Positions 1 to 64,000 of a stretch of 64,000 nucleotides of DNA are shown in pieces. The DNA comes from a virus, in the IMG/VR virus record IMGVR_UViG_3300023179_000054, positions 28,408 through 92,407 of that record. One strand, given 5' to 3'. Numbering within the stretch: the first letter of the stretch is position 1; each line of letters starts with the position of its first letter. The notes under the pieces are model-generated. The model searched no databases and had not been told where the DNA came from. It was given only the letters and a program-made list of their open reading frames with translations. The position numbers were made by a program, and so were the translations under genes.

Positions 1-262
1 ACATATCGGCCTCATGGATGGAATAAACCATCGAGCATCAGCAACATCTAATGCCGCATATAGGAAGAGAAACACAATACCAAAGGTAAAAGGTTTCTCC
101 TCGTGCCACTTTTTCATTTAAACATATCCGCGAGTGCTTCAAACGCGCCGTTGTGCCTTAAAATCTTTAAAGACCAATTCATCGGCACATATCCGCAGAA
201 TAGTAAAAACATAGCAAGTCTAATTAATTTTTGAATGTGAGGATCTACCATAGTTTTTTTAT

Positions 263-550
263 TTAGGCTTTGTGTATAAACTGCTTTTTCTGTTCAACAG
301 TCCACTCTTTGAGATAGTCGTTCTCCTTATCAAACATTTTTAGGTATTCTTCTTCGGTAATCTCACGATGAGAGAATGTATCCTCTGCGATATGATGTTG
401 TGCGAACTCTTGCAATCCATTTTCTATACCACCAGTAGCATGACAAACTATATCATCAAGGGCATACTCAATAGGATCTTCATCTCTTAACTCTATGGCA
501 TACATATGACGAAAAGTGGATACGGTTTCTACTAATACAATCTTAGGCAT
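263..550 (-). CDS. hypothetical phage protein
   Basis: 95-aa ORF packed directly after the phosphoesterase, same strand as all neighbours. Confidence 0.7.
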   Translation of the reverse strand: MPKIVLVETVSTFRHMYAIELRDEDPIEYALDDIVCHATGGIENGLQEFAQHHIAEDTFSHREITEEEYLKMFDKENDYLKEWTVEQKKQFIHKA

Positions 551-551
551 T

Positions 552-1331
552 TTATATCTCCGCTATTAGAACAGGATCAACCAAACTTCTTTCATTAGGA
601 TATCCAAACGGATTACACACAACTCTTGTATTGAATATCTTGTAATCAAAAGCATTATGTGTATGCCCATGTATCCATAGTTTTACATTATCGGTCATCA
701 TATGCTCCAGATCAGAAGCATATAGTGTATTCAGTTCTTTATCATTCGCATACTTTTCATGAATACTTTGCCATGAGGGAGCATGATGTGTTACGACTAC
801 ACAAGGTTCAGTTATCTCCTTTTCTAGGTACATTCTAGAAAGGACGTGTTCAATATAAGCGTCCTCCGGAGTAAACTTACGATAGTTGTCTTTAGCATCA
901 CAATACTTGATGACATTAAAATCATTCATGGCAAACCTTAGTTTGTTGATCGTCAATGGATTTTCAATATCAACCTCTGTCCAAAGCGAACAACCAACAA
1001 ACTTTACACCATCAATAACGATACTTTCTTTATCAAGAAAATGTAGGTTCTTATATTCCGACAATCCTTCACGAAGAATAGAGGCAGTCTTGTTGAATGT
1101 ACCTTTATAGTGTTCATGGTTGCCCATAATATAGATTACATTCTTGAAGTTGGTACAGACCTCATCAAAGAACCTGTAATATCCAACATTGTTTATATTA
1201 CGTTCTTTATTTTTGAATGCCTTAGCAATACAAATATCACCAGCCAACACCAGCACATCTGCACCAGCATTAGGAATATGGACGTCATGACCAAACTCAA
1301 GATGAAGGTCTGATGCGATCTGTATCTTCAT
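552..1331 (-). CDS. calcineurin-like metallophosphoesterase
   Basis: SDLHLE, LAGDI, MGNHE, THH and HGHTH motifs in order; likely start MKIQ at 1331. Confidence 0.9.
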   Translation of the reverse strand: MKIQIASDLHLEFGHDVHIPNAGADVLVLAGDICIAKAFKNKERNINNVGYYRFFDEVCTNFKNVIYIMGNHEHYKGTFNKTASILREGLSEYKNLHFLDKESIVIDGVKFVGCSLWTEVDIENPLTINKLRFAMNDFNVIKYCDAKDNYRKFTPEDAYIEHVLSRMYLEKEITEPCVVVTHHAPSWQSIHEKYANDKELNTLYASDLEHMMTDNVKLWIHGHTHNAFDYKIFNTRVVCNPFGYPNERSLVDPVLIAEI

Positions 1332-1698
1332 AATATTCCTCAATTAGTTTCTTACAGCGTTTCTTCCAGTCGTTTCGCTGCCATGATGCTTTGTCGTGCG
1401 ATAGTTCATGGTAATCGTTGGCGATAAACTCCACGAGTTTTTTAAACTTTTCTAACTCTGCGATGCGCTCATACGGGTCTTGCTTAAACAACTCATCAGC
1501 AGCAACGACAGCACGACCATTTTCCGACTGCCAACATCCCTCCTCTGCCATAATGCCTATAGTGCGTTGGCCGATACACAGCGGCACTTCCAACTCCGCA
1601 ATCCGTTTTGCTTGAGCCTCAATAGCGTCGGCTGCTTCTATCATAGTATGACTTTGACTAGATCGTAAAAGATCAATCAACTCTTTGTGATCAGTCAT
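1297..1698 (-). CDS. mosaic small hypothetical protein (EAADAIEAQAKRIAELE module)
   Basis: likely start MTDH at 1698; shares modules with neighbouring ORFs. Confidence 0.65.
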   Translation of the reverse strand: MTDHKELIDLLRSSQSHTMIEAADAIEAQAKRIAELEVPLCIGQRTIGIMAEEGCWQSENGRAVVAADELFKQDPYERIAELEKFKKLVEFIANDYHELSHDKASWQRNDWKKRCKKLIEEYYEDTDRIRPSS

Positions 1699-1894
1699 TC
1701 TCTTTACCCTTTGGATCATACACACTTTTATACCAGTTTGTGTAATCTGGTTTGGTCATATAGTCTCGTAACACTATCTCAATAGCCGCACAGACACCAT
1801 CCTCTTCTGGGTTGTTTAGCATAATCTCATAATATCCTTGTAAGTCCTGAACAACTATTCCAGATAGCATAGCATCATCTAGTTCTATTTTCAT
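1691..1894 (-). CDS. hypothetical protein
   Basis: 67-aa ORF with an AGGAG-type RBS supplied by the upstream repeat. Confidence 0.65.
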   Translation of the reverse strand: MKIELDDAMLSGIVVQDLQGYYEIMLNNPEEDGVCAAIEIVLRDYMTKPDYTNWYKSVYDPKGKEND

Positions 1895-1924
1895 TTTTTC
1901 TCTCCTAATACCTTACGGGCGGTG

Positions 1925-2032
1925 TTAGCAGCCCCAAATGATAAATCGTATGGCGGCTAACCATATTGTGAAATAGAAAATTGTCGGGACTATCCCAAGA
2001 TAAAACAAAGTTTCAACTAGCCAGTTAAGCAT
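1925..2032 (-). CDS. small hydrophobic peptide, about 35 aa (below the ORF-track cutoff)
   Basis: manual translation MLNWLVETLFYLGIVPTIFYFTIWLAAIRFIIWGC*; fills the gap between packed ORFs. Confidence 0.5.
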   Translation of the reverse strand: MLNWLVETLFYLGIVPTIFYFTIWLAAIRFIIWGC

Positions 2033-2306
2033 AAACATCTTTTTTCTCCAATACTTTACGGACGGAACATATAACACTGGCAATTTGTGGACTTACATAC
2101 AGCGTATTTATTGCCATTAACGGCTTTAGTGCCGCTTCTAACTCTGCGATGCGGGAGCATAGATGTAAGTTTTCTTTACCCAACTTGTCTGCTTTTATTG
2201 CTGTTTCTGCGGCAAATCTTGAAAGCCATGCAGGGTTAGACATGGCAATGGATATGGAGGATTTACTCGTAATGTCGTCAAGAAACTTTTCAATCTCATC
2301 AGTCAT
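2025..2306 (-). CDS. mosaic small hypothetical protein
   Basis: MTD start, RIAELEAALKP and RKVLEKK modules. Confidence 0.65.
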   Translation of the reverse strand: MTDEIEKFLDDITSKSSISIAMSNPAWLSRFAAETAIKADKLGKENLHLCSRIAELEAALKPLMAINTLYVSPQIASVICSVRKVLEKKDVYA

Positions 2307-2671
2307 TTCTTCTCTCCTAATACTTTACGGGCTTGATTAAAATACATTAGCTCAAACATAACAACATCATCTTCTTCTGCTCTCGGCTTACAATAAGCAT
2401 ATCTTTCTGCCACCTCAGCAAGCGGATTTAACGCTGCTTCTAGCTCTGCGATGCGGGCGTCAAGTCGTCCGGCTTCTTTGATGTATTCATCAACGAATTG
2501 GGCTGTCACTTCCAACTCCGCAATCCGCTTTGCTTGCGCCTTAATAGCATCAGCGGCTTCAAGCGCATCGTTTGGATCAACCGTGGGTGCACATTCCGCA
2601 CACTCCAGTGTATCTCGGGCGGCAATACCATCACGGCGCAATCGTTCCACAAGGTCTGTATATTCTTTCAT
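2303..2671 (-). CDS. mosaic small hypothetical protein
   Basis: TDLVERLR, EAADAIKAQAKRIAELE, RIAELEAAL and ARKVLGEKK modules; likely start 2671. Confidence 0.65.
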   Translation of the reverse strand: MKEYTDLVERLRRDGIAARDTLECAECAPTVDPNDALEAADAIKAQAKRIAELEVTAQFVDEYIKEAGRLDARIAELEAALNPLAEVAERYAYCKPRAEEDDVVMFELMYFNQARKVLGEKK

Positions 2672-2928
2672 TTCTTTTCCCTCAAGTTCATCTTCTCTAC
2701 TATCCACTCTTGGAATTGGTCATTAGTAGAATAGTAGTTTATCAAAAGGTCAATAGCATTTAGCAGTTCATCATCCGGAGGAATCGTCTCATCCGAGCAA
2801 TCATACTTATCAGGCATACAGTTGAGACGATAGGCGTCTTTTAGTGACTCCAATGTGATTTCATCTTTTTGGTCGGTGTTTAGTTCAATATTCAGATCAA
2901 CGGTCACTTTCATCTTATTCATCCTCAT
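2668..2928 (-). CDS. hypothetical protein
   Basis: 86-aa ORF overlapping both neighbours. Confidence 0.6.
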   Translation of the reverse strand: MRMNKMKVTVDLNIELNTDQKDEITLESLKDAYRLNCMPDKYDCSDETIPPDDELLNAIDLLINYYSTNDQFQEWIVEKMNLREKK

Positions 2929-3193
2929 CTTGGAATGGTATTGGTCTTAGAGTGTCCTGTGCCTTCATTAGTATCTCAGAAAGGGCCATACGGTATTTAA
3001 AACCATCATCCTCTAACTTAGCAATATGGTCGTTATTTTCTCTTATCGTTTTGAGTGCTTCACGCATACGGCCTTTCCAAAAATCTATTTCTGCTGCTTG
3101 TGTCTCAATAGTGTCGGCGGCTTCTCCAAGCATTTTCATTCCGCTTGTAGTATGTCCAAGGCGCAGTCGTTCAAGCAATGGTATGTCAGTCAT
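2915..3193 (-). CDS. mosaic small hypothetical protein
   Basis: MTD start, LLERLR and EAADTIETQA modules. Confidence 0.65.
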   Translation of the reverse strand: MTDIPLLERLRLGHTTSGMKMLGEAADTIETQAAEIDFWKGRMREALKTIRENNDHIAKLEDDGFKYRMALSEILMKAQDTLRPIPFQDEDE

Positions 3194-3447
3194 TCCTTGT
3201 CTCCCAATACCTTACGGGCGGCGCGTATGTCATCGCAGTTCAACGCCCACTCATAAATAACGCCATGGTCATCCTCTTGAAGAACAGGAGTTACATTTGC
3301 AAACGGTTTCAGCGCCGCCTCTAGTTCAGCGATGCGGTTACGGCAATCAATCAGCAATTCCCGCACAGCTTCATGGTTAGCCAGTTCTGGATTGAACAGG
3401 CCGCCGCTGGAGAGATAACCCGATATGCGTTCTAGTTCGTCAGTCAT
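3190..3447 (-). CDS. mosaic small hypothetical protein
   Basis: MTDE start at 3447, RIAELEAALKPFA and ARKVLGDKE modules. Confidence 0.65.
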   Translation of the reverse strand: MTDELERISGYLSSGGLFNPELANHEAVRELLIDCRNRIAELEAALKPFANVTPVLQEDDHGVIYEWALNCDDIRAARKVLGDKE

Positions 3448-3722
3448 TTCTTTTCCCACCATGTTATCTTTGGATTATGAAACTCGTATGCCTGAACCAA
3501 CTGCTCTGTCGTCCATATTTCAGGAGTAGTGAAGTTTCCTTCAAGCCATCTTGTAAATCTAATCCAATCTTTGTTTTTCATCATACCCAGATTCAATTCG
3601 GTATATTCTGGAACATCATCACCATATACATCAATACGACCAGCACACCAGTCTTTACCATTTTCTTTGATCCATTCAGAATTGACTGGACCCATCCAGT
3701 TTGTGCTATAATGAACTTTCAT
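3444..3722 (-). CDS. hypothetical protein (Trp-rich)
   Basis: 92-aa ORF, ATGA-coupled to the next gene. Confidence 0.65.
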   Translation of the reverse strand: MKVHYSTNWMGPVNSEWIKENGKDWCAGRIDVYGDDVPEYTELNLGMMKNKDWIRFTRWLEGNFTTPEIWTTEQLVQAYEFHNPKITWWEKK

Positions 3723-3733
3723 CGTGCCACCTT

Positions 3734-4126
3734 TTACTTTTTCTTACCAACATCTTCAAGATTTGTGCCGTCGGTAATATACTGATATGGACCCTTAGAA
3801 TAAAGAGGGGCAGTCCTGGCCGCTTTGGCCAAGATCGCTTCCTGGACATGCTGAGGTTCTTTGTGTAGATTGGCCATAACACCACGTTTGGCACAGGCAT
3901 ACTTAGTACCTTTAATACCTGTGGAAACATAATCTGACCGATCTACCTTTAGAACCTCAGCACATTCTTTTATACTATTAACCGCTTTACGCTTTTTAGG
4001 CAATTGTGATATATGAAGGCCAATGGACTTTAACCACGCCTCATGTTCTCTCGCAGACTTGGAAGGCTTGCGGGCCTTCCGTTTACGCAAGTTAGTTGTG
4101 GTATAATAAACAGGCAATAAAGGCAT
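3734..4126 (-). CDS. basic hypothetical phage protein
   Basis: likely start MPLL at 4126, abutting the upstream stop; C-terminal APLYSKGPYQY. Confidence 0.65.
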   Translation of the reverse strand: MPLLPVYYTTTNLRKRKARKPSKSAREHEAWLKSIGLHISQLPKKRKAVNSIKECAEVLKVDRSDYVSTGIKGTKYACAKRGVMANLHKEPQHVQEAILAKAARTAPLYSKGPYQYITDGTNLEDVGKKK

Positions 4127-4671
4127 TATTGTTCCTCTGTGTTTTCTTCCTGATATTCTTTCCAAAACTCATATTCACTTTCCAATTCCTCGGCAAGGTG
4201 CTCTGGTAAATGATCTCGCCATTCATCATCGGCAAAATCATAATCATAACATTCATCAACACCGTCGGAATACTCACCGATAAAACCCATACCTTCTTCA
4301 CGGTAATCGGCAGATATAGAAAAACCCAACTCTTCCATCTTTTTATAGAAAGCAACAGGTGGGTTCCATGCGGTATCAAAACCTAGGTCAAGTTCCTTAG
4401 GAGCATCAAGGTTGATAAACCCGTTTGAAACATCCCACTTGGTACCCCAGTTTTCGAGGCAGAAGCTATACCAATCAGTATAACCGTGTTTCTTTACGTT
4501 GTCAATTTGTTCCGGCGTATCACCACCAACATCGGCATTAATACACAAATCCTTAGGAATAGGAACAAACTCGTCAAATAAACGGCCATCCTCAAATGCC
4601 TTTTTGGCACGGGAAATCATGGCCGGATCTTTATGTGATAGGGAGAGATTATTAGAACACCAATTAGGCAT
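4126..4671 (-). CDS. DUF1281/YubB-like (Api92 ferredoxin-like fold) protein
   Basis: N-terminal MPNWC, WY...NWGTKWD and FDTAW.PP motifs. Confidence 0.75.
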   Translation of the reverse strand: MPNWCSNNLSLSHKDPAMISRAKKAFEDGRLFDEFVPIPKDLCINADVGGDTPEQIDNVKKHGYTDWYSFCLENWGTKWDVSNGFINLDAPKELDLGFDTAWNPPVAFYKKMEELGFSISADYREEGMGFIGEYSDGVDECYDYDFADDEWRDHLPEHLAEELESEYEFWKEYQEENTEEQ

Positions 4672-4696
4672 AGCACATTCCTTTCATTATGATTAC

Positions 4697-4742
4697 ATTA
4701 TAACACAAGGAATATGCGGTGTAAATGCGACATATTGTCGCA
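4697..4742 (-). promoter_or_regulatory. sigma70-type early promoter TTTACA-17-TATAAT with an adjacent inverted repeat TGCGACA-N3-TGTCGCA
   Basis: -10 at 4697-4702, -35 at 4720-4725, palindrome at 4726-4742. Confidence 0.75.
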
Positions 4743-4805
4743 CCTTGTTTACAATCAAATGATCTATAAATGGGTCAGGAGACGGTCATATGATCTGTTT
4801 ATAGA

Positions 4806-5033
4806 TCAATCCATATTTCCGAAGTCATTATTCAGGCGAGAAGCAGGAACGGAACCTCCACCACCGCTTGCGGATGATGAAGGACCGGAAGTAGGAAAGT
4901 TATGATGACTGGCATTAAAGGATGTAGAACCTTCACTCCAACCAGGATTTTGCCATGAATAGGCCGGTATATCATGTACCGGTTCTCCACTTAAAGAATG
5001 AAACTGTGCCAGTATAATCAAAGTCTTTATCAT
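4806..5033 (-). CDS. small hypothetical protein, possible signal peptide
   Basis: hydrophobic N-terminus, Ser/Gly-rich tail; ATGA-coupled to the glycosyltransferase. Confidence 0.5.
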   Translation of the reverse strand: MIKTLIILAQFHSLSGEPVHDIPAYSWQNPGWSEGSTSFNASHHNFPTSGPSSSASGGGGSVPASRLNNDFGNMD

Positions 5034-6022
5034 ACTAAATTATTCACAAATTGGTCAGTTGCGGATTCCCATGAAAATTGTTTTGCTCTTGCTACGGCAT
5101 CTTCTCTTTTTAGTTTAGATGCCTTTACAATTGCTTCTTCATAGTGATAACTATCGGTTAGAATACCAGATTTACCATCTTCAATAATATATCGGTTCAC
5201 CTCGTTGTCTAATCCAGCAACAGGTAATCCACATGCCATGGCCTCTAACACAACAAGTCCAAATGTGTCTGTTAGAGAAGGCCAAGCAAACACATCATAT
5301 GCTGGTAAAAGGTCGGCAATCTCTTGTTGTGTTTTACGACCGAGAAAATAAGCATCTGTGTATCTTGCTTTGTATTCATCTAATTGTGGGCCATCACCAA
5401 TAACATATTTACTGATGTTAGGATTGCTTATCTCAAGGTATTCAATTAGATTCTTTTCTGCTGATACCCTACCGACATAAATGGCACGGATAGTACCTGT
5501 GTTGGTCCAAGGTGATGGTTTGAATAGGTCTGTATCAACTCCACGGGACCATATCTTTACGTTCCGTATACCCATTTTAGAACAGTAATCAACCATGGCG
5601 GGGGTAGGTACCATAACACAATCGCTGTTTCTATGGAACCAACGAAAATACCTACCAGTAATTCTTGGTGGTATATAAGCGTGTTCATATAGGTATTCTG
5701 GATATCGAGTATGAAAGGATGTTGTGTAATGTCTTTTATATTTTTTACAATAATATCTTGCGGCAAGGCCTATACTTCCTTCTGTTGCTATGTGTATGTG
5801 TTCGGCATTCTTCACATATTCATCAGCAAGTCCCATAGGCATAATCGGCATATAAATGCCAGTTGATGGTTGTAATGGTACAGTTAGTTTGAAGAGGCCG
5901 GGGTGAACCACCTTGACCTCAAACCCTCGTTTCTCAAGGTGTTTAATAGTTGTCTTTAATGTCGTGACAACTCCGTTTATTTGGGGTTCCCACGCATCTG
6001 TAAAAATAGTAATGTTACTCAT
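5030..6022 (-). CDS. agt: GT4 glycosyltransferase, Agt-like (monoglycosyl/glucuronosyl-diacylglycerol synthase type)
   Basis: TDAWEPQINGVV, HIATEG, HTRYPEY, WSRGVD, VGRVS.EKN and PS.TDTFGLV.LEAMACG motifs; coupled to the plcP-like gene. Confidence 0.8.
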   Translation of the reverse strand: MSNITIFTDAWEPQINGVVTTLKTTIKHLEKRGFEVKVVHPGLFKLTVPLQPSTGIYMPIMPMGLADEYVKNAEHIHIATEGSIGLAARYYCKKYKRHYTTSFHTRYPEYLYEHAYIPPRITGRYFRWFHRNSDCVMVPTPAMVDYCSKMGIRNVKIWSRGVDTDLFKPSPWTNTGTIRAIYVGRVSAEKNLIEYLEISNPNISKYVIGDGPQLDEYKARYTDAYFLGRKTQQEIADLLPAYDVFAWPSLTDTFGLVVLEAMACGLPVAGLDNEVNRYIIEDGKSGILTDSYHYEEAIVKASKLKREDAVARAKQFSWESATDQFVNNLV

Positions 6023-6759
6023 CGTCTTATTATCTCAAACTTTCCATTATGGTGTTCAACAATAGCGGTACAGGATTCTACCCAGTCGCCGCAGTTTAAG
6101 TATTCAATATTATCAAAAGAACATATATTAGCATGATGAATATGGCCGCAAACCACCCCATCGACGCATCTCCTTCTGGCAGCATCAGCAACTACCTTTT
6201 CGTAATCACCGATAAAGTTTACCGCTTCTTTGACACTCGATTTTGCCCATGCTGAGAGGGAAAAACCACGAATGCCTAATATATGGTATATATTCTGCAA
6301 ATACCTATTAAGGTCTATCATCCTATCATACAACCATCCACCTATTAAGGCAAGCCATTTGGCGTTCATCGTAACAAGGTCAAACTGGTCTCCATGAATA
6401 ATAAGGTATTTCTTACCGTTTTCTCCATAGTGTATAGCATCATTCACCAGTTTTATACTACCCATTTCTATTCCATTATACTCTCTAAGGAATTCATCAT
6501 GATTACCTGTAACGTATATAACCGGAATATCTTTCTTAGATTGTTTTAGGAAGAATTGAATAACGTTATTGTGCGCCTGAGGCCAATAGACTTTCTTTCT
6601 CATCATCCATCCGTCTATGATATCTCCAATCAAGTAATATCTGTCGGCTTCGGTTTCTTTGAGGAACTCTAAGAGTTTTTCTGCGTTTGAATATTTGGTG
6701 CCAAGATGAACATCGGATATAAAGATACTTCTATACTTTTTCTTATCTTTACTTTTCAA
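6019..6759 (-). CDS. plcP: PlcP-like phospholipase C (LpxH-superfamily metallophosphoesterase)
   Basis: ISDVHLG, GDIIDGW, WPQ.H, GNHDE (not the GNRD of LpxH), HGDQFD, SAWAK..VK.AVNFI, CGHIH and GDWVESCTA; TTG start with AAGGAG RBS. Confidence 0.82.
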   Translation of the reverse strand: MKSKDKKKYRSIFISDVHLGTKYSNAEKLLEFLKETEADRYYLIGDIIDGWMMRKKVYWPQAHNNVIQFFLKQSKKDIPVIYVTGNHDEFLREYNGIEMGSIKLVNDAIHYGENGKKYLIIHGDQFDLVTMNAKWLALIGGWLYDRMIDLNRYLQNIYHILGIRGFSLSAWAKSSVKEAVNFIGDYEKVVADAARRRCVDGVVCGHIHHANICSFDNIEYLNCGDWVESCTAIVEHHNGKFEIIRR

Positions 6760-6786
6760 GGCCGCTCCTTTGGTTAGAAGGCCTAT

Positions 6787-6793
6787 TATTTAT
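6787..6793 (-). promoter_or_regulatory. T4-type late promoter ATAAATA ahead of plcP-agt
   Basis: same motif class as in front of gp13, 16, 18, 19, 21 and 22. Confidence 0.55.
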
Positions 6794-6814
6794 CGCACCG
6801 CAACATTAACCGTT

Positions 6815-7762
6815 TTATGACGATTTCATACTTTCCATAATATCGTCTAACGTGTATAGAGGTGTATAATCTAATAGTTCTTTTAATTTGGTATTATCAG
6901 CGACCAGATAAGGAACGTCTCCTTTCCTTTTGCCTGTATAAACTATAGTCATTTCACCATTATGAATGATTTGATTTGCCTTGTCAACCACTTCTTTTAC
7001 GGAGTATCCGTTAGATGAACCGATATTGACGGCAAAGTTTGCTTTCTCTTGTTTTTCGAGATAACGATAGGCATGTATATGGGCACGGCAAATATCTACC
7101 ACATGGACATAATCACGAACACAAGTTCCATCATCAGTTTGGTAATCATCACCATATATTGTTGCTGTTTTATTTTTAGCAAGTATAGGAATTAAATGTG
7201 TTTCTGGGTCATGTTCTTCATATAGATTTGCTTTTACATTACGACCACAGGCATTAAAGTATCTAAGTCTTGCCACATTTATATCATCAAGGCCTTCTAA
7301 TATGGTTTCACACATAGCCTTTGATTTACCATAAACTGATGTAGGATTTACTGGTTGAGTTTCAAGTATATTACCACCAAAGATATAATCTCTACTACAA
7401 TCACCATAAACTGCGGCTGTGGAAGAAAAGATAAAGTTCTTTACTCCGTATTTCTTTGCTGCGGAGATTGCTCCAAGTGTTGCCCCGATGTTGTTTCGGT
7501 AATATGAGAATGGGTTTCGTTCACCTTCTTCCACAGAAATGTATGCGGCAAAGTGGAATATGCAGTCGATACGCCCCTTTGTGGAATAAAAGGTATCGCT
7601 GACAAGATCAGCATGGATAAAATCATCATAAAGATGCCTAAGATGCGGTTTAACATCTTTATCTACTCCTATTATATGGCAGTCAGGATAAAATGTGCCA
7701 AGTTCATGACACATATGGCTGCCGATATAACCGTTACAACCTGTGACTACGAATGTTTTCAT
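6815..7762 (-). CDS. galE: UDP-glucose 4-epimerase
   Basis: TGCNGYIGSH, HFAA, FSSTAAVYG, YGKSK, LRYFN and DGTCVRDYVHV. Confidence 0.9.
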   Translation of the reverse strand: MKTFVVTGCNGYIGSHMCHELGTFYPDCHIIGVDKDVKPHLRHLYDDFIHADLVSDTFYSTKGRIDCIFHFAAYISVEEGERNPFSYYRNNIGATLGAISAAKKYGVKNFIFSSTAAVYGDCSRDYIFGGNILETQPVNPTSVYGKSKAMCETILEGLDDINVARLRYFNACGRNVKANLYEEHDPETHLIPILAKNKTATIYGDDYQTDDGTCVRDYVHVVDICRAHIHAYRYLEKQEKANFAVNIGSSNGYSVKEVVDKANQIIHNGEMTIVYTGKRKGDVPYLVADNTKLKELLDYTPLYTLDDIMESMKSS

Positions 7763-8397
7763 TATGAAACCTTATATTTAATATTACCAGAAACACTTAT
7801 TCTATATTCATCACTTGTATAAAATGGACATACAGAATGATTTAAAACACTAGGAAAAAACAAACCTTTACCTTCATAACTTTTATCGGTAAATATAGGA
7901 TAATTACGAATCATACCTAAAATATTGCTATAATGAAAAACAAAAGATGATGTTAAATTTTTTTTCTCATTCATTTCATTATATACTTTTTTTTCTTCTA
8001 TTACATCATATGGAATTTTTATCCATATAACAAATGAAAAAATTCCAGAATGGTCATGTAAAGGATTAAATTCATGTTTTTTTTGAAAGTTGACCCAGCA
8101 ATTTTGTAAAATAAGAGGAACACCAGATGTCAGTATATTGTCACAATATTCTAAGGAACCAAAATTATAAAAATATTTTTCAACTAAAGGATATATAATA
8201 TTTCCAATATGTTCTCGACATTCAATTAATTTATATTCTTTATCAATATGTCCAGCTAAACTTTTATTACATTTAATAGATTTATCAAAATTATTTTGTA
8301 TTCCATTAACTTCATTTTTTATTGGTAATAACTGTTCTTCATCTAATTCAAATTGTAAAAATCCTAAATTAGGAAATGTAAAAGGAGTTATATTCAT
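7762..8397 (-). CDS. putative 2OG-Fe(II) oxygenase (TIGR02466-like)
   Basis: WVN...FNPLHDH, FPS.L.H.V.P and RISVSGN motifs; very AT-rich. Confidence 0.75.
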   Translation of the reverse strand: MNITPFTFPNLGFLQFELDEEQLLPIKNEVNGIQNNFDKSIKCNKSLAGHIDKEYKLIECREHIGNIIYPLVEKYFYNFGSLEYCDNILTSGVPLILQNCWVNFQKKHEFNPLHDHSGIFSFVIWIKIPYDVIEEKKVYNEMNEKKNLTSSFVFHYSNILGMIRNYPIFTDKSYEGKGLFFPSVLNHSVCPFYTSDEYRISVSGNIKYKVS

Positions 8398-8945
8398 TTG
8401 GATGCCGTCATCAATAGAACCGCACCACGGGCAGGTTCAGGATTACGTAAATCAGGAACACGTTTGATATCTTTAAATCCTGCTTCACTCAAATGTTTGT
8501 GTAAGATTACCTCACAGAAACCATTAATATGTCCCATACCTGGTATTTTGTGTTCTTCTGGATGACGCCAACCACCGAACAAATAATCCATGGCATTATC
8601 CCAAGGGTTTTCATGCTGTCTTAACCAATCAACGTTGGCCTTTTCATTCCAATCCCTCTTCACAATACGTTCCATAATCCACAAAACATCAGGACAGGAA
8701 ATCTCAAAGATACCACCTGGTTTCAAAACACGATTGATTTCTTTTAATACCAAAGGAGCATCAAACTTGGTTAGGTGTTCAATAACATCACCAAGATAAA
8801 TCTTGTCAGCAAAGTTATCTTCAAATGGATATGGATAATGTGTGAGGTTGTGGACGTGTGTGACGCCGGCCCACTGGTGTAAATCCATTCTTATCGTAGC
8901 ATCGGCCTTTGGATGTGGGCCTGAACCAATATCAATAATTACCAT
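8394..8945 (-). CDS. class I SAM-dependent methyltransferase
   Basis: DIGSG motif I, VIEHL and RVLKPGG. Confidence 0.85.
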   Translation of the reverse strand: MVIIDIGSGPHPKADATIRMDLHQWAGVTHVHNLTHYPYPFEDNFADKIYLGDVIEHLTKFDAPLVLKEINRVLKPGGIFEISCPDVLWIMERIVKRDWNEKANVDWLRQHENPWDNAMDYLFGGWRHPEEHKIPGMGHINGFCEVILHKHLSEAGFKDIKRVPDLRNPEPARGAVLLMTASK

Positions 8946-8954
8946 GTTATATCC

Positions 8955-9560
8955 TTATGCAAAGTTACCAGAAACACTTATTCTATATTCATCACTTGTA
9001 TAAAATGGATTCACAAAATGCCGCATTTTAGCAGGAAAGAATATAAGTTTATTTTCATATGTTTTATCAGCAGGAATAGGATGCCTTTGTATTTCACCTA
9101 AAGCATCTGTATATTGAAAGCAAAAGTTAGCAGTAATGTTTTCACCTGGATTAATGTGAGGGAATGTTTTATATTCTTCTTGTATATAGTATGGCACTCT
9201 TAACCATAAAGCAAAACTAAAAACACCTAAATGATGATGTACCGGATTAAACTCATGTTTCTTTTGATAGTTAACCCAAACATTCTCTAAAAAATATCCA
9301 TCATCTTTACAAATAAGATGTGGAAATATTTTCTTATATTCATATACTAATGGAAGTAAAAGATTTTCTATATGAGATTTACATTTAAATAAGTAATACT
9401 CATTATTGAGATGGCCAGCCAGACCTTGATTAAATCTGGCGGCCTTATCAAAATTTTTATATACTTCCTTAACCTCTTCAACAATTGGTTTAACATCATC
9501 GTCATATAAATCAACAGATAGAAAACCTAAATTGCTAAAGTGTTGACTACTTACTTCCAT
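8955..9560 (-). CDS. putative 2OG-Fe(II) oxygenase, paralog of 7762-8397
   Basis: WVNYQKKHEFNPVHHH, H.V.PF and RISVSGN. Confidence 0.75.
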   Translation of the reverse strand: MEVSSQHFSNLGFLSVDLYDDDVKPIVEEVKEVYKNFDKAARFNQGLAGHLNNEYYLFKCKSHIENLLLPLVYEYKKIFPHLICKDDGYFLENVWVNYQKKHEFNPVHHHLGVFSFALWLRVPYYIQEEYKTFPHINPGENITANFCFQYTDALGEIQRHPIPADKTYENKLIFFPAKMRHFVNPFYTSDEYRISVSGNFA

Positions 9561-10530
9561 TCAAAGCATCCCTAATACAAAGACGGAGACTATCATCAAC
9601 CTTCATCTTTGCTTCCCAACCAAGGAGTTCTTTAGCCTTATCAACATTAGGAACACGATAGCGAACATCGTTCTTATATGCTGGTTTATGAGCAAAGGTC
9701 ATAGCAGCATCAAAGGTACAACCAAACTCATTAGCAGCAATCGATCTAATCTTCCTTGCTAACTCAAGCATAGTAATCGGTTCATGATTACCTAGATTAA
9801 ACGCATGACCGTTTGTCTTAGAGGAAAATGAATGTGTAGCAATTGCCTCTGCTACCTCGTCAATCCATGTGAAGCAACGGATTTGTTCACCATCACCTAA
9901 CATAGGAATAACATTAGAACGTTTAACAATAATCTCGTTCATAAAGTCAGCAAAAACATGAGAAACACCTTGTGTACCTTCTGACTTTTCATATGGAGTT
10001 AGAATGTTAAATGGACGCCAAATGGTATAAGCAACACCATATTGCTTCTCAAAAGCAATAGACATCTTTTCACCAACATACTTTGATAAACCATATTCCG
10101 TGTAAGGAGCAATTACAGTATCAACATCATCTTCCTTAACTTCACCTTGGCAGTTCTCATATACCATAGATGATGATGTATAAACAACCTTAGGTACATG
10201 GTTATCAACTGCGGCCTTGAGGACATTATTGTGTAGTGCTAAATCTTCACCAAGGATATCGGCACAATACATATTGAAACCACCAACACCATAAATACGT
10301 GCCGCAGCCTGAATGATTAGGTCTGGTTTAACATCCTTCACAAGAGCATTAACTGATGGACGATCTGTGAGGTCGGCCTTGCGAAACTCATATCCTTGTC
10401 CGGCAATACCAAGACGTTCACCATAACGGCAAAGATTATCCACACCATATACAGCATGGCCATCTCTAAGCAGTTTTGGAATAACTGCCTGCATCAAAGA
10501 ACCTTCGCTTCCGCATACTAATACTTTCAT
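9547..10530 (-). CDS. NAD-dependent nucleotide-sugar epimerase/dehydratase (extended SDR)
   Basis: degenerate GSEGSL nucleotide-binding loop, SSSMVY, YGLSK, RPFN and GDGEQIRCF. Confidence 0.85.
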   Translation of the reverse strand: MKVLVCGSEGSLMQAVIPKLLRDGHAVYGVDNLCRYGERLGIAGQGYEFRKADLTDRPSVNALVKDVKPDLIIQAAARIYGVGGFNMYCADILGEDLALHNNVLKAAVDNHVPKVVYTSSSMVYENCQGEVKEDDVDTVIAPYTEYGLSKYVGEKMSIAFEKQYGVAYTIWRPFNILTPYEKSEGTQGVSHVFADFMNEIIVKRSNVIPMLGDGEQIRCFTWIDEVAEAIATHSFSSKTNGHAFNLGNHEPITMLELARKIRSIAANEFGCTFDAAMTFAHKPAYKNDVRYRVPNVDKAKELLGWEAKMKVDDSLRLCIRDALNGSK

Positions 10531-11762
10531 TTCACATCTCCAACTTTATAAATCCCTGTATTACTTAGTTTGCTTTCTGGGAACATCTTCCAGAGGTCAG
10601 CAACAATACATCCTTCTCTAAACATATCTAATTTACAATAATCAGCAAATACTGTATGTGGTGTCATAACAATAACCGCATCATAGTCCTGAAATGCTGG
10701 TGGGGTTTCTCCAGCAATATAATAAGGGTCAACCATCCATGCTTTTACACCATGCTTCTTACAAACCTTTTTCATTTTAAAGGCGAGAGAGTTGCGAGTA
10801 TCATCACAATCCTTCTTAAATGTGGCACCAAGAATAAGGACTTTCTTTATACTTTTATTAATAACTTTAATACGATTAAAGATATAGTCAGGCATACCTT
10901 CGTTAATAAGAAAGCTAGTGTTAATAAGATCGCCAAAGGGAATGTCAGACAACAAGAAACGGCCGTCTTTGAAGAGGCAAGGACCTCCAACATTAGGTCC
11001 TGGATGAGGCACATCCATTCGTGGATAATCGTAATTACATGCATCGATAACTTTGTCAATATTAATGCCATGTTTTTCTCCAATCATCCAAAACTCATTA
11101 GCAAAGGCAAATGAAACATAACGATACATATTAGTCATTAGTTTACCAATCTCAACCTCTCTTGGTGTAAGATGAAATACTTTATTACTAATGAATGTAT
11201 TAAAGAATAGTGAGGCCTGTAAATAGGAATCATCAGAAAAGGCACCAACTAATTGTGGCAGACTGGAGATTTCTGTAATACTTTTACCTTGAACGACACG
11301 TTCTGGTGCAAATACAAGATGATAATCTTTACCTTCTATCCAACCATGATTATCTTCAATATGGTCTCTAATAACCTCTGTTGTTCCTGGTGATACTGTA
11401 GAACGAAGGACAATTAATTGTCCTTTCTTCATACGAGGAATAAGAGTATCGTCAACAAAATTAAAAAGATCATCCAATCGGGCATTACCTTCTCCATCTA
11501 CTGGCGTGCCAATCATAATGGCAATAACATCAGAGTCCTTAATAGGATCGAATCCAGTAGTGAATATAACTGATTTATTGCCAAGGCACTTATCTAATAG
11601 TCCTTTAGCATCTTCTTCAACATAAGGCACGTTGCCTTCATTTAGTTGTCTTACAATATCTTCATTAACATCAATACCATAAACTGTATGTCCGGCATTC
11701 GCAATAACTAATGAAAGAGGGAATCCAACGTGGCCGCCGGCACCAATAACAGAAACAATCAT
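10527..11762 (-). CDS. nucleotide-sugar 6-dehydrogenase (WecC/WbpA/Ugd family)
   Basis: GGHVG, RSTVSPGT, PERV, K...N..R, GPNVGGPCL (catalytic Cys) and FK..CDD.RNS. Confidence 0.9.
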   Translation of the reverse strand: MIVSVIGAGGHVGFPLSLVIANAGHTVYGIDVNEDIVRQLNEGNVPYVEEDAKGLLDKCLGNKSVIFTTGFDPIKDSDVIAIMIGTPVDGEGNARLDDLFNFVDDTLIPRMKKGQLIVLRSTVSPGTTEVIRDHIEDNHGWIEGKDYHLVFAPERVVQGKSITEISSLPQLVGAFSDDSYLQASLFFNTFISNKVFHLTPREVEIGKLMTNMYRYVSFAFANEFWMIGEKHGINIDKVIDACNYDYPRMDVPHPGPNVGGPCLFKDGRFLLSDIPFGDLINTSFLINEGMPDYIFNRIKVINKSIKKVLILGATFKKDCDDTRNSLAFKMKKVCKKHGVKAWMVDPYYIAGETPPAFQDYDAVIVMTPHTVFADYCKLDMFREGCIVADLWKMFPESKLSNTGIYKVGDVK

Positions 11763-12700
11763 CTTAAAGTCTCCAATAAAACATCTTCTATATCATTACA
11801 AGTATCTTGTATAGTATGATTACACATAACATAATTATAAGCATCATCAATCTTTTTATCATTCCGTTTATGTTTACGGAGCAATTCCATTAATTCTTCT
11901 TCGTCATTATATGTGGTGCCATAATAGCACATATCTTTCGCACCGGCAATATCTCTTGCGTACCAAGGCACTTTATTCATCATAGATTCTAAAAGGACAA
12001 GTCCGAAACCTTCCTCATAAGAGTTCATAATATAAGCATCTGCGGCACTAATAGAAAGTAATACCTCTGTCTTGTCTTTACCAAAGAAACATTTTACATT
12101 ATTTGTTTCCTTTGGCATCAAATGTTCTTCACCATATCCATATAAATGAAGTTCGGCATTAGAAATCTTTGCTTTTGTAAATGCGTCTGCTAACGGTGCC
12201 ATAGCCTTGTGCGGCCAAAATCCACCTGCGGAAACAAATATTTTTTTGCCTGTTAAGTTTGCTCTTTGATATTTGTGAGGAACAATACCATGTCGAACAC
12301 GGCGACCTTTATCAATAACATTCCATTTTTTAAGGTGTTCGATATCCATAGATGTAGAATAACCAAGATAAGGATGATACTGTAGTCCTAATTTACAAAC
12401 ATCACTATCACTTGGTTTGATTATTAGATAAAGAACAGGAGACCTAATCTTATTACCATTAAAATGAATAATGTTTTGATAATAGACATCACCACCATGG
12501 ACGATAATAAGATCCCACTTTTCATTTAGTATCTGATAATCTTTATTGACCTTTACACCATTATAATCACCTTGGTGCGTCTCTGCCAATACGGTAATGT
12601 CATGACCTCTTTTAAGCATCTCTTCGGCCATGTTCTGCACATAATACTCACTACCGCCAGGATAAGGTGCGTAGCGGTGAACCACAAACAATAATCTCAT
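11759..12700 (-). CDS. GT4 glycosyltransferase
   Basis: HRYAPYPGGSE N-terminus and EGFGLVLLESM motif. Confidence 0.85.
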   Translation of the reverse strand: MRLLFVVHRYAPYPGGSEYYVQNMAEEMLKRGHDITVLAETHQGDYNGVKVNKDYQILNEKWDLIIVHGGDVYYQNIIHFNGNKIRSPVLYLIIKPSDSDVCKLGLQYHPYLGYSTSMDIEHLKKWNVIDKGRRVRHGIVPHKYQRANLTGKKIFVSAGGFWPHKAMAPLADAFTKAKISNAELHLYGYGEEHLMPKETNNVKCFFGKDKTEVLLSISAADAYIMNSYEEGFGLVLLESMMNKVPWYARDIAGAKDMCYYGTTYNDEEELMELLRKHKRNDKKIDDAYNYVMCNHTIQDTCNDIEDVLLETLR

Positions 12701-13584
12701 TATCCCTCCATAACAAACTTATCCCACCATTCATAAAGGTTGTGTAAGTCCGTATATTCATTAGGTATATCATTTTTAAAAGCAGGACGTTCTATAATAT
12801 CCAAGTATTCCTGTTTACCAGCAGGTGAATCCAGATGTTCTACATATTTAACAACATCATTTAGTGTCTTAAAATTATGGCAATTGATGAAGGCACTTGT
12901 ATTGAAATCACGGTCAACCGTTGGTGATCCCCAATATATAGGCATCGTTTTTACTTGTAAAGCATTAAACAATTTTTCGGTTGTATAACCAGGATAAGAA
13001 CCATTCTCAAAACAAATATTAAAACGATAGTTATTAAGGAAGTCTAACTTATATTGTAGTTTATCCCTAGGAAGAACCTCACCCATATTGTTTAGATGTG
13101 GACCAGCCGAGTCAACATGTTTATATGTGTTAGTTAATCCAAACATGGCGTTTCGCATTTCTTGTCGAGGATTAGAAACAACAAAGGAACAAAACTTTCT
13201 TGTATCATAATCCTTTTCATAATCATGTTTAAGACCAACTAATTGGTAATAATTGTCCGTCCATTTTTCCACTACTGCACCATACATATCGATAACATAT
13301 AGTGGCAAACGGTAATGCTTTGGACTATTCTCATGGTCGAATGTCATGGCAGCAAAACATTCATCATAGTTTGGCCTTACATTCTCACCTGTATAGAAAA
13401 TCTTTTTAACATTACTACCATACTGGCGATGTGATTGACCGAAGTTTCCATCACCATATATAAGATACTCTGGGTTATCATTTGTTATAATGATGTCGTA
13501 ATACTTACCCAGAGTATGTGTAAAGAAATTTATTGCCGTTGTGAATGTATCGGCAAAACCAATACGAAGGTTCTTGCGGGTCAT
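12700..13584 (-). CDS. GT10 alpha-1,3-fucosyltransferase-like protein
   Basis: TGENVRP, FCSFVVSN, FNICFEN..PGYTTEKL and PIYWG. Confidence 0.88.
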   Translation of the reverse strand: MTRKNLRIGFADTFTTAINFFTHTLGKYYDIIITNDNPEYLIYGDGNFGQSHRQYGSNVKKIFYTGENVRPNYDECFAAMTFDHENSPKHYRLPLYVIDMYGAVVEKWTDNYYQLVGLKHDYEKDYDTRKFCSFVVSNPRQEMRNAMFGLTNTYKHVDSAGPHLNNMGEVLPRDKLQYKLDFLNNYRFNICFENGSYPGYTTEKLFNALQVKTMPIYWGSPTVDRDFNTSAFINCHNFKTLNDVVKYVEHLDSPAGKQEYLDIIERPAFKNDIPNEYTDLHNLYEWWDKFVMEG

Positions 13585-14180
13585 TACTTATACCAGAAGA
13601 AAGCGGAATTTGTAGATAGATTAATTGGTGCTGTGATACTATAATCATTACGAAATTCATTTACAGCCCGACTTACTGCCTCGATAGAAGAATAATCATG
13701 GCCACAGAATAGTCCACCCTTCTTCAATAAAGGATAATACTTTTCACAGTCCATATATGTTGCTCCATATGAATGGTCGCCATCAACAAAGATAAAATCA
13801 AACTCTTCTTTATCGGTAATAGACTTAATCTTATCAGCAGCATCCTCGGATGTTTCTCTAATCATCTCTACTCGATCACCATATTGTTTTAGGTTCTCTT
13901 GTGCGATCATCATAAACTTATCAATAACTTTTTGTGTAATCTCACCATTCCAATCATCATAAGCCTTGTATGGGTCAATCGTGTATAGTTTAATAATGTT
14001 AGGGCATTTATCTAATAGAAATGCGGTTGACTCGGCACGGCAAGTGCCAATCTCTAAACCTACAACATTCTCACCAAGTCTTTTAACATAAGGTGCCAGT
14101 CCTTTTACTGATACCCAATCATAAGGCCATTTATCACCAAGTTCTTTAATCGTCATAAAATCTTCATCAGTCAAAGCCAT
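13584..14180 (-). CDS. class I SAM methyltransferase (Methyltransf_24-like)
   Basis: LEIG, FDFIFVDGDHSY and GG..CGHDY. Confidence 0.85.
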   Translation of the reverse strand: MALTDEDFMTIKELGDKWPYDWVSVKGLAPYVKRLGENVVGLEIGTCRAESTAFLLDKCPNIIKLYTIDPYKAYDDWNGEITQKVIDKFMMIAQENLKQYGDRVEMIRETSEDAADKIKSITDKEEFDFIFVDGDHSYGATYMDCEKYYPLLKKGGLFCGHDYSSIEAVSRAVNEFRNDYSITAPINLSTNSAFFWYK

Positions 14181-14182
14181 CT

Positions 14183-15082
14183 TTAATCTCCAAACTTATT
14201 TGTAAATAATTCTTTCCACTCAGGCACACGGTCCCACTGGTGTATTACCGATACTTTATTTCCGTTTGCGTAAACTTCATTATTGATTACATTATATTCT
14301 ATTTTACTCACAAATGGCAAGTCAATATTAGGATTTGCTCTATATGCTTCACCAATACCACCTGAACCGGCCTGAATAGCAGGCAGAGATGTGCCAGCAT
14401 GAACAACCCAAGCATCGGAAGGATTTGTAAATTTAGTTGATAATGAATATACTTCCGATTGTAGAAGGACATTTAGTGCGGCTTGGTCTGGACCACCGCC
14501 GCCTGGAACATGTGGATTTAGTCCACGACAAATCAACCAGACATTAAGTGCCAAGTCTTTCATAGCATTTCTTGAACCGGCAATAACACCAGCACAATAG
14601 ATTTCATTATCACCATATGTTTCAAGGAAATACTGACCGAAAGCCTGCTGTAAATTATTTCTTCCCCATGGTTCATCTTTATACTTTAGATTTTCCGAAC
14701 CAACAAGAATATTTCCAAAAAAGTTTTTGTCTAACCATTTAGATGGATCGTCCTGAAAGATAACATCTCTAACATCGGTCATAATAACATTTTTGACCGG
14801 TTCACTTAATAGATTTAGAAAACTATAAAGATGGAAGAAGCGGTCAACCATAACAGAACCACGAGAATTATCATGAGAGAATCCAGTTTTTTCATCATAT
14901 TGATTACAACCAATCAACATAAATCCTTCGGCAGTAAGTTTTCTTACCGTCTCGGCATCCATGTTATAAACAATAAGTGCCTTGTGTCCAGTAAAACCAG
15001 ACTTTTTGATAGAGTTGGCCCAGTGTTGTATCTGTTCCCATCTATATCTATCAACTACACCTACAACTATATCTTTGTCCAT
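14183..15082 (-). CDS. putative GT-A glycosyltransferase
   Basis: TDVRDVIFQ, DQAALN and HQWDR; lies within the glycan cluster. Confidence 0.65.
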   Translation of the reverse strand: MDKDIVVGVVDRYRWEQIQHWANSIKKSGFTGHKALIVYNMDAETVRKLTAEGFMLIGCNQYDEKTGFSHDNSRGSVMVDRFFHLYSFLNLLSEPVKNVIMTDVRDVIFQDDPSKWLDKNFFGNILVGSENLKYKDEPWGRNNLQQAFGQYFLETYGDNEIYCAGVIAGSRNAMKDLALNVWLICRGLNPHVPGGGGPDQAALNVLLQSEVYSLSTKFTNPSDAWVVHAGTSLPAIQAGSGGIGEAYRANPNIDLPFVSKIEYNVINNEVYANGNKVSVIHQWDRVPEWKELFTNKFGD

Positions 15083-15834
15083 GGATATTTCCCTTCATAA
15101 TATTGTTCTTGTGTTCTATTACCTGCCTCGAAAAACTCTTTTGTTACTGAATTAGGATTACCATCTAAACGGTAGCAAAGTGTATGCTTACCATTTGTAT
15201 CATACTTAGCATATTGTTTAACAGAATAAAAATACTGGCGATCACCACCCCAACCGGCGTGCCAGAAATGGCATGTCTTTTGTATGAACTCTCTCTTCCA
15301 ACAAAATGATGATGTGTCAATTAAGAACTGTTCACCATGAGGAGAGCGGCGTGACATGAATATTGGCCATTTGCCGAGGCTTTCACAATTATCATCGGTA
15401 ATATACTTTCCTTCTGGCGAGTATATCTTACGGAGTGAGAAAGAGAAATCCAAGTTTTTACTCTCGGCAGTCTGCACAAGGGTCTCAACGTGATCACTTT
15501 CATACCAATTGTCCTCATCAAGAAACATAATATAATCGGAATTTAATAGATGTGGCATAGCAGCATAGATACGATGACCATAAAAATCACCGCCTGTTTT
15601 GCCTGTATTTTCTGGAAGAATAAGAACTTTTACTTTATCTTTTGGTGGTAAACCAACTTGTTCAAATACACCGTTGACAAATTCTTTACCATCAACTACA
15701 ATAAGGTGTTTAATGTGTTTATAGGTTTGTTTCTCAACACTATCTAAGGCATCTTTTAGTTTTGGTGAACCAATAGTGGGGGTTATGACCGTGACGGTCT
15801 TAGGTTTGGAAGTATCTTCAATCACAAGTTTCAT
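15067..15834 (-). CDS. GT2 glycosyltransferase
   Basis: VITPT, VVDG and FLDEDN (DxD). Confidence 0.85.
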   Translation of the reverse strand: MKLVIEDTSKPKTVTVITPTIGSPKLKDALDSVEKQTYKHIKHLIVVDGKEFVNGVFEQVGLPPKDKVKVLILPENTGKTGGDFYGHRIYAAMPHLLNSDYIMFLDEDNWYESDHVETLVQTAESKNLDFSFSLRKIYSPEGKYITDDNCESLGKWPIFMSRRSPHGEQFLIDTSSFCWKREFIQKTCHFWHAGWGGDRQYFYSVKQYAKYDTNGKHTLCYRLDGNPNSVTKEFFEAGNRTQEQYYEGKYPWTKI

Positions 15835-15849
15835 GATATAATCCTAAAG

Positions 15850-15881
15850 AGGAGCGGGGCTTGATATCAGAGGCCCCGCCC
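15850..15881 (-). terminator. probable intrinsic terminator after hsp20
   Basis: GCGGGGC/GCCCCGC stem followed by a short pyrimidine tract on the minus strand. Confidence 0.6.
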
Positions 15882-15890
15882 ATGTTATGT

Positions 15891-16430
15891 TTATTTAGGT
15901 GTCATAGTATCAGCGATTTTCTGTAGTCCCTGAGTCCACGCTTTTGTGCCCTCCGTGAGGAGTTGCTTGGTCGTTTCCTGAACACCGAACGGATCCAAGA
16001 TGTCGATTTTCTTGGCCTTCTTTTCTTCCGGAATAAAACGTTCAAGAGCGATTTTAAGTAGACCATTTGCCAACTCCGCGTTCTTTACAACTACAGTATC
16101 CGCAAGGGTAAACTTTCGTGTAAAGGCACGGTTAGCAATACCTTGATAGAGATAATCTTTCTCATCGGCATCTAAACTACCAGAAATTGAAAGAGTATCG
16201 TCCTTTATTTCAATATCAAGATTATGCTTGCCGAAACCAGCAACAGCCATCTCAATAACGAAATGCTCATCGTCAATCTTTTTAATATTATATGGAGGAT
16301 AAGATGGAATCTTTGGCATGGTCTCTGCTGCTTCACGGATTCTCTCCAGAACGGTGTCGAATCCAATTAGTTGTTTAGCAAGACCTGTAGGAATACCAAA
16401 GTTATCTGTGTTAAATTTATAGCTTGTCAT
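15891..16430 (-). CDS. hsp20: small heat-shock protein Hsp20 (IbpA-like)
   Basis: YPPYNI, IEMAVAGF, YQGIA.RAF.R.F.L and A.L.NGLL.I.L. Confidence 0.95.
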   Translation of the reverse strand: MTSYKFNTDNFGIPTGLAKQLIGFDTVLERIREAAETMPKIPSYPPYNIKKIDDEHFVIEMAVAGFGKHNLDIEIKDDTLSISGSLDADEKDYLYQGIANRAFTRKFTLADTVVVKNAELANGLLKIALERFIPEEKKAKKIDILDPFGVQETTKQLLTEGTKAWTQGLQKIADTMTPK

Positions 16431-16483
16431 GTTTGTCTCCTTTTAAGCGAGATATAAAAACGATACCTTTCGGCTATCGTCAT
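16431..16483 (-). promoter_or_regulatory. ROSE-like RNA thermometer in the hsp20 5' UTR
   Basis: minus strand ACGATAGCCGAAAGGTATCGT hairpin, then UCUC-G-CU-UAAA-AG-GAGA pairing over the SD with a bulged G. Confidence 0.65.
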
Positions 16484-16486
16484 AAC

Positions 16487-16516
16487 ATTATATAGTAATT
16501 GTCATACGTTTGTCAA
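16487..16516 (-). promoter_or_regulatory. sigma70-type promoter of hsp20 (TTGACA-18-TATAAT)
   Basis: consensus hexamers read directly. Confidence 0.65.
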
Positions 16517-16917
16517 CCTATTCTCCAGTTTGTACCATCAGAATATACAGGTGTTGAACCACCTCCACCACCGGATACGATACCTCCGTAATTACTGGAA
16601 ATATTTCCATTAGCATCCGCTACAGTCATGTTAGAACAATCTACAATAAATGCCCTTGTTCCTCGACCAACGCCAGATGCGGAAGGTAATCCTGATGCCA
16701 AATAATTATTGGTATAAAGTGTATTAGTATTTAATGAAACACAATAAACTTTACCATTAGCATCAACACTAAATTCGGAAGTTCCATTTACACTAAGATT
16801 AATAAGTCTTGAATTTGTATTAGCACCAAAAGGAGCAGCCACATTCATTCCAATACCTGTATAGGCATTACCTGTGTCAACCCATGATGCTGTTAGATTT
16901 GCTATTGATACTGTCAT
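16513..16917 (-). CDS. putative virion structural protein
   Basis: Gly/Ser/Asn-rich; C-terminal LPSA...G.RAF..D...PVYSDGTNWRIG resembles phage fibre C-termini. Confidence 0.55.
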   Translation of the reverse strand: MTVSIANLTASWVDTGNAYTGIGMNVAAPFGANTNSRLINLSVNGTSEFSVDANGKVYCVSLNTNTLYTNNYLASGLPSASGVGRGTRAFIVDCSNMTVADANGNISSNYGGIVSGGGGGSTPVYSDGTNWRIG

Positions 16918-17609
16918 AATGTCACCACTGATGCTGTTAGGTTCATAGTTGGATAATAATCTTCGTATGTTTGTAAAGTAATATAATCACCTGTATCCGT
17001 TACAATAGCATTAGTAACATCGGATAATGCTGGATAAGCATCCAATCGGCTATCAACATACACAACGGTTGTATATGTATATCCTGATGTTTGTCCTACT
17101 AATGTTTGACCCGGTGATACAGAAACTCCTGATGTTAGATTGCCGATAGTTGCTACTGCGGCACCTCCACCAACTTGAGTGAAACTCATTACGGTGCCCA
17201 TAATCTGTTGTCCTATGGCAACCAACTCACCAACTTGTAAAGCACCAAATCCACCACCCATTAAGTTTTGCATGATACCAAGTCCGGCAGCCATACTACC
17301 TTGACCTATTCTAACATTAGGTGAACCACCAATTGGAATAGGAAACCCTTGAACATGAGGTATAATACCTAAAACGTCAGGTGCTGCTTGACTTATAATA
17401 GCAGGAATGGCAGGTATGCCACCAATCATTACATTATGAGATAAAACATTAATAAGCATACCCAAAAGATTATGGGTATCTCTATCACCTTCTAATGCTG
17501 GTACCAGATTATTGATAAGAACTTTTGTCGGTACACCTAATCCAGGCACGGTGATACCACCACACATTCTTAATCCAAATTGTGCTACAAGGTGAATTGG
17601 AAAAGTCAT
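16914..17609 (-). CDS. PAAR-like (gp5.4-like) spike-tip protein with C-terminal extension
   Basis: RMCGG.T, VLINN..A.EGD..H, NVMIGG, PH and GSPNVRIG repeat pattern. Confidence 0.55.
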   Translation of the reverse strand: MTFPIHLVAQFGLRMCGGITVPGLGVPTKVLINNLVPALEGDRDTHNLLGMLINVLSHNVMIGGIPAIPAIISQAAPDVLGIIPHVQGFPIPIGGSPNVRIGQGSMAAGLGIMQNLMGGGFGALQVGELVAIGQQIMGTVMSFTQVGGGAAVATIGNLTSGVSVSPGQTLVGQTSGYTYTTVVYVDSRLDAYPALSDVTNAIVTDTGDYITLQTYEDYYPTMNLTASVVTL

Positions 17610-18268
17610 GCTTTACTTTTTCCTGTTTTCTTAGTTGGCACCTTAGGCGGCGCCTTTGGTGGAAGTTTAGGTGGCAATTTAGCAGAAGGTTTAGTCTTAC
17701 GATATGAAACCATCTCTTTCATATCTTTATTCTCTGGTACATTAATAATAATGGTTGAACCTTCGGAAGAAACACCTGTTGAACCCATACCACCTGTGCG
17801 GTTAGTCTTTACACCAGGTCTTGCTGCGGATTCTACGATAGAATACTTAACGTACTCGACCAATTCGGCCTGTGCGATACGGTCACCACTACTGATAACA
17901 ATCTGGTTCTGTGAGATGTTATGAACCAGAACCATTACCTCTTGAACGTAATCGGAATCAATAACACCTTCAGCATTAGCAAGAACGAGGCCTTGCTTTA
18001 AAGACATGCCTGAGCGGGCGTGGAGGCGCACGGAGTATCCCTCCGGAATATCCATGATGATACCAGTAGGAACAGCAATACGGTCTCCAGGTTGAATAAC
18101 AATCTGGTTATTCATAGGTCTTTTAAAGGGCTTATTAGTTGCTGTAAAACCTTCGTATGTGTTATTATTATAACCTTGGAAGGACAAGTCGAAGCAAGCC
18201 GATTGTGCGGTTTGTTTTACAGGAAGTTTAACCTGAGGATGTAATCTAAAAAGTTTCAACGTAGTCAT
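17606..18268 (-). CDS. dut: trimeric dUTPase with Lys/Pro-rich tail
   Basis: ACFDL, ARSG, GVIDSDY, GDRIAQ and RTGGMGSTG motifs. Confidence 0.93.
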   Translation of the reverse strand: MTTLKLFRLHPQVKLPVKQTAQSACFDLSFQGYNNNTYEGFTATNKPFKRPMNNQIVIQPGDRIAVPTGIIMDIPEGYSVRLHARSGMSLKQGLVLANAEGVIDSDYVQEVMVLVHNISQNQIVISSGDRIAQAELVEYVKYSIVESAARPGVKTNRTGGMGSTGVSSEGSTIIINVPENKDMKEMVSYRKTKPSAKLPPKLPPKAPPKVPTKKTGKSKA

Positions 18269-18282
18269 AATATACTCACTTT

Positions 18283-18693
18283 CTATTCTTCTGGATATCT
18301 CTTCTTACCTAATGAATACTTGGCAACCAAGTTCCATTCATTCTTTTCGGAATAAGAAATAATTTTAATCCTATTTAGAGGTGTAAGTGGTTCAGCACTC
18401 TTGTTCTTATCAACAAGATTAACTAATCCCCACTCCGCTAATAGATTGGCAATAGTATTTCGACGGCCCCTATCTTCCTCCGAGAAGTCAGTAGGTTTAC
18501 CGTCGAGCATAAACATTTCTTTGAAATGTACCAAATAATAATGACCTTGTTTGTGTAGAATGTGACATGACTGATAGAGTGTTTTATCCTTTTTGGATGC
18601 CACACCTATTCGCGTCAGTGTCTCTTTTACCTTTAAGAAGGCCTGTGGATCAGGTAATTTTACCTCCACGAAGTCGTCTAGGTTTACTGTCAT
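18283..18693 (-). CDS. regA: translational repressor RegA
   Basis: FLKVKETLTRIG, LYQSCHILHKQG.YY.VHFKE and RRNTIA.LL..WGL. Confidence 0.95.
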   Translation of the reverse strand: MTVNLDDFVEVKLPDPQAFLKVKETLTRIGVASKKDKTLYQSCHILHKQGHYYLVHFKEMFMLDGKPTDFSEEDRGRRNTIANLLAEWGLVNLVDKNKSAEPLTPLNRIKIISYSEKNEWNLVAKYSLGKKRYPEE

Positions 18694-19066
18694 TTGTCCC
18701 ACCTTTATGAATTCGTTTTTTTATTTCTTCTAATTGGGCATCGTTCAGTAAAACCAGTACCTGTTTCGCTTTATCATAAGAATAACCATAATATTCCTTG
18801 ACGGCCTCCAAGTTATCTGAGGTTTCACGTTTTACCCATTTACTATATGGTCTTTTATACCCACGGATAGTATTTAGGAGATATTGATATTGAAGAGTTC
18901 CAGGAAGATTGGGATACAAATTCATCTGGTTGGCTTGTAAAGCACAATCGTAATGGAACGACAACGCTTTATTTATGATATATCCCTGGTAGTCCTTTTC
19001 ATCCTCCAGAACGTATTGCTTGTTCTGGAGGATTGAAGGTATAATATCTTTGAATAGGTCAGCCAT
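18650..19066 (-). CDS. gp62: clamp loader small subunit
   Basis: IINKALS...D, QY.YL...IR..KR..KW.K and VKEYYGYS..KA; synteny with regA. Confidence 0.9.
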   Translation of the reverse strand: MADLFKDIIPSILQNKQYVLEDEKDYQGYIINKALSFHYDCALQANQMNLYPNLPGTLQYQYLLNTIRGYKRPYSKWVKRETSDNLEAVKEYYGYSYDKAKQVLVLLNDAQLEEIKKRIHKGGTNDSKPRRLRGGKIT

Positions 19067-19872
19067 TAGAATAATGTTCCTGAGTTTTCTGTTTTAGCGT
19101 TAGCACTATCAATACGCTCTTTGGCAATTTTGAAATATTGTTCTTCAAACTCAATACCGATAAAATTTCTATTACAGTTAACCGCAGCAACACCTGTGGT
19201 ACCTGAACCCATGGTATTATCTAGAACCGTTTCACCTTCATTAGAAAAAGTTCGGATAAGATATTCACAAAGAGCAACAGGTTTCTGAGTGGGATGTATG
19301 GTGTTATTCTCACCTTTAAATTCCAATATCTCATTAGGATAGTTGGTATATTCCTGTGTATAGGACGCATCCGTTAAAAGTTTGTTATTCTCTCCTAGAT
19401 TGTGTCTTTGTCCTATAATTTTACCTAGACGTTTCTCATTATTCTTTTTTTCTACACGTTTTGGAATTAGACCTTGAGGATTGTAAGTTATATTTCCTTT
19501 ATTTCTACTGGCCGCCGCAGCACCACCAGGAGAAAACACCAAAATATCTTCGGTGCATTTCATAGGTCTATAGTTGGCAAGGAGAAATCCTGTTGTCTTA
19601 TCTTTCTTCCATATAAATTCAAACTTGAACCATTCAACGTTTGAAGCAACAAGTAAAGAAGAAAAAGGTTGGTCGGCAAACAATACAATTGCACCGGTTT
19701 TTGTGATAATTCTTTTATATTGTTCCCATAAAGGAGCAAATGGGATAACTGAATCCCATTTGCATCTTGTAGTGCCGTAAGGTAAGTCACATAAAATGAG
19801 TTCTACCGAATTGTCCGGTATCTTCTCCATTTCATGCAAACAATCTCCGTGGTACAGCATCACTTGTTTCAT
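19066..19872 (-). CDS. DNA amino-methyltransferase (N6A/N4C, beta class)
   Basis: GDCL, DLPY, HPTQKP and VLDNTMGSGTTG. Confidence 0.92.
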   Translation of the reverse strand: MKQVMLYHGDCLHEMEKIPDNSVELILCDLPYGTTRCKWDSVIPFAPLWEQYKRIITKTGAIVLFADQPFSSLLVASNVEWFKFEFIWKKDKTTGFLLANYRPMKCTEDILVFSPGGAAAASRNKGNITYNPQGLIPKRVEKKNNEKRLGKIIGQRHNLGENNKLLTDASYTQEYTNYPNEILEFKGENNTIHPTQKPVALCEYLIRTFSNEGETVLDNTMGSGTTGVAAVNCNRNFIGIEFEEQYFKIAKERIDSANAKTENSGTLF

Positions 19873-20497
19873 TAATAGCACCTTCTAGTGTTTTATATAC
19901 ATAGTTCACATAGTTGGCAATCATATCTTTATCATATCCTGTTTCATACCAATTCACAGATTTTCCGTTAACTTTTTTACCTCGACGGCGACCTGTGATG
20001 GAAAACATATTGATACGATCTCCATACCCTTGCGTATAGTCACAAGTATTAACAATTTCTGGTTTGATATCGATACAGTAACCTACAAGACAAAATTGCA
20101 CGTTTTTAGACAACTTGGATGGGCAAGACAACATAATGTTACGAATAACTGCCCTCTTTAAAGTATAAAAAGGTTTGTCTACCCAAGCACGATCTTCTTG
20201 AAGAAAGGCTAACTTTCCGTTTACGCAAATGTGTTGATCTAATCTCTCATCACTAAAACCAATATGGTCAGACTTAATATAAGATTTACTCCAAACGATA
20301 TTTGAGTCTGGATATTTTTCTTCAAGGAGTTTTATAACAGATTTAAGAATATATTCGGAGGTGTGTTCGAGAGATGGCCCCGAAAAACCTTTAAGTTCAG
20401 TTTTAGTAAGTCCCTTACCTTTGGTAAATTCATTAGAAAGGAACTTTTCACTCTCAGTTACGATCTTGGAAAGATCATTTTGGAATGTATTTGTCAT
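19832..20497 (-). CDS. hypothetical protein, possible PD-(D/E)xK restriction endonuclease
   Basis: E...D(QHI)...QEDRAWVDK resembles a nuclease core with K replaced by R; overlaps the MTase start. Confidence 0.45.
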   Translation of the reverse strand: MTNTFQNDLSKIVTESEKFLSNEFTKGKGLTKTELKGFSGPSLEHTSEYILKSVIKLLEEKYPDSNIVWSKSYIKSDHIGFSDERLDQHICVNGKLAFLQEDRAWVDKPFYTLKRAVIRNIMLSCPSKLSKNVQFCLVGYCIDIKPEIVNTCDYTQGYGDRINMFSITGRRRGKKVNGKSVNWYETGYDKDMIANYVNYVYKTLEGAINETSDAVPRRLFA

Positions 20498-20498
20498 T

Positions 20499-21434
20499 TT
20501 ACTTTACCTCACATTCAACCATCATTTCAGTTAGACAGGCCACTAGGTTGATTTCTTGGTCTGCCACAAATGCCGCTTGATACTGATATTTTCCTATAAT
20601 CACAACAGCATATGGTATAGTATCAGGTTTTAGATACTCTGTCAACCCATCATATACATCTCGGAAGATTTTTGCTGGATCAACATCGGAATTATTAACA
20701 ACCCACTTACGCATAGCACCAAAGTCTTTTTCCTTTAATGCCTTGATAAGTTCTTCGAGTTTTCTTACATTGTCAACCTGAGCAAGAACGCCAGCATCAA
20801 TAGTTCCGCCAGAAGAATAACGTTGTATCTCGTTGAGAGTTCTTCGGTAATCTGGGAAATACCTCGAAACAATCTTTCCCAATACGTTAGCATCGTATTC
20901 AATTCCCTCTGTTACTAATATTGTTTTTAGTCTTTTAAACATCTCCATTGCCATCTTGGCCTTCTCATCACCTTTAAGTGAGAAGTCAACAACGGCACAA
21001 CGAGAATGTAGAGCATCAATCAATCTTGCCTTAAAATTACAAGTGAAGATAAAGGAGCAGTTCTCACTAAACTCCTCGATTGCTCCACGCAGGCCCGCCT
21101 GTGCCTCTGGTGTAAGATAGTCGGCCTCATCAAGTATGATAACCTTACGACCACCTGTAAGGGAGATAGTTGAGGCATATCCTTTGATCTTGGTTCGCAA
21201 CATATCAATACCACGTTCATCAGAACTATTGATAAAGAGATGATTCAAACCAAGTTCTTCACACATAGCCTTGGCAATTGTAGTCTTGCCGCAACCGGCA
21301 GGACCAGTTAGCATTAGGTTGGGTATATTACCCTCTTTCACATAATCCTGAAATACCTTTTTGATACGATACGGCAGGATGGTGTCCTCGACCTTATGAG
21401 GACGGTATTTCTCACATAATAAAAATTCACTCAT
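20499..21434 (-). CDS. gp44: clamp loader ATPase subunit
   Basis: EKYRP, GPAGCGKTT, ILDEAD and SRC. Confidence 0.95.
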   Translation of the reverse strand: MSEFLLCEKYRPHKVEDTILPYRIKKVFQDYVKEGNIPNLMLTGPAGCGKTTIAKAMCEELGLNHLFINSSDERGIDMLRTKIKGYASTISLTGGRKVIILDEADYLTPEAQAGLRGAIEEFSENCSFIFTCNFKARLIDALHSRCAVVDFSLKGDEKAKMAMEMFKRLKTILVTEGIEYDANVLGKIVSRYFPDYRRTLNEIQRYSSGGTIDAGVLAQVDNVRKLEELIKALKEKDFGAMRKWVVNNSDVDPAKIFRDVYDGLTEYLKPDTIPYAVVIIGKYQYQAAFVADQEINLVACLTEMMVECEVK

Positions 21435-21730
21435 TAAGATGCCGTCTTTTCCATAATAGTGGTGTAAAACTCTTCAAAGTCCGTATTCTCTTGGACTTCT
21501 TCTTTAAAGTTAGCCTTGAAATAGGCCCGCGACATACGGCGGAATAATTTCTTATCAATACCGAGTTTGTCGGCAACCTCATTCGTGGTTTCTTTTTGTA
21601 GTTCTCTCTCAGCACCAACACGGGTCATGGAGTCATTCATTTCCAATACTGCCTTACGGAGGATTTTGCGGTCTTCATCTGTAAGACCTTGTACCGACCT
21701 TTGCTGCTGATTATGTCCCATCATACTCAT
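21434..21730 (-). CDS. dsbA: T4 DsbA-like dsDNA-binding protein
   Basis: helical pattern LGIDKKLFRRM...Y.K.NF.EE..E...FE..Y like T4 DsbA. Confidence 0.7.
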   Translation of the reverse strand: MSMMGHNQQQRSVQGLTDEDRKILRKAVLEMNDSMTRVGAERELQKETTNEVADKLGIDKKLFRRMSRAYFKANFKEEVQENTDFEEFYTTIMEKTAS

Positions 21731-21915
21731 TAGTCCACCTCAATAATCATACCGGGGTTAATACATTCATACTTTAAGACACCTCTAACGGATACGCCGC
21801 CGGCGTCTTTACATTTACTTTGATGGTCTGTAGCAGAGAATATCATAAAGACAAACAAAGATACAGAACAACCAACAAAAAACATAACAACCAAATCGGT
21901 TATTCTACTCATCAC
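21730..21915 (-). CDS. small membrane protein
   Basis: one hydrophobic segment then C..AGG......C. Confidence 0.6.
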   Translation of the reverse strand: MMSRITDLVVMFFVGCSVSLFVFMIFSATDHQSKCKDAGGVSVRGVLKYECINPGMIIEVD

Positions 21916-22568
21916 TTTGTTTCCTGAGCGATGAAATACTTTAGATTGCCGGCCTTATTAACAAACTTGGCAAAGGCACCAATCTGTAGTTCAACATCAT
22001 AATCATCAGGAATAAGTTTAAGGTTCTCGCTCTTGAATGTAGCAATAAAGTCCTTACCAGCATAATCACCGATCTTTGTAGAACCATGGTTGGACGTGTC
22101 ATTTGCTTTCTCATGGATCTGAAGCAATAGGGCACCATCCTTACCAACTACAGATAGATGTGGAAGGTTATTCATTCTCGCCAAAGTTAATAGACGGGAA
22201 AGAGAAGCATTAGCCAAGGTAAATGAAACATCAACATTCTTGATTGTTAGTTCCTTATCGGCAGGCGGTGTGATAATAAGGTTAGGTGAACAAGCAAGGT
22301 AAGTCAATGTGAAATCACCCTCGGTCATAGATACAGAATCCTTACCGAATGAGATTTCAGGATTCTTTAGTGTAGTAATATTACCGAGAAACTGGTTCAG
22401 GTCATAGATACCGAACTGTTGTGGAATATCATCTTCAAGAGTTGCCTCAAGTAGAATGGAACGTTCCGATGACATGGTCTTTTGAACTTTGCCAGCATTA
22501 AGAACAACGCCACTATTAATGTTAGAAAAGTTTTTAAGAACCGTTAAGGTATTTTCACTAAATTTCAT
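21912..22568 (-). CDS. gp45: sliding clamp
   Basis: MKFSENTL.VLKNFS.IN, FGIYDLNQFL and ENLK...DY. Confidence 0.95.
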   Translation of the reverse strand: MKFSENTLTVLKNFSNINSGVVLNAGKVQKTMSSERSILLEATLEDDIPQQFGIYDLNQFLGNITTLKNPEISFGKDSVSMTEGDFTLTYLACSPNLIITPPADKELTIKNVDVSFTLANASLSRLLTLARMNNLPHLSVVGKDGALLLQIHEKANDTSNHGSTKIGDYAGKDFIATFKSENLKLIPDDYDVELQIGAFAKFVNKAGNLKYFIAQETK

Positions 22569-22584
22569 ATTATACTCCTTATAT

Positions 22585-23178
22585 TCACAGTGTATGCATT
22601 ATTTTATATTGTTTTTCATGTTGTGTCAAGATGATTTTTACATTCTCTTTTAGATCGTCTTTTGTTCCTTCGTTATGAATAACAAAATCTGGATCATAAT
22701 TGTTCCAAGCTGTCTCTGATATATGCATCTTAGAAATTTCTTCTGGAGAAGGATCATCACCTCGTTTTACACGAATGAGTATGCCGCCGGCACTCCGAAT
22801 AAAATCAATTTCATTAGGAAAACGGCAGTCGGTGATAACCACATCTTCATATCCGTGAATACGTTTTTCTAATGCCGCAATCCAGATGTTATCTGCGATT
22901 CCATGCCGACATGCTTCTGTGCCAAATTTTTGTAGGATTAATCTTGGTGTTACTTCATAACCGAGTTTATGTGACCACCAAACATCAACTCTCTCACGGA
23001 AGGCCCGTGAGGCATTCGTGTCACCTTCTAAAAGGCCTCGCGGCCACAGGAAGATACCTGCAACCGCGTCCTTTAGAGCATCAGCAAAGGCAAACTTTTT
23101 ATAACCATGTTCTCTTTCGAGAATATCACCTACTGTGCCTTTGCCGGATCCTATGAAACCGACAACGCCGATTATCAC
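22585..23178 (-). CDS. gp1: deoxynucleoside monophosphate kinase
   Basis: GFIGSGK, FADALK, R..LQ.FGTE, DCRF.NE and HISE. Confidence 0.92.
   Translation of the reverse strand: MIIGVVGFIGSGKGTVGDILEREHGYKKFAFADALKDAVAGIFLWPRGLLEGDTNASRAFRERVDVWWSHKLGYEVTPRLILQKFGTEACRHGIADNIWIAALEKRIHGYEDVVITDCRFPNEIDFIRSAGGILIRVKRGDDPSPEEISKMHISETAWNNYDPDFVIHNEGTKDDLKENVKIILTQHEKQYKIMHTL
22601..22629 (-). promoter_or_regulatory. sigma70-type promoter TTGACA-17-TAAAAT for the gp45 operon, inside the 3' end of the kinase gene
   Basis: hexamers and spacing read directly. Confidence 0.6.
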
Positions 23179-23981
23179 CGCAAATTACCGCTCAATGCTG
23201 CTACTGCGGGAAGATCGCCTTGGAATCCATATGTACCAACGTGGGTCGTCTTCATCCATGGGCACAACCAAACTTTCATACCAATTGCTCTGGCATTTTG
23301 ACAGAACATATAATCTTCTGAAAGATAACGATGTGAGGCAGGATCAATTACCGTATCAAAGTAAGCATGAATATAACGTGTGCCATCAAAGTTGGCCTGA
23401 CCAACGTGGTCTGGCTTATAATGAAGGTGTGGATATTCTTCAGCATATTTCTCGAATACTTCACGTTTTACCATCATGAAACCTGTGCCAATTTCCATAA
23501 CCTCAACTGGTTCGGTTACCTTGAATGACTTTGTACCAGGAACAGGATTAAAAACGAAGTCGCCTGTAACACCATCAAGCATACCAGGATTAAATTCAGG
23601 ATTTTCAGCATTACGCTTAACGGCATTAACAATATTATTCCAGTTAATTGATTTCTTAGGATAAGGGCCGCCGATGATATCACGGTCAAGTGCCAATAAT
23701 GCTAAAACATCTTGTGGATTAAATTGAATGTCGGCATCGATGAATAGTAGATGGGTACAACCAGAACGGAGGAACTCATCAACAAGATAATTTCGGGCGC
23801 GGGTAATTAGGGACTCATTAAAGATAAATGAGAAACGGCATTCCATGCCATATTGGATACATGTTGCTTGAAGGTCGAGGCAGGCTTTAGAATACAAACC
23901 GAAACACTGGCCTCCATAACAAGGTGTTGCTACAAATAATTTTTTTGTTCGCAATTCTTCGGTTGAAATTTTAATTTCCAT
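23175..23981 (-). CDS. conserved phage glycosyltransferase-like protein
   Basis: ATPCYGG, RARN, LFIDADI (DxD), GTGFM and LSEDY.FC; likely start MEIK at 23981. Confidence 0.7.
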   Translation of the reverse strand: MEIKISTEELRTKKLFVATPCYGGQCFGLYSKACLDLQATCIQYGMECRFSFIFNESLITRARNYLVDEFLRSGCTHLLFIDADIQFNPQDVLALLALDRDIIGGPYPKKSINWNNIVNAVKRNAENPEFNPGMLDGVTGDFVFNPVPGTKSFKVTEPVEVMEIGTGFMMVKREVFEKYAEEYPHLHYKPDHVGQANFDGTRYIHAYFDTVIDPASHRYLSEDYMFCQNARAIGMKVWLCPWMKTTHVGTYGFQGDLPAVAALSGNLR

Positions 23982-23993
23982 AATGTTCTCCAT

Positions 23994-24027
23994 AAACAAA
24001 AAGGGACGTGGCGAGAGCCACATCCCT
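23994..24027 (-). terminator. intrinsic terminator
   Basis: AGGGATGTGGC-TCTC-GCCACGTCCCT stem followed by TTTTGTTT on the minus strand. Confidence 0.75.
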
Positions 24028-24051
24028 ATATAGCATACTTTTTAGAAAGTA

Positions 24052-24273
24052 TTAGTTAGCAAGGCGGTAGAAAGCCGTGCGCTTACCATCAACCATGCGG
24101 TAGTTGGTGTAGATGTTGTAATACTCACGGAGATCCGCAACACGCTTAGAAACGGACTCACGAGGAACGCGGGCAATACGAGCAACGGAATCAGCGGTGA
24201 TACCAGCGCCTGTGTTATGCTTTAGAAGGACGTTCTCGATCTTTTCAATTTGTGTCTTACGAGCTGTAGCCAT
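24052..24273 (-). CDS. small basic putative HTH DNA-binding protein
   Basis: IT...VA....VP..SV.KRV.DLR pattern; has its own promoter and terminator. Confidence 0.6.
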   Translation of the reverse strand: MATARKTQIEKIENVLLKHNTGAGITADSVARIARVPRESVSKRVADLREYYNIYTNYRMVDGKRTAFYRLAN

Positions 24274-24349
24274 TATATATTTCTCCATACATAGTTTAAT
24301 TTCGTCGTTTAGTGGGATGATACCCTGCTATAATGCCGACGATTTATAC

Positions 24350-24378
24350 ATTATAGCAGGGTATTGGTGTAATGTCAA
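24350..24378 (-). promoter_or_regulatory. perfect sigma70 promoter TTGACA-17-TATAAT (extended TG)
   Basis: read directly. Confidence 0.85.
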
Positions 24379-24386
24379 GCTCTATT

Positions 24387-24785
24387 TTAATCTATCCAAA
24401 CATCAGTGACACCTTTATATTCATCATCAGGAGCCCTTTGATGTCCGAACAATCCGGTTTTTTCAGATTTCTTTTTTCTTGGTAAGATAAACTCAATAGT
24501 ATAAGTTTCCTCAAAATCAATAGCATATTCAGGAATAGGATCTTGTCCTGAATATGTTTCCATATCTTTGGCAATCCACTTCCTTGCTTCTTCGTAGCAA
24601 GTAAAATATGCTTTATTATCTCCATATCCATACCGAACAATATACTTATCTTTTTTACCGGTACAATACCTGTTTCGACGTTTTAGGTACCATTCATCTT
24701 CTTGTTCGGTATTATTTTCATTTACCTGAGATTGGAGAGTTTCTACAACTTCTTCCAATTTAGAAATGATTTCACTTGTTTTCAT
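24387..24785 (-). CDS. hypothetical protein
   Basis: 132-aa ORF overlapping the endonuclease stop. Confidence 0.6.
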   Translation of the reverse strand: MKTSEIISKLEEVVETLQSQVNENNTEQEDEWYLKRRNRYCTGKKDKYIVRYGYGDNKAYFTCYEEARKWIAKDMETYSGQDPIPEYAIDFEETYTIEFILPRKKKSEKTGLFGHQRAPDDEYKGVTDVWID

Positions 24786-25338
24786 TACAACTTTCTCCGT
24801 GTTTCCATTTTACATAATTTGATACATCAATCATTCTATTACATACAGGACATAACTTTTTTTCTCTTTGTTTCAGTTTTCTTCCTTTTATTGGAGAAGG
24901 GCGACCTTTTAGGGCCGTTGTTCTGGCCGGTACTCGGTTAGCAAATCTATTTTTCACCCATTCTTCATTTTGAGGTCCTCTCGGTCCTCGCATTTTATCT
25001 TTTGACTTTTCGGAATGTCCTTCACAAATAAACTTATAAGAACTTCCTTGTCTCTTATTTAACCAACGGTCTGACCTTATAACATCTAATTTGGTTAAGA
25101 CTTTATCTTCCCATTCCCGACATTCTTTTTCTGTTAAGAATGTCTTTCGGATTTTTATAACATCAGGTTCGCCGTATTCTTGTCTAAACTTTTTTACCTC
25201 TGCGGAAGAAGTGAAGTAGGTATTCCAAAGATTGGAAGGGTTGGCAACTTTTACAACACTCCCGTATTCTGCTCCGTAATACCATTTATTGTGGATGGAC
25301 CAACCGATAAGGTAGGTGTAAGGGGTATAAATAGACAT
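24772..25338 (-). mobile_element. free-standing GIY-YIG-variant (Seg-like) homing endonuclease
   Basis: PYTYLIGW...WYYG, Y.TSS, conserved E and WLN, then NUMOD3-like HSE.SK.KM and a C-terminal CxxC. Confidence 0.75.
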
Positions 25339-25402
25339 GCTGGTCTCCTAGCCGAGATTAGAGTAGGTGGGATTGCCGTCCGTGACCTACATGTCTATTT
25401 AG
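25339..25402 (-). promoter_or_regulatory. late promoter CTAAATA plus structured leader of the homing endonuclease
   Basis: CTAAATA at 25396-25402; GTAGGT/ACCTAC hairpin; TCTC/GAGA pairing over the SD. Confidence 0.6.
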
Positions 25403-25415
25403 TATTCCTCATTTT

Positions 25416-26606
25416 TTAGAACGAAACTTCTGTTTCAGGAGTAGCAATAGGTGATGCCTCTGTCACAGGATCCACGGTCTCATCCACTTTACGGTACAAC
25501 TCTAAAAAGGCATTCTTTGTATCAATATCAAAACGATTAAGGCACAACTCAATAGCCTTTACTTTATTTTGATTAAAGATAGCATATGCCTCGCAGATAT
25601 GGACAAGACGGCGAGTTGAAATAATTTCACTCAAAGCACCTTCATAGAAGGATTTACGGATAACATCTGCCCAAGTAACCAACTTATCAACAAACTCCGT
25701 GTTTTCAATACCAGATGCACCAAGGACATTATTAAGGATTTTAGACTCGATTTTAGCAGCAGGATATTCCTGTTCCATTGTAATAGAGAAACGCTCAAGG
25801 AACGCTTCATTCATAACGTTGGTGCCAATAAAGCGACCATCATCAGAACCTTTGCCTTTAGTATTAGCGGTGGCAACGATATTGAAACCTGCGGTTGGAT
25901 GAACCACACGATTAGTCTTTTTTAGGTAAACTGCTTTACCTTCGAGGACTGGTTGAAGGCACATAAGTTTATTTGAACCGAGGTCAACTTCGTCCAAGAG
26001 TAGTAAGGCACCGCGTGACATAGCAGTAATAACAGGGCCATCCTGCCATACTGTTTCACCGTTGACAAGGCGGAAACCACCGATAAGATCATCTTCATCC
26101 GTCTCAATTGTAATATTAACACGAACCATTTCACGCTTTTCAGCGGCGCAGATTTGTTCAACCATCATAGTCTTACCATTACCAGAAAGTCCAGTAATAT
26201 ATGTTGGATAAAACTTTTTAGATTTAACAATAGAACGGACATCGGCAAAGTGTCCGAATGGAACATAACCAGTGGCCTTTTCAGGAACAAGTGAAAGTTC
26301 CGCATTTGTTGCAACAACTGAAGGCGCAACCATAGCAACGGCAGTTTCAGGAATTACAGGTGCAGGTGCAGCAACTTTTACCTTAGTTGTTTTAGTTGCA
26401 ACTTTTGGAAGGTCGGCGCCATGCTCAGGAAGAGAATAGATACCACGGCCAAGTTTACGGGCAACATCATTTAGGATCCAGTTAGGTTTATCTAGACCAT
26501 ACTTGTCGCAGATTTGAAGAACCTGCGGACGGGTGATTGAGCGAATAGCACCGAACTCAAAACGAATTTTTTCGAGGAATTCGGTACGATCAATCTTCTT
26601 AGCCAT
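25416..26606 (-). CDS. CobS-like / MoxR AAA+ ATPase
   Basis: GLSGNGKT, DDLIGG, LLLDEVD, TANTKG and EAFLERF. Confidence 0.9.
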   Translation of the reverse strand: MAKKIDRTEFLEKIRFEFGAIRSITRPQVLQICDKYGLDKPNWILNDVARKLGRGIYSLPEHGADLPKVATKTTKVKVAAPAPVIPETAVAMVAPSVVATNAELSLVPEKATGYVPFGHFADVRSIVKSKKFYPTYITGLSGNGKTMMVEQICAAEKREMVRVNITIETDEDDLIGGFRLVNGETVWQDGPVITAMSRGALLLLDEVDLGSNKLMCLQPVLEGKAVYLKKTNRVVHPTAGFNIVATANTKGKGSDDGRFIGTNVMNEAFLERFSITMEQEYPAAKIESKILNNVLGASGIENTEFVDKLVTWADVIRKSFYEGALSEIISTRRLVHICEAYAIFNQNKVKAIELCLNRFDIDTKNAFLELYRKVDETVDPVTEASPIATPETEVSF

Positions 26607-26643
26607 TACATCTTTTCCTTTCAAGATTTCTCATTATATATGG

Positions 26644-26672
26644 ATTATAGCACAAGGAACCGTCGGTGTCAA
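26644..26672 (-). promoter_or_regulatory. perfect sigma70 promoter TTGACA-17-TATAAT
   Basis: read directly. Confidence 0.85.
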
Positions 26673-26980
26673 CCTCTAAATGGTTTGTAAACAGACTTGT
26701 TTTCCTTCTTCTTCTTTTTATTGTAAGCCTTTTTGATTTCCTCAGGGTATGTAAACAAGCACAGGTCGGCACTCGTACCTTCCCAAGGTTCCCACCGTTT
26801 TACAAGTGATCGACTAACCTGCCTATCATATGCGTCAGTACCATACGTTAGATAAAATAAACCAAACTTATTCATAGGATACCATATACGGCGAAAGCGC
26901 CAATAGTTGGTTTCATAGTTATCATCCAACCATCTGGCATACCGGCCATGGTCTCGATCAGGAGATTTATATTGTTTCAT
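26669..26980 (-). CDS. hypothetical protein
   Basis: 103-aa aromatic/basic ORF between the VWA and AAA genes. Confidence 0.6.
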   Translation of the reverse strand: MKQYKSPDRDHGRYARWLDDNYETNYWRFRRIWYPMNKFGLFYLTYGTDAYDRQVSRSLVKRWEPWEGTSADLCLFTYPEEIKKAYNKKKKKENKSVYKPFRG

Positions 26981-29178
26981 TATCCAACCTTCTTTGCTTG
27001 GCCTGCTACACGATCAACAAACTGGCGGAGCAGGACACGATTTACAGTTTTCTTTTGTGCGAATTTAGAGAATGCCTTAGCCATTTGTCGAGCGGTATTC
27101 TTTTTAGTATTATCAATAGCCAATTCATTCTTGGTATCTTTTAGTGCCTTAGAGTCAATAACATAATATTCATCATACCCGGCACTCTTGACAGGATAGA
27201 ACTTGTTATCGTTCCAGAACTTTTGGATTTGTTTCAACTTGTCCCAATTATCTCTAAGATTAAATTGGGTAGCAAACTTATTGAAAGAATTTCCAAAGAG
27301 GAAGAAACCAACAAGATTACAACCGGTGCGATCTTTTAGGATACGCAATAGAGTGTTGGTGTTATCAGCATAATTACCATAACCCCAAGGATACCAATCA
27401 TATGTTTTACGTGTTACTTTATCAACATAGAAATAACGACGGTTTTCACGGAACTGGCGTGGTGTTGTTTCATTCTTTATACCTTCACTTGGATTGGAGT
27501 CACCATCTGTAAGGAAGATAGTGTTCACGATTTCAAGTTTATTCTTAGCACGGAAGTCATCAACCAGTTTTGGCGCAATCATAATCGCATGATTAAGTGG
27601 CGTGCCACCCATACCATCAGTTGCCAACCAGTTGCGATTAGCGGCACACCAAAGCATAGTCATAGCAAAGTTCAATTCCTGAATATTCATTCGTGAAGAA
27701 AGGAAGTTGCGTAGAACGAGGTTTGAAGCACCAATTACATTTTCTTGACCGATATATGTAAATGGATTATCACAACCGTTATCTTTGAAGGCATACACCT
27801 CGAAAGGCACTCCGATTTGTTTACAGAACAAGCAAAGCGAAAACAGTTGCTTCATGGTATCTTTCAAGTTCCATTGCATAGAACCAGACCAATCAAGGAA
27901 CATAATAAAACCGTGGTTCTTACCTTTTGGAATATTAGTAAGACGACGGAAGATATCATCATTATACTTGTAAGAGTGGAGTTTATTTGTATCAATAACA
28001 CCAGTCTTGGAGATATTGATACGGGCATATGTTTCAGCAGCCTTCTTAGCCTCAAACTCTTTTACAAGGAAAGAGATTGTTTCTTTCTCTTTCATTTTCC
28101 ATTCGGTCATTTGTTTACGGCAAAACTCAAAAACATCTTTTGTAATATAACCACGGCCAACCTCATGGTTGTGCCAATCTTCAAGGACTTTCTTATAGTC
28201 GTGAACAGCCTTGTCCCAGTTTACCTGAGGCATATTTACATAGACGTAGGTTGAATTTTCGTCTTTAACAATATCTTGGGATTTTTTCTGCCATGTTTCA
28301 TCAGTTTCAGAAACAGGAGCATTTTCAGGCATAAAGTCACCGGCACCAGCACCAACATCTGCCTGGTTGGATTGAATATCACCTTCGCCGTTTAGTGCGT
28401 CGGATTTTTCTTCACCTTCACCGGAATCGGTTTCATTTTCATCTGACGGTTCTTCGCTTTCACCGTCATCATTATTAAAATTACCGTCGTAATTATCATC
28501 AACGTCGGAATCATTTTCTTCTCCTTCTTCGGACTCGATTAGATCAAGTTCCATTGTTTGTTGGTTTTCTAGTTTTTCTTTACAGTAGATATAGATTTCT
28601 TCTGTAAGACCAACAACTTCCTCAAATGTCTCAAGACCTTCAGCCCGTTTTAGGAACACTCGTTCTTCGGGTGAAAACTCCATTTTATAGTTAATACTAC
28701 CACCTTTGAAATAAATATTTAGGCGGTCAATAAAGTTCATGGTATTGATATCACGCTTGGCCGTGCCAAAGAAATCACGTTCTACTAATTCACGGTATCC
28801 GATAAGATAGTTTTTACGTGAACCAGGATAGCGGCGCTTTTGGCGCTTATCGATACGGGCATCCTCGACACAGTTGAGAAAACCTTTAATTGTTGAAGCA
28901 AGTTGTTCGGAAATCTTTTCGTTAGGGAAAACACGGGCAGCAATACCTTCATATGCTTTTTTATATGTGTCGGCATCAGGAGTATCCAGAGCATGGCCCG
29001 TCTCATGGACAATAAGGAGGTCTTGGAGATCATTTGAGATGCCTTGCCAAATAGGCAACATCAATACACGGCCTTTAAGGTCAAACATGGCGGTCTTAAT
29101 GCCTGGTGTTTGCTGAACCGTAATATTTTCCGTAGCAAGTAGTTTTGCTAGGAGAGACGTTTGATTTCCGTTAGACAT
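26980..29178 (-). CDS. CobT-like protein: HExxH metallopeptidase domain, acidic linker, VWA domain
   Basis: HETGH, N..ED.RI, MIDAS DWSGSM, GGTPL and LTDG; likely start MSNG at 29178. Confidence 0.85.
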   Translation of the reverse strand: MSNGNQTSLLAKLLATENITVQQTPGIKTAMFDLKGRVLMLPIWQGISNDLQDLLIVHETGHALDTPDADTYKKAYEGIAARVFPNEKISEQLASTIKGFLNCVEDARIDKRQKRRYPGSRKNYLIGYRELVERDFFGTAKRDINTMNFIDRLNIYFKGGSINYKMEFSPEERVFLKRAEGLETFEEVVGLTEEIYIYCKEKLENQQTMELDLIESEEGEENDSDVDDNYDGNFNNDDGESEEPSDENETDSGEGEEKSDALNGEGDIQSNQADVGAGAGDFMPENAPVSETDETWQKKSQDIVKDENSTYVYVNMPQVNWDKAVHDYKKVLEDWHNHEVGRGYITKDVFEFCRKQMTEWKMKEKETISFLVKEFEAKKAAETYARINISKTGVIDTNKLHSYKYNDDIFRRLTNIPKGKNHGFIMFLDWSGSMQWNLKDTMKQLFSLCLFCKQIGVPFEVYAFKDNGCDNPFTYIGQENVIGASNLVLRNFLSSRMNIQELNFAMTMLWCAANRNWLATDGMGGTPLNHAIMIAPKLVDDFRAKNKLEIVNTIFLTDGDSNPSEGIKNETTPRQFRENRRYFYVDKVTRKTYDWYPWGYGNYADNTNTLLRILKDRTGCNLVGFFLFGNSFNKFATQFNLRDNWDKLKQIQKFWNDNKFYPVKSAGYDEYYVIDSKALKDTKNELAIDNTKKNTARQMAKAFSKFAQKKTVNRVLLRQFVDRVAGQAKKVG

Positions 29179-29202
29179 CTGATTCCTTTCTCGATTTTCA
29201 GT

Positions 29203-29254
29203 ATTATAGCAAATCAAGGTGCATTTGTCAAGTTATAAGGGAATCAATAAGTTA
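29203..29254 (-). promoter_or_regulatory. perfect sigma70 promoter with an upstream IHF-consensus site
   Basis: TTGACA (29226-29231), 17 nt, TATAAT (29203-29208); AATCAATAAGTTA at 29242-29254 fits WATCAANNNNTTR. Confidence 0.75.
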
Positions 29255-29376
29255 GCGTGATAGTCGATTGTAAACCCACGCGGAAGTGAAGATTATTGCA
29301 TAGATTGTAAACACGATAAGGAATGGTTCAAGTAGATCCCAACGGTGTTCAAGTTTATGGAAATCAAAGTAATGCA

Positions 29377-30636
29377 TTATCTTCCTACCTGTGTTAGATA
29401 CTTGGCCTTTGTTTCTTCCCAATCCATATAGATTAGGTCATCATAGAAAAGAGTTTCCTTAGAAACACGGTCTTGTTCAATTAAAGACTTAATCCGTTTT
29501 CCTGCATACTTATCTTTCCATAGATTTACCAGAGAATCATAACTGGAATCAAACGCCTTGGCAAGTTCTTTCTCGGAAATTTCCTTACGCAAGAATTCGT
29601 TGGTGTTGGTATACAAAGGACTAAAATAGATACCACGGGCATGTTCCGATCTAATCAATTCTTTAGGAACATTTAGTTGAGAATACATGAATGTATAAGA
29701 ACGGTTCTTGTGGTCTCTCTTATAAGGCATACCATCAAGGTTCTTGGCGACATACCACTCAAAGTATTTTCTTGTATGGTTCTTTTTCAACCAATCAAGC
29801 ATAAGTTTTACAGTAGGTTTTCTTGCTTCATAAGAGACAGAGCCTGATGTGAAGCCCATTTTCTTCCAATGTTGTAGGCGATCATATTGCGATAACTGGT
29901 TAGTTTTAGACTTACCGTATAATGATGTAGTAGTAACGCCAATGAGTGTATCACCATATTGTTTTTTCCAATCTTGTTGTACCTTATCACAGAGACAAAG
30001 TAATGCTAAAAGTTTACCGCCTGTATAGTTATAACCAAGTGGTTGTAATGGCACAATAGTAGAACCAATGGCCGTGTGATTGATCATACCTTGATTAGTC
30101 TTTACCTCACGGGACCATCCAATATGGTTATCTCGTGGAGTCAAGTCTAGGAAGTCAGAAGAAATACAAATTACCCCTAGGTACTTTCCGGTAACATCAT
30201 CTTGCACAATATAAGATAGATTACGACCAATATTGGAGTTATTCTTCATAGTGGACGTAAAGTTGCGAATAGTATTCCAAGTGTCCTGCATATCAAACTC
30301 AGGAGTATAAACAAGGACTGGTTTCAATTTCGCATAGTCCATTGGATCATTAGGAATCCAGATGTTATCTTTAATCTTATTGATAGCAAGTTCCTGTTCA
30401 CCATCTTCAAGGCATGTACCAAAAAGTCCTTGGTGTGTAGGATACTTAATATGAATTTCTAACCACTTTTGATATAAAGTATATTCTTCAACCGACATCG
30501 CGGATACATTTGTGAGATCCTCAACGACGGCCTCTTTTAGTTGCTCATCGTTAAGGGCCTCAGGTGCGGTAAATGTTGATTGAAATTCATCCCACTGGCG
30601 TTCAACATCCTTTAGTTCATCTTCACTTTTTGCCAA
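29377..30636 (-). CDS. DUF4338 / DruA-like protein
   Basis: GR.L...V.D..TGKYLG, PRD..IGW, P.QPLGYN..GGKLLA and TTSLYG...SQY. Confidence 0.7.
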   Translation of the reverse strand: MAKSEDELKDVERQWDEFQSTFTAPEALNDEQLKEAVVEDLTNVSAMSVEEYTLYQKWLEIHIKYPTHQGLFGTCLEDGEQELAINKIKDNIWIPNDPMDYAKLKPVLVYTPEFDMQDTWNTIRNFTSTMKNNSNIGRNLSYIVQDDVTGKYLGVICISSDFLDLTPRDNHIGWSREVKTNQGMINHTAIGSTIVPLQPLGYNYTGGKLLALLCLCDKVQQDWKKQYGDTLIGVTTTSLYGKSKTNQLSQYDRLQHWKKMGFTSGSVSYEARKPTVKLMLDWLKKNHTRKYFEWYVAKNLDGMPYKRDHKNRSYTFMYSQLNVPKELIRSEHARGIYFSPLYTNTNEFLRKEISEKELAKAFDSSYDSLVNLWKDKYAGKRIKSLIEQDRVSKETLFYDDLIYMDWEETKAKYLTQVGR

Positions 30637-30651
30637 TTAATATCTCCATAA

Positions 30652-31215
30652 TTATTTAACATGTATTAATTCATTCGGTATTATATCTATAATCAAATGA
30701 ACCCTACCTTCATTTCCCAAATTGTTAACGCTATGTAGTTTGGAATTATCGATTTGATAACATTCACCTTCTTTCATATTGATAGTTTCATTACCTACAG
30801 AAAATGAACATTCATAATTAGTTTTTATAGGTATATGATTTCTATAACAACTTTCTAAATAAAATCCTGTATCACCGTGAGGTGGTATTAATCCTTTAGG
30901 TTTAAGATAGGCTAACATAGAACGTCCTACTTTTCCATTTTGTATAATTTCCAACTCTATGATGATATTATAAATATTTTCTTTTATGATAAGAGGTAAA
31001 TCATCACTATGTTCGATTTCATACTTTTTTGAACTGTTCCATTCTAATGGAATTAATGTGTTGAAAATGGATAAAGTATGTTTATGTGTACCAAAATCAT
31101 TTCTTAAAACACCATTATAATTCCATTTTGATTCCTCTATTAAATGTAAGTTTTTTTTTATTTCACTAACATCAAAAGTTTTATAATAAATAAAATTAAA
31201 ATTTTTCATTTCCAT
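30652..31215 (-). CDS. aspartyl/asparaginyl beta-hydroxylase-like 2OG-Fe(II) oxygenase
   Basis: IPPHGD, R.HIPI.TN and H.V.N.G...R.HLIID; AT-rich. Confidence 0.85.
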   Translation of the reverse strand: MEMKNFNFIYYKTFDVSEIKKNLHLIEESKWNYNGVLRNDFGTHKHTLSIFNTLIPLEWNSSKKYEIEHSDDLPLIIKENIYNIIIELEIIQNGKVGRSMLAYLKPKGLIPPHGDTGFYLESCYRNHIPIKTNYECSFSVGNETINMKEGECYQIDNSKLHSVNNLGNEGRVHLIIDIIPNELIHVK

Positions 31216-31489
31216 CTATCTTTAATTTCTTTAACACGATTTCTTAAATATTCTTCAACTACAGGTGTTATATTATCATTATTTTTGCGAACTGTCAATC
31301 TATTAATTTCATGTTGAAATGCGATCATGGTATTATAATCTTGGGAATAACTGTAGTTTTTATGAGGATCAGTTTTTGCCATATTGTTTGCTCCATAGGT
31401 AATTATTCACATTTACCATAAGTTTCGCAAAACAATTCATAATATGACTATTCCAGAACCAGTGATTATATCTTTTCATTTTGGTGCTC

Positions 31490-31717
31490 CTAAGTTAGTT
31501 CTTTCACCACACCAGCAATATAAATTAATATTATAACAAACTGAATTGTTATAAGCGACCACTTTCTCCATAACAAAGCGACCAATAACCATGCGAAATT
31601 ACCGGCCAAAGAAACATAGATGTTTAATGGATATATGTTCCATGATGTAAGTGCTACACCAATAATAAGCAGTATGGTAGCGAACCACTCAATAACAAAT
31701 TCAACTCTCTTATTCAT
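31490..31717 (-). CDS. small multi-pass membrane protein
   Basis: about three hydrophobic segments. Confidence 0.65.
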   Translation of the reverse strand: MNKRVEFVIEWFATILLIIGVALTSWNIYPLNIYVSLAGNFAWLLVALLWRKWSLITIQFVIILIYIAGVVKELT

Positions 31718-31801
31718 TTATCCATCCCATTTGAGATAATCCCCATAACGCATCTACATTAACACGGACAAAATCTCCATCGGGTGTTTGAATTATCATA
31801 A

Positions 31802-32098
31802 TCACTTATTCATCTCCTTACGAAAGTCAAAGTCATCTGTTAGGAACTGATCCTCAATACCTTGACGAATTTCATCTAATCTATCGGCAAGTATCTTTAT
31901 TGACCTTTCCGATATAGCATCTACAAGGATAGAATTAACTTTTTGGCCTTGTTTAAGACCAAACTCTTCCATAATAGTAGGTGCCACCGCAAGGCGTTCA
32001 TAGACACCGTTGCGAGACGCCAATACAAATGGAATCTTACCTTCGTCCATTAATCGTTCGGACTCGGCAATATATCGTAATGTTTCCTTATCAAGCAT
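31802..32098 (-). CDS. hypothetical protein, probably on a leaderless mRNA
   Basis: TTGACA-17-TAAGAT ends 6 nt before the ATG; no SD. Confidence 0.65.
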   Translation of the reverse strand: MLDKETLRYIAESERLMDEGKIPFVLASRNGVYERLAVAPTIMEEFGLKQGQKVNSILVDAISERSIKILADRLDEIRQGIEDQFLTDDFDFRKEMNK

Positions 32099-32115
32099 GG
32101 GTATATCTTACAAGG

Positions 32116-33837
32116 TTATTGGTCTTTTGTCAAGACAGAAAAGTTCTTTACCTTTTCAAATCTAATATTTCTTTGGAACCTATCAACCATGGCATCCTTA
32201 TGTGATATAACAAAGATGTTTGTTCCTTTATCGCCCATTTCCCACATAATCTTAATAAACTCATCCGTTCCTGTAGAATCCATAGCACGATCAAGGATTT
32301 CATCAAACACCAGAATGTTGACGTTGACCGAGTTCTTCATCTTGGCAATCTGTCTCCATGTAAGGAGGATGGCCAAATCAATTCTTAACTTTTCTCCTTC
32401 TGAGAAGTTGTGATATGAAAACTCGTCCCTATAGCGTGACTTAATGGATTCCTCGAATGATTCGTTGATGTTAAAGTTGACGAAAAACCCAAGCTTGGCA
32501 AGGTACTTGTTGATCTGTTTATTGATGATTGGTAGATATTGTTTGATAATCTTGGTCTTAATACCACCGTCTTTAAGCAAGGTTGTGGCCAGGTCAATAT
32601 ATTGTCTCTCATCTAAAAGGGCCTTCTTTTCTTCTTCGAGGGTGGAAATGTCATGTTGGACTTGGGTGAGTTGTCGTTCGCTATCTTGCGTAGTTTTGTC
32701 CGATGTAGCAAACGATTCAATCTGTTCAGCAATTTGTGAAAGATTATTAGAGATAGAGTTATAGGAAGTTTTAGAAGATGAAATAGATACTCTAAGGTCA
32801 TTTATTTTCTTTAAAACCTCATCCACCTTTTCAATTTCACCTAAGCATTGGTCAATCTGTTCGGAAACCTTATTTAGTCCTTCGTTGATTTCACCAATCT
32901 TGGAATTATTATCTTGTATTGCTTTTTCTTTATGGTCGGAAGCAATATCTTGTTTACATGTAGGACAACTATCATTATCGTGATAAAAGGCCACCTCCTT
33001 CTGTAGCCTCTCTTGGTTGTTCTCCATCTTAGCACGGAAACCGACCAACTTACTATGCTTTGATTTGAGTGCTGAGGTATCTGCACCTTCTTCAATCAAG
33101 GCATCTCTTTTTGCTTCTAAGTCGGAAATAGTCGTTTGTTCGGAAACTAAACTATCTTTTAGTTCCTGTTCTTTCTCTCGTAAAAGTGAAAGTTTAGTTT
33201 CATTATTCGACTTTAAGGACTCTAAAGTCTGCTCAATATAAGTTTTATTTTCTTCTTTGCTGGTGAGTGTAATTCTATTCTTCTCAAGTCCTTCACGATT
33301 AATTTGTAATCGGTTCTTAACCACACCTGACATAGCAGAGAAAATTTGAATGTCTAATAAGTCCTCAATAACAGACCGACGGTCGCCAGGTGATAGTTGC
33401 ATAAAAGGAACAAACGATGCTGAACCAAGAATAACAACCTGTGTAAAGGACTTAAAGTTCATTTTTATAATATGCTTTTCAAGATATTCTTGGTAGTCTT
33501 TGACCGCTGCGTCTTGATTGACCATTTTACCTTCACAATATATTTCGAAGATATTTGGCTTTGCACCACGAATAACCTTGTATCGTCTATTCGAAATAGT
33601 GAACTCAATTTCCACCTCACAGTTCTTGCCGTTAATAGAGTTTACGACATTACCTTTGTTGACCTTACGAAAAGGTTTACCAAACAATACAAACACAATA
33701 GCATCCAGAAAGGTTGACTTTCCAGCACCATTATGGCCCATGATAAGGGTATTCTTATGTTTGTCTAATTCTATTTCAGTCCAGGCATTACCGGACGAAA
33801 GAAAATTTTTATAGCGAATCGTATGGAATGTTATCAT
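32116..33837 (-). CDS. gp46: recombination endonuclease subunit (SbcC/Rad50-like)
   Basis: NFLSSGN, GHNGAGKST, CPTC hook, FSEGEK and FDEILD. Confidence 0.96.
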   Translation of the reverse strand: MITFHTIRYKNFLSSGNAWTEIELDKHKNTLIMGHNGAGKSTFLDAIVFVLFGKPFRKVNKGNVVNSINGKNCEVEIEFTISNRRYKVIRGAKPNIFEIYCEGKMVNQDAAVKDYQEYLEKHIIKMNFKSFTQVVILGSASFVPFMQLSPGDRRSVIEDLLDIQIFSAMSGVVKNRLQINREGLEKNRITLTSKEENKTYIEQTLESLKSNNETKLSLLREKEQELKDSLVSEQTTISDLEAKRDALIEEGADTSALKSKHSKLVGFRAKMENNQERLQKEVAFYHDNDSCPTCKQDIASDHKEKAIQDNNSKIGEINEGLNKVSEQIDQCLGEIEKVDEVLKKINDLRVSISSSKTSYNSISNNLSQIAEQIESFATSDKTTQDSERQLTQVQHDISTLEEEKKALLDERQYIDLATTLLKDGGIKTKIIKQYLPIINKQINKYLAKLGFFVNFNINESFEESIKSRYRDEFSYHNFSEGEKLRIDLAILLTWRQIAKMKNSVNVNILVFDEILDRAMDSTGTDEFIKIMWEMGDKGTNIFVISHKDAMVDRFQRNIRFEKVKNFSVLTKDQ

Positions 33838-34480
33838 AATCTCTTATTCTTTGTAAAGGACTTGGTGTTGATGATTCTATGTTATGAACAAAAAAGACTT
33901 GTACCAATCTTGTTTCATTACCCATATAGTAATGACTTGGTGAATGAGGAATTTTACCGTCAAAACATATCAGTCGATTATATTGATTACTAATTTTAGT
34001 AGTTTCTTCGAAAGAAGAATTATTCTTAGTTATATTATTATCAAAATTATCATCTATACCAGATGCATAAAATTTATGCATAGATTTACCATCAAAAGGT
34101 TCTTTATCTTTAATTTTTTTATATACTGTTGTTCCTAACTTATCATTAAAACCTGGCGTAAGATATACAACACCGGCCGCTAAACAACCATCTTCATGTA
34201 TCCAACCCATATTTTTAGGAGATAATGGATTAGGATCAAGTGTTGAAACTTTCCAAAAAGAAGTTAACACATTCCATTTCATATCAGGAGAATAATAAAT
34301 TGAAAAGAGTTTAGAACAAAATCCAGTAAATAAATCTCTGTTCAATTCATATAAATGTTTTGTTCTTTTACCAGGATAATTACCTGGAGAATCCAAGTAT
34401 TCTTGCTTTAAAGCGAACTCACGGATTTTATCCGGTTCTTTATAAAAATTATCAACAATAAGTGTAGGAAAGTTAATCAT
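33809..34480 (-). CDS. DUF6445-like 2OG-Fe(II) oxygenase inserted between gp47 and gp46
   Basis: IVDNFY..PD, PG.RT, WIHED, A..VYL, GT and YNRL..FD...H...RL.Q. Confidence 0.7.
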   Translation of the reverse strand: MINFPTLIVDNFYKEPDKIREFALKQEYLDSPGNYPGKRTKHLYELNRDLFTGFCSKLFSIYYSPDMKWNVLTSFWKVSTLDPNPLSPKNMGWIHEDGCLAAGVVYLTPGFNDKLGTTVYKKIKDKEPFDGKSMHKFYASGIDDNFDNNITKNNSSFEETTKISNQYNRLICFDGKIPHSPSHYYMGNETRLVQVFFVHNIESSTPSPLQRIRDYDNIPYDSL

Positions 34481-35553
34481 ACTGTTTCTACCTGTAGTGC
34501 CTCTTGATAAACATCTAACATGAATGATTTCATTCTAGCAGATTCAATAGGTAATGTCAAGCTATCAATATACTTAGAAAGGATTGTGGATGTATCTTCA
34601 GCCTCATCAACGGAATCGGAGTCTTCACCTTCTATTAGAACGGAAGCATCTTCAATTACGGTTATGTCTAATGGGCCTACCTTATATATGGAATCAAATA
34701 AAAGGTCAAATGCGTAAGGATTGGATTTGTTTATAACAACCATTTTAACAAACGTATTTTTATACTTACTAAAATCCGTTTTTTGAATTTTTTCTACTAT
34801 ATTAGGATTAGCAACATCATCATACTTTGCTAGTCTAAACATCTTATAAGGGTTTTCTAAAAATTCAATTTGTCTGGTCTCCGTATCGAAAACAGAAAAT
34901 CCCCGAGGGTCGGAATAGTCATGCCAAGTATATTCAGCAAAGGCACCAATATAAGAAACATTACCAATAGTAGAGCGATGATGATAATGTCCTGAATAGA
35001 CTTTATCAAACTTGTCGAAAACTTTACGATCCAATCCATGGTCTGATATCAATCCTTTATGCATAGTAAAACCGTTTAGTTCAAGGTGTCCCATAAGAAC
35101 TTCGGCTCGTGGGTGTTCTATAACATCCATAGCCACCTCTCTATTAGAGTTGGTGATCCATGGCATTATTTGAATATCGAGGCCATCAATATTGATAATA
35201 TCAGGTAGGCCATAAGTAGAAATAAACCTATATCTTCCAGCGACAAGTTCATCTAACGCATTAACCTCATGTGTATCTTTATAATAAGAGTCATGATTAC
35301 CTTGAATGATATGTGTTTCTATACCACGATCTTCTAAAGGATCGAGGAGGTCTTCTCTACAACGTTTTGCGGATAAGAAGTTGATATATTTACGTCGGTC
35401 GAATATGTCTCCCAAGTGTACCACATGCCTAATATTATTAGCATCAATGTAATTGAAAAACCAGTCATAACAACGTTTTTGATAATCGTGAAACGCCGGG
35501 TTATCATTCCGGATCCCCGCATGGGTGTCCGTGATGAGTGCAATCTTTGCCAT
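34477..35553 (-). CDS. gp47: recombination endonuclease subunit (SbcD/Mre11-like)
   Basis: TDTH.G, HLGD.FDRR, GNHD and SGHYH. Confidence 0.95.
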   Translation of the reverse strand: MAKIALITDTHAGIRNDNPAFHDYQKRCYDWFFNYIDANNIRHVVHLGDIFDRRKYINFLSAKRCREDLLDPLEDRGIETHIIQGNHDSYYKDTHEVNALDELVAGRYRFISTYGLPDIINIDGLDIQIMPWITNSNREVAMDVIEHPRAEVLMGHLELNGFTMHKGLISDHGLDRKVFDKFDKVYSGHYHHRSTIGNVSYIGAFAEYTWHDYSDPRGFSVFDTETRQIEFLENPYKMFRLAKYDDVANPNIVEKIQKTDFSKYKNTFVKMVVINKSNPYAFDLLFDSIYKVGPLDITVIEDASVLIEGEDSDSVDEAEDTSTILSKYIDSLTLPIESARMKSFMLDVYQEALQVETV

Positions 35554-35562
35554 AATTTATCC

Positions 35563-36180
35563 TTACATAATAAAAAAGGTAGAAAAAGCAAATCTACCTT
35601 TTCCAGAACAAACTTCATTTTTTTCATCCATTATTACCTCTGAAACACTATGTCTTGCCCAAGAAGGAAACAAAACGGACATGTTATTTTTTATATCTAT
35701 TTTATAATTAACATCATCAAAAATTAAATCACCACCTTTAAATTTTTTCGGATCTTCAAATAACCAAAAAATATAAGTATAACAAGAACTATCATGATGT
35801 GAAAGATAATAATCTCCATTTTCATAGTAACTGAATAAAGTATAATCATAATTAGTATTAAAAAATAAATTTATATTATAATCTTTATGAATTAATTTTT
35901 CTTTATCTTTAGTTATTGAGGTTAAAAATTTTTTATAAATTGTTAAATAATTTGATAGATTAGAATTATAACATTCATTTATAAAAATACCTCTATTACT
36001 TTTCAAAAATGACAATTTGTCCGAAGATTTAGATGAAGATGTTTCATCAGGTGTTTTTAGTTTATTTTCATCACATAAAAAAATGGCCTCTTTCCATATA
36101 TAAGATAATTCTTTTTCATCAAAAACATTTTCAAATGTTAAAAATGAAAACTTATCCGTAGTTATATGTTTAATTTCCAT
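35563..36180 (-). CDS. prolyl-4-hydroxylase-like 2OG-Fe(II) oxygenase
   Basis: YY..GDYY..HHD, F.GG.L and FPSW..H.V..V...GRF; very AT-rich. Confidence 0.8.
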   Translation of the reverse strand: MEIKHITTDKFSFLTFENVFDEKELSYIWKEAIFLCDENKLKTPDETSSSKSSDKLSFLKSNRGIFINECYNSNLSNYLTIYKKFLTSITKDKEKLIHKDYNINLFFNTNYDYTLFSYYENGDYYLSHHDSSCYTYIFWLFEDPKKFKGGDLIFDDVNYKIDIKNNMSVLFPSWARHSVSEVIMDEKNEVCSGKGRFAFSTFFIM

Positions 36181-36211
36181 AAAACAATTCCAATAGCAAA
36201 TTCTTAGATAC

Positions 36212-36240
36212 AGTATATACTAAAAATCGAACCTCGTCAA
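36212..36240 (-). promoter_or_regulatory. sigma70-type promoter TTGACG-17-TATACT
   Basis: read directly, upstream of the oxygenase and gp47. Confidence 0.65.
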
Positions 36241-36422
36241 TCTTCTTTAGTAAGTTCTTTATACGTCTCAACTTCGCTTTGCCTTAACCAACCGAGAGTA
36301 ACCATTCTATCAAAAATCTTTTCTTTATCTTTATTGTTCGTAGGAATAGGTTCTACTACTTTGTCACAAAACCATTCAACGGATTGGTCGATTTCTTTGA
36401 TTAGGTCATCGATATCGGTCAT
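36237..36422 (-). CDS. hypothetical protein
   Basis: 61-aa ORF, ATGA-coupled. Confidence 0.6.
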   Translation of the reverse strand: MTDIDDLIKEIDQSVEWFCDKVVEPIPTNNKDKEKIFDRMVTLGWLRQSEVETYKELTKED

Positions 36423-36622
36423 GATGATTTACGGCGCTTAAAGGTATTTGCCGTTCCCATTTCTGTGTCATAATCATTAATGGCATTATCAATAGCCCGC
36501 TTAATAGCATCTAATCTCATACGATAGTTGCCACGAACGTGGACTCTTTCTTTTTTGTCCTTCAAGGCCGACAATAACTGCTGGACTTGGAAAGGTACCT
36601 CAAACTGGTTCTCTTCTTTCAT
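36419..36622 (-). CDS. hypothetical protein downstream of gp55
   Basis: likely start MKEE at 36622 with a GGAG RBS. Confidence 0.6.
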   Translation of the reverse strand: MKEENQFEVPFQVQQLLSALKDKKERVHVRGNYRMRLDAIKRAIDNAINDYDTEMGTANTFKRRKSS

Positions 36623-37181
36623 CTTCTTCTCCAAAAAACTTATCAAGTCCTTCTTTGGCCGCTTTACGTTTCTCTTTCTTTTCCGCTTCGCGTCCTTCGA
36701 ACTTCTTAATGAACTCGTTTAGGTTATCATACATCGTGGAGGAAATCAAGTGGTTGTCGTCACTATCTATCATTAATGCCGCGTCCGATGTATCTAAGAC
36801 ACTTTCTTGGAACTTTTTATATATGATATATCTATTTTTTTCTTCTTTACTTATCCTTCTATGGAAAGCATAATAGATAATTTGTGTGAAATAGGCAAAA
36901 GGATTAGATCCTTTGTCAGGATTAAAGTTATCAAAGTAAAGAAAACAATTTTCAATAGCATCAGAAACCAACTCATCACGGAATGAGTAGTTCATAAATC
37001 GTGGCTTATGAGAAAGATTCTCGGCAATCAAGTAGATACATTTACCGATATACTCAGATACACGAGGTTTTTCAAGGCCTTGTTCTTTGGCCTCGGCAAT
37101 TCTTTTCTTATATTCTACAATCTCATTCAAGAACCTCTCGTTATCAACATAGTGGTTCTTTTTCTTTTTCACATTACTCAT
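36600..37181 (-). CDS. gp55: late-transcription sigma factor
   Basis: HYVDN..F, IA..LS.KP.F.NYS.R.E...D.IENC and NPFAYFTQI.Y.AF.RRI.KE. Confidence 0.96.
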   Translation of the reverse strand: MSNVKKKKNHYVDNERFLNEIVEYKKRIAEAKEQGLEKPRVSEYIGKCIYLIAENLSHKPRFMNYSFRDELVSDAIENCFLYFDNFNPDKGSNPFAYFTQIIYYAFHRRISKEEKNRYIIYKKFQESVLDTSDAALMIDSDDNHLISSTMYDNLNEFIKKFEGREAEKKEKRKAAKEGLDKFFGEEDERREPV

Positions 37182-37959
37182 CGTTATCTCCAAATCCAAA
37201 AGGACAAGTTCCTCGTTTTTTATTTCGTTCTCTTAATTGTAATATTTTTCGCCATCCGTAAAAAGACGTTTCGGCTGAATTAATATTTTTCATTCTATAT
37301 TCTTCTATTGTTATTAAATGATTTTTAATCTTTATTTTGTTTTCACTTAAAGGTATAATATGAACTAAAGGAGTACCTATAAGAATAGTAAATTCTTTAG
37401 TGTCATATGGATACATAATATTTACATTTGTTCCCATATTAGTATCAAATGAGATCACTCCAGGTAAAATTTTAAAATTAAATTTATCTAAAGCCCATTC
37501 CGCAGCAACCCAAATAAATTTAATTCCTTTTTTCTCTTGTAAAGACCAGGGAGAATTCAATTTCATATGATGTTGATTTGGAAACCCATTTCCTATTTGT
37601 TCTCTCGAATGAAATCCGACTGCTTGTTCTTTACCAGACCACCAATAGTGAGGTGTTGTGTTTTCTATATCCATTTCCATATGAATATCACACCAACTTT
37701 CTAAAACAATTCCCCTTTTATAAAATTCTAATATAGCCTGACAATTTTTTAAATTTAAATTATCATGTTTAAATAAATGATTTCCTGTTTTATTATCTAC
37801 TAAAAATTTATTTTTTGCTATAGGTAGTTCTTTATACCAATCAGGAAATGTTTTGCTTGCTTTTACTATAGGTGTATTTAAATACACATTATTATCATAA
37901 GTAAAGCAATCTACATGTATTTCTGGTGTCCTATGAAAAAAACTAAACATTTTTATCAC
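37174..37959 (-). CDS. AT-rich hypothetical protein
   Basis: P..A.K..PDWYK.LP, K.C, K.NSPW, ILPG and GTPL.H.IP pattern. Confidence 0.7.
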   Translation of the reverse strand: MIKMFSFFHRTPEIHVDCFTYDNNVYLNTPIVKASKTFPDWYKELPIAKNKFLVDNKTGNHLFKHDNLNLKNCQAILEFYKRGIVLESWCDIHMEMDIENTTPHYWWSGKEQAVGFHSREQIGNGFPNQHHMKLNSPWSLQEKKGIKFIWVAAEWALDKFNFKILPGVISFDTNMGTNVNIMYPYDTKEFTILIGTPLVHIIPLSENKIKIKNHLITIEEYRMKNINSAETSFYGWRKILQLRERNKKRGTCPFGFGDNDE

Positions 37960-37977
37960 TTTCTTTCATTTTGGGGC

Positions 37978-38079
37978 TTGACAAGGTTCCTAATTTGTGT
38001 GTATAATATACTCCGTATCCACCACCAAAAATAACCAAACGCTCACCGTCGAGCGAAGCGAGACAAACGCGAAGCGTTT
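37978..38079 (+). promoter_or_regulatory. plus-strand (antisense) sigma70 promoter followed by GCGAAGC mini-hairpins
   Basis: TTGACA 37978-37983, 18 nt, TATAAT 38002-38007; GCGAAGC at 38053 and 38069. Confidence 0.6.
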
Positions 38080-38371
38080 ACTTAAAGGCCGGCTCCGTAA
38101 GCATAGTCAACTTAGCAATCTGTTTCTGTAGGATTGGTCCTCTGTCCGGCCATTTAATGATAGGTTGGTCGGAATTCTTTGCTAAGTTTTGTAATAGAGG
38201 TAGATAAATCTTTCTAATGGCCTCCAATCTCTTTTTGAGATCCGTGATTTCGTCCGATACTGGTGCAATTGCCTCGGCAACTATATCATCTTCGTTTCCG
38301 AATGTGAAACCGAAATCCTCAACAAGGTCGGCATCATCGAAACTTAGGTATTCGTTTGTTTCTTTTGCCAT
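38078..38371 (-). CDS. hypothetical T4-like phage protein
   Basis: DFGF...PLL.NL.KN.....I.WP.R pattern. Confidence 0.7.
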   Translation of the reverse strand: MAKETNEYLSFDDADLVEDFGFTFGNEDDIVAEAIAPVSDEITDLKKRLEAIRKIYLPLLQNLAKNSDQPIIKWPDRGPILQKQIAKLTMLTEPAFK

Positions 38372-38784
38372 TAGTGTAGTGTCCTTTTTCCTGATAGTGC
38401 TTCTAATGCTTCTTTTAGTGCTTCGTAATCTTCTTCCGGTTCAGGTTCTTCCTCAACCGGTTCTTCTCTCTTGGTATTTAAATAATGGTCTAAACTTTCC
38501 CAATAATATTCATTCATATTTTCACTAACATCATGATATAACAAAACTTCTGATTTGGCAATATTAAACTCCTGAACATCACAAATACGAGGATAAACCC
38601 AAGGCATAAATGCTATTTGTAAATATCCTGTTGTTGTAGCAGGTACATACATAGCCTTTAAAGGATTAATAATTGTATAATATTCTCCAGTATCATCACT
38701 ATACTCATAGGCTTCGGCAACTATATCATCTCCGTTTTTCAACCTAATGAACTTAGCTATAGTAAGTTCTTCACTATCAGTCAT
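38371..38784 (-). CDS. conserved T4-like Sm-fold-like protein downstream of uvsW
   Basis: IRLKNGDDIV, NPL, F.PW and acidic C-terminus ending TLH. Confidence 0.7.
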   Translation of the reverse strand: MTDSEELTIAKFIRLKNGDDIVAEAYEYSDDTGEYYTIINPLKAMYVPATTTGYLQIAFMPWVYPRICDVQEFNIAKSEVLLYHDVSENMNEYYWESLDHYLNTKREEPVEEEPEPEEDYEALKEALEALSGKRTLH

Positions 38785-38787
38785 AAT

Positions 38788-40275
38788 TTATCCTTTTAGT
38801 TGGATTTTATAAATCTTAAACTTAAACTTTTCTTCTGAGTATGTTTTAATTCTCTCAAAGAAATGTTTTAACGTATAGTTTTCCCGCTTTTTGTGCGAAA
38901 AGTCATCGGCAATATCAAATAAGGTGGCGGATTTTTTCGTGTCAGAAAGACGGAGCCCACGACCAACGGACTGAAGGTTACGGATTTTTGATTTGGAAGG
39001 AGATGCAAATATGATGTTATCGAGGGCCACGATGTTAGTACCAGTGCTAAGAACACCAACGGACCCAACAATAATAGCATTACGCTCGTTCTCGACGATC
39101 CTACGTATTTCTTCTCGTTCACCGACATCTGTTCCTCCATGTATGTAAAAGACTTTACGCCCTTCTTTAACTTTCTTATTTAGCATAGTCTGGAGGACCT
39201 CACCATGTTTCTCTACAAAGTTAAAAAAGATAAGAGTATTACCCTCCAAAGATAATGCCAAATTAACTATGAATTGATTTCTGGCATTATTACCAACAAT
39301 ATAATTAATTTCTGTTTTATAATCGGCATTCTTCATATACATACATTCTTCTTCTGTATATTTTAACAATAGGCATTTAATACTCAACTCAGCCAATTGT
39401 TTTCTTTCCATCAATTCTGCCGATGAAATAACTTTATATGTATCACCAAACAATCCTGTTAGAGATAAATCTACACCTGGTCCATCAGGTAATGTTCCTG
39501 TAACACCGATACGATATTCAGCATTAACACAGTTGGCAACAATAGAGGACATCACCTTCATAGTTTGTGATTTCTCTACGGCACCATGTACCTCATCCAC
39601 GATAAGGTAATCAAATTGCTCAAAATACTTCTTTGGCATATTCTGCATAGACTGCCAAGTGGAAATAATTAAAGGACAATCAACATTCTTTTCTTTACCA
39701 GAATAGATACGATGACAATACTTAGACATATCTTTTCCATTTTTGGAAGAATAGTCCTCGAAATCTGAATACATTTGTTCTACAAGGGCCGCTCTTGGTA
39801 CAATCAATAGTCCTCTTTTACCTTGTTTCATTAGATACATAAAGAGCATATATTGTAATAGAGATTTACCTGAACCTGTAGGAGAAAGAATAATCTTTCT
39901 TTTAGAACGAATAGCATGGACGAATCCGTCCATTTGATAGTCTCTTGGTGCGTGTTTTGGGTTTAGGTTTTCCACAAAAGACTGAGCTTGACTTAGTGAA
40001 AAGTCAGTATCATAAACCTCATCCGGATACTCATACGAATAACCTCTATCTTCGGCCCATTTGATAATCTTGTTGACAAGGCCTCGATATACTGTTTTAG
40101 TATTAGGATTATACATACGAATATAACCATCCCATAACTTTTGTTTATAGGAAGGTATAAACTGAAACCCTTGTGGACGGAATGAAAAAGCATCACGGAG
40201 TTCCCATCCGATGCTTTGATCACAATCAATCTTTACATAAGACTGATTAACATTCCTGATATACATATCGGTCAT
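38788..40275 (-). CDS. uvsW: UvsW helicase
   Basis: WDG.IR, RDYQ, SPTGSGKS, DEVH, GVTGT and QSVGRGLR. Confidence 0.96.
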   Translation of the reverse strand: MTDMYIRNVNQSYVKIDCDQSIGWELRDAFSFRPQGFQFIPSYKQKLWDGYIRMYNPNTKTVYRGLVNKIIKWAEDRGYSYEYPDEVYDTDFSLSQAQSFVENLNPKHAPRDYQMDGFVHAIRSKRKIILSPTGSGKSLLQYMLFMYLMKQGKRGLLIVPRAALVEQMYSDFEDYSSKNGKDMSKYCHRIYSGKEKNVDCPLIISTWQSMQNMPKKYFEQFDYLIVDEVHGAVEKSQTMKVMSSIVANCVNAEYRIGVTGTLPDGPGVDLSLTGLFGDTYKVISSAELMERKQLAELSIKCLLLKYTEEECMYMKNADYKTEINYIVGNNARNQFIVNLALSLEGNTLIFFNFVEKHGEVLQTMLNKKVKEGRKVFYIHGGTDVGEREEIRRIVENERNAIIVGSVGVLSTGTNIVALDNIIFASPSKSKIRNLQSVGRGLRLSDTKKSATLFDIADDFSHKKRENYTLKHFFERIKTYSEEKFKFKIYKIQLKG

Positions 40276-40721
40276 TAATTACCTTTACAGAACCTTACAT
40301 AATCCACCACGGACTTTAATTCGTAAGACCTGTTATTTAGAGACTTTAAAATCATAGAGCAATACTCTACAATCTCATCCTGTAATTGTTTCTTTAAAAG
40401 GAGTTTGGTTAGAATAGGGTCGGTTTCCATTCTTTGAGGGAGTTTTGGTAATGATACCTGTCCTTGAAACTGGTCCCATCCTTCTTTATCTAAATCTTCC
40501 TTATCCATTTCACCCATATAATAAGCCCGTCTTTTCTCTTTCATGTCCTTATATTTAAGGTCAAGACTTAGGGAAACGTGTCTGTGGTGAGACCAAATGG
40601 AAAGGTATTTTGCGTGTAGATTAGGAATCTTCATTAGTTCCAAATCTACATTATCTCTATCAATAATACAATCCTTTGACCATTCTTTATCAAGGTCTTC
40701 AGTTGTCACTGGTGCTTTCAT
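40275..40721 (-). CDS. uvsY: recombination mediator UvsY
   Basis: W.KD..ID, P.LH.KY, YY.G and R.Y..K; synteny with uvsW. Confidence 0.88.
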   Translation of the reverse strand: MKAPVTTEDLDKEWSKDCIIDRDNVDLELMKIPNLHAKYLSIWSHHRHVSLSLDLKYKDMKEKRRAYYMGEMDKEDLDKEGWDQFQGQVSLPKLPQRMETDPILTKLLLKKQLQDEIVEYCSMILKSLNNRSYELKSVVDYVRFCKGN

Positions 40722-40736
40722 AATGTTCCTTTTGAT

Positions 40737-40790
40737 TCATAAACAGATCATATGACGCTATAATGTATCATAAACAGATCATTAAGTCAA
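40737..40790 (-). repeat. 15-nt direct repeat (TCATAAACAGATCAT x2) within the uvsY promoter TTGACT-17-TACATT
   Basis: copies at 40737-40751 and 40768-40782. Confidence 0.75.
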
Positions 40791-41309
40791 GCGTTCAATT
40801 TCAAATAGGTCGTATCGGAAGGTAAAATCTGCGGTAGGAATAACATCAGCATCGACCTTGGTATCAAAAGAAACCAGGCCAATAGATGTTGGATGGCAGT
40901 TATGAAACTTGACACGAATATTAGGATTATTCGCATTAGTATTAACGGTGAGGTATCCGTCAAAGTAAAGAGGAGTCATAACATCTCTAACAGTTTTTCT
41001 GGCATACTCATCATAACTCTGTGGTCTTGTTAATGACTTTAACCAGTTATAGGTCTCTTCCCAGACACGGAGGTCTTCATCCATGATAGCGGTGATAGTA
41101 AACGCATCAAATACTAATTTATCACCATGCCTATAGGTATTTGAGAAAGGAGTTGGTATTACAACCTCAGTTGTAGATACGGAAGGTAATGAAACCGTCT
41201 GACAGAAATACTTTAAGAATGGTTTATCTGGAATGATAAACGTGAACTTAGTGGACTGGAGAATAGAAGTATTCTGTGGTGTATTAGCGGTTAAACTTTC
41301 TATTGACAT
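40782..41309 (-). CDS. gp3: tail completion / tube terminator protein
   Basis: F.F...P...YFCQ.V.LP, DEDL..W.E.Y.W and F....PTS. Confidence 0.85.
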   Translation of the reverse strand: MSIESLTANTPQNTSILQSTKFTFIIPDKPFLKYFCQTVSLPSVSTTEVVIPTPFSNTYRHGDKLVFDAFTITAIMDEDLRVWEETYNWLKSLTRPQSYDEYARKTVRDVMTPLYFDGYLTVNTNANNPNIRVKFHNCHPTSIGLVSFDTKVDADVIPTADFTFRYDLFEIERLT

Positions 41310-41336
41310 TTGTTCCTCCGTCCATTATTTAGGCAT

Positions 41337-41364
41337 AAAAAAAGAGAGGGCCGAAGCCCTCTCT
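41337..41364 (-). terminator. intrinsic terminator after gp23 (C-UUCG-G loop)
   Basis: AGAGAGGGC-TTCG-GCCCTCTCT plus T-tract. Confidence 0.92.
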
Positions 41365-41390
41365 CTTGGTCGATTACTCGACTCTTATTA

Positions 41391-42734
41391 TTAGGTAAGA
41401 TTACGAACGCGGAAGATGCGGTAGTAAATGTTAGCATTACCAGCTGTGTCGCGGTCGCCAACAACGCCGTCGCCAGCAGAGGTAGCAAATGGGTTTGCAA
41501 CCATGCCGTAACGGGTCTTAAAGCCAATCTTTGGCTGGAATGTGTCTTGGCCGATTGCACGAACCATCTGTAGTGGAACGTATGGGCAATAGAACAAGCC
41601 AGCATCGAATGGTGACTGACCACGGTAACCAACGGTTACAAGCTCGTCGCCGTTTGCTGAACCACCGAAGTAAGGATCGATATAAACCTTAATGCGGCCG
41701 TGAAGCATACCAACGAAGGTGTTGCCTGTATCGTCAACTGTTAGATCAGCAGAAAGAGCAGGTGTGTAAGAAAGAACACCGGCCATAGCCATAGCGGATG
41801 CAACGTCTGAAGAAACGATCAGAACGTTACCTTTGCCGCGACGGGTTGCCTTAGCAATAGCGTTTGCTTCTCTTTCGATGTGGAAGATAAGACCTTTGAA
41901 CTTCTCAACTGACCAACGGCCGTTTGAGTCTGTGTCAAGATCGAATGTACCAGCGGTTGTAACACCATACTGAGCACCGACTGTAGCAGAACGATAGATT
42001 GTTCTGATGACTTCGCGGTTGATTTCAGCCAAGATTTCTGTTGAAAGAATGTTGGCCAATTCTGTCTCAGCATCAAGGCCGTGAATGGCTTTAAGATCCT
42101 GAGCAAGCTCTGTGGTGTATTCTGCTTTTAGTGCACGGCTACGAGCGGTAACAGTTACCTTGTCGATAGCGAATGCCATTTCAGCAAAGTGATTGCCAGC
42201 AGCATCGCCGAGTGCTTCAGCTTGTGCTGTTGTCATGCCTTTACCAACGCCATATGCAGTATTAGCACCGAGAAGGTCGGCAACTGGATTGGTGTTAGCA
42301 AAGTCACCCATAACTGCGCCAGCGAGGCCGCCAGCTGAGTTCTGTGATGAGAAGGCAGTGTTTGCTTCATAGAAGAGAGCTTCGTTGCCGTTCATGACTT
42401 TATACTTAGAACGCATAGCGAAGATGAGGCCGGTAGGACCGGTCATTGGCTGAACGCCGCAAACGTCATAAGCGATTAGGTTAGGAAGCGCACGACGAAC
42501 GAGTGAAATCAAGATTGGATCGTATGAACCAATGTTTGTACCAGCACCGAGGCCGCCACCTGAGTTGGTAGGAGCGGATTCGTTAAGAGTGCGGGACTCT
42601 TCTGCCATTGCTTTTTCTTGGTTCTCAAGAATTACGGCTGTAACCGCACGGCGGTATGGGTCCTTAATTGCTGAGAGACCATCATGGTCCAATACTGGGG
42701 ACCACTTTGACTCTAGATTTTCTGTAAGATACAT
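41391..42734 (-). CDS. gp23: major capsid protein
   Basis: KW.P.L, LENQ, GVQPMTGPTGLIFAMR, SRALKAEYT.ELAQDLKAIHGLDAE and FQPKIGFKTRYG. Confidence 0.99.
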   Translation of the reverse strand: MYLTENLESKWSPVLDHDGLSAIKDPYRRAVTAVILENQEKAMAEESRTLNESAPTNSGGGLGAGTNIGSYDPILISLVRRALPNLIAYDVCGVQPMTGPTGLIFAMRSKYKVMNGNEALFYEANTAFSSQNSAGGLAGAVMGDFANTNPVADLLGANTAYGVGKGMTTAQAEALGDAAGNHFAEMAFAIDKVTVTARSRALKAEYTTELAQDLKAIHGLDAETELANILSTEILAEINREVIRTIYRSATVGAQYGVTTAGTFDLDTDSNGRWSVEKFKGLIFHIEREANAIAKATRRGKGNVLIVSSDVASAMAMAGVLSYTPALSADLTVDDTGNTFVGMLHGRIKVYIDPYFGGSANGDELVTVGYRGQSPFDAGLFYCPYVPLQMVRAIGQDTFQPKIGFKTRYGMVANPFATSAGDGVVGDRDTAGNANIYYRIFRVRNLT

Positions 42735-42775
42735 TTTAGTTTCCTTCTTTCTATGTTAACTAAAGTTAGTTTAAA

Positions 42776-44233
42776 TTACTTTGGAAGATTTCTGCCAAGT
42801 GCTTGGACATATTTAGCCATTGGACCTTCAAGAGTTGATTCGTTAATCATCTTTGGATCTGCTGACTCAACACGGTCAAGAACAGCATCGCTCTTAACAG
42901 CAGTTGGGAAATAGTTCTCCCTTAGTGTTGAAATTTTTTCGATAAATTGGTCATCGTCTGTATAAACAACACTTTCGACAAGACCTTTTAGTTTCTCAGC
43001 TTGGGTGTTGGTTAGACCTTCACAAACGTAAGCAACCAATTCATTCTTACGGGACTCGTTAAGTTGTGCTGTTAGAGCAACACCTCTTTCGATTTCCTCG
43101 TTAAGTCTTGATTCAAGTTCTTCAACTGTTTGTGATAGTTCTTCTACAACGGCAACTTCCTCTTCAGGAATGTCGATGTAGTGTTCGGCGAATAGTGAAC
43201 GTAGGCCACTAATGAAATCTTCAGTAAGTTCGCTACGGAGAGCGGACTCAACGGCAACCTCATTCTCTTCGATCCATTGTTCAACTACGTAATTGAGGTA
43301 GTTATCAACGTCTGTTGATAGTTGCTCCATGATTTCAGCAACTCTTTCCTCAAGAGTCTCGGCATAAGCCTGCTCAAGTAGGGCAACTTCTTCTTCGAGT
43401 TTTGCTTTTACAGCAGCTTCAAAGATTGTTGTAGCCTTGGCATGGAAATCTTCTGAAAGGTTTTCACCTTCGAGGAGGGCATTAACATGCTCTGACATAT
43501 CAACTTGGTAATCTTCAAGAGCGGACTCTTCTTCGTTGATAAATTCAAAGTTTTCTTCGATAGCAGCAAGGAGTTCTTCTTCTGAAAGACCTGCTTCGAT
43601 GCCTTCGTTGATGAAATCTTCGAGTTCTTCGGAGAGTTCAAATTCTTCCTCTTCCTTCATGCACTCTTTATCTTCATCTTCTTCATCTTCTTCGTCTTTT
43701 TCTTTTTTAGCCTCTTCGATAGCCTTAACGCCAGCTACCTTAACATTGGACTTAATTCTTTTGATACGTGCAGCAACGTTTTCAGCCTTAGCCTCTTCTG
43801 CTTCCGCAACGACTTCACCTTCAACCTCTTCGTCCTCAGCAAGTGAAGAACCTGATGGTTGTGGTGCAATTTTCTTCATAGCCTCACCCTTAACGGATGA
43901 TGTAGATGACTTTGATGTGTCTTTGCCAACTTTCTTAGCGGCTTCTGCACCAAGATTTTCATCGGCAACTTTTGTTGGTGTAGCACCGTCCAAATCTTCT
44001 ACGCCATCGAAAGATGATGGAGCAGGAGCATTTGGATTAGCATGACGTCCTTCAACGGCCTTTGAACCTGGACGTAATGTTTTAGCATTACCTGTTGATG
44101 CTGTTGAAGGGTCAACTGGATTAGGATTAGAAACAGAACCATTACCCACTGATGGATAGTTGATGCCATAACCTTCTTCTAATTTCTTACCTTCAAGCAC
44201 AGCTTTCGCTGCTTCTGTTAGTGATTTACCCAT
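42776..44233 (-). CDS. gp22: prohead core scaffold protein
   Basis: acidic; LSEDF..KA.TIFEAAV, YLNYVVEQW..EN and L.E.YF. Confidence 0.93.
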   Translation of the reverse strand: MGKSLTEAAKAVLEGKKLEEGYGINYPSVGNGSVSNPNPVDPSTASTGNAKTLRPGSKAVEGRHANPNAPAPSSFDGVEDLDGATPTKVADENLGAEAAKKVGKDTSKSSTSSVKGEAMKKIAPQPSGSSLAEDEEVEGEVVAEAEEAKAENVAARIKRIKSNVKVAGVKAIEEAKKEKDEEDEEDEDKECMKEEEEFELSEELEDFINEGIEAGLSEEELLAAIEENFEFINEEESALEDYQVDMSEHVNALLEGENLSEDFHAKATTIFEAAVKAKLEEEVALLEQAYAETLEERVAEIMEQLSTDVDNYLNYVVEQWIEENEVAVESALRSELTEDFISGLRSLFAEHYIDIPEEEVAVVEELSQTVEELESRLNEEIERGVALTAQLNESRKNELVAYVCEGLTNTQAEKLKGLVESVVYTDDDQFIEKISTLRENYFPTAVKSDAVLDRVESADPKMINESTLEGPMAKYVQALGRNLPK

Positions 44234-44275
44234 TTTTAGGATACTCCTTTTTTATTCCTATGTTATTTAGTATTT

Positions 44276-44923
44276 TCAAAGTTTTGAAATATAATTTTCA
44301 AAAATCTTTAAGGCTACTGATTCCAATTCATGTCTGGAAGACTCTTTAATAAGTTTTCTCGCACGGTCATTATGCATTTCTGTCCACTGACCATTTAAGA
44401 ATACCCACTCTCTACCTTCCATAATACCACGAACGAATGCCTCTGGTGCTGATGGGTCGGCCACAACATCTGCTGCTGTTGCTAACTTGTAATCATCTTG
44501 GACTTGTTGAAAACCGTTGTGTGCTTTTAGAGACCCTACGCCTCTTGTTGACACACCAAGGCTTGCACCACCATCTAGTAAACTCTTAACGATTTTTCCG
44601 TTTGGAGTATCTAAAATCTTTGCTTTACCAATAAAGTTTGTCCCGTCAGGATGTAATGATGTAATCATGTGAGACACACGGTCTAGGTTGATTTGTGGAT
44701 TTTCTGGATGACCTAGCTCACCAAATGCTCTGTTCTTTTGAACGTATTCGCGGTTATATCTGTCCGCTTCTTTTGAGAGGACACTCATAGGATATACACG
44801 ACCGTTTCTATTGACTTTTTCAGCCTGCATGAAAATGCCGGTGATGAAGTGGTTCTTTCCACCTTTACCATTATCCTCAACAAGATACTGAATGTCTAAT
44901 ATTTCTTCGGTTATAAGTTTCAT
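44276..44923 (-). CDS. gp21: prohead protease
   Basis: MKLITE, NRNGR.YP, GELGHP, GVSTRG.GS and DPSAP.A. Confidence 0.97.
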   Translation of the reverse strand: MKLITEEILDIQYLVEDNGKGGKNHFITGIFMQAEKVNRNGRVYPMSVLSKEADRYNREYVQKNRAFGELGHPENPQINLDRVSHMITSLHPDGTNFIGKAKILDTPNGKIVKSLLDGGASLGVSTRGVGSLKAHNGFQQVQDDYKLATAADVVADPSAPEAFVRGIMEGREWVFLNGQWTEMHNDRARKLIKESSRHELESVALKIFENYISKL

Positions 44924-44958
44924 TTGTTTCCTCTACCTTATAGGTATATTTAGTTAAT

Positions 44959-45549
44959 TTATTCCTCGGCGAGGTCAGCAAGACCTCTTACAATATTTTT
45001 ACCAACAGTTCCTATTCCATAACCTACAGCACCTGCTACTTTTCCTGCTCTCGCAACTTTACCAGCTGGTGAATTTGCCACTCTACTTACAACGGTTCTA
45101 TGGCCTCTTGCTTGTAATTTTTTTGCTCTATCCATTATTCTATTATATTTTTCGGATGGATCTTGAGTAGCACTCTTTGCCATCAATCTTGGTAATCCAC
45201 CTTCAGGAACTTTAGAAAGCAAAGATGCTTGTCTTTTTCTATCCGCTTCATCATCTTCTGTTGATTCATCAACTTTTATATCTTTTAATCTCTTTTTCCT
45301 CTTTTTTTGTGCAATATCATATGAACTTAAACCTAAACCACCTTTTTCTGGTGGCGCAGATGCTTTAACATATCCTGCTTTTTTACGTGCTTCAATATCC
45401 GCTTTAGTCATACCACCCAAGGCCTCGGCCTGAATTTGCTTTTTAGCTTCCAATAGTTTTTGTTCTACGATTTCTTCAATACGAGATTCAAAAATCTTTG
45501 TAGCAGATACATAATCTTCGGAGATGATGCTTTCTAATAGATTAGACAT
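44959..45549 (-). CDS. putative prohead core / internal head protein
   Basis: between gp20 and gp21; gp67-like N-terminus, xxE motifs, basic segments. Confidence 0.6.
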   Translation of the reverse strand: MSNLLESIISEDYVSATKIFESRIEEIVEQKLLEAKKQIQAEALGGMTKADIEARKKAGYVKASAPPEKGGLGLSSYDIAQKKRKKRLKDIKVDESTEDDEADRKRQASLLSKVPEGGLPRLMAKSATQDPSEKYNRIMDRAKKLQARGHRTVVSRVANSPAGKVARAGKVAGAVGYGIGTVGKNIVRGLADLAEE

Positions 45550-46037
45550 TAAACAACTCCAGTTTTGTTAAATGCGATTGGATCGGCAGTCTGGCCTTGG
45601 TCATAATCTCTCGCATCTTTCTTGAGATCGATGAAAAGAGTCCAAGAATCCGTTGTAGCAGCGGTACTTGTATATACTATATCACCGCTTGTATTCCCTG
45701 ATAGAGGAATAGAAGCAGTTAGTCCTTCAGCATCAAAGTTATAATCAAACTGTCCATCACCAAATGATACAATATAATCGTTATTGCCGCCCCATTTTAG
45801 AATAACATTTTTACCTTGGGTCATCTGTCCTTGACCCCAAATTCTTTTAATTGTATGGCGATAAACATTTTTTTTATCAACACCACCAGTCATAATTTGG
45901 CCACTTGTATTGAGAGCATATGACAAATTAGATACAAGTAGTAATGTATTAGAATCACCACCGCCAGTACCAACAAATTTGATAACGGATCTTCTATTGC
46001 TATCGACTAATGTTTGTGTTGTTATAACTGTTGCCAT
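45549..46037 (-). CDS. putative virion structural protein
   Basis: 162-aa ORF in the head cluster. Confidence 0.6.
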   Translation of the reverse strand: MATVITTQTLVDSNRRSVIKFVGTGGGDSNTLLLVSNLSYALNTSGQIMTGGVDKKNVYRHTIKRIWGQGQMTQGKNVILKWGGNNDYIVSFGDGQFDYNFDAEGLTASIPLSGNTSGDIVYTSTAATTDSWTLFIDLKKDARDYDQGQTADPIAFNKTGVV

Positions 46038-46039
46038 TT

Positions 46040-46963
46040 TTAATTCCTAATTGAAAAATTTAATAGTTTTTTGAAGGACTCAAGGTCTTCATTTAACATA
46101 CCTTCAACAATCTTTTTGTTCTTGGTATTAACCGAGTCATATACTTCAAGAATTCTTTTAGCCATACTGGTATTTAGTGTAATTGACCGTCCGTTTATAA
46201 GAAGGTCTTTTGTTTCAATACCTTCGTTAACCATTTTACGTATATCGACAATTTTATTTTCTGCTACAGTTTTAGATGCCTGAGCATCTTTTCTAACCAT
46301 CTCTCTTTGTCTTACCTGGTCAATAGGTCTGGCAGACGGTGAATTTTCCCATGAACTATGAGTCTTTGCTGTTGGTTTATCTCTTAATAATTCACCACTC
46401 GGTCTTTCAGCAGGAGTTGAATCATCTGCTTTATTACCATCATCTTTTTTAGGTGTTAAAGCAGATTTAAATGCCTGTCTTGCGGCACTTTTTGCCATAC
46501 TTTTAGCAAATCTTCCTACTGATGATCTTCCTAATTTAGATATACCCGATCTTGCTGCACCAAGAGCGGCTCTGGCACCACCTGTTAAGGCGGCCCTGGC
46601 GCCCGCACCGGCAAGCATTTCAGCACCAGCTGCTAATGCTGGTATTGCTGCTTGTATAAACTCATCTAATTGTTCCTCATCCAACACAACTGCTTCACTC
46701 AAATTGAGATTGCCAGTTGGACCAAAAGGAATAGAAAGATACTTATCAACCAACTTAGAATAGTATAGTGCCACAACTTGTTTATTTGGATATAGTCTAA
46801 ATGACACTCTTCTAAAGATAAGCAAAGAAGGCATATCTTTTGTTGCTGGCACGGTTAACATGGATGATTTGTTAGATTTATCCTCAAGCATAAACTCCTC
46901 AGGAAGTTCCTGAGTCATATATTTACTATTATATTCTTCTCTAATCTGCTTGAGGGTTTTCAT
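46040..46963 (-). CDS. putative prohead core / internal protein
   Basis: MKTLKQIRE start, LSE/LDE motifs, Ala/Gly/Arg amphipathic middle. Confidence 0.6.
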   Translation of the reverse strand: MKTLKQIREEYNSKYMTQELPEEFMLEDKSNKSSMLTVPATKDMPSLLIFRRVSFRLYPNKQVVALYYSKLVDKYLSIPFGPTGNLNLSEAVVLDEEQLDEFIQAAIPALAAGAEMLAGAGARAALTGGARAALGAARSGISKLGRSSVGRFAKSMAKSAARQAFKSALTPKKDDGNKADDSTPAERPSGELLRDKPTAKTHSSWENSPSARPIDQVRQREMVRKDAQASKTVAENKIVDIRKMVNEGIETKDLLINGRSITLNTSMAKRILEVYDSVNTKNKKIVEGMLNEDLESFKKLLNFSIRN

Positions 46964-46974
46964 ATTATAATCCT

Positions 46975-49131
46975 TTACTGAGCAAAATAATCGGCAGCAA
47001 TTGCCTTCTTACGCTCTTCCAATTTCTCCATGGCCTTCTCGTTGATTGCGGCAAGGAGGTTTTCTTTCATATCGTTGAGATTATTTTCTAAAATGTTCTC
47101 AAGCGCCTCATTAATAAGGTTTTGATTATCCATTGTAGTTTCCTTTGTTTGTTCTGTATGCATATGTGGTGTTACATGACCTTTAACACCACCTGGTTCA
47201 ATAATGTTATCAGGTTTCATAGCCTTTTCTTTACTCAATCTTGCTGTATGCTTATGTGTTGGATGGAAGTATGTTTGTTCCGCAAACTTACTCATAGGTC
47301 CAACAGCATCATCCCAATCTTTTTGTCCGCTATTTTCTTTTGTTAGTTGTTTGATAGCGGTTGTAATACCTTTTTGTCTTTTACCCCAGGTCTTAATATC
47401 TGCCTTAGGACCTTCTAAAGACTTTTTACGTGAAGCGGAAGCCTTCTTTACATATGAACCGATTGTTTCTGCCTTTAGTTCATCAATCTGTTCTTCGGCA
47501 ACCTGCTTTGCTCTCTTTGTTGCTGTGGCATACAATACTTCTTTAGCACGTTCACCATAACGCTTTTTCATTCCAGGAAGACCTTTCTTCATGGACATTA
47601 CAATTTCTTCTTTCTTTTTGCTCTCGGCAGGAGTCAAATGCTTCTCATCAATATGTTCTTCTCTTAGTTTTTTCTTTTTTCCATCATTTTCTAAGTGTGC
47701 GATTGCCGCTTCTTTCGAACTATGTGTTCTTCCTCGCCAAAACATTCCTACTTTTCTGCGAGATGAAATTGTTCCATCACTATGCTGTGTGACGGTGCCG
47801 TATAGAGGACCTTTTTTGTGTGTATATACTACTTCTCTATCATCACCTTCATAGATACCACGTTCTGCTGTCTGTGGATATTTGTTTTCTTCTTCGCAGT
47901 TCCATTTACGTAATGCTAATGCCTTACGAGTTGGTCTGCCTTTTTCGTCCTTCATAGGACCTTTCATACCACCCATACGGGCACAGAATGACTTACGACG
48001 CTTTGCTGGTTTGCTATCTGGGTCCAACTTTGATGGTTCAGTTGTAACGGCCATAGAAAGTTTAGAACCAGGATGTTCTCTACGATATGAAGCAATACCT
48101 TTACGGTTCAATCCACCTTCTGGGTCTTTACCGGCCTTGCGCTGCCATGCTGCGGACTCATATGTTGGTCTTTCGGTATAAGGAGTTGCGCTGCTACCTT
48201 GTTCTTCAACAGGTACACAATTAGGAACTTCTTTACCATCTTTTTTCTTCATACCATAGGCCTTATAACCCTTCCAGCAAGGATTGCCCATTTTCTTTTC
48301 TTCTTCCATGTGCGCCTTCTTTTTTAATGCTGTTTTTGCTAAATCGTATCCTTTTTTACCATAATGAACCGCGCTGGCACCCCAACCTGCGGCACCTGGT
48401 AATGCTGTTGCTGCTCTTACCATATCAGTTTGATGTCTCGGTTTATGCTGACTAATAGCATCACCCATGGTATACATATTAGCAGCAGTCATTCCTGTTA
48501 CGGCAACTGTTTTAGCAATCTTTTTGGCCTTGTCTAACTTTGGACCTTCTTCTAACTGATTAATCTTTTTAGGCGGAGCATCAGTTAGTCCTTCATATCC
48601 TATATTACCACCAAGTTCGTTTAGTTTACCTTTTCTATACTTATCAAAGTTAACCTGTAAAGGATGTTTTGCTTCTTTTAATGTTTTATTAGAAGCATTT
48701 CCATCAGTAGGGTCGAAAAAGTTAAAACCTAATTTACTATTATGGTACTCAAGATGTTTCTTTTTAATTAAATCTAACTTATTGCCATTCTCATCTTGAT
48801 AAGACATAGAATTGGTATCAATATAACTTTGTACCGGGTCAACACCAGGGTCTCCCGTTACGTATCCTAAACCTCTAACACCAGAAATACCAGTTTCTTC
48901 TTTAACAGAAATTGGAGTTTTTTCCATTTTCTTTAATTTTTTATAGTAATCTGGTCTCTCGTTAATATGGTCTCTGGCAACTTGTCTGGCCTTGACTATA
49001 CTTTTATTATGCTCTTTCTCAACCTCTGCACCCTGGTTTACAAGTTCCATAACCTTTGCGACAGGAAGTTTCCACTTCTTGGCAATTGCTACTATACCTG
49101 GTGTTCTAACATCGGTTGATTTGTGGGACAT
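46975..49131 (-). CDS. multi-module internal head protein with C-terminal gp67-like core domain
   Basis: modules E.EH...A.DH..E.PDYY, CWKGY...VPNCVP and AWQRK.GK...SFCARM...RKWNC separated by xxE sites. Confidence 0.7.
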   Translation of the reverse strand: MSHKSTDVRTPGIVAIAKKWKLPVAKVMELVNQGAEVEKEHNKSIVKARQVARDHINERPDYYKKLKKMEKTPISVKEETGISGVRGLGYVTGDPGVDPVQSYIDTNSMSYQDENGNKLDLIKKKHLEYHNSKLGFNFFDPTDGNASNKTLKEAKHPLQVNFDKYRKGKLNELGGNIGYEGLTDAPPKKINQLEEGPKLDKAKKIAKTVAVTGMTAANMYTMGDAISQHKPRHQTDMVRAATALPGAAGWGASAVHYGKKGYDLAKTALKKKAHMEEEKKMGNPCWKGYKAYGMKKKDGKEVPNCVPVEEQGSSATPYTERPTYESAAWQRKAGKDPEGGLNRKGIASYRREHPGSKLSMAVTTEPSKLDPDSKPAKRRKSFCARMGGMKGPMKDEKGRPTRKALALRKWNCEEENKYPQTAERGIYEGDDREVVYTHKKGPLYGTVTQHSDGTISSRRKVGMFWRGRTHSSKEAAIAHLENDGKKKKLREEHIDEKHLTPAESKKKEEIVMSMKKGLPGMKKRYGERAKEVLYATATKRAKQVAEEQIDELKAETIGSYVKKASASRKKSLEGPKADIKTWGKRQKGITTAIKQLTKENSGQKDWDDAVGPMSKFAEQTYFHPTHKHTARLSKEKAMKPDNIIEPGGVKGHVTPHMHTEQTKETTMDNQNLINEALENILENNLNDMKENLLAAINEKAMEKLEERKKAIAADYFAQ

Positions 49132-49132
49132 G

Positions 49133-50998
49133 TTAATCCTTGAACGTTAATACGGTATTTAGTTTAACTAAGATGCCATTTTCATTTAGGTGTGTAACAC
49201 GACCTTCTGAATCAGCATATTGTCCTGAACCAACATATATAAGTCCTAAGTCCTTTGCTTCTTTAACAACGGACTTTTTAGCAGGTGATGCCTTTTTACT
49301 TTTCATTCTTTCGAGTTCAATCTTTTTATCCATCATCTTGGATTCATGATCTTTATTGATTAATTCATTTTTACTAACAGGTTGTTCTTCGGTATTTTTA
49401 TCAATTTCTTGTTGAACGGCAGCCTGTGTTATTTGTTGTTGAGCCTGAAACTGCAATTGGTTTTGTTGATCCTGCATCATTTGGTCTTGTTGAGCCTGCA
49501 TTTGCTGTTGCTGTTGCTGTGCTATAATAGCATTTTCTTTTTCCATCTCACCATTAATTTCTTCAATATCTTCATCGGTCTGTTGAAGAATATTCTTACG
49601 GACCCATAATTGACTAAAATACTTACCGACATATGGATCGGCCGCAGCAAGAACCTGTAATCTATTTGTTAATAGTTCAGCCTCTTTAAGTTCGTCAAAG
49701 TTATTATCTTTTTTATAGTCGTACCAAATGTCTTCCTTAAATTCTCTCCACTCTTCTTCGGTACAGACCTTTTTAAGAACCAACTGGACTCTTAGTAGGT
49801 CATCAAATAGAATAGAGAATTTATTACGGAGTCTTTGAACGAACTTATTAAACTTTAACTCATCTCTGGTGATTTCTGTTGTTCTTCCTAATGAAAAACC
49901 TTGTGTTGGTTCTAAACGAGAAATAGGAACACCAAGTGATTTGTATAGTTTGGTTTGGAAATACTTAACGTCTTCCAATTCACCAAGATTTCTCGCACCT
50001 TCTAATGTGGAGATTTCGGTGCCTTTAGAACCTTCACGGCGAGGCAACCAAAAATCTTCAAGCATGGAAAGATGTTTACGGTCGTCTTTGATTTCACCGG
50101 TTGAGGAATCATAAACTAACTTATTACGATACTTAACCATGATATCACGGACATATTGGTCTGCCTTAATGGTAGGCATATTACCAACATCGATATAAAA
50201 AACTCTTCTTTCTGGCGCGCGGGAGAGACGATAGATAACGGTAGCGTCCTCAACCATACGCAAGTTATTAAATGGTTTAATGGCCTTATGAAGATAAGAA
50301 AGAACCATCGTTTGTTTTGGATCCATTAAACCTGAATTGATGTTAATAATGGAGTCTGGTGCGATCTTAGCACCTAAATTAGTACCTGAACCAATCATAC
50401 CTCTTTCGTTATAGAGATAATACTCAATCTGTCTTTTGATTAGTTCTACACCGGTTTGTGGGTCTCGCATTTTTTGAATTTCACGGATTTTACGAATACG
50501 GCGAGGGTCAATATATTTGATTTCTTCGATGCCAACCGCAGGATTAGTTTCATCGATTATAAGGTGATAAAACAATCTACCATCGATATACCATCTACGG
50601 AAGATATCGTGGCCCATATTACCAAAGTTAAGCAATTTTAGAATGTAGTTGAACTCATCCTCAATACGCTTTTTAATTTGAGGAGGAACTTTTAATTCAT
50701 CTGTATTGATTTCTACTGATGTACCGGAATCTTCAATAACAATAGCCTCATTAACGATTTCGTCAATAGCGGTTTCCGCTTCTGGTTGAATAGCAAGTTC
50801 ACGATACTTTGTGATTAACTGTGTTTCGTTTCTGAATGTACCATCAAGGTCTACATATGTACCATAATAACCGGCACCAGCAACCGTTACCGCCCCATCA
50901 TCGTTCTGAGGTAGTGTGAAGGTTTTATTCTTAGGATCAATTATATTTTGATCCTCTTGTTTTTTAGGGGTACCTATTTCAAATCCGAAGAACTTCAC
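49133..50998 (-). CDS. gp20: portal protein with Gln-rich C-terminal extension
   Basis: FRRWYIDGR, SYLHKAIKP.N.LRM.EDA.VIYR..RAPERR.FYIDVGN and EDFWLPRREG. Confidence 0.98.
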   Translation of the reverse strand: MKFFGFEIGTPKKQEDQNIIDPKNKTFTLPQNDDGAVTVAGAGYYGTYVDLDGTFRNETQLITKYRELAIQPEAETAIDEIVNEAIVIEDSGTSVEINTDELKVPPQIKKRIEDEFNYILKLLNFGNMGHDIFRRWYIDGRLFYHLIIDETNPAVGIEEIKYIDPRRIRKIREIQKMRDPQTGVELIKRQIEYYLYNERGMIGSGTNLGAKIAPDSIININSGLMDPKQTMVLSYLHKAIKPFNNLRMVEDATVIYRLSRAPERRVFYIDVGNMPTIKADQYVRDIMVKYRNKLVYDSSTGEIKDDRKHLSMLEDFWLPRREGSKGTEISTLEGARNLGELEDVKYFQTKLYKSLGVPISRLEPTQGFSLGRTTEITRDELKFNKFVQRLRNKFSILFDDLLRVQLVLKKVCTEEEWREFKEDIWYDYKKDNNFDELKEAELLTNRLQVLAAADPYVGKYFSQLWVRKNILQQTDEDIEEINGEMEKENAIIAQQQQQQMQAQQDQMMQDQQNQLQFQAQQQITQAAVQQEIDKNTEEQPVSKNELINKDHESKMMDKKIELERMKSKKASPAKKSVVKEAKDLGLIYVGSGQYADSEGRVTHLNENGILVKLNTVLTFKD

Positions 50999-51024
50999 AT
51001 TATAATCCTTTTAATAGATTGAAT

Positions 51025-51064
51025 TCCCATGGAGATTTCTCTCCATGGGATTAGTAGTATTTAG
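51025..51064 (-). promoter_or_regulatory. late promoter CTAAATA and 11-bp hairpin between gp19 and gp20
   Basis: TCCCATGGAGA/TCTCCATGGGA inverted repeat downstream of CTAAATA (51058-51064). Confidence 0.65.
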
Positions 51065-51631
51065 TTATGCGCCACCAACATAATCAGTTGTTTGTATTGG
51101 GAAGACCGATTCCCACCACTGATATGCTAATGCAACACTAAACTCTTCAATCTGGTCGCCTAAACTCCAGTCAAGGTCGATTGGAGCAACATCTGTTGGA
51201 AAAGCACCAACAATCTTATACTGCTTAATCATTTCACCAGTCTTTGCGAACTGGGTGACCCAAGCATCTGCCTGATATAGGTTAGATGTTGCGAGAGCAG
51301 GACTACGAAGGTTGCCAACGTGTGAGTTAAGACCACTCATCCACAACTCAAGGTTGTTTCTGATACGGAAGTTCTCATCGTTAATGACGGTAAAAGACCA
51401 ATCTGTGAATGATCTTGTACCGGCAACTTTGATTTCACGACCAAAGTATGGAACGCTAATCTGTGAAACGCTGTCGCCTGGTAATGATGTTGCTCTGGCC
51501 TTGAAACGAATTTCTTGGTCAAGAGCAGTAAAACCTGCTGCCGGAGGTAGGTTCATAACAACTTCAAAAAGACTGGCGCGGGCACCGTCTAATTGAAGGC
51601 TTGCTCTGAATTCTTGAACATTAAATGCCAT
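51065..51631 (-). CDS. gp19: tail tube protein
   Basis: GAR..LFEV, LPG, GR..K.AG.R.F.DW..TV.NDE.F and IEEF.V...YQWW. Confidence 0.97.
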   Translation of the reverse strand: MAFNVQEFRASLQLDGARASLFEVVMNLPPAAGFTALDQEIRFKARATSLPGDSVSQISVPYFGREIKVAGTRSFTDWSFTVINDENFRIRNNLELWMSGLNSHVGNLRSPALATSNLYQADAWVTQFAKTGEMIKQYKIVGAFPTDVAPIDLDWSLGDQIEEFSVALAYQWWESVFPIQTTDYVGGA

Positions 51632-51659
51632 TTGTTTTTTCTCCTATTCTTTCTATTTA

Positions 51660-53336
51660 TTAGAATTTGCCGACGATTTCGGAGAAGGCAACTCCGGTGC
51701 GTACCGCAACGAAGTTCAACTGGATAAAGTTGATTGCGCGGGCAGGCTTAATGTAAATGTCTCCGACGAAACGATTTCCGTCGATGACCTCTGGTGTATT
51801 GTTTGTTTCGTCACAGACAACTTTGTATTCATAGATACCACGGCGACCTTTAACGTCACGTAGGAATGGTTCTACGAGGGCAACGAACTGGGCTCTTGTG
51901 AACTCATCGTTGAACTCGAATAGTGAATACTTGGCTGCTCTTGAGATTGACTTCTCAAGGACGATAAACAATCTACGAACGTTAATACGGTCGAAAGCTG
52001 ATGGCTTAGCAGTCATGGTCTTATCACCATAAAGAACTGTGCCTGTACCCATCATGGTTACAACTGGGTTGATTGAGTTCTTATAAAGTGTGTCTCTATC
52101 AGCCTGATTAGGAGACCAAGCAAGTTGAACAACGTTCTTAACAAGACCTCGGTTTAGACCAGCTGGTGACCACCATGGATCACGATTAAGATCGGTTGCC
52201 GCACAGAGACCAGCAATATCACCGTTGAGAGGAACCCAACGATAAAGGTTGTTATACTTGTCGAATTGCTTTTTCCAACCTGAGTCGAGAACAGCATATG
52301 AAGATGAGTTGAAATCATTTCTGTAAGAAACAATATCACCTGCTTCGCTTCCTGAGTTATTAACAACATCGGCCATTAGAGGAGAAATGAATGTAACCAA
52401 ATCTTTTCTATGTTCTGCGATGTTATCAACGATGTATTCGGAAACTGTCTGAGAAGCAGCACCGGTCATCAATAGGGAAACATCAACTGAATCGATATTG
52501 TTAAATAAATCATAAGCAGTTGTTAGATTTCCGTCGGTTGGTGTACCAAACGCACCGTTGGCAAGTGTTAATGTTGAAACGTTTGCTGTAAATGTTGTAT
52601 TCGCAGCGATGCTTCCCCAGTTAGCCTCAAGTTCATTAATGATATAAATGTATTCTGATTTATCTTTAATGACGTTTACGTAGTAGTTTGAAGAACCGTC
52701 ATCGTTCTTAGCGTCAATCGCTTTAGAAACATATGAATATCTTTCAAGAACGGTATTAGGAACGCCAGAAAACTTACCTAAGGTATCAACAACGATAATG
52801 TGCATTTCGTCGTTAGCACCACCTCTTGATGATGTCCAGTTAGATGTGCCTGGAGTACCATTAAAGTTTGGAGCGTATGTCCAAGAAGCAAACGCTACTG
52901 AGTTTGCTGAACCAAAGATGGAAACTTTTAGGCCGTTTCCAAGTTCTGATGGATAACGAGCAGCAACAACACCGTATTCAGAGTTTGCTGAAAGATCGAG
53001 ATATGTATTTTCGTAGTGATTTTCATTTTGAATAACAAGAGGACGGATGCCTGATGTTGCGTTGTTAGCCTTTGTTGTATCACAAGCACGAACTAACTGA
53101 AGGTTCTGTGCGTATGAAAGGAAGTTTGCTGCGGTGAAGAATGATGTAAATGTGTTTTGGCTTGGTTTTCCAAACCAACGAACAAGGTCTACTTCATTTG
53201 AAATTGTCATAATGTGATTAACTGGACCCCAATCAAAGTTGCCGGCAAAACCTCCTGCTGTGGTGGATAGTGATGGTACAATGGTCGTAAGATCGATTTC
53301 AGACCAAGTCACACCAGGGGAAATTTGATATGCCAT
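51660..53336 (-). CDS. gp18: tail sheath protein
   Basis: SPGV...E.DLT, F.WGP, W.SPAG.NRG, FDRINVRRLF and YIKPAR.INFI.L.F. Confidence 0.98.
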   Translation of the reverse strand: MAYQISPGVTWSEIDLTTIVPSLSTTAGGFAGNFDWGPVNHIMTISNEVDLVRWFGKPSQNTFTSFFTAANFLSYAQNLQLVRACDTTKANNATSGIRPLVIQNENHYENTYLDLSANSEYGVVAARYPSELGNGLKVSIFGSANSVAFASWTYAPNFNGTPGTSNWTSSRGGANDEMHIIVVDTLGKFSGVPNTVLERYSYVSKAIDAKNDDGSSNYYVNVIKDKSEYIYIINELEANWGSIAANTTFTANVSTLTLANGAFGTPTDGNLTTAYDLFNNIDSVDVSLLMTGAASQTVSEYIVDNIAEHRKDLVTFISPLMADVVNNSGSEAGDIVSYRNDFNSSSYAVLDSGWKKQFDKYNNLYRWVPLNGDIAGLCAATDLNRDPWWSPAGLNRGLVKNVVQLAWSPNQADRDTLYKNSINPVVTMMGTGTVLYGDKTMTAKPSAFDRINVRRLFIVLEKSISRAAKYSLFEFNDEFTRAQFVALVEPFLRDVKGRRGIYEYKVVCDETNNTPEVIDGNRFVGDIYIKPARAINFIQLNFVAVRTGVAFSEIVGKF

Positions 53337-53385
53337 TTTTTACTCCTTTTATAGGTTGGAATGGTGTATAATATCCATTTCAATA

Positions 53386-53392
53386 TATTTAG
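53386..53392 (-). promoter_or_regulatory. late promoter CTAAATA; (C/A)TAAATA also at 41326, 44264, 44947, 51654, 55547 and 61929
   Basis: motif recurs shortly upstream of structural genes gp18, 3, 22, 21, 19, 16 and 13. Confidence 0.8.
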
Positions 53393-53414
53393 CATTTTGA
53401 TGTTTTCCAAAAGT

Positions 53415-55085
53415 TTACAGTCTTGGATCCCATCTTTCGTCTATAAAGGATAAACCATTCTTATCGGCATTAGACCATAAATCACCATTATCATCTTTTT
53501 CCACTATATCATTAAGACCATTATCAATAAACCCAAAGGGTGTGTGGTCGACGTCCAGAATATCCATTTGCTCTTTCGATAGAACAAAACGGATGTCATT
53601 AGAAACCGTCTCTTTAAATAATCTTTGAGAGGTTAACCACCCAAAATGAACCAAGGTCATAGCAAGGTCGTCATTACTACCTTCTTCGGCCATAAATGTT
53701 TTCTTGGTAGCCGAGAATGATGATAGTTCCATGATAGTATCAGCATCATTTATAATCAGTTTGTCATTTTCTACAAGTGCCTTCAAATTAGCACAACCAA
53801 TCATTTTAGTCTGCGCGGACATTTTAAGACCGAAAGCTAACTTATTCTTACCTGCCGCAAAACCACCGGAAGCCTGTGTTCCTTGTTTACCTTTTTGTTG
53901 AAACTTTAAAAGGTTATCGTAGTTCAATTCAAAATGAAGAATATCCGCAACCTGTAGACCGATAGAGTTGATTTCTACAAGGACAAAAGCATCATTAAAA
54001 CGTTTTGCTACGGAGTATATAACAGTAGGTAATAACAGAGGTGCTATTTCGTTGTTTCTATATTTAGCAACCTGCCTATATGGTATTTCTGAAACATCAA
54101 ACACCGAGAATGTGGAGTAATCAAGTCCCTGGCCTTCTGCCACATCTACGCAAATGACATAGGTTCTTTTTGGTTCTGGTAGTTCATAGACATCCAAATT
54201 GTTTTGAGATTCAATAGGCGATTTAAAAGATAAAGTCCTGAGTTTAGCGCCAGAGATAAGAGTATTGGTAGAACCAAGGAATTCACAACCAAACTCTTGG
54301 TCGAACTGACGTTGGCTGGTGTTTCTAATAGTTTGCTCAGCCCACTTTTGGTCTCTGCCTGGCACCATCGACCAGTGGATTTCAATAGGTTTGTAATCTG
54401 ACCTACCCTCGGTCGCATCCATCCACATCTTATAGAAAAGATTCATTCCATTTGGTGTAGAAACGATAACAACCTTAGAACTTTTACCAGAAGAAATGGT
54501 GGGATAGGTAGAAGCAAAGAATTCTTCAGCTATGTTATTGGGAACGAACGCAAACTCGTCCAAGAAAATAATGTTGAACGACATACCACGAACGGAACTA
54601 CCTGAGGTAGAGTCGGCAAGGACTCTCGAACCATTAGCAAGGTGAATAGAACCTTTGTTCCATTCTTTGATACCTTGCTTGAGAAACATAGGTAGATACT
54701 CAAATGCCAGTTTCAATCTCTGTAGGATTTCACGGGCGGTAGGCGCACGGTTTGCCAAGATGGCAATCATCATGTTCTCTGAAAATAGCACCTGGTGTAG
54801 CAAATATGCCACACTTGTAGTCGTTTTTCCAACCTGTCGTGGGAGTTTACAGATAGCAAAGCGGTTGTGATAGAAGGTGTTTAACATCTCTTCTTGAAAG
54901 TCCCACATCTCAAATGGCATAAGGCCTTTATCGATGTTGACGATTTTCATATATTTCTTGGCAAAGTATACCGGGTCATCCGCACATTTTAGATATTCAT
55001 CTAATTCTTTTTGTGTGAATGAATGGCGGTACTGTTCGCTTGGTAGATTAGGATTGTTCTGGTAGCTGAACGGTAATCGCGCCAT
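53415..55085 (-). CDS. gp17: terminase large subunit
   Basis: RQVGKTT, LDEFAFV, STPNG.N.F, DVAEG...DYS and DDL.M. Confidence 0.98.
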   Translation of the reverse strand: MARLPFSYQNNPNLPSEQYRHSFTQKELDEYLKCADDPVYFAKKYMKIVNIDKGLMPFEMWDFQEEMLNTFYHNRFAICKLPRQVGKTTTSVAYLLHQVLFSENMMIAILANRAPTAREILQRLKLAFEYLPMFLKQGIKEWNKGSIHLANGSRVLADSTSGSSVRGMSFNIIFLDEFAFVPNNIAEEFFASTYPTISSGKSSKVVIVSTPNGMNLFYKMWMDATEGRSDYKPIEIHWSMVPGRDQKWAEQTIRNTSQRQFDQEFGCEFLGSTNTLISGAKLRTLSFKSPIESQNNLDVYELPEPKRTYVICVDVAEGQGLDYSTFSVFDVSEIPYRQVAKYRNNEIAPLLLPTVIYSVAKRFNDAFVLVEINSIGLQVADILHFELNYDNLLKFQQKGKQGTQASGGFAAGKNKLAFGLKMSAQTKMIGCANLKALVENDKLIINDADTIMELSSFSATKKTFMAEEGSNDDLAMTLVHFGWLTSQRLFKETVSNDIRFVLSKEQMDILDVDHTPFGFIDNGLNDIVEKDDNGDLWSNADKNGLSFIDERWDPRL

Positions 55086-55524
55086 CTTCTTCTTTCTTTT
55101 TCTTTATGGCCGACAATAACTCGGCTGCCGAACCAACAAAGACTGCTTGTTCTACATTAATGTTGCCGGCATCTGGATTCTTGACACGAGGATCCGAATC
55201 CTTGGCAGGTTCTTTTAAATCCTTAGTCATCTTCTGAAGATTATATAGGTCTTTAGTCGTGTCTCCAACGGTCTTAATTAGTGTGGAAACGACCTCGAAT
55301 CCTCTTGCTGATTCGTTTTGTCTTGCTATCGTTGATATTTCTTCAATAGCATCATTACCTTTTTCGATAAGATTGCGAAGAACCTTACGAGCAAGGATAT
55401 AATCTTCCTCTTGGTCCGTTAGACCACTTGGAGGAGGTTCATAAGAAACTACCTCCTTCTTTGGTTCAGGAGGTGTTTCATGGTCGATGCCTAAAGCATC
55501 TGAAAGATTTTTATCAAGTCCCAT
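55048..55524 (-). CDS. gp16: terminase small subunit
   Basis: DY..AR..L..LI..G, R.FEV...LIK and FVGS..EL. Confidence 0.9.
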   Translation of the reverse strand: MGLDKNLSDALGIDHETPPEPKKEVVSYEPPPSGLTDQEEDYILARKVLRNLIEKGNDAIEEISTIARQNESARGFEVVSTLIKTVGDTTKDLYNLQKMTKDLKEPAKDSDPRVKNPDAGNINVEQAVFVGSAAELLSAIKKKKEEDGAITVQLPEQS

Positions 55525-55549
55525 AATAAACCTATATGTTATTAACTAT

Positions 55550-56725
55550 TTAGCATTTTTTTAATATGATGTTGGAAATGATATCGGCATTTCCAGAACC
55601 AGAAACTTTATATTTTAATTCTTCATTCTTTGTTAGTATTTGGTATTTACCAATTTTATCTAACAATATCTCCAAATAAACGGTAAGTAGTTCTTTGGAT
55701 ATAGCAAGAGCAATACAGGCATGGACTCCATGACCCCATGCGAGATGTGCCGCATTATCTCTATATATATCAAATTCATCTGGATTTTTAAATTTATTAG
55801 GGTCTCTATTGGCCGACTCAAGACATGCTGCTACTCTATCACCAGGTTTTAAATTGATATTATGTAAAGTAATTTCTTTTAAAACGGTTCTGGAAAATCT
55901 TCCTGTTGATGTATTAAACCTTAGCGACTCGTTTACTGCTAATGGAATAAGTGATTTATCTTTCAATAAAATATCAAGTTGATTTTCCCTGTATAAATCA
56001 AGGGTTAAAAACTGTAATGCGGATATTAATGAACCAGCACCAGATACCATAGGCCCACCAATCATCAAAGAAAACTCATCCATTTTCTTTGGATTATTAT
56101 TCAAGTATTCGTTATAGATTCCAGGGCCAGTAGAAGGTATTTTCTTTCTTGTGGTATCTACTATTTTTTTGTAATTTTGTAATACCTTTTCAAATTTATC
56201 TGTAAAATTCTCAATAGTATCCTTAGATGTGGAAAAAGGATTATACTTTTGTGATTGTATAACAACATCTTTCACAAAAGGTTTATAGAGAGGAAGGTTT
56301 ATAATTTCTGCTGAGGCCCATGCCGCCAATTCTTCGGTCAATTCCGATATATTTAATTCGATTTTACCATCAAAATGTTCTATAGCCTTTTCAGCAAATA
56401 GTTTAGATATCCTTTTTATATTGTCTTTGCTATAGGCATTTTTAACAACATTCTTTAAATCGTTATGAATAGGATTATCACTCGCACCTAACGTAGTGCC
56501 AAATCTACGTGGGTCTTCTATAAGTAAATTACCTTTTGCTGATGAGAAAATATCTGGGTTATTAAGAATAAGATAAACATCTTCATATCGGGTCATAACA
56601 TATAGATTATACTTTTCACTCCAATATGCCGTTTCAGCATTTCGGAGTTCTTCGTATATTTTATGTTTATTTAATAACCATTCATTAGATTGAGGTTCAA
56701 ATTTTTCCATTAACAATATTTTCAT
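55550..56725 (-). CDS. cytochrome P450
   Basis: D.P.H (C helix), ESLR (ExxR), SANRDP..F..PD.FDI.R and heme loop HLAWGHGVHACIA. Confidence 0.92.
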   Translation of the reverse strand: MKILLMEKFEPQSNEWLLNKHKIYEELRNAETAYWSEKYNLYVMTRYEDVYLILNNPDIFSSAKGNLLIEDPRRFGTTLGASDNPIHNDLKNVVKNAYSKDNIKRISKLFAEKAIEHFDGKIELNISELTEELAAWASAEIINLPLYKPFVKDVVIQSQKYNPFSTSKDTIENFTDKFEKVLQNYKKIVDTTRKKIPSTGPGIYNEYLNNNPKKMDEFSLMIGGPMVSGAGSLISALQFLTLDLYRENQLDILLKDKSLIPLAVNESLRFNTSTGRFSRTVLKEITLHNINLKPGDRVAACLESANRDPNKFKNPDEFDIYRDNAAHLAWGHGVHACIALAISKELLTVYLEILLDKIGKYQILTKNEELKYKVSGSGNADIISNIILKKC

Positions 56726-57206
56726 ACTCTTGTATTAGTTCACGAAATCTCTTTTTTTGAGCGGCGGTTAGACCGTCAAATGTATTAAAATTTATATCTT
56801 CATAATTTATATTATTGTTTCTTATAAAATCACCAAATACTCTTTCAAAGACTTGATAATTAATCCATTTTCCTACACTATCGGCCCAAAAATAATCTTT
56901 TCCATCATCAGGTTTAGGAGTAAAATTGTTTTCTTTATCGTATACCGTATCTATCTCTGCGATTGGCACCTCATCTATAACATACTTATCGGTCCAACCA
57001 TAGTTTGTTTTTACATATTCGGTATGAACGTGCTTTTGAAATATACTTGGTTCTGGTCTTGGTGAACGAGTAAATCTTTCAAAACCTTTTGGTGGATTTT
57101 CTGGGTCAAAGTTAGGATAAAACATACGAAGGTTCAATCCCATAATAGGATGACCTACTGCTTTACCTCTTTCTACTTTAATATATAATTCTTCTGAATC
57201 TTCCAT
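56697..57206 (-). CDS. hypothetical protein, possibly fibre-associated accessory
   Basis: P.PDDGK.Y.W....G.W motif; sits between the Gly-rich adhesin and the P450. Confidence 0.6.
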   Translation of the reverse strand: MEDSEELYIKVERGKAVGHPIMGLNLRMFYPNFDPENPPKGFERFTRSPRPEPSIFQKHVHTEYVKTNYGWTDKYVIDEVPIAEIDTVYDKENNFTPKPDDGKDYFWADSVGKWINYQVFERVFGDFIRNNNINYEDINFNTFDGLTAAQKKRFRELIQEYENIVNGKI

Positions 57207-57215
57207 TATTATTCC

Positions 57216-57875
57216 CTATGACCACGAAATGTTTACGTAACCGTTTTGACCGGCAGTAGCATTTTGAGGTGCGGCTGCTCCGCCAGCACCAACAACTACA
57301 GTAATATAAGTATTCCACACAGGATAACCAGATGTTGATAGAAAAGTCCATGACTTTAGTGTTTTTCCACCGGCGCCGCCTGGATATCCATTACCTGAAC
57401 CTTGTTGAGGCCAACCACCGTTTCCACCAGCACCGCCTCCACCTACTGTTACCGTCCCACCTGAACCGCCGCCGTTTGTGCCTGTATGACCGCTACAGTT
57501 GCCGCCGCCATATCCACCACCATCAGCAATAACAGAACCGAATTGACTATAACCTCCATTACCACCATCATAACCGCAGTTTCCATATCCGTAAATGTTG
57601 TGATTATCACCACCACCGCCACCACCTCCGGCAGCAACTACTTCTACTGAAAAAGATTGATAGGCAGGAACTAAAAATGAATATGTGCCTGGTGTAGTTA
57701 ATGATATAGAACCTGGTAGAGGTTTACCATAGGCATCGGAAATTTTAACAGCACCTTTTAAATCACCTAACAAATAACGAGTATCGGCATCACCGAGTCC
57801 AATTAGTGTATTAGAACCTTTAGTTATTTGTGCTATATCACCAAGTGATATTATTCCAGAATTAGCTAATGGCAT
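57216..57875 (-). CDS. glycine-rich tail-fibre tip / adhesin-like protein
   Basis: MPL..SG.IS..D N-terminus, polyglycine runs, VVG.GG and G.NGYV.ISW C-terminus. Confidence 0.7.
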   Translation of the reverse strand: MPLANSGIISLGDIAQITKGSNTLIGLGDADTRYLLGDLKGAVKISDAYGKPLPGSISLTTPGTYSFLVPAYQSFSVEVVAAGGGGGGGDNHNIYGYGNCGYDGGNGGYSQFGSVIADGGGYGGGNCSGHTGTNGGGSGGTVTVGGGGAGGNGGWPQQGSGNGYPGGAGGKTLKSWTFLSTSGYPVWNTYITVVVGAGGAAAPQNATAGQNGYVNISWS

Positions 57876-59247
57876 TTTTTAATCTATCAACTTCATCTGA
57901 CAAATGCTTTATTGTCTCAATTAAGAGTGGAATAACTTTTTCATAGTTTACGGCCAAACTGCCATCTTTTCTTACAACTACTGCTTCTGGTAGAACCTCT
58001 TTAATTTCTTGTGCTATCAAACCAACGTCGTGTTTACGGATAAAATATCCATCTTCACCACCTTGAGATTGTATCCATTCATCTGACCAATCAAAGAAAA
58101 CACCATTAAGAGATTTTAATTTTTGTAAAGCATCAGGAATATTCACCACATTTTCTTTAAATTTTATATCTGATGAATAATATGCGTATATGTTATAATT
58201 AGAATAAATGTTTCCATCTACATACAATCCACTTGGAGATGTGACTGAAACAAAACCACTTATTGATTTGATGTCAATATAACTACCGTTTGCGGTTATG
58301 CGGCCATTTTCATTAATTCCAGAATCATCATAGAAAAATAAACTTCCAGAATTTGTAGTAGTATTGATATGAACAGGTTTGTTTAAACTAACAAGGCTAT
58401 TGCCAAAAGTGTAATTTCCGGAATTGAGGAATGTAGTACCATATACGTAAACATTACCTTCAGCAGTAAATAGACCTGTCGCAGTACCATTATTAATAGG
58501 AAGTTTTGTATTTGCTAAAGCAAAAGCGGAATTAACGGCTGCGTATGCCGAATTTGTTTTGTAGTAAACTGAATTGGTAATACCAAAAGAAGCATTTGTG
58601 ACGTTGTATGCCGAATTGGCAACTCTGTAAGAAGATGCTGTATTTACAGAAACGCCGTTGGCAAAATCAAAAGCAGCTGCCGCATTTACTATCGCACTTG
58701 TAGAATAGACATAATCAACATTTGCCAAATCATATGCCTGGCCCGCAAGTTGGAATGCCAAGTTTGCTTGTTCGAAAGCAGCGGTACCATTCGCAATTAT
58801 AGCCAAAGCAGTAGGATTAAGTGTATTTGCTAAGTTAAATGCCGCATTAGCAACTGTATATCCAGAATTGGTCAGAGTATAGACAGCATTTGTTCTAACG
58901 ACCGTGGAATTTGCCATAGCAAATGCTGCGGCTGAATTTACTACCGCACCATAGTATAAACTATTGACGGTATTTGCCATCGTGAAAGCGGCATTCATAG
59001 CAGTATATTGAGCATTAGAAAAATCGTATGCTTGATTAGCGGTATCAAATGCCATAGAACTTAACGCAAGTAGTTCACCGTCGGCGGTGTCAACAGTAAT
59101 AACAAGGCTTGCTATATTTGCTTCATTATTGGAAACACCACTAAAAAGTTCTGCGATGTCTTCATTAATCTTAATAAACGCCGATCTAAGAGTATCGCCT
59201 GTGCCGTCGTTTGCTACTGTACCTGTGTTTACTGTGTTCTGTGTCAT
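57862..59247 (-). CDS. tail fibre: gp9/gp10-like N-terminus, Ala/Asn repeat shaft, C-terminal S74 intramolecular chaperone
   Basis: GT.ANDGTGDTLR.AF.KIN, repeated AF..AN/AY..AN, SSDIKFKEN and G.IAQE....PEAV. Confidence 0.85.
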   Translation of the reverse strand: MTQNTVNTGTVANDGTGDTLRSAFIKINEDIAELFSGVSNNEANIASLVITVDTADGELLALSSMAFDTANQAYDFSNAQYTAMNAAFTMANTVNSLYYGAVVNSAAAFAMANSTVVRTNAVYTLTNSGYTVANAAFNLANTLNPTALAIIANGTAAFEQANLAFQLAGQAYDLANVDYVYSTSAIVNAAAAFDFANGVSVNTASSYRVANSAYNVTNASFGITNSVYYKTNSAYAAVNSAFALANTKLPINNGTATGLFTAEGNVYVYGTTFLNSGNYTFGNSLVSLNKPVHINTTTNSGSLFFYDDSGINENGRITANGSYIDIKSISGFVSVTSPSGLYVDGNIYSNYNIYAYYSSDIKFKENVVNIPDALQKLKSLNGVFFDWSDEWIQSQGGEDGYFIRKHDVGLIAQEIKEVLPEAVVVRKDGSLAVNYEKVIPLLIETIKHLSDEVDRLKNAIS

Positions 59248-59251
59248 CGTC

Positions 59252-60256
59252 CTACTCTGTTTCTGGCCATTCCGTTATATTTATATCATAGCCATAATCA
59301 TCTGTCGGTTCTGCCGTTATTGGGTCTGGTGTAATCTGAATTGATGCTAACTTTAATGGTGATACATTAAATGAATGTATCTGACAAGTACCATTGGTTG
59401 ATACTGCGTGAACGTAGTTATTAACTTTAAATTGACCTTGAACTGCACCTAATGTTAATCTATCCAAATCAGAATTATAATCGATAATAACACCATATGC
59501 GGTTGCTGTCTTATAACTATCACCTTGATAAACCATGTCGTTTGACTTGAACACACCATTAGCATTTGCCGTATTTATCTTGGTGATGTATGCGGAACTT
59601 AAATGAAGGTCGTTATATACATTTGCGTAAACGGTACGAATAATCTTTGGATAAGAAATCGGGCCATAGTAATACATCTTCATGGTAAAGTTTAGAGTCC
59701 AATTAACATATCTTACCGTATCAAAATCACCCTCATACTGGATATCATTTGACACGTTATTAAGAATGACTGGAACATCTTTAATGAATCCAAGGTCAGG
59801 AATCATATTCGTTGCTACCGTGAAATCTGGATTAAAGAATGGTAAAATCTGTTCCACAATCTGCGTACCGTCATCGATATTTCGAGCATAGATGTTTAAT
59901 GAAAAAGTTATATCGTAAGGAACACCCATATAGCAAGATGAAACATGAGTTGTAGTGTTTGCCTTAGCAGCCTTTAATAATGAGTTTTGTTTTCTTGTAG
60001 CATCATAAGAAACGCCTGTAATCTCAAAACTCATTCTTGGTAAAACTGTCTGTAATTGACGTAGTAAATCCGGGTCGGAGAAAATACGAGTAATCATTTT
60101 CTCTTTTGGAGCATAGATGATAGGCACCAGAAAACGGTTAGTTTCTTTACCAGTCTGGTCGTTCTTTCTAACAATTTTTATATCATCAAAAAGACGTCCA
60201 AAAAGGACAACTGCTTTACGGGTTAGTTGATGATAAAAATGTGAATTACCTAACAT
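59252..60256 (-). CDS. gp15: tail sheath stabilizer / completion protein
   Basis: FYH...RK.V..FG.LF, VP..Y.PKEK, LPRMSFE and QI.EQILPFF.P. Confidence 0.95.
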   Translation of the reverse strand: MLGNSHFYHQLTRKAVVLFGRLFDDIKIVRKNDQTGKETNRFLVPIIYAPKEKMITRIFSDPDLLRQLQTVLPRMSFEITGVSYDATRKQNSLLKAAKANTTTHVSSCYMGVPYDITFSLNIYARNIDDGTQIVEQILPFFNPDFTVATNMIPDLGFIKDVPVILNNVSNDIQYEGDFDTVRYVNWTLNFTMKMYYYGPISYPKIIRTVYANVYNDLHLSSAYITKINTANANGVFKSNDMVYQGDSYKTATAYGVIIDYNSDLDRLTLGAVQGQFKVNNYVHAVSTNGTCQIHSFNVSPLKLASIQITPDPITAEPTDDYGYDINITEWPETE

Positions 60257-61149
60257 TATGGTGTTCCAAAAGGATTTGTTTCAGTCAAATCCAAATATGG
60301 ATCGGCTGCGACTTTTAATGGTTCATTATCAATTAAATCATAACTTGAGAAATTGGTTCTATCGTCAAATGAGACTAAGGTACGCATCGTTGTAGAGGTA
60401 TTACCAATGACGTTGGCACTTGCTACAAATTGACCGACGATGTTATTAATTAGTATTGTATTGCTACTGGACGTCCAGGACTCAACGGTACCATAAGCAT
60501 AAGCACCATTCCACCTATTATTGCTAGATTGAAATACAATTTCACCAATAGAGTAATTTGTCGCGGATGATCTTGCGGTACCAACAATAAGTTGGACATT
60601 ATAACCGTTATCAGTTCCAACCGCATCGACCTCTTCAACACCTGTATTGATAGGTTCTTGAGATGAACGGAAGGCCTCACATCTCATTTCATATACGTAT
60701 GGTAATCTTTTACCGATGGAATGGAACATAAGTTCCTGTTCGATAAACTTAATCTCAAACATCTTGTGAAGGACAGGAATATACACAAGGTCGCCTTCTT
60801 GAGGTCTTTGTCGTATGGAACCTGGTAGCAACTGTCTAAAAGACCTACGTGAAAGGACGAAGTTGGACGTGTCCCTGATCTCTAATCCGAACTTGGAGAA
60901 GAAATCACCTTGCCCCTCGAAACCTTCTACATTTGAGAGATAGGCCTCAATAAGGTATGCTTTGTTAAAGGCACTTTTGGAATACTCACCGTAAATCATA
61001 TCACCTTCGTCAAAAGATTCCCTAGGAATATAATAGATGTTATGACCCATAATTTGGATGCTCTCAACAATAAGGTCTTCCATTAACAAATGTTCGTTGT
61101 TAATTCTTTCTTGCGATGGAAAATTGTTAAAGTATCCGTTGACTGCCAT
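60256..61149 (-). CDS. gp14: neck protein
   Basis: EDL..ESI...G...YYIPR, SKFGLEIRD, RP.EGDL.Y and E.NPFG. Confidence 0.95.
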   Translation of the reverse strand: MAVNGYFNNFPSQERINNEHLLMEDLIVESIQIMGHNIYYIPRESFDEGDMIYGEYSKSAFNKAYLIEAYLSNVEGFEGQGDFFSKFGLEIRDTSNFVLSRRSFRQLLPGSIRQRPQEGDLVYIPVLHKMFEIKFIEQELMFHSIGKRLPYVYEMRCEAFRSSQEPINTGVEEVDAVGTDNGYNVQLIVGTARSSATNYSIGEIVFQSSNNRWNGAYAYGTVESWTSSSNTILINNIVGQFVASANVIGNTSTTMRTLVSFDDRTNFSSYDLIDNEPLKVAADPYLDLTETNPFGTP

Positions 61150-61150
61150 T

Positions 61151-61900
61151 TTATCCTACAAGGAATCCAGGAGGTGCTTGGTATGTATTCTTAATCTCGT
61201 CCATGACTTCTTTAATTTCACCAACTGCTTCATCAAAGAGTTGCTGACCGTTCATGGTGATGCCGCCTGGTAGTTGCATACCACCATACTTTTTAAGGTT
61301 GGCACCCCATTGCTTCTTAATAAGAGCAGTTCCAAGGGCCTTCAGCATACGGTCATTCCAGAATAGTGTGAACTGGCTTGGATCGGTTACGATGGTACCT
61401 TCTGTAATAATCCACTCACCCTCTTGAATATCGGTATTCCAATCCCAATCGATATATAAACGTTTGTTAATCTTATTAAATCTTACTGGTGTTTCACCAG
61501 AGAATAACATGTCAAGGGTTCTTAGATGCTGCATGGTTAGAGCATAATTGACATAAGAGGTCGATGAAAGATCCCAAAGGTCGTTAAGACGCAATTGGTA
61601 GCGAAGGTCAAAAAAGGTCATGGCCTGATTGTTGCCACCTACAGGAAAAATGCGAGTGGCACCATTTACACCATCACCTAACTGGACGTATCCGTTGGCG
61701 ATGTCTGTGGAGGTTATTTGATGTTTTAGGTAAGTTCTTTCGGTGCCGTCATAATGGAATTCTTGGAAAAACTGGACGGCTATGGTGATGCAATCTTCGG
61801 CCTGCACATCATCTACGTTAACCTTGATGACGGGTTCACCAAGTTGACGAAAACATAATGATTTGAATTCTTCTCTGGTCTCGGGTGCTGATTGTGCCAT
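61151..61900 (-). CDS. gp13: neck protein
   Basis: LG.PVI.VNV...Q, FH.DG, FD.RYQ.RLND and QWG.NL.K...QLPGG. Confidence 0.96.
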   Translation of the reverse strand: MAQSAPETREEFKSLCFRQLGEPVIKVNVDDVQAEDCITIAVQFFQEFHYDGTERTYLKHQITSTDIANGYVQLGDGVNGATRIFPVGGNNQAMTFFDLRYQLRLNDLWDLSSTSYVNYALTMQHLRTLDMLFSGETPVRFNKINKRLYIDWDWNTDIQEGEWIITEGTIVTDPSQFTLFWNDRMLKALGTALIKKQWGANLKKYGGMQLPGGITMNGQQLFDEAVGEIKEVMDEIKNTYQAPPGFLVG

Positions 61901-61940
61901 TTCATTCCCTTTTGGTAGTATTTCATACTATTTAGGAACT

Positions 61941-62546
61941 TTATCGGAACTTAGGCCCTTCCACCCATATCACAATAGACTTACGAATACCTGTGAGAAC
62001 TGGTTTGACCCTATGTATAATAAAAGAAGGAAAGGCAATAATTTTACCTTTATGTATATCAATTGTTTGTGGATTACTTCCTATATCAATTTGGAATTCT
62101 CCGCCTGTAAAATCTTTTCTCGGTTCGGATAAAAGCATTACTAAAGATAACTTTCTGGTCGATCTTTCCGGACCCTCAGTTATGGTATTTAAAATACTGT
62201 CCATATGCCAGTCATATTTTCCTTCATTTTCAGAATTATAAACTGTATATTGAAAACTATCATAACCGTATAAGTCAAAATTATAATAATCATTATTTAA
62301 GGATTCTATCACATAATTAAATTTATCAAATATCCATGAATTCGATTTATTTTTATAATAAAAATTTAATTTTGATTTTCTAATATATTCACAATTTTCA
62401 CCATCACCAACAGTTGTAGATGGTTTTAATTCATCTTGGGAACAATAATCTTCAAGTTCCATTAATTCTTTTTCTGTAAAAGCACCATCCCACCAGACAC
62501 TACTATAAATTATTCTTCTTTTTTCAAAAGGATCATTTGAAAGCAT
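61941..62546 (-). CDS. prolyl-4-hydroxylase-like 2OG-Fe(II) oxygenase
   Basis: QYT.Y, Y.WHMD, RKLS, F.GGE and FPSF..H.V.PV..G.RKS.V.W..GP. Confidence 0.88.
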   Translation of the reverse strand: MLSNDPFEKRRIIYSSVWWDGAFTEKELMELEDYCSQDELKPSTTVGDGENCEYIRKSKLNFYYKNKSNSWIFDKFNYVIESLNNDYYNFDLYGYDSFQYTVYNSENEGKYDWHMDSILNTITEGPERSTRKLSLVMLLSEPRKDFTGGEFQIDIGSNPQTIDIHKGKIIAFPSFIIHRVKPVLTGIRKSIVIWVEGPKFR

Positions 62547-62569
62547 AATATAAAACCTTTAATATTCAA

Positions 62570-62938
62570 TTAATACATATTTGATACTGTATTTGATATT
62601 TCAAAACTATTTGTAATATTTACTAAATTATATACGTTAGACATATTATATTGTGTATTTGATAATTGAAGTTGTTCTTTTACATATAATAATTTTACCG
62701 GAGCAGATGATTTTATAATAGTAATTACATCATTAGTAGAAGGATTGCTGTTATTGTAAAAATTTAAATTATAATCGGTTCTACATCTTTCGGGATATCC
62801 ATTTGGTGTCATAACAATATCACCACTGAAAGTAAAGTGTGTCGCAAGACTTTCTTCGGTTATAATATCTGTCCAATATCTAACGACAAATGTATGTTCC
62901 GATTCATCAACAGAAAGAATTCTATAATTAATTTTCAT
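62570..62938 (-). CDS. hypothetical protein following the Gly-rich fibre gene
   Basis: likely start MKIN at 62938; AT-rich. Confidence 0.65.
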   Translation of the reverse strand: MKINYRILSVDESEHTFVVRYWTDIITEESLATHFTFSGDIVMTPNGYPERCRTDYNLNFYNNSNPSTNDVITIIKSSAPVKLLYVKEQLQLSNTQYNMSNVYNLVNITNSFEISNTVSNMY

Positions 62939-62951
62939 ATTATATTTACCT

Positions 62952-64000
62952 TTAGATTTTAGGCCCGTTAATTGTGCCTGCATTTATATATGTGATATTT
63001 CCTGTACCACTAACACCAGAACCTTGTGGTCCTGCCGCACCTGTAGCACCAGTTGTTCCTGCTGAACCTGCTGCACCAGGAGCACCTGTAGCACCTTTGG
63101 TTCCTGTTCCTCCAGCTGGTCCTGAAGTGCCAGTAGCACCTTTGGTTCCTGCTGGACCGGTTGAACCTGTTGCTCCGGCGCCGCCGCCGCCGTGGCCTGA
63201 TTCACCAGGCTGGCCAGAAATACCTACGTTTCCTCCATGTCCCCCGTGACCGCCGTGAACATCACATCCTGGGTAATGTCCGTGAATATGACAACCGGTA
63301 TAACCTGGTTCCTGACAATATTCATGTCCTGCATGACCGCCCCAGTCGCCGCCTCCGCCGCCGCCGCCGTAAATACCATGTCCTGGTTGTGCGCCAGATC
63401 CTGCAGGAGATCCTCCACCGCCACCGCCGTGTCCGCCGTGAACATGCGATCCACAAGCTTGAGCAAAGTATCCTTGGCCTCCGGCGCCGCCGCCGCCTGT
63501 TCCGCCTGGGCCACCTGGACCTGCTGTTCCGCCAGGTCCACCAGGTCCTGCTGGGCCTGCGGCGCCGGCCGGCCCGCCTGATCCACCTGGTCCTGCTGGG
63601 CCTGCTGCGCCACCAGGGCCGCCTGTACCTCCAGGTCCGCTGGCGCCGCCTGTTATTGTTGTAGTATTGTTTAATAAAATTTTAATACCTGAAACTGCGT
63701 CTGCTTGGAAAGAAATACCGCCCGTTTGTCCTGTTCCACCTGTGCCACCTGGTTGTCCGCTACTTCCTGCACCACCAGTACCGCCTGTGCCACCTGGTTG
63801 CGATGTACCGCCTGTGCCACCAGGACCGCCTGTTCCTCCTGTGCCACCAGGGCCGCCTTTGCCGCCTGTGCCACCTGAACCGCCGTTAGCATTACCTCCT
63901 GCCCCATATACTCCTGTAGTTCCAGTAGCACCTGTGGTTCCTGTGGTTCCTGTAGTTCCGATTGTTCCCGCAGCACCAGTTGTTCCAGTAGTGCCTGTAG
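62952..64000 (-). CDS. collagen-like / polyglycine fibre-adhesin protein (5'-truncated by the window edge; absent from the ORF track)
   Basis: manual reading gives an open frame of about 349 codons to TAA at 62952: G-T-T and G-x-y collagen repeats, G-G-x runs, a His/Cys-rich loop, ending NAGTINGPKI. Confidence 0.85.
   Translation of the reverse strand, partial: TGTTGTTGAAGTIGTTGTTGTTGATGTTGVYGAGGNANGGSGGTGGKGGPGGTGGTGGPGGTGGTSQPGGTGGTGGAGSSGQPGGTGGTGQTGGISFQADAVSGIKILLNNTTTITGGASGPGGTGGPGGAAGPAGPGGSGGPAGAAGPAGPGGPGGTAGPGGPGGTGGGGAGGQGYFAQACGSHVHGGHGGGGGGSPAGSGAQPGHGIYGGGGGGGDWGGHAGHEYCQEPGYTGCHIHGHYPGCDVHGGHGGHGGNVGISGQPGESGHGGGGAGATGSTGPAGTKGATGTSGPAGGTGTKGATGAPGAAGSAGTTGATGAAGPQGSGVSGTGNITYINAGTINGPKI

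What the first reader, a model, noticed from the sequence alone, without database searches (positions are those of the whole stretch)
5030..6793. Phage-encoded PlcP + Agt pair: a phospholipid-to-glycolipid membrane-remodelling module
Seen: two translationally coupled genes (ATGA overlap at 6019-6022) behind their own late-type ATAAATA motif. The first has the PlcP-type signature (GNHD rather than the GNRD of LpxH, WPQ, SAWAK..VK.AVNFIG, GDWVESCTA). The second has the DAW.PQ.NGVV / HIATEG / HTR.PEY signature of Agt. Established: in rhizobia, SAR11 and Pseudomonas, PlcP cleaves phospholipid head groups under phosphate starvation and Agt converts the diacylglycerol into glucosyl/glucuronosyl-DAG. 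Inference: the phage could mine host membrane phosphate for DNA synthesis, or alter the envelope late in infection (superinfection exclusion, lysis timing). The neighbouring GalE and sugar dehydrogenase could supply donors. I do not know this pair as an established phage auxiliary metabolic module.
Basis: partly seen in the sequence, partly recalled or inferred. Interest (0 to 1): 0.88.

Follow-up and report, generated by a model that had tools for sequence, protein, structure and literature searches.

The report
Phage-borne PlcP-Agt membrane lipid-swap genes
An uncultured T4-like freshwater phage carries its own intact copies of the two bacterial enzymes that replace phosphate-containing membrane lipids with sugar lipids, so it probably remodels its host's membranes and may free phosphorus for making phage DNA; databases mislabel the first enzyme as the lipid A enzyme LpxH.

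Summary
On the minus strand, a 246-aa metallophosphoesterase (6019-6759) and a 330-aa GT4 glycosyltransferase (5030-6022) overlap by ATGA. They sit behind a GATAAATA late-type motif and a strong ribosome-binding site.

The first protein is not LpxH. It scores 44-50 bits against LpxH models with cut-offs of 134-190, has GNHD rather than GNRD, and falls in the PlcP-like family, split from true LpxH with full support. It is 50-55% identical to PlcP-type proteins of Methylocystis, Rhizobium and Pseudomonas.

The second protein keeps every residue shown by mutagenesis to matter in the SAR11 Agt enzyme GTcp. In five bacterial genomes its best match is always the gene next to plcP.

The pair is conserved as a unit in 48 of 51 related viral contigs, whatever the flanking genes. 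It is under strong purifying selection (dN/dS 0.07 and 0.17) and has phage-like GC content (37-39% against 60-63% in bacteria).

Close relatives carry pmoC, sometimes right after agt, or phoH directly before plcP. This points to methanotroph hosts.

Enzyme activity, expression and the benefit to the phage are untested. I found no paper reporting this. This scan had already noted the same cassette on other phage contigs.

The parts
6806..6823 (-). Conserved upstream element TCGTCATAAAACGGTTAA, overlapping the GalE stop codon. It resembles a Pho box only weakly in this window.
   Evidence: It scores 9 of 14 against CTGTCAT-N4-CTGTCAT, which is within the null range (26% of random 120-nt pieces reach 9). 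The nearest relatives L004/L025 have CTGTCATAAAACGGTTAA, 11 of 14 (0.65% of null pieces). The block is conserved at -61 to -64 behind different upstream genes.
6787..6793 (-). T4-type late-promoter-like motif (G)ATAAATA, 27 nt upstream of the plcP start
   Evidence: The same motif lies at -31 to -35 in 27 of 47 related viral loci, often as a perfect TATAAATA. No sigma-70-like promoter was found in this intergenic gap.
6765..6770 (-). Shine-Dalgarno AAGGAG, 5 nt before the TTG start
   Evidence: The leader CCTTCTAACCAAAGGAGCGG..TTG is conserved in many related loci.
6019..6759 (-). plcP-like gene: 246-aa Mn-type metallophosphoesterase with an LpxH-like helical cap; predicted phospholipase C acting on glycerophospholipids
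6019..6022 (-). ATGA stop/start overlap (translational coupling of plcP and agt)
   Evidence: The same 4-nt overlap occurs in 31 of 47 related viral loci, and a 7-nt overlap in 8.
5030..6022 (-). agt-like gene: 330-aa GT4 (GT-B) glycosyltransferase; predicted UDP-sugar:diacylglycerol glycosyltransferase
4806..5033 (-). 75-aa ORF (P0405), ATGA-coupled to agt, with a hydrophobic N-terminus and a Gly/Ser-rich tail; unknown function, possibly a third gene of the unit
   Evidence: It has 61-70% homologues directly after agt in L026 and L044-L046 only. A strong sigma-70-like promoter at 4725-4697 suggests that a new unit starts after it.
6815..7762 (-). GalE (UDP-glucose 4-epimerase). It is the upstream neighbour and last gene of the glycan cluster, not part of the conserved cassette.
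   Evidence: TIGR01179 268 bits against a cut-off of 262. It lies upstream of plcP only in L026 and L044-L046.

Best explanation
The two genes are a phage-borne copy of the bacterial PlcP-Agt lipid-renovation pathway.

They are transcribed from their own late-type promoter and translated as a coupled pair. PlcP, a Mn-type metallophosphoesterase with a lipid-holding cap like that of LpxH, cuts the phosphorylated head group off host glycerophospholipids and leaves diacylglycerol in the membrane. Agt, a retaining GT4 enzyme, then puts glucose, glucuronic acid or galactose from a UDP-sugar onto the diacylglycerol. The bilayer stays intact but becomes phosphorus-free glycolipid.

The released phospho-head groups enter the host pool. 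Their most likely use is as phosphorus for phage DNA (about 3.3 x 10^5 P atoms per 165-kb genome) in a phosphorus-poor lake.

Shown here: gene anatomy, family membership, conservation as a unit in phages, and purifying selection. Inferred: both enzyme activities, the timing, and the benefit.

My odds: chemistry as described about 0.8; phosphorus supply as the main benefit about 0.45.
For: PlcP membership:
- Metallophos domain. LpxH models reach only 45-50 bits against cut-offs of 134 and 190.
- Three Pseudomonas and one Chromatiaceae genome each hold one true LpxH (289-345 bits) plus one paralogue at 39-43 bits. That paralogue is the locus the phage protein finds. The phage protein itself scores 44 bits.
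- In the tree, LpxH is split from all PlcP-like rows with 100% support, and the phage clade (97%) lies inside the PlcP-like family.
- It is 48-55% identical to homologues in Methylocystis, Beijerinckiaceae, Rhizobium, Mesorhizobium, Bradyrhizobium and Pseudomonas. Validated PlcPs share only 46-51% with each other (PMC8528852, PMC9239053).
- All metal-binding motifs are invariant: DxH, GD, GNHD, H, GHxH.
- The AF2 model (pLDDT 88) has a helical cap, and its top 24 PDB matches are all LpxH.

Link to the known system:
- In 50 of 80 bacterial loci an Agt homologue (31-41% identical) follows directly downstream. This is the 'type 2' layout of PMC4796936.
- 33 of 72 bacterial loci have a Pho box matching at least 11 of 14 positions upstream, against 0 of 144 control pieces.

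Agt membership:
- In five genomes the best match is always the gene adjacent to plcP.
- The GTcp residues proven by mutagenesis (PMC8231724) are all present: G17, G82, G85, H104, R160, R185, K190, D252, T253, F254, G255, E260, W318. So are the motifs GRVSAEKN and WPSLTDTFG. These residues are invariant or nearly so in 46 viral and 50 bacterial sequences.
- The phage clade nests among the plcP-linked Agts.

Function in phages:
- 48 of 51 viral loci keep plcP followed by agt although the flanks differ.
- Median dN/dS is 0.07 for plcP and 0.17 for agt.
- GC content is 37-39%, the same as the phage, against 60-63% for bacterial plcP.

Phosphorus and membrane context:
- phoH lies directly upstream of plcP in G007 and G008.
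- A solo PlcP lies next to pstS in Pelagibacter phage Mosig.
- pmoC is present in 8 of 15 contigs that carry the pair, and lies 0.3-0.9 kb after agt in L005, L007, L029 and L042.
- In M. trichosporium the plcP-agt pathway makes GlcA-DAG and is needed for membrane packing and methane oxidation at low phosphate (PMC9239053).
Against: - No activity, substrate or expression data exist for any phage copy.
- The validated reference proteins themselves (SMc00171, PA3219, MED193_17359, PB7211_983, Atu2297, PA3218, GTcp) could not be fetched. Membership rests on orthologues from the same genera, on synteny, and on residues named in papers.
- The phage PlcP clade is not nested in the clade holding Rhizobium, Pseudomonas and Methylocystis. 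It sits in a weakly supported (82%) sister group with Mosig and unnamed metagenome proteins.
- The phage Agt clade sits on a long stem (2.06 changes per site), so its donor or acceptor could have shifted.
- A late promoter fits phosphorus supply for replication less well than an early one would.
- The Pho-box-like element in this window is not significant (9 of 14).
- PlcP releases phospho-head groups, not phosphate, and no phage phosphatase was identified.
- This contig is only 54% complete. No pmoC or phoH was found in it, so host and context are borrowed from relatives.
Confidence: 0.6

Rival explanations
1. The chemistry is the same (phospholipid to diacylglycerol to glycolipid), but the benefit is not phosphorus. 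The phage changes or maintains host membranes late in infection. It might keep the intracytoplasmic membranes that hold methane monooxygenase working, together with phage PmoC. Or it might alter the envelope to exclude other phages or to time lysis.
For: - The promoter is of the late type.
- plcP-agt lies 0.3-0.9 kb from pmoC, followed by Hsp20 and an M15 peptidase, in L005, L007, L029 and L042.
- The OB3b plcP-agt mutant shows defective intracytoplasmic membrane packing and lower methane oxidation at low phosphate (PMC9239053).
- Glycolipid-remodelled cells differ in phage adsorption and antibiotic sensitivity (PMC9804370, PMC8528852).
- No significant Pho box is present in this window.
Against: - phoH is directly upstream in another phage lineage, and pstS lies next to the Mosig homologue. 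Both point to phosphorus stress.
- The window's own contig shows no pmoC.
- The two benefits do not exclude each other.
Confidence: 0.27
2. The pair belongs to the adjacent phage glycan cluster. PlcP supplies diacylglycerol and Agt makes a glycolipid primer, on which the neighbouring glycosyltransferases (GT4, GT10, GT2) and tailoring enzymes build a lipid-anchored surface glycan.
For: - In this window the pair directly follows a cluster of about ten sugar genes on the same strand, ending in GalE.
- The same linkage is seen in L026 and L044-L046.
Against: - In about 40 of the other viral loci the pair occurs without the cluster.
- The pair carries its own promoter-leader block.
- No flippase or polymerase turned up among the ten neighbouring ORFs scanned against Pfam.
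Confidence: 0.06
3. Take the database labels at face value: an LpxH lipid A enzyme plus a cell-wall or LPS glycosyltransferase, used to modify the host's lipopolysaccharide.
For: - Sources name the homologues 'UDP-2,3-diacylglucosamine pyrophosphatase LpxH' and 'glycosyltransferase involved in cell wall biosynthesis'.
- Viromics surveys list viral lpxH under LPS biosynthesis (PMC10653327, PMC9611531).
- LpxH is the nearest solved fold.
Against: - LpxH model scores are far below their cut-offs.
- The motif is GNHD, where the LpxH chains in the alignment have GNRD.
- The paralogue split is clean within single genomes, and the tree agrees.
- The bacterial homologues carry Pho boxes and are followed by agt, not by lipid A genes.
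Confidence: 0.04
4. The genes are passengers recently picked up from a host, or the contig is a host-phage chimera, and they have no role in infection.
For: They are host-like genes located in a variable region of the phage genome.
Against: - GC content is fully phage-like.
- dN/dS is 0.07-0.17 across dozens of phage copies.
- The pair is present in phage lineages whose capsid proteins are only 67% identical to the window's, and in 98-99% complete genomes.
- The phage clades are monophyletic and sit on long stems.
Confidence: 0.03

Closest known systems
Bacterial plcP-agt lipid-renovation operon: the 'type 2' layout of Sebastian et al. (PMC4796936), validated in M. trichosporium OB3b (PMC9239053), Pelagibacter HTCC7211, P. 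aeruginosa PA3219/PA3218 (PMC8528852) and B. cenocepacia BCAL2364/2365 (PMC13691135)
   Same: - Gene order is the same, with plcP directly followed by agt.
- PlcP is 48-55% identical and Agt 31-41% identical to the bacterial loci.
- All catalytic, UDP-sugar-binding and DAG-binding residues are conserved.
- The cap-bearing metallophosphoesterase fold is LpxH-like.
   Different: - It is encoded by a lytic T4-like phage and has phage GC content.
- It is driven by a T4-type late motif rather than a clear Pho box.
- The two genes overlap by 4 nt, whereas bacterial loci usually leave roughly 60-120 nt between the aligned regions.
- There is no dagK.
- Both proteins form their own viral clades.
LpxH (UDP-2,3-diacylglucosamine pyrophosphatase, lipid A pathway)
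   Same: Same superfamily and overall fold, including the helical lipid-binding insertion. It is the nearest solved structure.
   Different: - Only about 20% identical.
- Scores lie below the family cut-offs.
- The motif is GNHD, not GNRD.
- It is a separate paralogue within single genomes and a separate clade in the tree.
Phage phosphate-stress auxiliary genes (phoH, pstS, phoA of cyanophages and pelagiphages)
   Same: They are host-derived genes tied to phosphorus limitation and carried by T4-like aquatic phages. phoH directly precedes plcP in G007 and G008, and pstS is the neighbour of the Mosig PlcP homologue.
   Different: Those genes act on uptake or have unknown roles. This pair would tap an internal phosphorus store (membrane lipid) and replace it.
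pmoC-phages of freshwater methanotrophs (Chen et al. 2020, PMC7674155)
   Same: - The window's sibling genome G006 (capsid protein 91% identical, 165 kb) and 7 other contigs carrying the pair also carry pmoC.
- The G006 PmoC is 81% identical to a Methylocystis PmoC.
   Different: - That paper, and the parts of its supplements that are held, never mention PlcP, LpxH or lipid genes.
- No pmoC was found in the window's own contig, which is 54% complete.

Membership tests
PlcP (phospholipase C-type metallophosphoesterase of lipid remodelling) | Calcineurin-like metallophosphoesterase with a complete set of metal-binding motifs (DxH, GD, GNH[D/E], H, GHxH) | tested here: met
   PF00149 at 1e-12. 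D16, H18, D46, N86, H87, H122, H206 and H208 are invariant in a 38-sequence family alignment.
PlcP (phospholipase C-type metallophosphoesterase of lipid remodelling) | A paralogue distinct from LpxH, which published PlcP trees use as the outgroup (PMC9239053) | tested here: met
   TIGR01854 scores 44-45 bits against a cut-off of 190. Within single genomes, LpxH scores 289-345 bits and the PlcP-like paralogue 39-43 bits. The split has 100% support in the tree.
PlcP (phospholipase C-type metallophosphoesterase of lipid remodelling) | Strong similarity to validated PlcPs. Sebastian et al. used BLASTP E < 1e-40 to MED193 PlcP; validated members share 46-51% identity. | tested here: inconclusive
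   The protein is 48-55% identical (E 1e-83 to 1e-92) to homologues in Methylocystis, Rhizobium, Mesorhizobium and Pseudomonas. The validated proteins themselves could not be fetched. The phage clade sits in a sister group to those genera.
PlcP (phospholipase C-type metallophosphoesterase of lipid remodelling) | Genomic linkage to a gene for phosphorus-free lipid synthesis (agt directly downstream, the type 2 layout) | tested here: met
   The window has the ATGA overlap. The linkage holds in 48 of 51 viral loci and 50 of 80 bacterial loci.
PlcP (phospholipase C-type metallophosphoesterase of lipid remodelling) | Pho-box or phosphate-starvation control | tested here: not met
   The window's best site scores 9 of 14, within the null range. 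L004/L025 reach 11 of 14. Bacterial homologues reach at least 11 of 14 in 33 of 72 loci against 0 of 144 controls. The phage copy has a late-type promoter motif instead. This feature belongs to the bacterial system, not to the enzyme.
PlcP (phospholipase C-type metallophosphoesterase of lipid remodelling) | Mn2+-dependent release of diacylglycerol from PC, PE or PG | not testable with these tools
   This needs an enzyme assay or lipidomics. The paper with PlcP mutagenesis data (PMC6052262) is not held.
Agt / GTcp group of GT4 diacylglycerol glycosyltransferases | GT4 GT-B architecture of about 330 aa | tested here: met
   PF13439 plus PF00534 match. The protein is 330 aa; GTcp is 334 aa (PMC8231724).
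Agt / GTcp group of GT4 diacylglycerol glycosyltransferases | Catalytic dyad His104-Asp256 (Asp where other GT4 enzymes have Glu) and the UDP-sugar motifs GRVAXEKN and FPSXTDTFG | tested here: met
   H104, D252, GRVSAEKN (184-191) and WPSLTDTFG (247-255) are present. H, D, R, K, T, G and E are invariant in 46 viral and 50 bacterial sequences. Residues were matched by motif and position, not by direct alignment to GTcp.
Agt / GTcp group of GT4 diacylglycerol glycosyltransferases | Diacylglycerol-binding residues His104, Arg163 and Trp320, strictly conserved in the group | tested here: met
   H104, R160 and W318 are conserved in all 46 viral copies. R is K in 2 of the 50 bacterial copies.
Agt / GTcp group of GT4 diacylglycerol glycosyltransferases | Orthology with the plcP-linked gene rather than with other GT4 paralogues | tested here: met
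   The best match in each of 5 genomes is the gene next to plcP (176-241 bits). In the two Pseudomonas genomes the next paralogue scores 102-110 bits. The tree agrees.
Agt / GTcp group of GT4 diacylglycerol glycosyltransferases | Transfer of Glc, GlcA or Gal from a UDP-sugar to diacylglycerol | not testable with these tools
   This needs heterologous expression and lipid mass spectrometry. The long stem of the phage clade leaves a change of specificity possible.
LpxH | Score above the curated cut-off of the equivalog models TIGR01854 and NF003743 | tested here: not met
   45.4 bits against 190.35, and 50.2 bits against 134.
LpxH | GNRD motif | tested here: not met
   P0001 has GNHD where the best-matching solved LpxH chains have GNRD in the alignment.

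The most novel reading that the evidence does not exclude
The cassette is part of a phage 'membrane island' in viruses of methane-oxidising bacteria. During infection the phage converts the host's very large intracytoplasmic phospholipid store into glycolipid. This frees phosphorus for virion DNA, while phage PmoC (and Hsp20) keep the methane-oxidising membranes running. If so, viral infection under phosphorus limitation would change both the lipid phosphorus budget and methane oxidation in lakes. It would be the first phage auxiliary pathway that mines and replaces host membrane lipid.
Probability: 0.3. Interest if true: 0.82.

Novelty: new member of a known kind. Interest (0 to 1): 0.64.

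Why it matters
Phage auxiliary genes for phosphorus stress known so far act on uptake or regulation (pstS, phoA, phoH). A phage-borne PlcP-Agt pair would add a new route, in which the virus strips phosphorus from host membrane lipids and backfills the membrane with sugar lipids.

From my own knowledge, not tested here: a bacterial cell holds roughly 10^7 phospholipid molecules. That matches the phosphorus in several tens of 165-kb genomes, and methanotrophs with stacked internal membranes hold more.

The link to pmoC-phages ties this to methane cycling in lakes.

There is also a practical point. Viral 'lpxH' entries counted in virome surveys as LPS-biosynthesis genes are probably misassigned PlcPs. 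Any test is straightforward, because E. coli lacks both enzymes and reference mutants exist.

Tried and rejected
- **Isolate phage search.** Megablast of 8 kb against 50,697 phage records gave no match. No isolate phage holds the pair. Only solo PlcP homologues turned up, in Pelagibacter phage Mosig and Synechococcus phage S-SRM01, and the best Agt match among isolates is 27% identical.
- **Expression.** No RNA holder was listed for the stretch. Laying four runs gave only relatives below 95% identity, in two libraries that may be DNA, and nothing in two true metatranscriptomes. This gives no evidence either way.
- The contexts of the unnamed nearest PlcP relatives (P0286, P0337, P0295) could therefore not be seen. 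The listing of cluster members gave them no organism names.
- **Pho box in the window.** The best site scores 9 of 14, which is not significant.
- **Host markers.** psbA, ribosomal protein S21 and pstS are absent from this contig and from four relatives. The phage is therefore neither a cyanophage nor a typical pelagimyophage.
- **Dehydrogenase as UDP-GlcA supplier.** This is not supported. The dehydrogenase scores better as UDP-ManNAc dehydrogenase.
- **PlcP mutagenesis paper.** PMC6052262 is not held, so PlcP residues were judged only against the canonical metallophosphoesterase motifs.
- **Literature.** No paper combining PlcP with phage or viral terms reports a virus-encoded PlcP. The pelagimyophage, pmoC-phage and amoC-phage papers do not mention it.
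- **Promoter and terminator scan.** Results were no better than shuffled sequence.
- **Cassette exchange between phage lineages.** PlcP is 81-87% identical where the capsid protein is 67% identical, but Agt is only 67-69% identical. The idea is not pressed.
Full report
**What is there**

The window is part of a 92.4-kb IMG/VR virus contig, about 54% complete. All genes lie on the minus strand. T4-type capsid, portal, sheath, terminase and baseplate genes are present.

Two ORFs match the finding:
- P0001, 6019-6759, 246 aa, with a TTG start preceded by AAGGAG and a 5-nt spacer.
- P0002, 5030-6022, 330 aa.

Stop and start overlap as ATGA at 6019-6022. A third ORF of 75 aa (4806-5033) is coupled to agt in the same ATGA fashion.

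ATAAATA lies 27 nt upstream of the TTG, in the context GATAAATA. The heptamer is depleted in the window (12 copies against 31 +/- 5 expected). Three of the six coding-strand copies lie 22-30 nt before a gene start: plcP, the gene after the sheath gene, and a fibre gene.

**The first gene is PlcP-like, not LpxH**

- Pfam finds a metallophosphoesterase.
- The two LpxH equivalog models score 45 and 50 bits against cut-offs of 190 and 134.
- The best-matching solved LpxH chains align at E about 1e-7 and show GNRD where P0001 has GNHD.
- Three Pseudomonas and one Chromatiaceae genome each hold one true LpxH (289-345 bits) and one paralogue (39-43 bits). That paralogue is exactly the locus found with the phage protein, and the phage protein scores 44 bits.
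- In a maximum-likelihood tree, LpxH is separated from all PlcP-like rows with 100% support. The phage sequences form a 97% clade inside the PlcP-like family.
- The closest named bacterial homologues are 48-55% identical. They come from Beijerinckiaceae, Methylocystis, Mesorhizobium, Rhizobium, Bradyrhizobium and Pseudomonas. Validated PlcPs are no closer than 46-51% to one another (PMC8528852, PMC9239053).
- Of 72 bacterial loci, 33 have a Pho box matching at least 11 of 14 positions within 250 nt upstream. None of 144 control pieces does. This is independent evidence that the family the phage protein belongs to is a phosphate-starvation family.
- An AlphaFold model (pLDDT 88) shows the phosphoesterase core with a helical insertion at residues 128-196. 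Its top 24 PDB matches are all LpxH, about four orders of magnitude in E-value ahead of the next fold. This fits a lipid substrate.

**The second gene is Agt-like**

- It has GT4 domains.
- In 50 of 80 bacterial loci a full-length homologue (31-41% identical) follows plcP directly. This is the 'type 2' arrangement of Sebastian et al. (PMC4796936), also seen in type II methanotrophs (PMC9239053).
- In five bacterial genomes the best match to P0002 is always the gene adjacent to plcP.
- The residues that mutagenesis showed to be essential in the SAR11 enzyme GTcp (PMC8231724) are all present at nearly the same numbering. These are Gly16/82/85, the His104-Asp256 dyad, Arg190, Lys195, Thr257, Phe258, Gly259, Glu264, and the DAG-binding Arg163 and Trp320, together with the motifs GRVAXEKN and FPSXTDTFG. 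They are conserved in 46 viral and 50 bacterial sequences.
- The phage Agts form a 100% clade among the plcP-linked Agts, on a long stem.

**It is a real, selected phage module**

- A scan of IMG/VR returned 51 viral loci with a PlcP homologue (52-88% identical). In 48 of them the Agt homologue follows on the same strand.
- The ATGA overlap recurs in 31 of 47 loci and a 7-nt overlap in 8.
- Flanking genes differ. The sugar cluster upstream in this window is present only in L026 and L044-L046.
- The promoter-leader block travels with the pair. It carries (T)ATAAATA at -31 to -35 in 27 of 47 loci.
- Median pairwise dN/dS is 0.07 for plcP and 0.17 for agt.
- The pair has 37-39% GC, like the window (38%). 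Bacterial plcP genes have 60-63%.
- The pair occurs in genomes estimated 98-99% complete (G006 165 kb, G007 162 kb). It also occurs in lineages whose capsid proteins are only 67% identical to the window's.
- A host chimera or a recent passenger is therefore excluded.

**Host and context**

- The capsid protein is closest to Pelagibacter phage Mosig (66%), Methylophilales phage Melnitz (64%) and cyanomyophages (62%).
- psbA, S21 and pstS are absent.
Eight of 15 contigs carrying the pair have it, including both near-complete genomes and G006, whose capsid protein is 91% identical to the window's.
- The G006 PmoC is 81% identical to a Methylocystis PmoC.
- In L005, L007, L029 and L042 the order on one strand is plcP, agt, one to three small ORFs, pmoC. 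In L005 and L029, where the following ORFs were scanned, Hsp20 and an M15/VanY-type peptidase come next.
- These are evidently the pmoC-phages of Chen et al. (PMC7674155). That paper's text and held supplements do not mention these genes.
- In the G007/G008 lineage phoH lies directly upstream of plcP.
- The window's own contig shows neither pmoC nor phoH, but it is only half complete.

**Mechanism**

The best reading has five steps:
1. Late transcription from the cassette's own promoter.
2. Coupled translation of the two genes.
3. PlcP cleaves the head group from host glycerophospholipids, leaving diacylglycerol.
4. Agt glycosylates the diacylglycerol with a UDP-sugar.
5. The net effect is phosphorus-free glycolipid in place of phospholipid, with phospho-head groups released into the cytoplasm.

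The first two steps rest on sequence features. The enzyme steps are inferred from family membership. The benefit is inferred from context: phosphorus for DNA, or upkeep of methane-oxidising membranes, or both.

The weak points are these:
- Late timing fits phosphorus supply for replication less well than early timing would.
- This window has no significant Pho box (9 of 14).
- No phage phosphatase was identified.
- The Agt clade sits on a long stem.
- I could not fetch the validated reference proteins. The link to them runs through orthologues from the same genera, synteny, and residues named in papers.

**Novelty**

Searches for PlcP together with phage or viral terms found no report of a virus-encoded PlcP. 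Isolate records and virome surveys label such genes LpxH or LPS biosynthesis. The pathway itself is well known in bacteria, so I class this as a new member of a known kind (a host-derived auxiliary pathway). It has a notable context in pmoC-phages. This scan had already reported the same cassette on other phage contigs. My tests agree with those reports, except that the Pho-box reading does not hold for this window.

Noticed in passing
L005:3998-8676; L029:3998-7964 (also L007, L042): In related phage contigs plcP-agt is followed on the same strand, after one to three small ORFs, by pmoC (362 bits). In L005 and L029 an Hsp20 gene and an M15/VanY-type peptidase come next. L005 also has a 552-aa acyl-CoA dehydrogenase 1.4 kb upstream. 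Together these form an island of host-like membrane and stress genes.
   Followed up: partly
G007:C1:45603-46208 and G008:C1:23914-24519 (loci L020, L033): In a second T4-like lineage (capsid protein 67% identical to the window's) phoH ends about 50 nt before plcP, giving a phoH-plcP-agt array.
   Followed up: partly
L044:4732-5436; L047:4735-5454: About 700 nt are inserted between plcP and agt in two related loci, breaking the overlap. Earlier notes of the scan call this an HNH homing endonuclease. I did not check its identity.
   Followed up: no
window 4806-5033 (-): A 75-aa ORF is ATGA-coupled to agt. It has a hydrophobic N-terminus and a Gly/Ser-rich tail and matches no family. Homologues lie directly after agt only in L026 and L044-L046, and upstream of plcP in L005-L008.
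   Followed up: partly
L001 (MT647606.1 94129-94866) and L002 (MW015081.1 210536-211240): Pelagibacter phage Mosig has a solo PlcP-like gene (43% identical, annotated as LpxH) next to a divergently oriented pstS-like phosphate-binding gene. Freshwater Synechococcus phage S-SRM01 has a solo copy (37% identical) among photosynthesis genes. Neither has an Agt gene.
   Followed up: partly
window 6794-6823 (-) and the same place in L004, L026-L029, L044, L048, L050: A roughly 20-nt block, (C)TGTCATAAA(A/T)CGGTTAATGT, is conserved 61-64 nt upstream of plcP behind different upstream genes. It is Pho-box-like at 11 of 14 in L004/L025, but only 9 of 14 here. Its function is unknown.
   Followed up: partly
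window 51654-51660 and 59278-59284 (-): Besides the plcP copy, two of the six coding-strand ATAAATA copies lie 22 and 30 nt before the starts of the gene after the sheath gene (51631) and a fibre/baseplate gene (59247). Overall the motif is depleted to 12 copies against 31 expected. This is consistent with a real late-promoter signal.
   Followed up: partly
window 10527-11762 (-): The nucleotide-sugar dehydrogenase of the glycan cluster scores higher against UDP-ManNAc dehydrogenase models (218 bits) than against UDP-glucose 6-dehydrogenase models (119 bits). Neither score reaches its cut-off.
   Followed up: yes
L047 (contig 95 kb, estimated 27% complete) and protein hits P0174, P0209 (contigs of 347-352 kb): The cassette, or at least agt, also occurs on contigs that imply phage genomes of about 350 kb, so it is not confined to the 160-kb lineage.
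   Followed up: no

Follow-up and report, generated by a model that had tools for sequence, protein, structure and literature searches.

What does a cytochrome P450 do in the midst of the virion genes of a T4-like phage? The stretch of DNA analyzed here, called the window below, comprises 64,000 nucleotides (positions 28,408 to 92,407) of an IMG/VR contig of 92,407 bases, which is 54% complete by CheckV. On its minus strand, at 55550..56725, it carries a 391-aa ORF for a P450 of a phage-restricted clade. Phage P450s are all but missing from published surveys, which report no viral redox partners either, and the known viral P450s are those of giant viruses, of Ranid herpesvirus 3, and of Mycobacterium phage Adler (PMC9405906). 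The original prediction for this locus held that the enzyme acts on a protein substrate. In this article, we weigh that proposal together with several others and favor a different explanation, to which we assign a probability of roughly 0.55: the P450 would be an accessory late cargo monooxygenase of a phage-restricted lineage, acting on a small molecule.

The P450 Gene and Its Nearest Relatives

The sequence-identical database gene call begins at M6 (56710) rather than at the first ATG; most homologs begin at the equivalent position, and 56710 is the probable true start, giving 386 aa. The Pfam p450 model (PF00067) matches at 47.4 bits (cut-off 22.8) and covers only residues 262-355, the C-terminal third, whereas the comparison with solved P450s is full-length: 394 PDB P450 sequences match at E<=1e-3, the best being 8fbc (E 1.4e-39, residues 11-352). 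The original reading of a full-length 391-aa P450 with an ESLR motif, a meander, and a Cys ligand is borne out by 37 aligned homologs, in which the E-R-R triad (E266-S-L-R269, the ExxR motif, plus R322 of the meander) is invariant, as are C337, G331, and H335 of the Cys-ligand loop W330-G-H-G-V-H-A-C337-I-A. This loop has Trp in place of the usual Phe and Ala in place of the usual Gly after Cys+1. An AlphaFold2 model built with the 37 homologs has a pLDDT of 91.3 and a pTM of 0.92; a Foldseek search with it returns 8fbc first (TM 0.83), the best 500 matches are all P450s, and class-I bacterial P450s superpose at TM 0.81-0.84. Sequence and model together confirm what is predicted to be an intact, full-length P450.

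The window P450's best match in both sequence and structure, 8FBC, is P450-T2, a hot-spring metagenome enzyme 73% identical to CYP203A1 of Rhodopseudomonas palustris (PMC7780096; PMC11334723). CYP203A1 binds substituted aromatics, e.g., 4-hydroxybenzoate and chlorophenols (PMC7780096; PMC11334723), and P450-T2 accepts electrons from ordinary ferredoxin systems (PMC7780096). CYP203A and the phage clade are alike in their length of ~390 aa, their class-I fold, the Ser at the alcohol position of the I-helix, and the B-C loop SSAxGNL...RxGxTLGxSDxPxH. They differ in that CYP203A is cellular and keeps the I-helix acid (A-G-x-E-S), whereas the phage clade is found on viral contigs alone and does not keep it. 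By the convention of P450 nomenclature (at least 40% identity for a family and at least 55% for a subfamily), the assignment is a divided one: CYP203A is the nearest relative, but the clade lies outside CYP203, with a structure-based identity of 24% to 8fbc and an identity of 32% to P0135, a CYP203A-like representative (E 1.5e-104 to 8fbc), both below the family threshold. CYP199A4 (a 4-methoxybenzoate demethylase), CYP125/142, CYP153A, CYP109, and BioI also match in fold (TM 0.81-0.84), with C-terminal similarity at E ~1e-23; these class-I enzymes have the canonical acid-Thr pair, are 17-23% identical to the window P450, and have substrate-binding residues that are not demonstrably conserved in it.

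The Late Gene Block around the P450

The gene order of the contig is that of a T4-like phage: the gp14/gp13 region, gp15, an inserted block (S74 fibre, Gly-rich protein, 169-aa protein, and P450), and then gp16, gp17, gp18, gp19, and gp20. Two ORFs are labelled by position and order, namely a neck protein as gp14 (60256-61149, with a match to T4_neck-protein) and a neighbor without a Pfam match as gp13 (61151-61900). The tail sheath stabilizer gp15 (59252..60256, minus strand, 228 bits) is a conserved gene that bounds the inserted fibre block on its upstream side. On the same strand follow a 461-aa tail fibre (57862..59247) with a C-terminal S74 intramolecular chaperone domain (Peptidase_S74, 48.4 bits, and PHROG tail-fibre families), a 219-aa Gly-rich protein (57216..57875), and a 169-aa protein without Cys (56697..57206), the stop of which overlaps the P450 start. 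The Gly-rich protein, matched by Gly_rich_2 at 16.8 bits (below the cut-off) and weakly by a PHROG minor-tail family, is kept beside the fibre gene in relatives and is presumed to be a distal fibre tip or receptor-binding protein. The small terminase gene gp16 (55048..55524, minus strand) is the conserved boundary downstream, so the placement of the P450 between a tail-fibre module and the small terminase was read correctly at the outset. Because TerL is 54-56% identical to that of marine cyanomyoviruses, and likewise to that of pelagimyophages, the source phage is a separate lineage of that group.

A T4-type late-promoter-like motif, TATAAATA, lies on the minus strand at 59278..59285, 31 nt upstream of the fibre start. 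It is the sole minus-strand exact match in the 64-kb window, where the total count of the motif is not above chance; it is thus suggestive only, and may be the start of a late transcription unit that includes the P450. The 169-aa gene, which ends ...AAA ATT TGA, shares 14 nt with the P450 gene if the latter starts at M6, or 29 nt if it starts at the first ATG, and no promoter-like or terminator-like site beyond chance was found between the two, both sigma-70-like and terminator-like sequences being at chance level there. The P450 would thus be co-transcribed with, and translationally coupled to, its upstream neighbor, and would be made late in the cytoplasm of the infected cell. That the gene is AT-rich and overlaps the one before it had also been seen from the start: its GC content is 0.313 (GC3 0.23) versus 0.380 for the window, the ninth lowest of 76 ORFs. 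Across the whole fibre block, GC3 is 0.18-0.25 versus 0.32-0.41 in the flanking core genes.

A second group of genes stands close by. A P4H-type 2OG-Fe(II) oxygenase (PF13640, 52 bits; 61941-62546, minus strand) is followed by a 137-aa protein (62570-62983, minus strand) and by a Gly-rich ORF (62952-63998, minus strand) with a collagen-like C-terminus and a GC content of 0.59, which runs off the contig end, probably at an assembly break in the repeat. This trio is kept in relatives with and without the P450, and the oxygenase and the collagen-like ORF would make a plausible enzyme-substrate pair. Homology between the two adhesin/small-protein/oxygenase modules finds no support in their small proteins, those of 137 aa and 169 aa being unrelated. 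Outside the window, the contig carries three Trp_halogenase-family genes, at 16275-17888 (minus strand), 2167-3444 (minus strand), and 22457-23632 (plus strand) in contig coordinates, encoding 537, 425, and 391 aa, the largest matching at 341 bits. The stretch immediately before the window encodes a carbamoyltransferase (contig 26704-28146, minus strand, 185 bits) along with several 2OG-Fe(II) oxygenases. The halogenase-like genes, the P450, and the several 2OG oxygenases make up a set of aromatic-tailoring-type enzymes that is unusually rich for a phage.

A Lineage Found So Far Only in Phages

A word-indexed protein search with the P450 returned 484 proteins, of which the top 120 clusters are 52-100% identical to it and nearly uniform in length; clustered at 90% identity, the clade has at least 120 members. 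An exhaustive search of 1.84 billion representatives delimited a compact family, with about ten full-length representatives at 39-52% identity, then a gap down to 34% or less, where P0135 (32%) is followed by the general P450 pool. In a quick maximum-likelihood tree (IQ-TREE) of the family and 35 outgroup representatives, a branch of length 1.24 (SH-aLRT support 100) separates the whole family from the outgroup. No longer, redox-domain-fused members were found in the family, which is weak evidence.

An alignment-based scan of IMG/VR located 38 viral loci with a P450 of the clade, whereas 185,579 bacterial and archaeal species genomes contain no close homolog, the nearest being 23-37% identical. 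Of the 120 core members, 116 contain the two peptide patterns used in this cellular scan, as do about half of the deep representatives; with this coverage, the cellular absence carries weight for the core clade but less for the deepest branches (P0124-P0128 and P0131). As for a host-derived AMG, the close cellular homolog is missing, with nothing above 37% identity in these species genomes. The statement in the original prediction that P450s are rare in phages agrees with these observations: tblastn of the P450 against 50,697 deposited phage genomes gave no match, and PMC9405906 lists just Mycobacterium phage Adler. Megablast of the 10-kb region against the deposited phage genomes likewise gave no match, and no published description of the clade was found in the literature. 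Pairwise comparison with related loci gives dN/dS values of 0.06-0.22, the unsaturated pair L007/L008 having 0.09. In other words, the clade has been found so far only in phages, is distinct from cellular P450s, and is under purifying selection; neither the relaxed selection nor the restriction of homologs to host chromosomes that the original prediction named as counter-evidence is seen.

Three Genomic Contexts

On the basis of the IMG/VR loci, three genomic contexts of the P450 can be told apart. Context A (the window and L001-L013) has the order fibre, Gly-rich protein, 169-aa protein, and P450, mostly between gp15 and gp16; the exceptions are L009 and L013, where the same fibre/tip/169-aa/P450 block lies upstream of gp13-gp15. 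In context C (11 loci), a 97-aa protein, a small HExxH protein, the P450, and a 371-aa protein stand in the T4-like replication region of ~170-kb phages, with genes for ribonucleotide reductase and T4 RNase H. The HExxH protein (154 aa; L026 9531-9995, and homologs) is metallopeptidase-like (A-H-E-L-V-H), has no Pfam match, and is always directly upstream of the P450. In context B (10 loci), the P450 is surrounded by an enzyme cluster in ~350-kb jumbo phages, with a DesA-like fatty-acid desaturase, a fatty-acid-hydroxylase-like membrane protein, cupin-like proteins of ~200 aa, two families with the SGGxDS PP-loop motif (one of them repeated), and repeated ORFs of ~104 aa. One record of this context, G001, can be called a jumbo phage because it has 348,701 bases, is CheckV-complete, and carries a T4-type terminase. 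Most genes of the cluster (L030 4507-13147; also L017, L019-L023, L031-L034, and L038) are without a match in Pfam or NCBIfam; as a whole, it resembles a multi-enzyme pathway that has yet to be described. The ~104-aa ORF directly upstream of the jumbo-phage P450s was considered as a ferredoxin and ruled out: neither Pfam nor NCBIfam matches it, and it contains a single Cys.

In the tree, contexts A and C are sisters (support 99) and are nested among B and unplaced lineages; the P450 has therefore changed its address within phage genomes while being retained. No neighbor is universal across the contexts, and no relative of the 169-aa protein is detectable beside the P450s of context B or C. The structural neighborhood from which the original prediction started thus holds for context A and has no counterpart in B or C. 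These observations suggest that the clade has diversified inside large phages, both T4-like (~170 kb) and jumbo (~350 kb). The known viral P450s are isolated cases, from one phage or from eukaryotic viruses, whereas the clade described here spans T4-like and jumbo phages in three contexts.

A Variable Cargo Slot behind the Fibre Genes

Three close relatives of the source phage (L079, L080, and L081) have the same gene order, with gp13/15/17/18 at 77-79% identity, and carry fibre, Gly-rich tip, a 135-aa protein, and then gp16, without a P450. There is no P450 anywhere in G011, the record of L079 (164 kb, 94% complete). At L078, fibre, tip, and a full 170-aa homolog of the small protein are followed by a 521-aa AMP-binding enzyme (6527-8092) where the P450 would stand; at L012, the tip is followed by a 74-aa version of the small protein's C-terminal part, a 483-aa AMP-binding enzyme (3078-4529), and then the P450. 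In other words, the slot may contain the P450, an adenylate-forming enzyme, both, or neither.

The 169-aa protein is itself divided in these relatives: the 135-aa protein of L079-L081 has only the N-terminal half in common with it and ends in a different tail (L079 5980-6387), and L012 retains the C-terminal 74 aa (2861-3085), which suggests two independently swappable domains. Pfam and PHROGs assign no function to it. Its predicted structure (pLDDT 85.7) matches "phage tail assembly chaperone" models in a Foldseek search of BFVD (E 2e-5 to 2e-3, probability >=0.99, TM just 0.34-0.40), weak leads from the Atlas agree with this, and its position after the fibre/tip gene is that of chaperones. 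The modelled protein is probably a tail(-fibre) assembly chaperone. Distant relatives of it occur without any P450, and its affiliation is with the fibre and tip genes rather than the P450.

We take fibre, tip, and chaperone-like genes to be a structural unit with a variable cargo slot behind it; the P450 is one occupant of this slot, at the 3' end of the late tail-fibre block and before gp16. Because close relatives keep fibre and tip without the P450, the content of the slot varies, and the contexts differ, the P450 is optional accessory cargo, dispensable in close relatives, and probably not a component that builds the virion. Phage morons behind tail-fibre and fibre-chaperone genes may be comparable in position, variable presence, atypical composition, and swappable slot content; the cargo here differs in being a redox enzyme of a phage-specific lineage, not a host-derived conversion or exclusion gene. 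On the contrary side, the P450 of subclade A stays with the fibre/tip/chaperone block even where this block lies upstream of gp13-gp15 (L009 and L013), which could point to a functional link.

What the P450 May Act On

The enzyme is predicted to be a soluble, catalytically competent, class-I-type (bacterial-fold) heme-thiolate protein, and with less confidence we infer that it oxidizes a small, probably aromatic and/or carboxylate-bearing metabolite and not a virion protein. Three observations point to such a substrate: substituted aromatic acids and phenols are ligands of the nearest characterized relatives, CYP203A and CYP199A; the B-C loop (S-S-A-x-G-N-L...R-x-G-x-T-L-G-x-S-D-x-P-x-H) is common to P450-T2; and the other occupant of the slot is a carboxylate-activating AMP-binding enzyme. 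The assignment of the substrate class is weak, because the identity to CYP203A is only 24-32%.

The best of the alternatives, which we consider unlikely, has the P450 act during assembly on aromatic residues of the Gly-rich tip or the fibre, either hydroxylating or cross-linking them; the protein substrate originally proposed would be of this kind. The P4H-type 2OG oxygenase beside the collagen-like ORF, 5 kb upstream, would be a parallel; the fibre/tip/169-aa/P450 order is kept at two genomic positions; expression of the P450 appears to be late and coupled, with overlapping start and stop; and the Gly-rich tip loops carry Tyr, Trp, Cys, and His. However, the tip proteins of P450-less relatives have similar aromatic-rich Gly loops, and the close relatives at 77-79% identity, among them the 94% complete G011, keep fibre and tip and have no P450. 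The sister P450 clades, moreover, stand in replication and enzyme-cluster contexts without fibre genes, and the parallel with the 2OG module is weakened by the unrelated small proteins of the two modules. Cross-linking in particular, which the original prediction had named, receives no support from curated models: no peptide-crosslinking P450 model is reached, the ApyO model scoring 19 bits against a cut-off of 525. A protein of the virion is therefore not the substrate that these comparisons favor.

Quite unlikely, too, is a small acyl- or aryl-acid pathway in which the P450 works with the phage AMP-binding enzyme, the product being either free or placed on the tip, and of which the window would have kept the P450 half. 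The AMP-binding enzyme adjoins the P450 in L012 and stands alone in the slot in L078, but the two genes are apart more often than together, the slot of the window has no AMP-binding gene, and no carrier protein or acceptor was identified. A more far-reaching reading, which must be called distinctly doubtful, is that of an ancient P450 lineage of large aquatic phages, with a re-engineered proton-delivery site, in which the T4-like subclade, alone or with the adenylate-forming enzyme, would decorate the tail tip or a ligand bound to it. If this were true, tip decoration would be an enzymatic layer of host-range control without known precedent.

I-Helix Chemistry and the Source of Electrons

The I-helix acid-alcohol pair (A/G-G-x-D/E-T/S) is typical of monooxygenase P450s, and membership of the superfamily does not need it. 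The observation that the I-helix of the window P450 has no acid-Thr pair stands and extends to the whole clade. Its segment S228-G-A-G-S-L233 aligns with A-G-V-E-S-L of 8fbc, so that Gly231 takes the acid position and Ser232 the Thr position; in every one of the ~120 full-length members, the former is S, G, or A and the latter Ser. Among the nearest non-family P450 representatives, 82% have E/D at the acid position and about 18% have no acid. The clade-wide replacement of the acid implies that protons are delivered by a modified route; neither the chemistry nor the reaction can be read from this replacement, because about 18% of the nearest cellular representatives also go without it.

No feature of a peptide-crosslinking P450 or a peroxygenase was found in the window P450. 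Its I-helix (residues 217-246) contains no CYP152-type Arg-Pro and no Arg before R246, and no CYP152 entry is among its best 60 PDB matches. None of the curated NCBIfam functional subfamily models is reached; the best is that of the CDPS-associated P450, TIGR04538 (115.7 bits versus a cut-off of 500), and the TxtE model gives 78.8 (cut-off 500).

As to electrons, Fer2, flavodoxin, and NAD_binding_1 have no match on the whole 92-kb contig, and the sole signal for Pyr_redox_2 comes from a Trp-halogenase-family protein outside the window, namely from its FAD-binding N-terminus. Also outside the window is a BFD-like [2Fe-2S] ORF of 64 aa (contig 22213-22407, minus strand; 27.9 bits versus a cut-off of 26), which lies head-to-head with one halogenase-like gene. 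A BFD-like ORF just below the threshold also occurs in G011, and the complete 349-kb, P450-bearing G001 has no match to BFD, Fer2, flavodoxin, Pyr_redox_2, or NAD_binding_1. As a dedicated partner the BFD-like protein is thus ruled out: G011, which has no P450, carries it, whereas the complete G001 does not. The absence of a ferredoxin or reductase from the window, remarked on in the original prediction, is therefore real, and its suggestion of host redox partners is also the one that fares best: because no phage-encoded partner co-varies with the P450, host ferredoxin or flavodoxin systems are the likeliest source from which the enzyme would draw its electrons. It should be mentioned that a partner could lie outside the available 54% of the source phage genome. 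The known viral P450s, too, have no recognized virus-encoded redox partner.

These data bear on a further explanation, namely that the enzyme is not a monooxygenase or is driven by peroxide, either using H2O2 or catalyzing a rearrangement or a coupling in which redox partners do not serve to activate O2. The acid is missing in all ~120 members and no phage redox partner was found, both of which speak for it. The alcohol position is nevertheless always Ser, as in the CYP203A relatives, the acid is also lacking in about 18% of the nearest ordinary P450 representatives, the CYP152-type Arg-Pro pair is missing, and P450-T2 takes its electrons from ordinary ferredoxin systems; we regard this explanation as improbable, behind those discussed above. 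Finally, although the gene is AT-rich relative to core genes, the idea that it is a decaying or non-functional passenger, or a bacterial gene introduced by an assembly or binning artefact, is effectively refuted by the strong purifying selection, the invariance of all its catalytic motifs, the same synteny on many independent viral contigs, and the failure to find a cellular source in 185,579 species genomes.

Implications

The position of a gene inside a morphogenesis cluster does not imply a role in virion assembly, and in this respect the first reading of the locus has to be corrected. By the 40% identity rule, the clade would count as a new CYP family, one that appears to be confined to large phages. 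The presence/absence variants, such as the window and G011, together with the AMP-binding occupants of the slot, are natural comparisons, and the P450 of this clade offers a concrete handle on the oxidative chemistry that phages add to infected cells.
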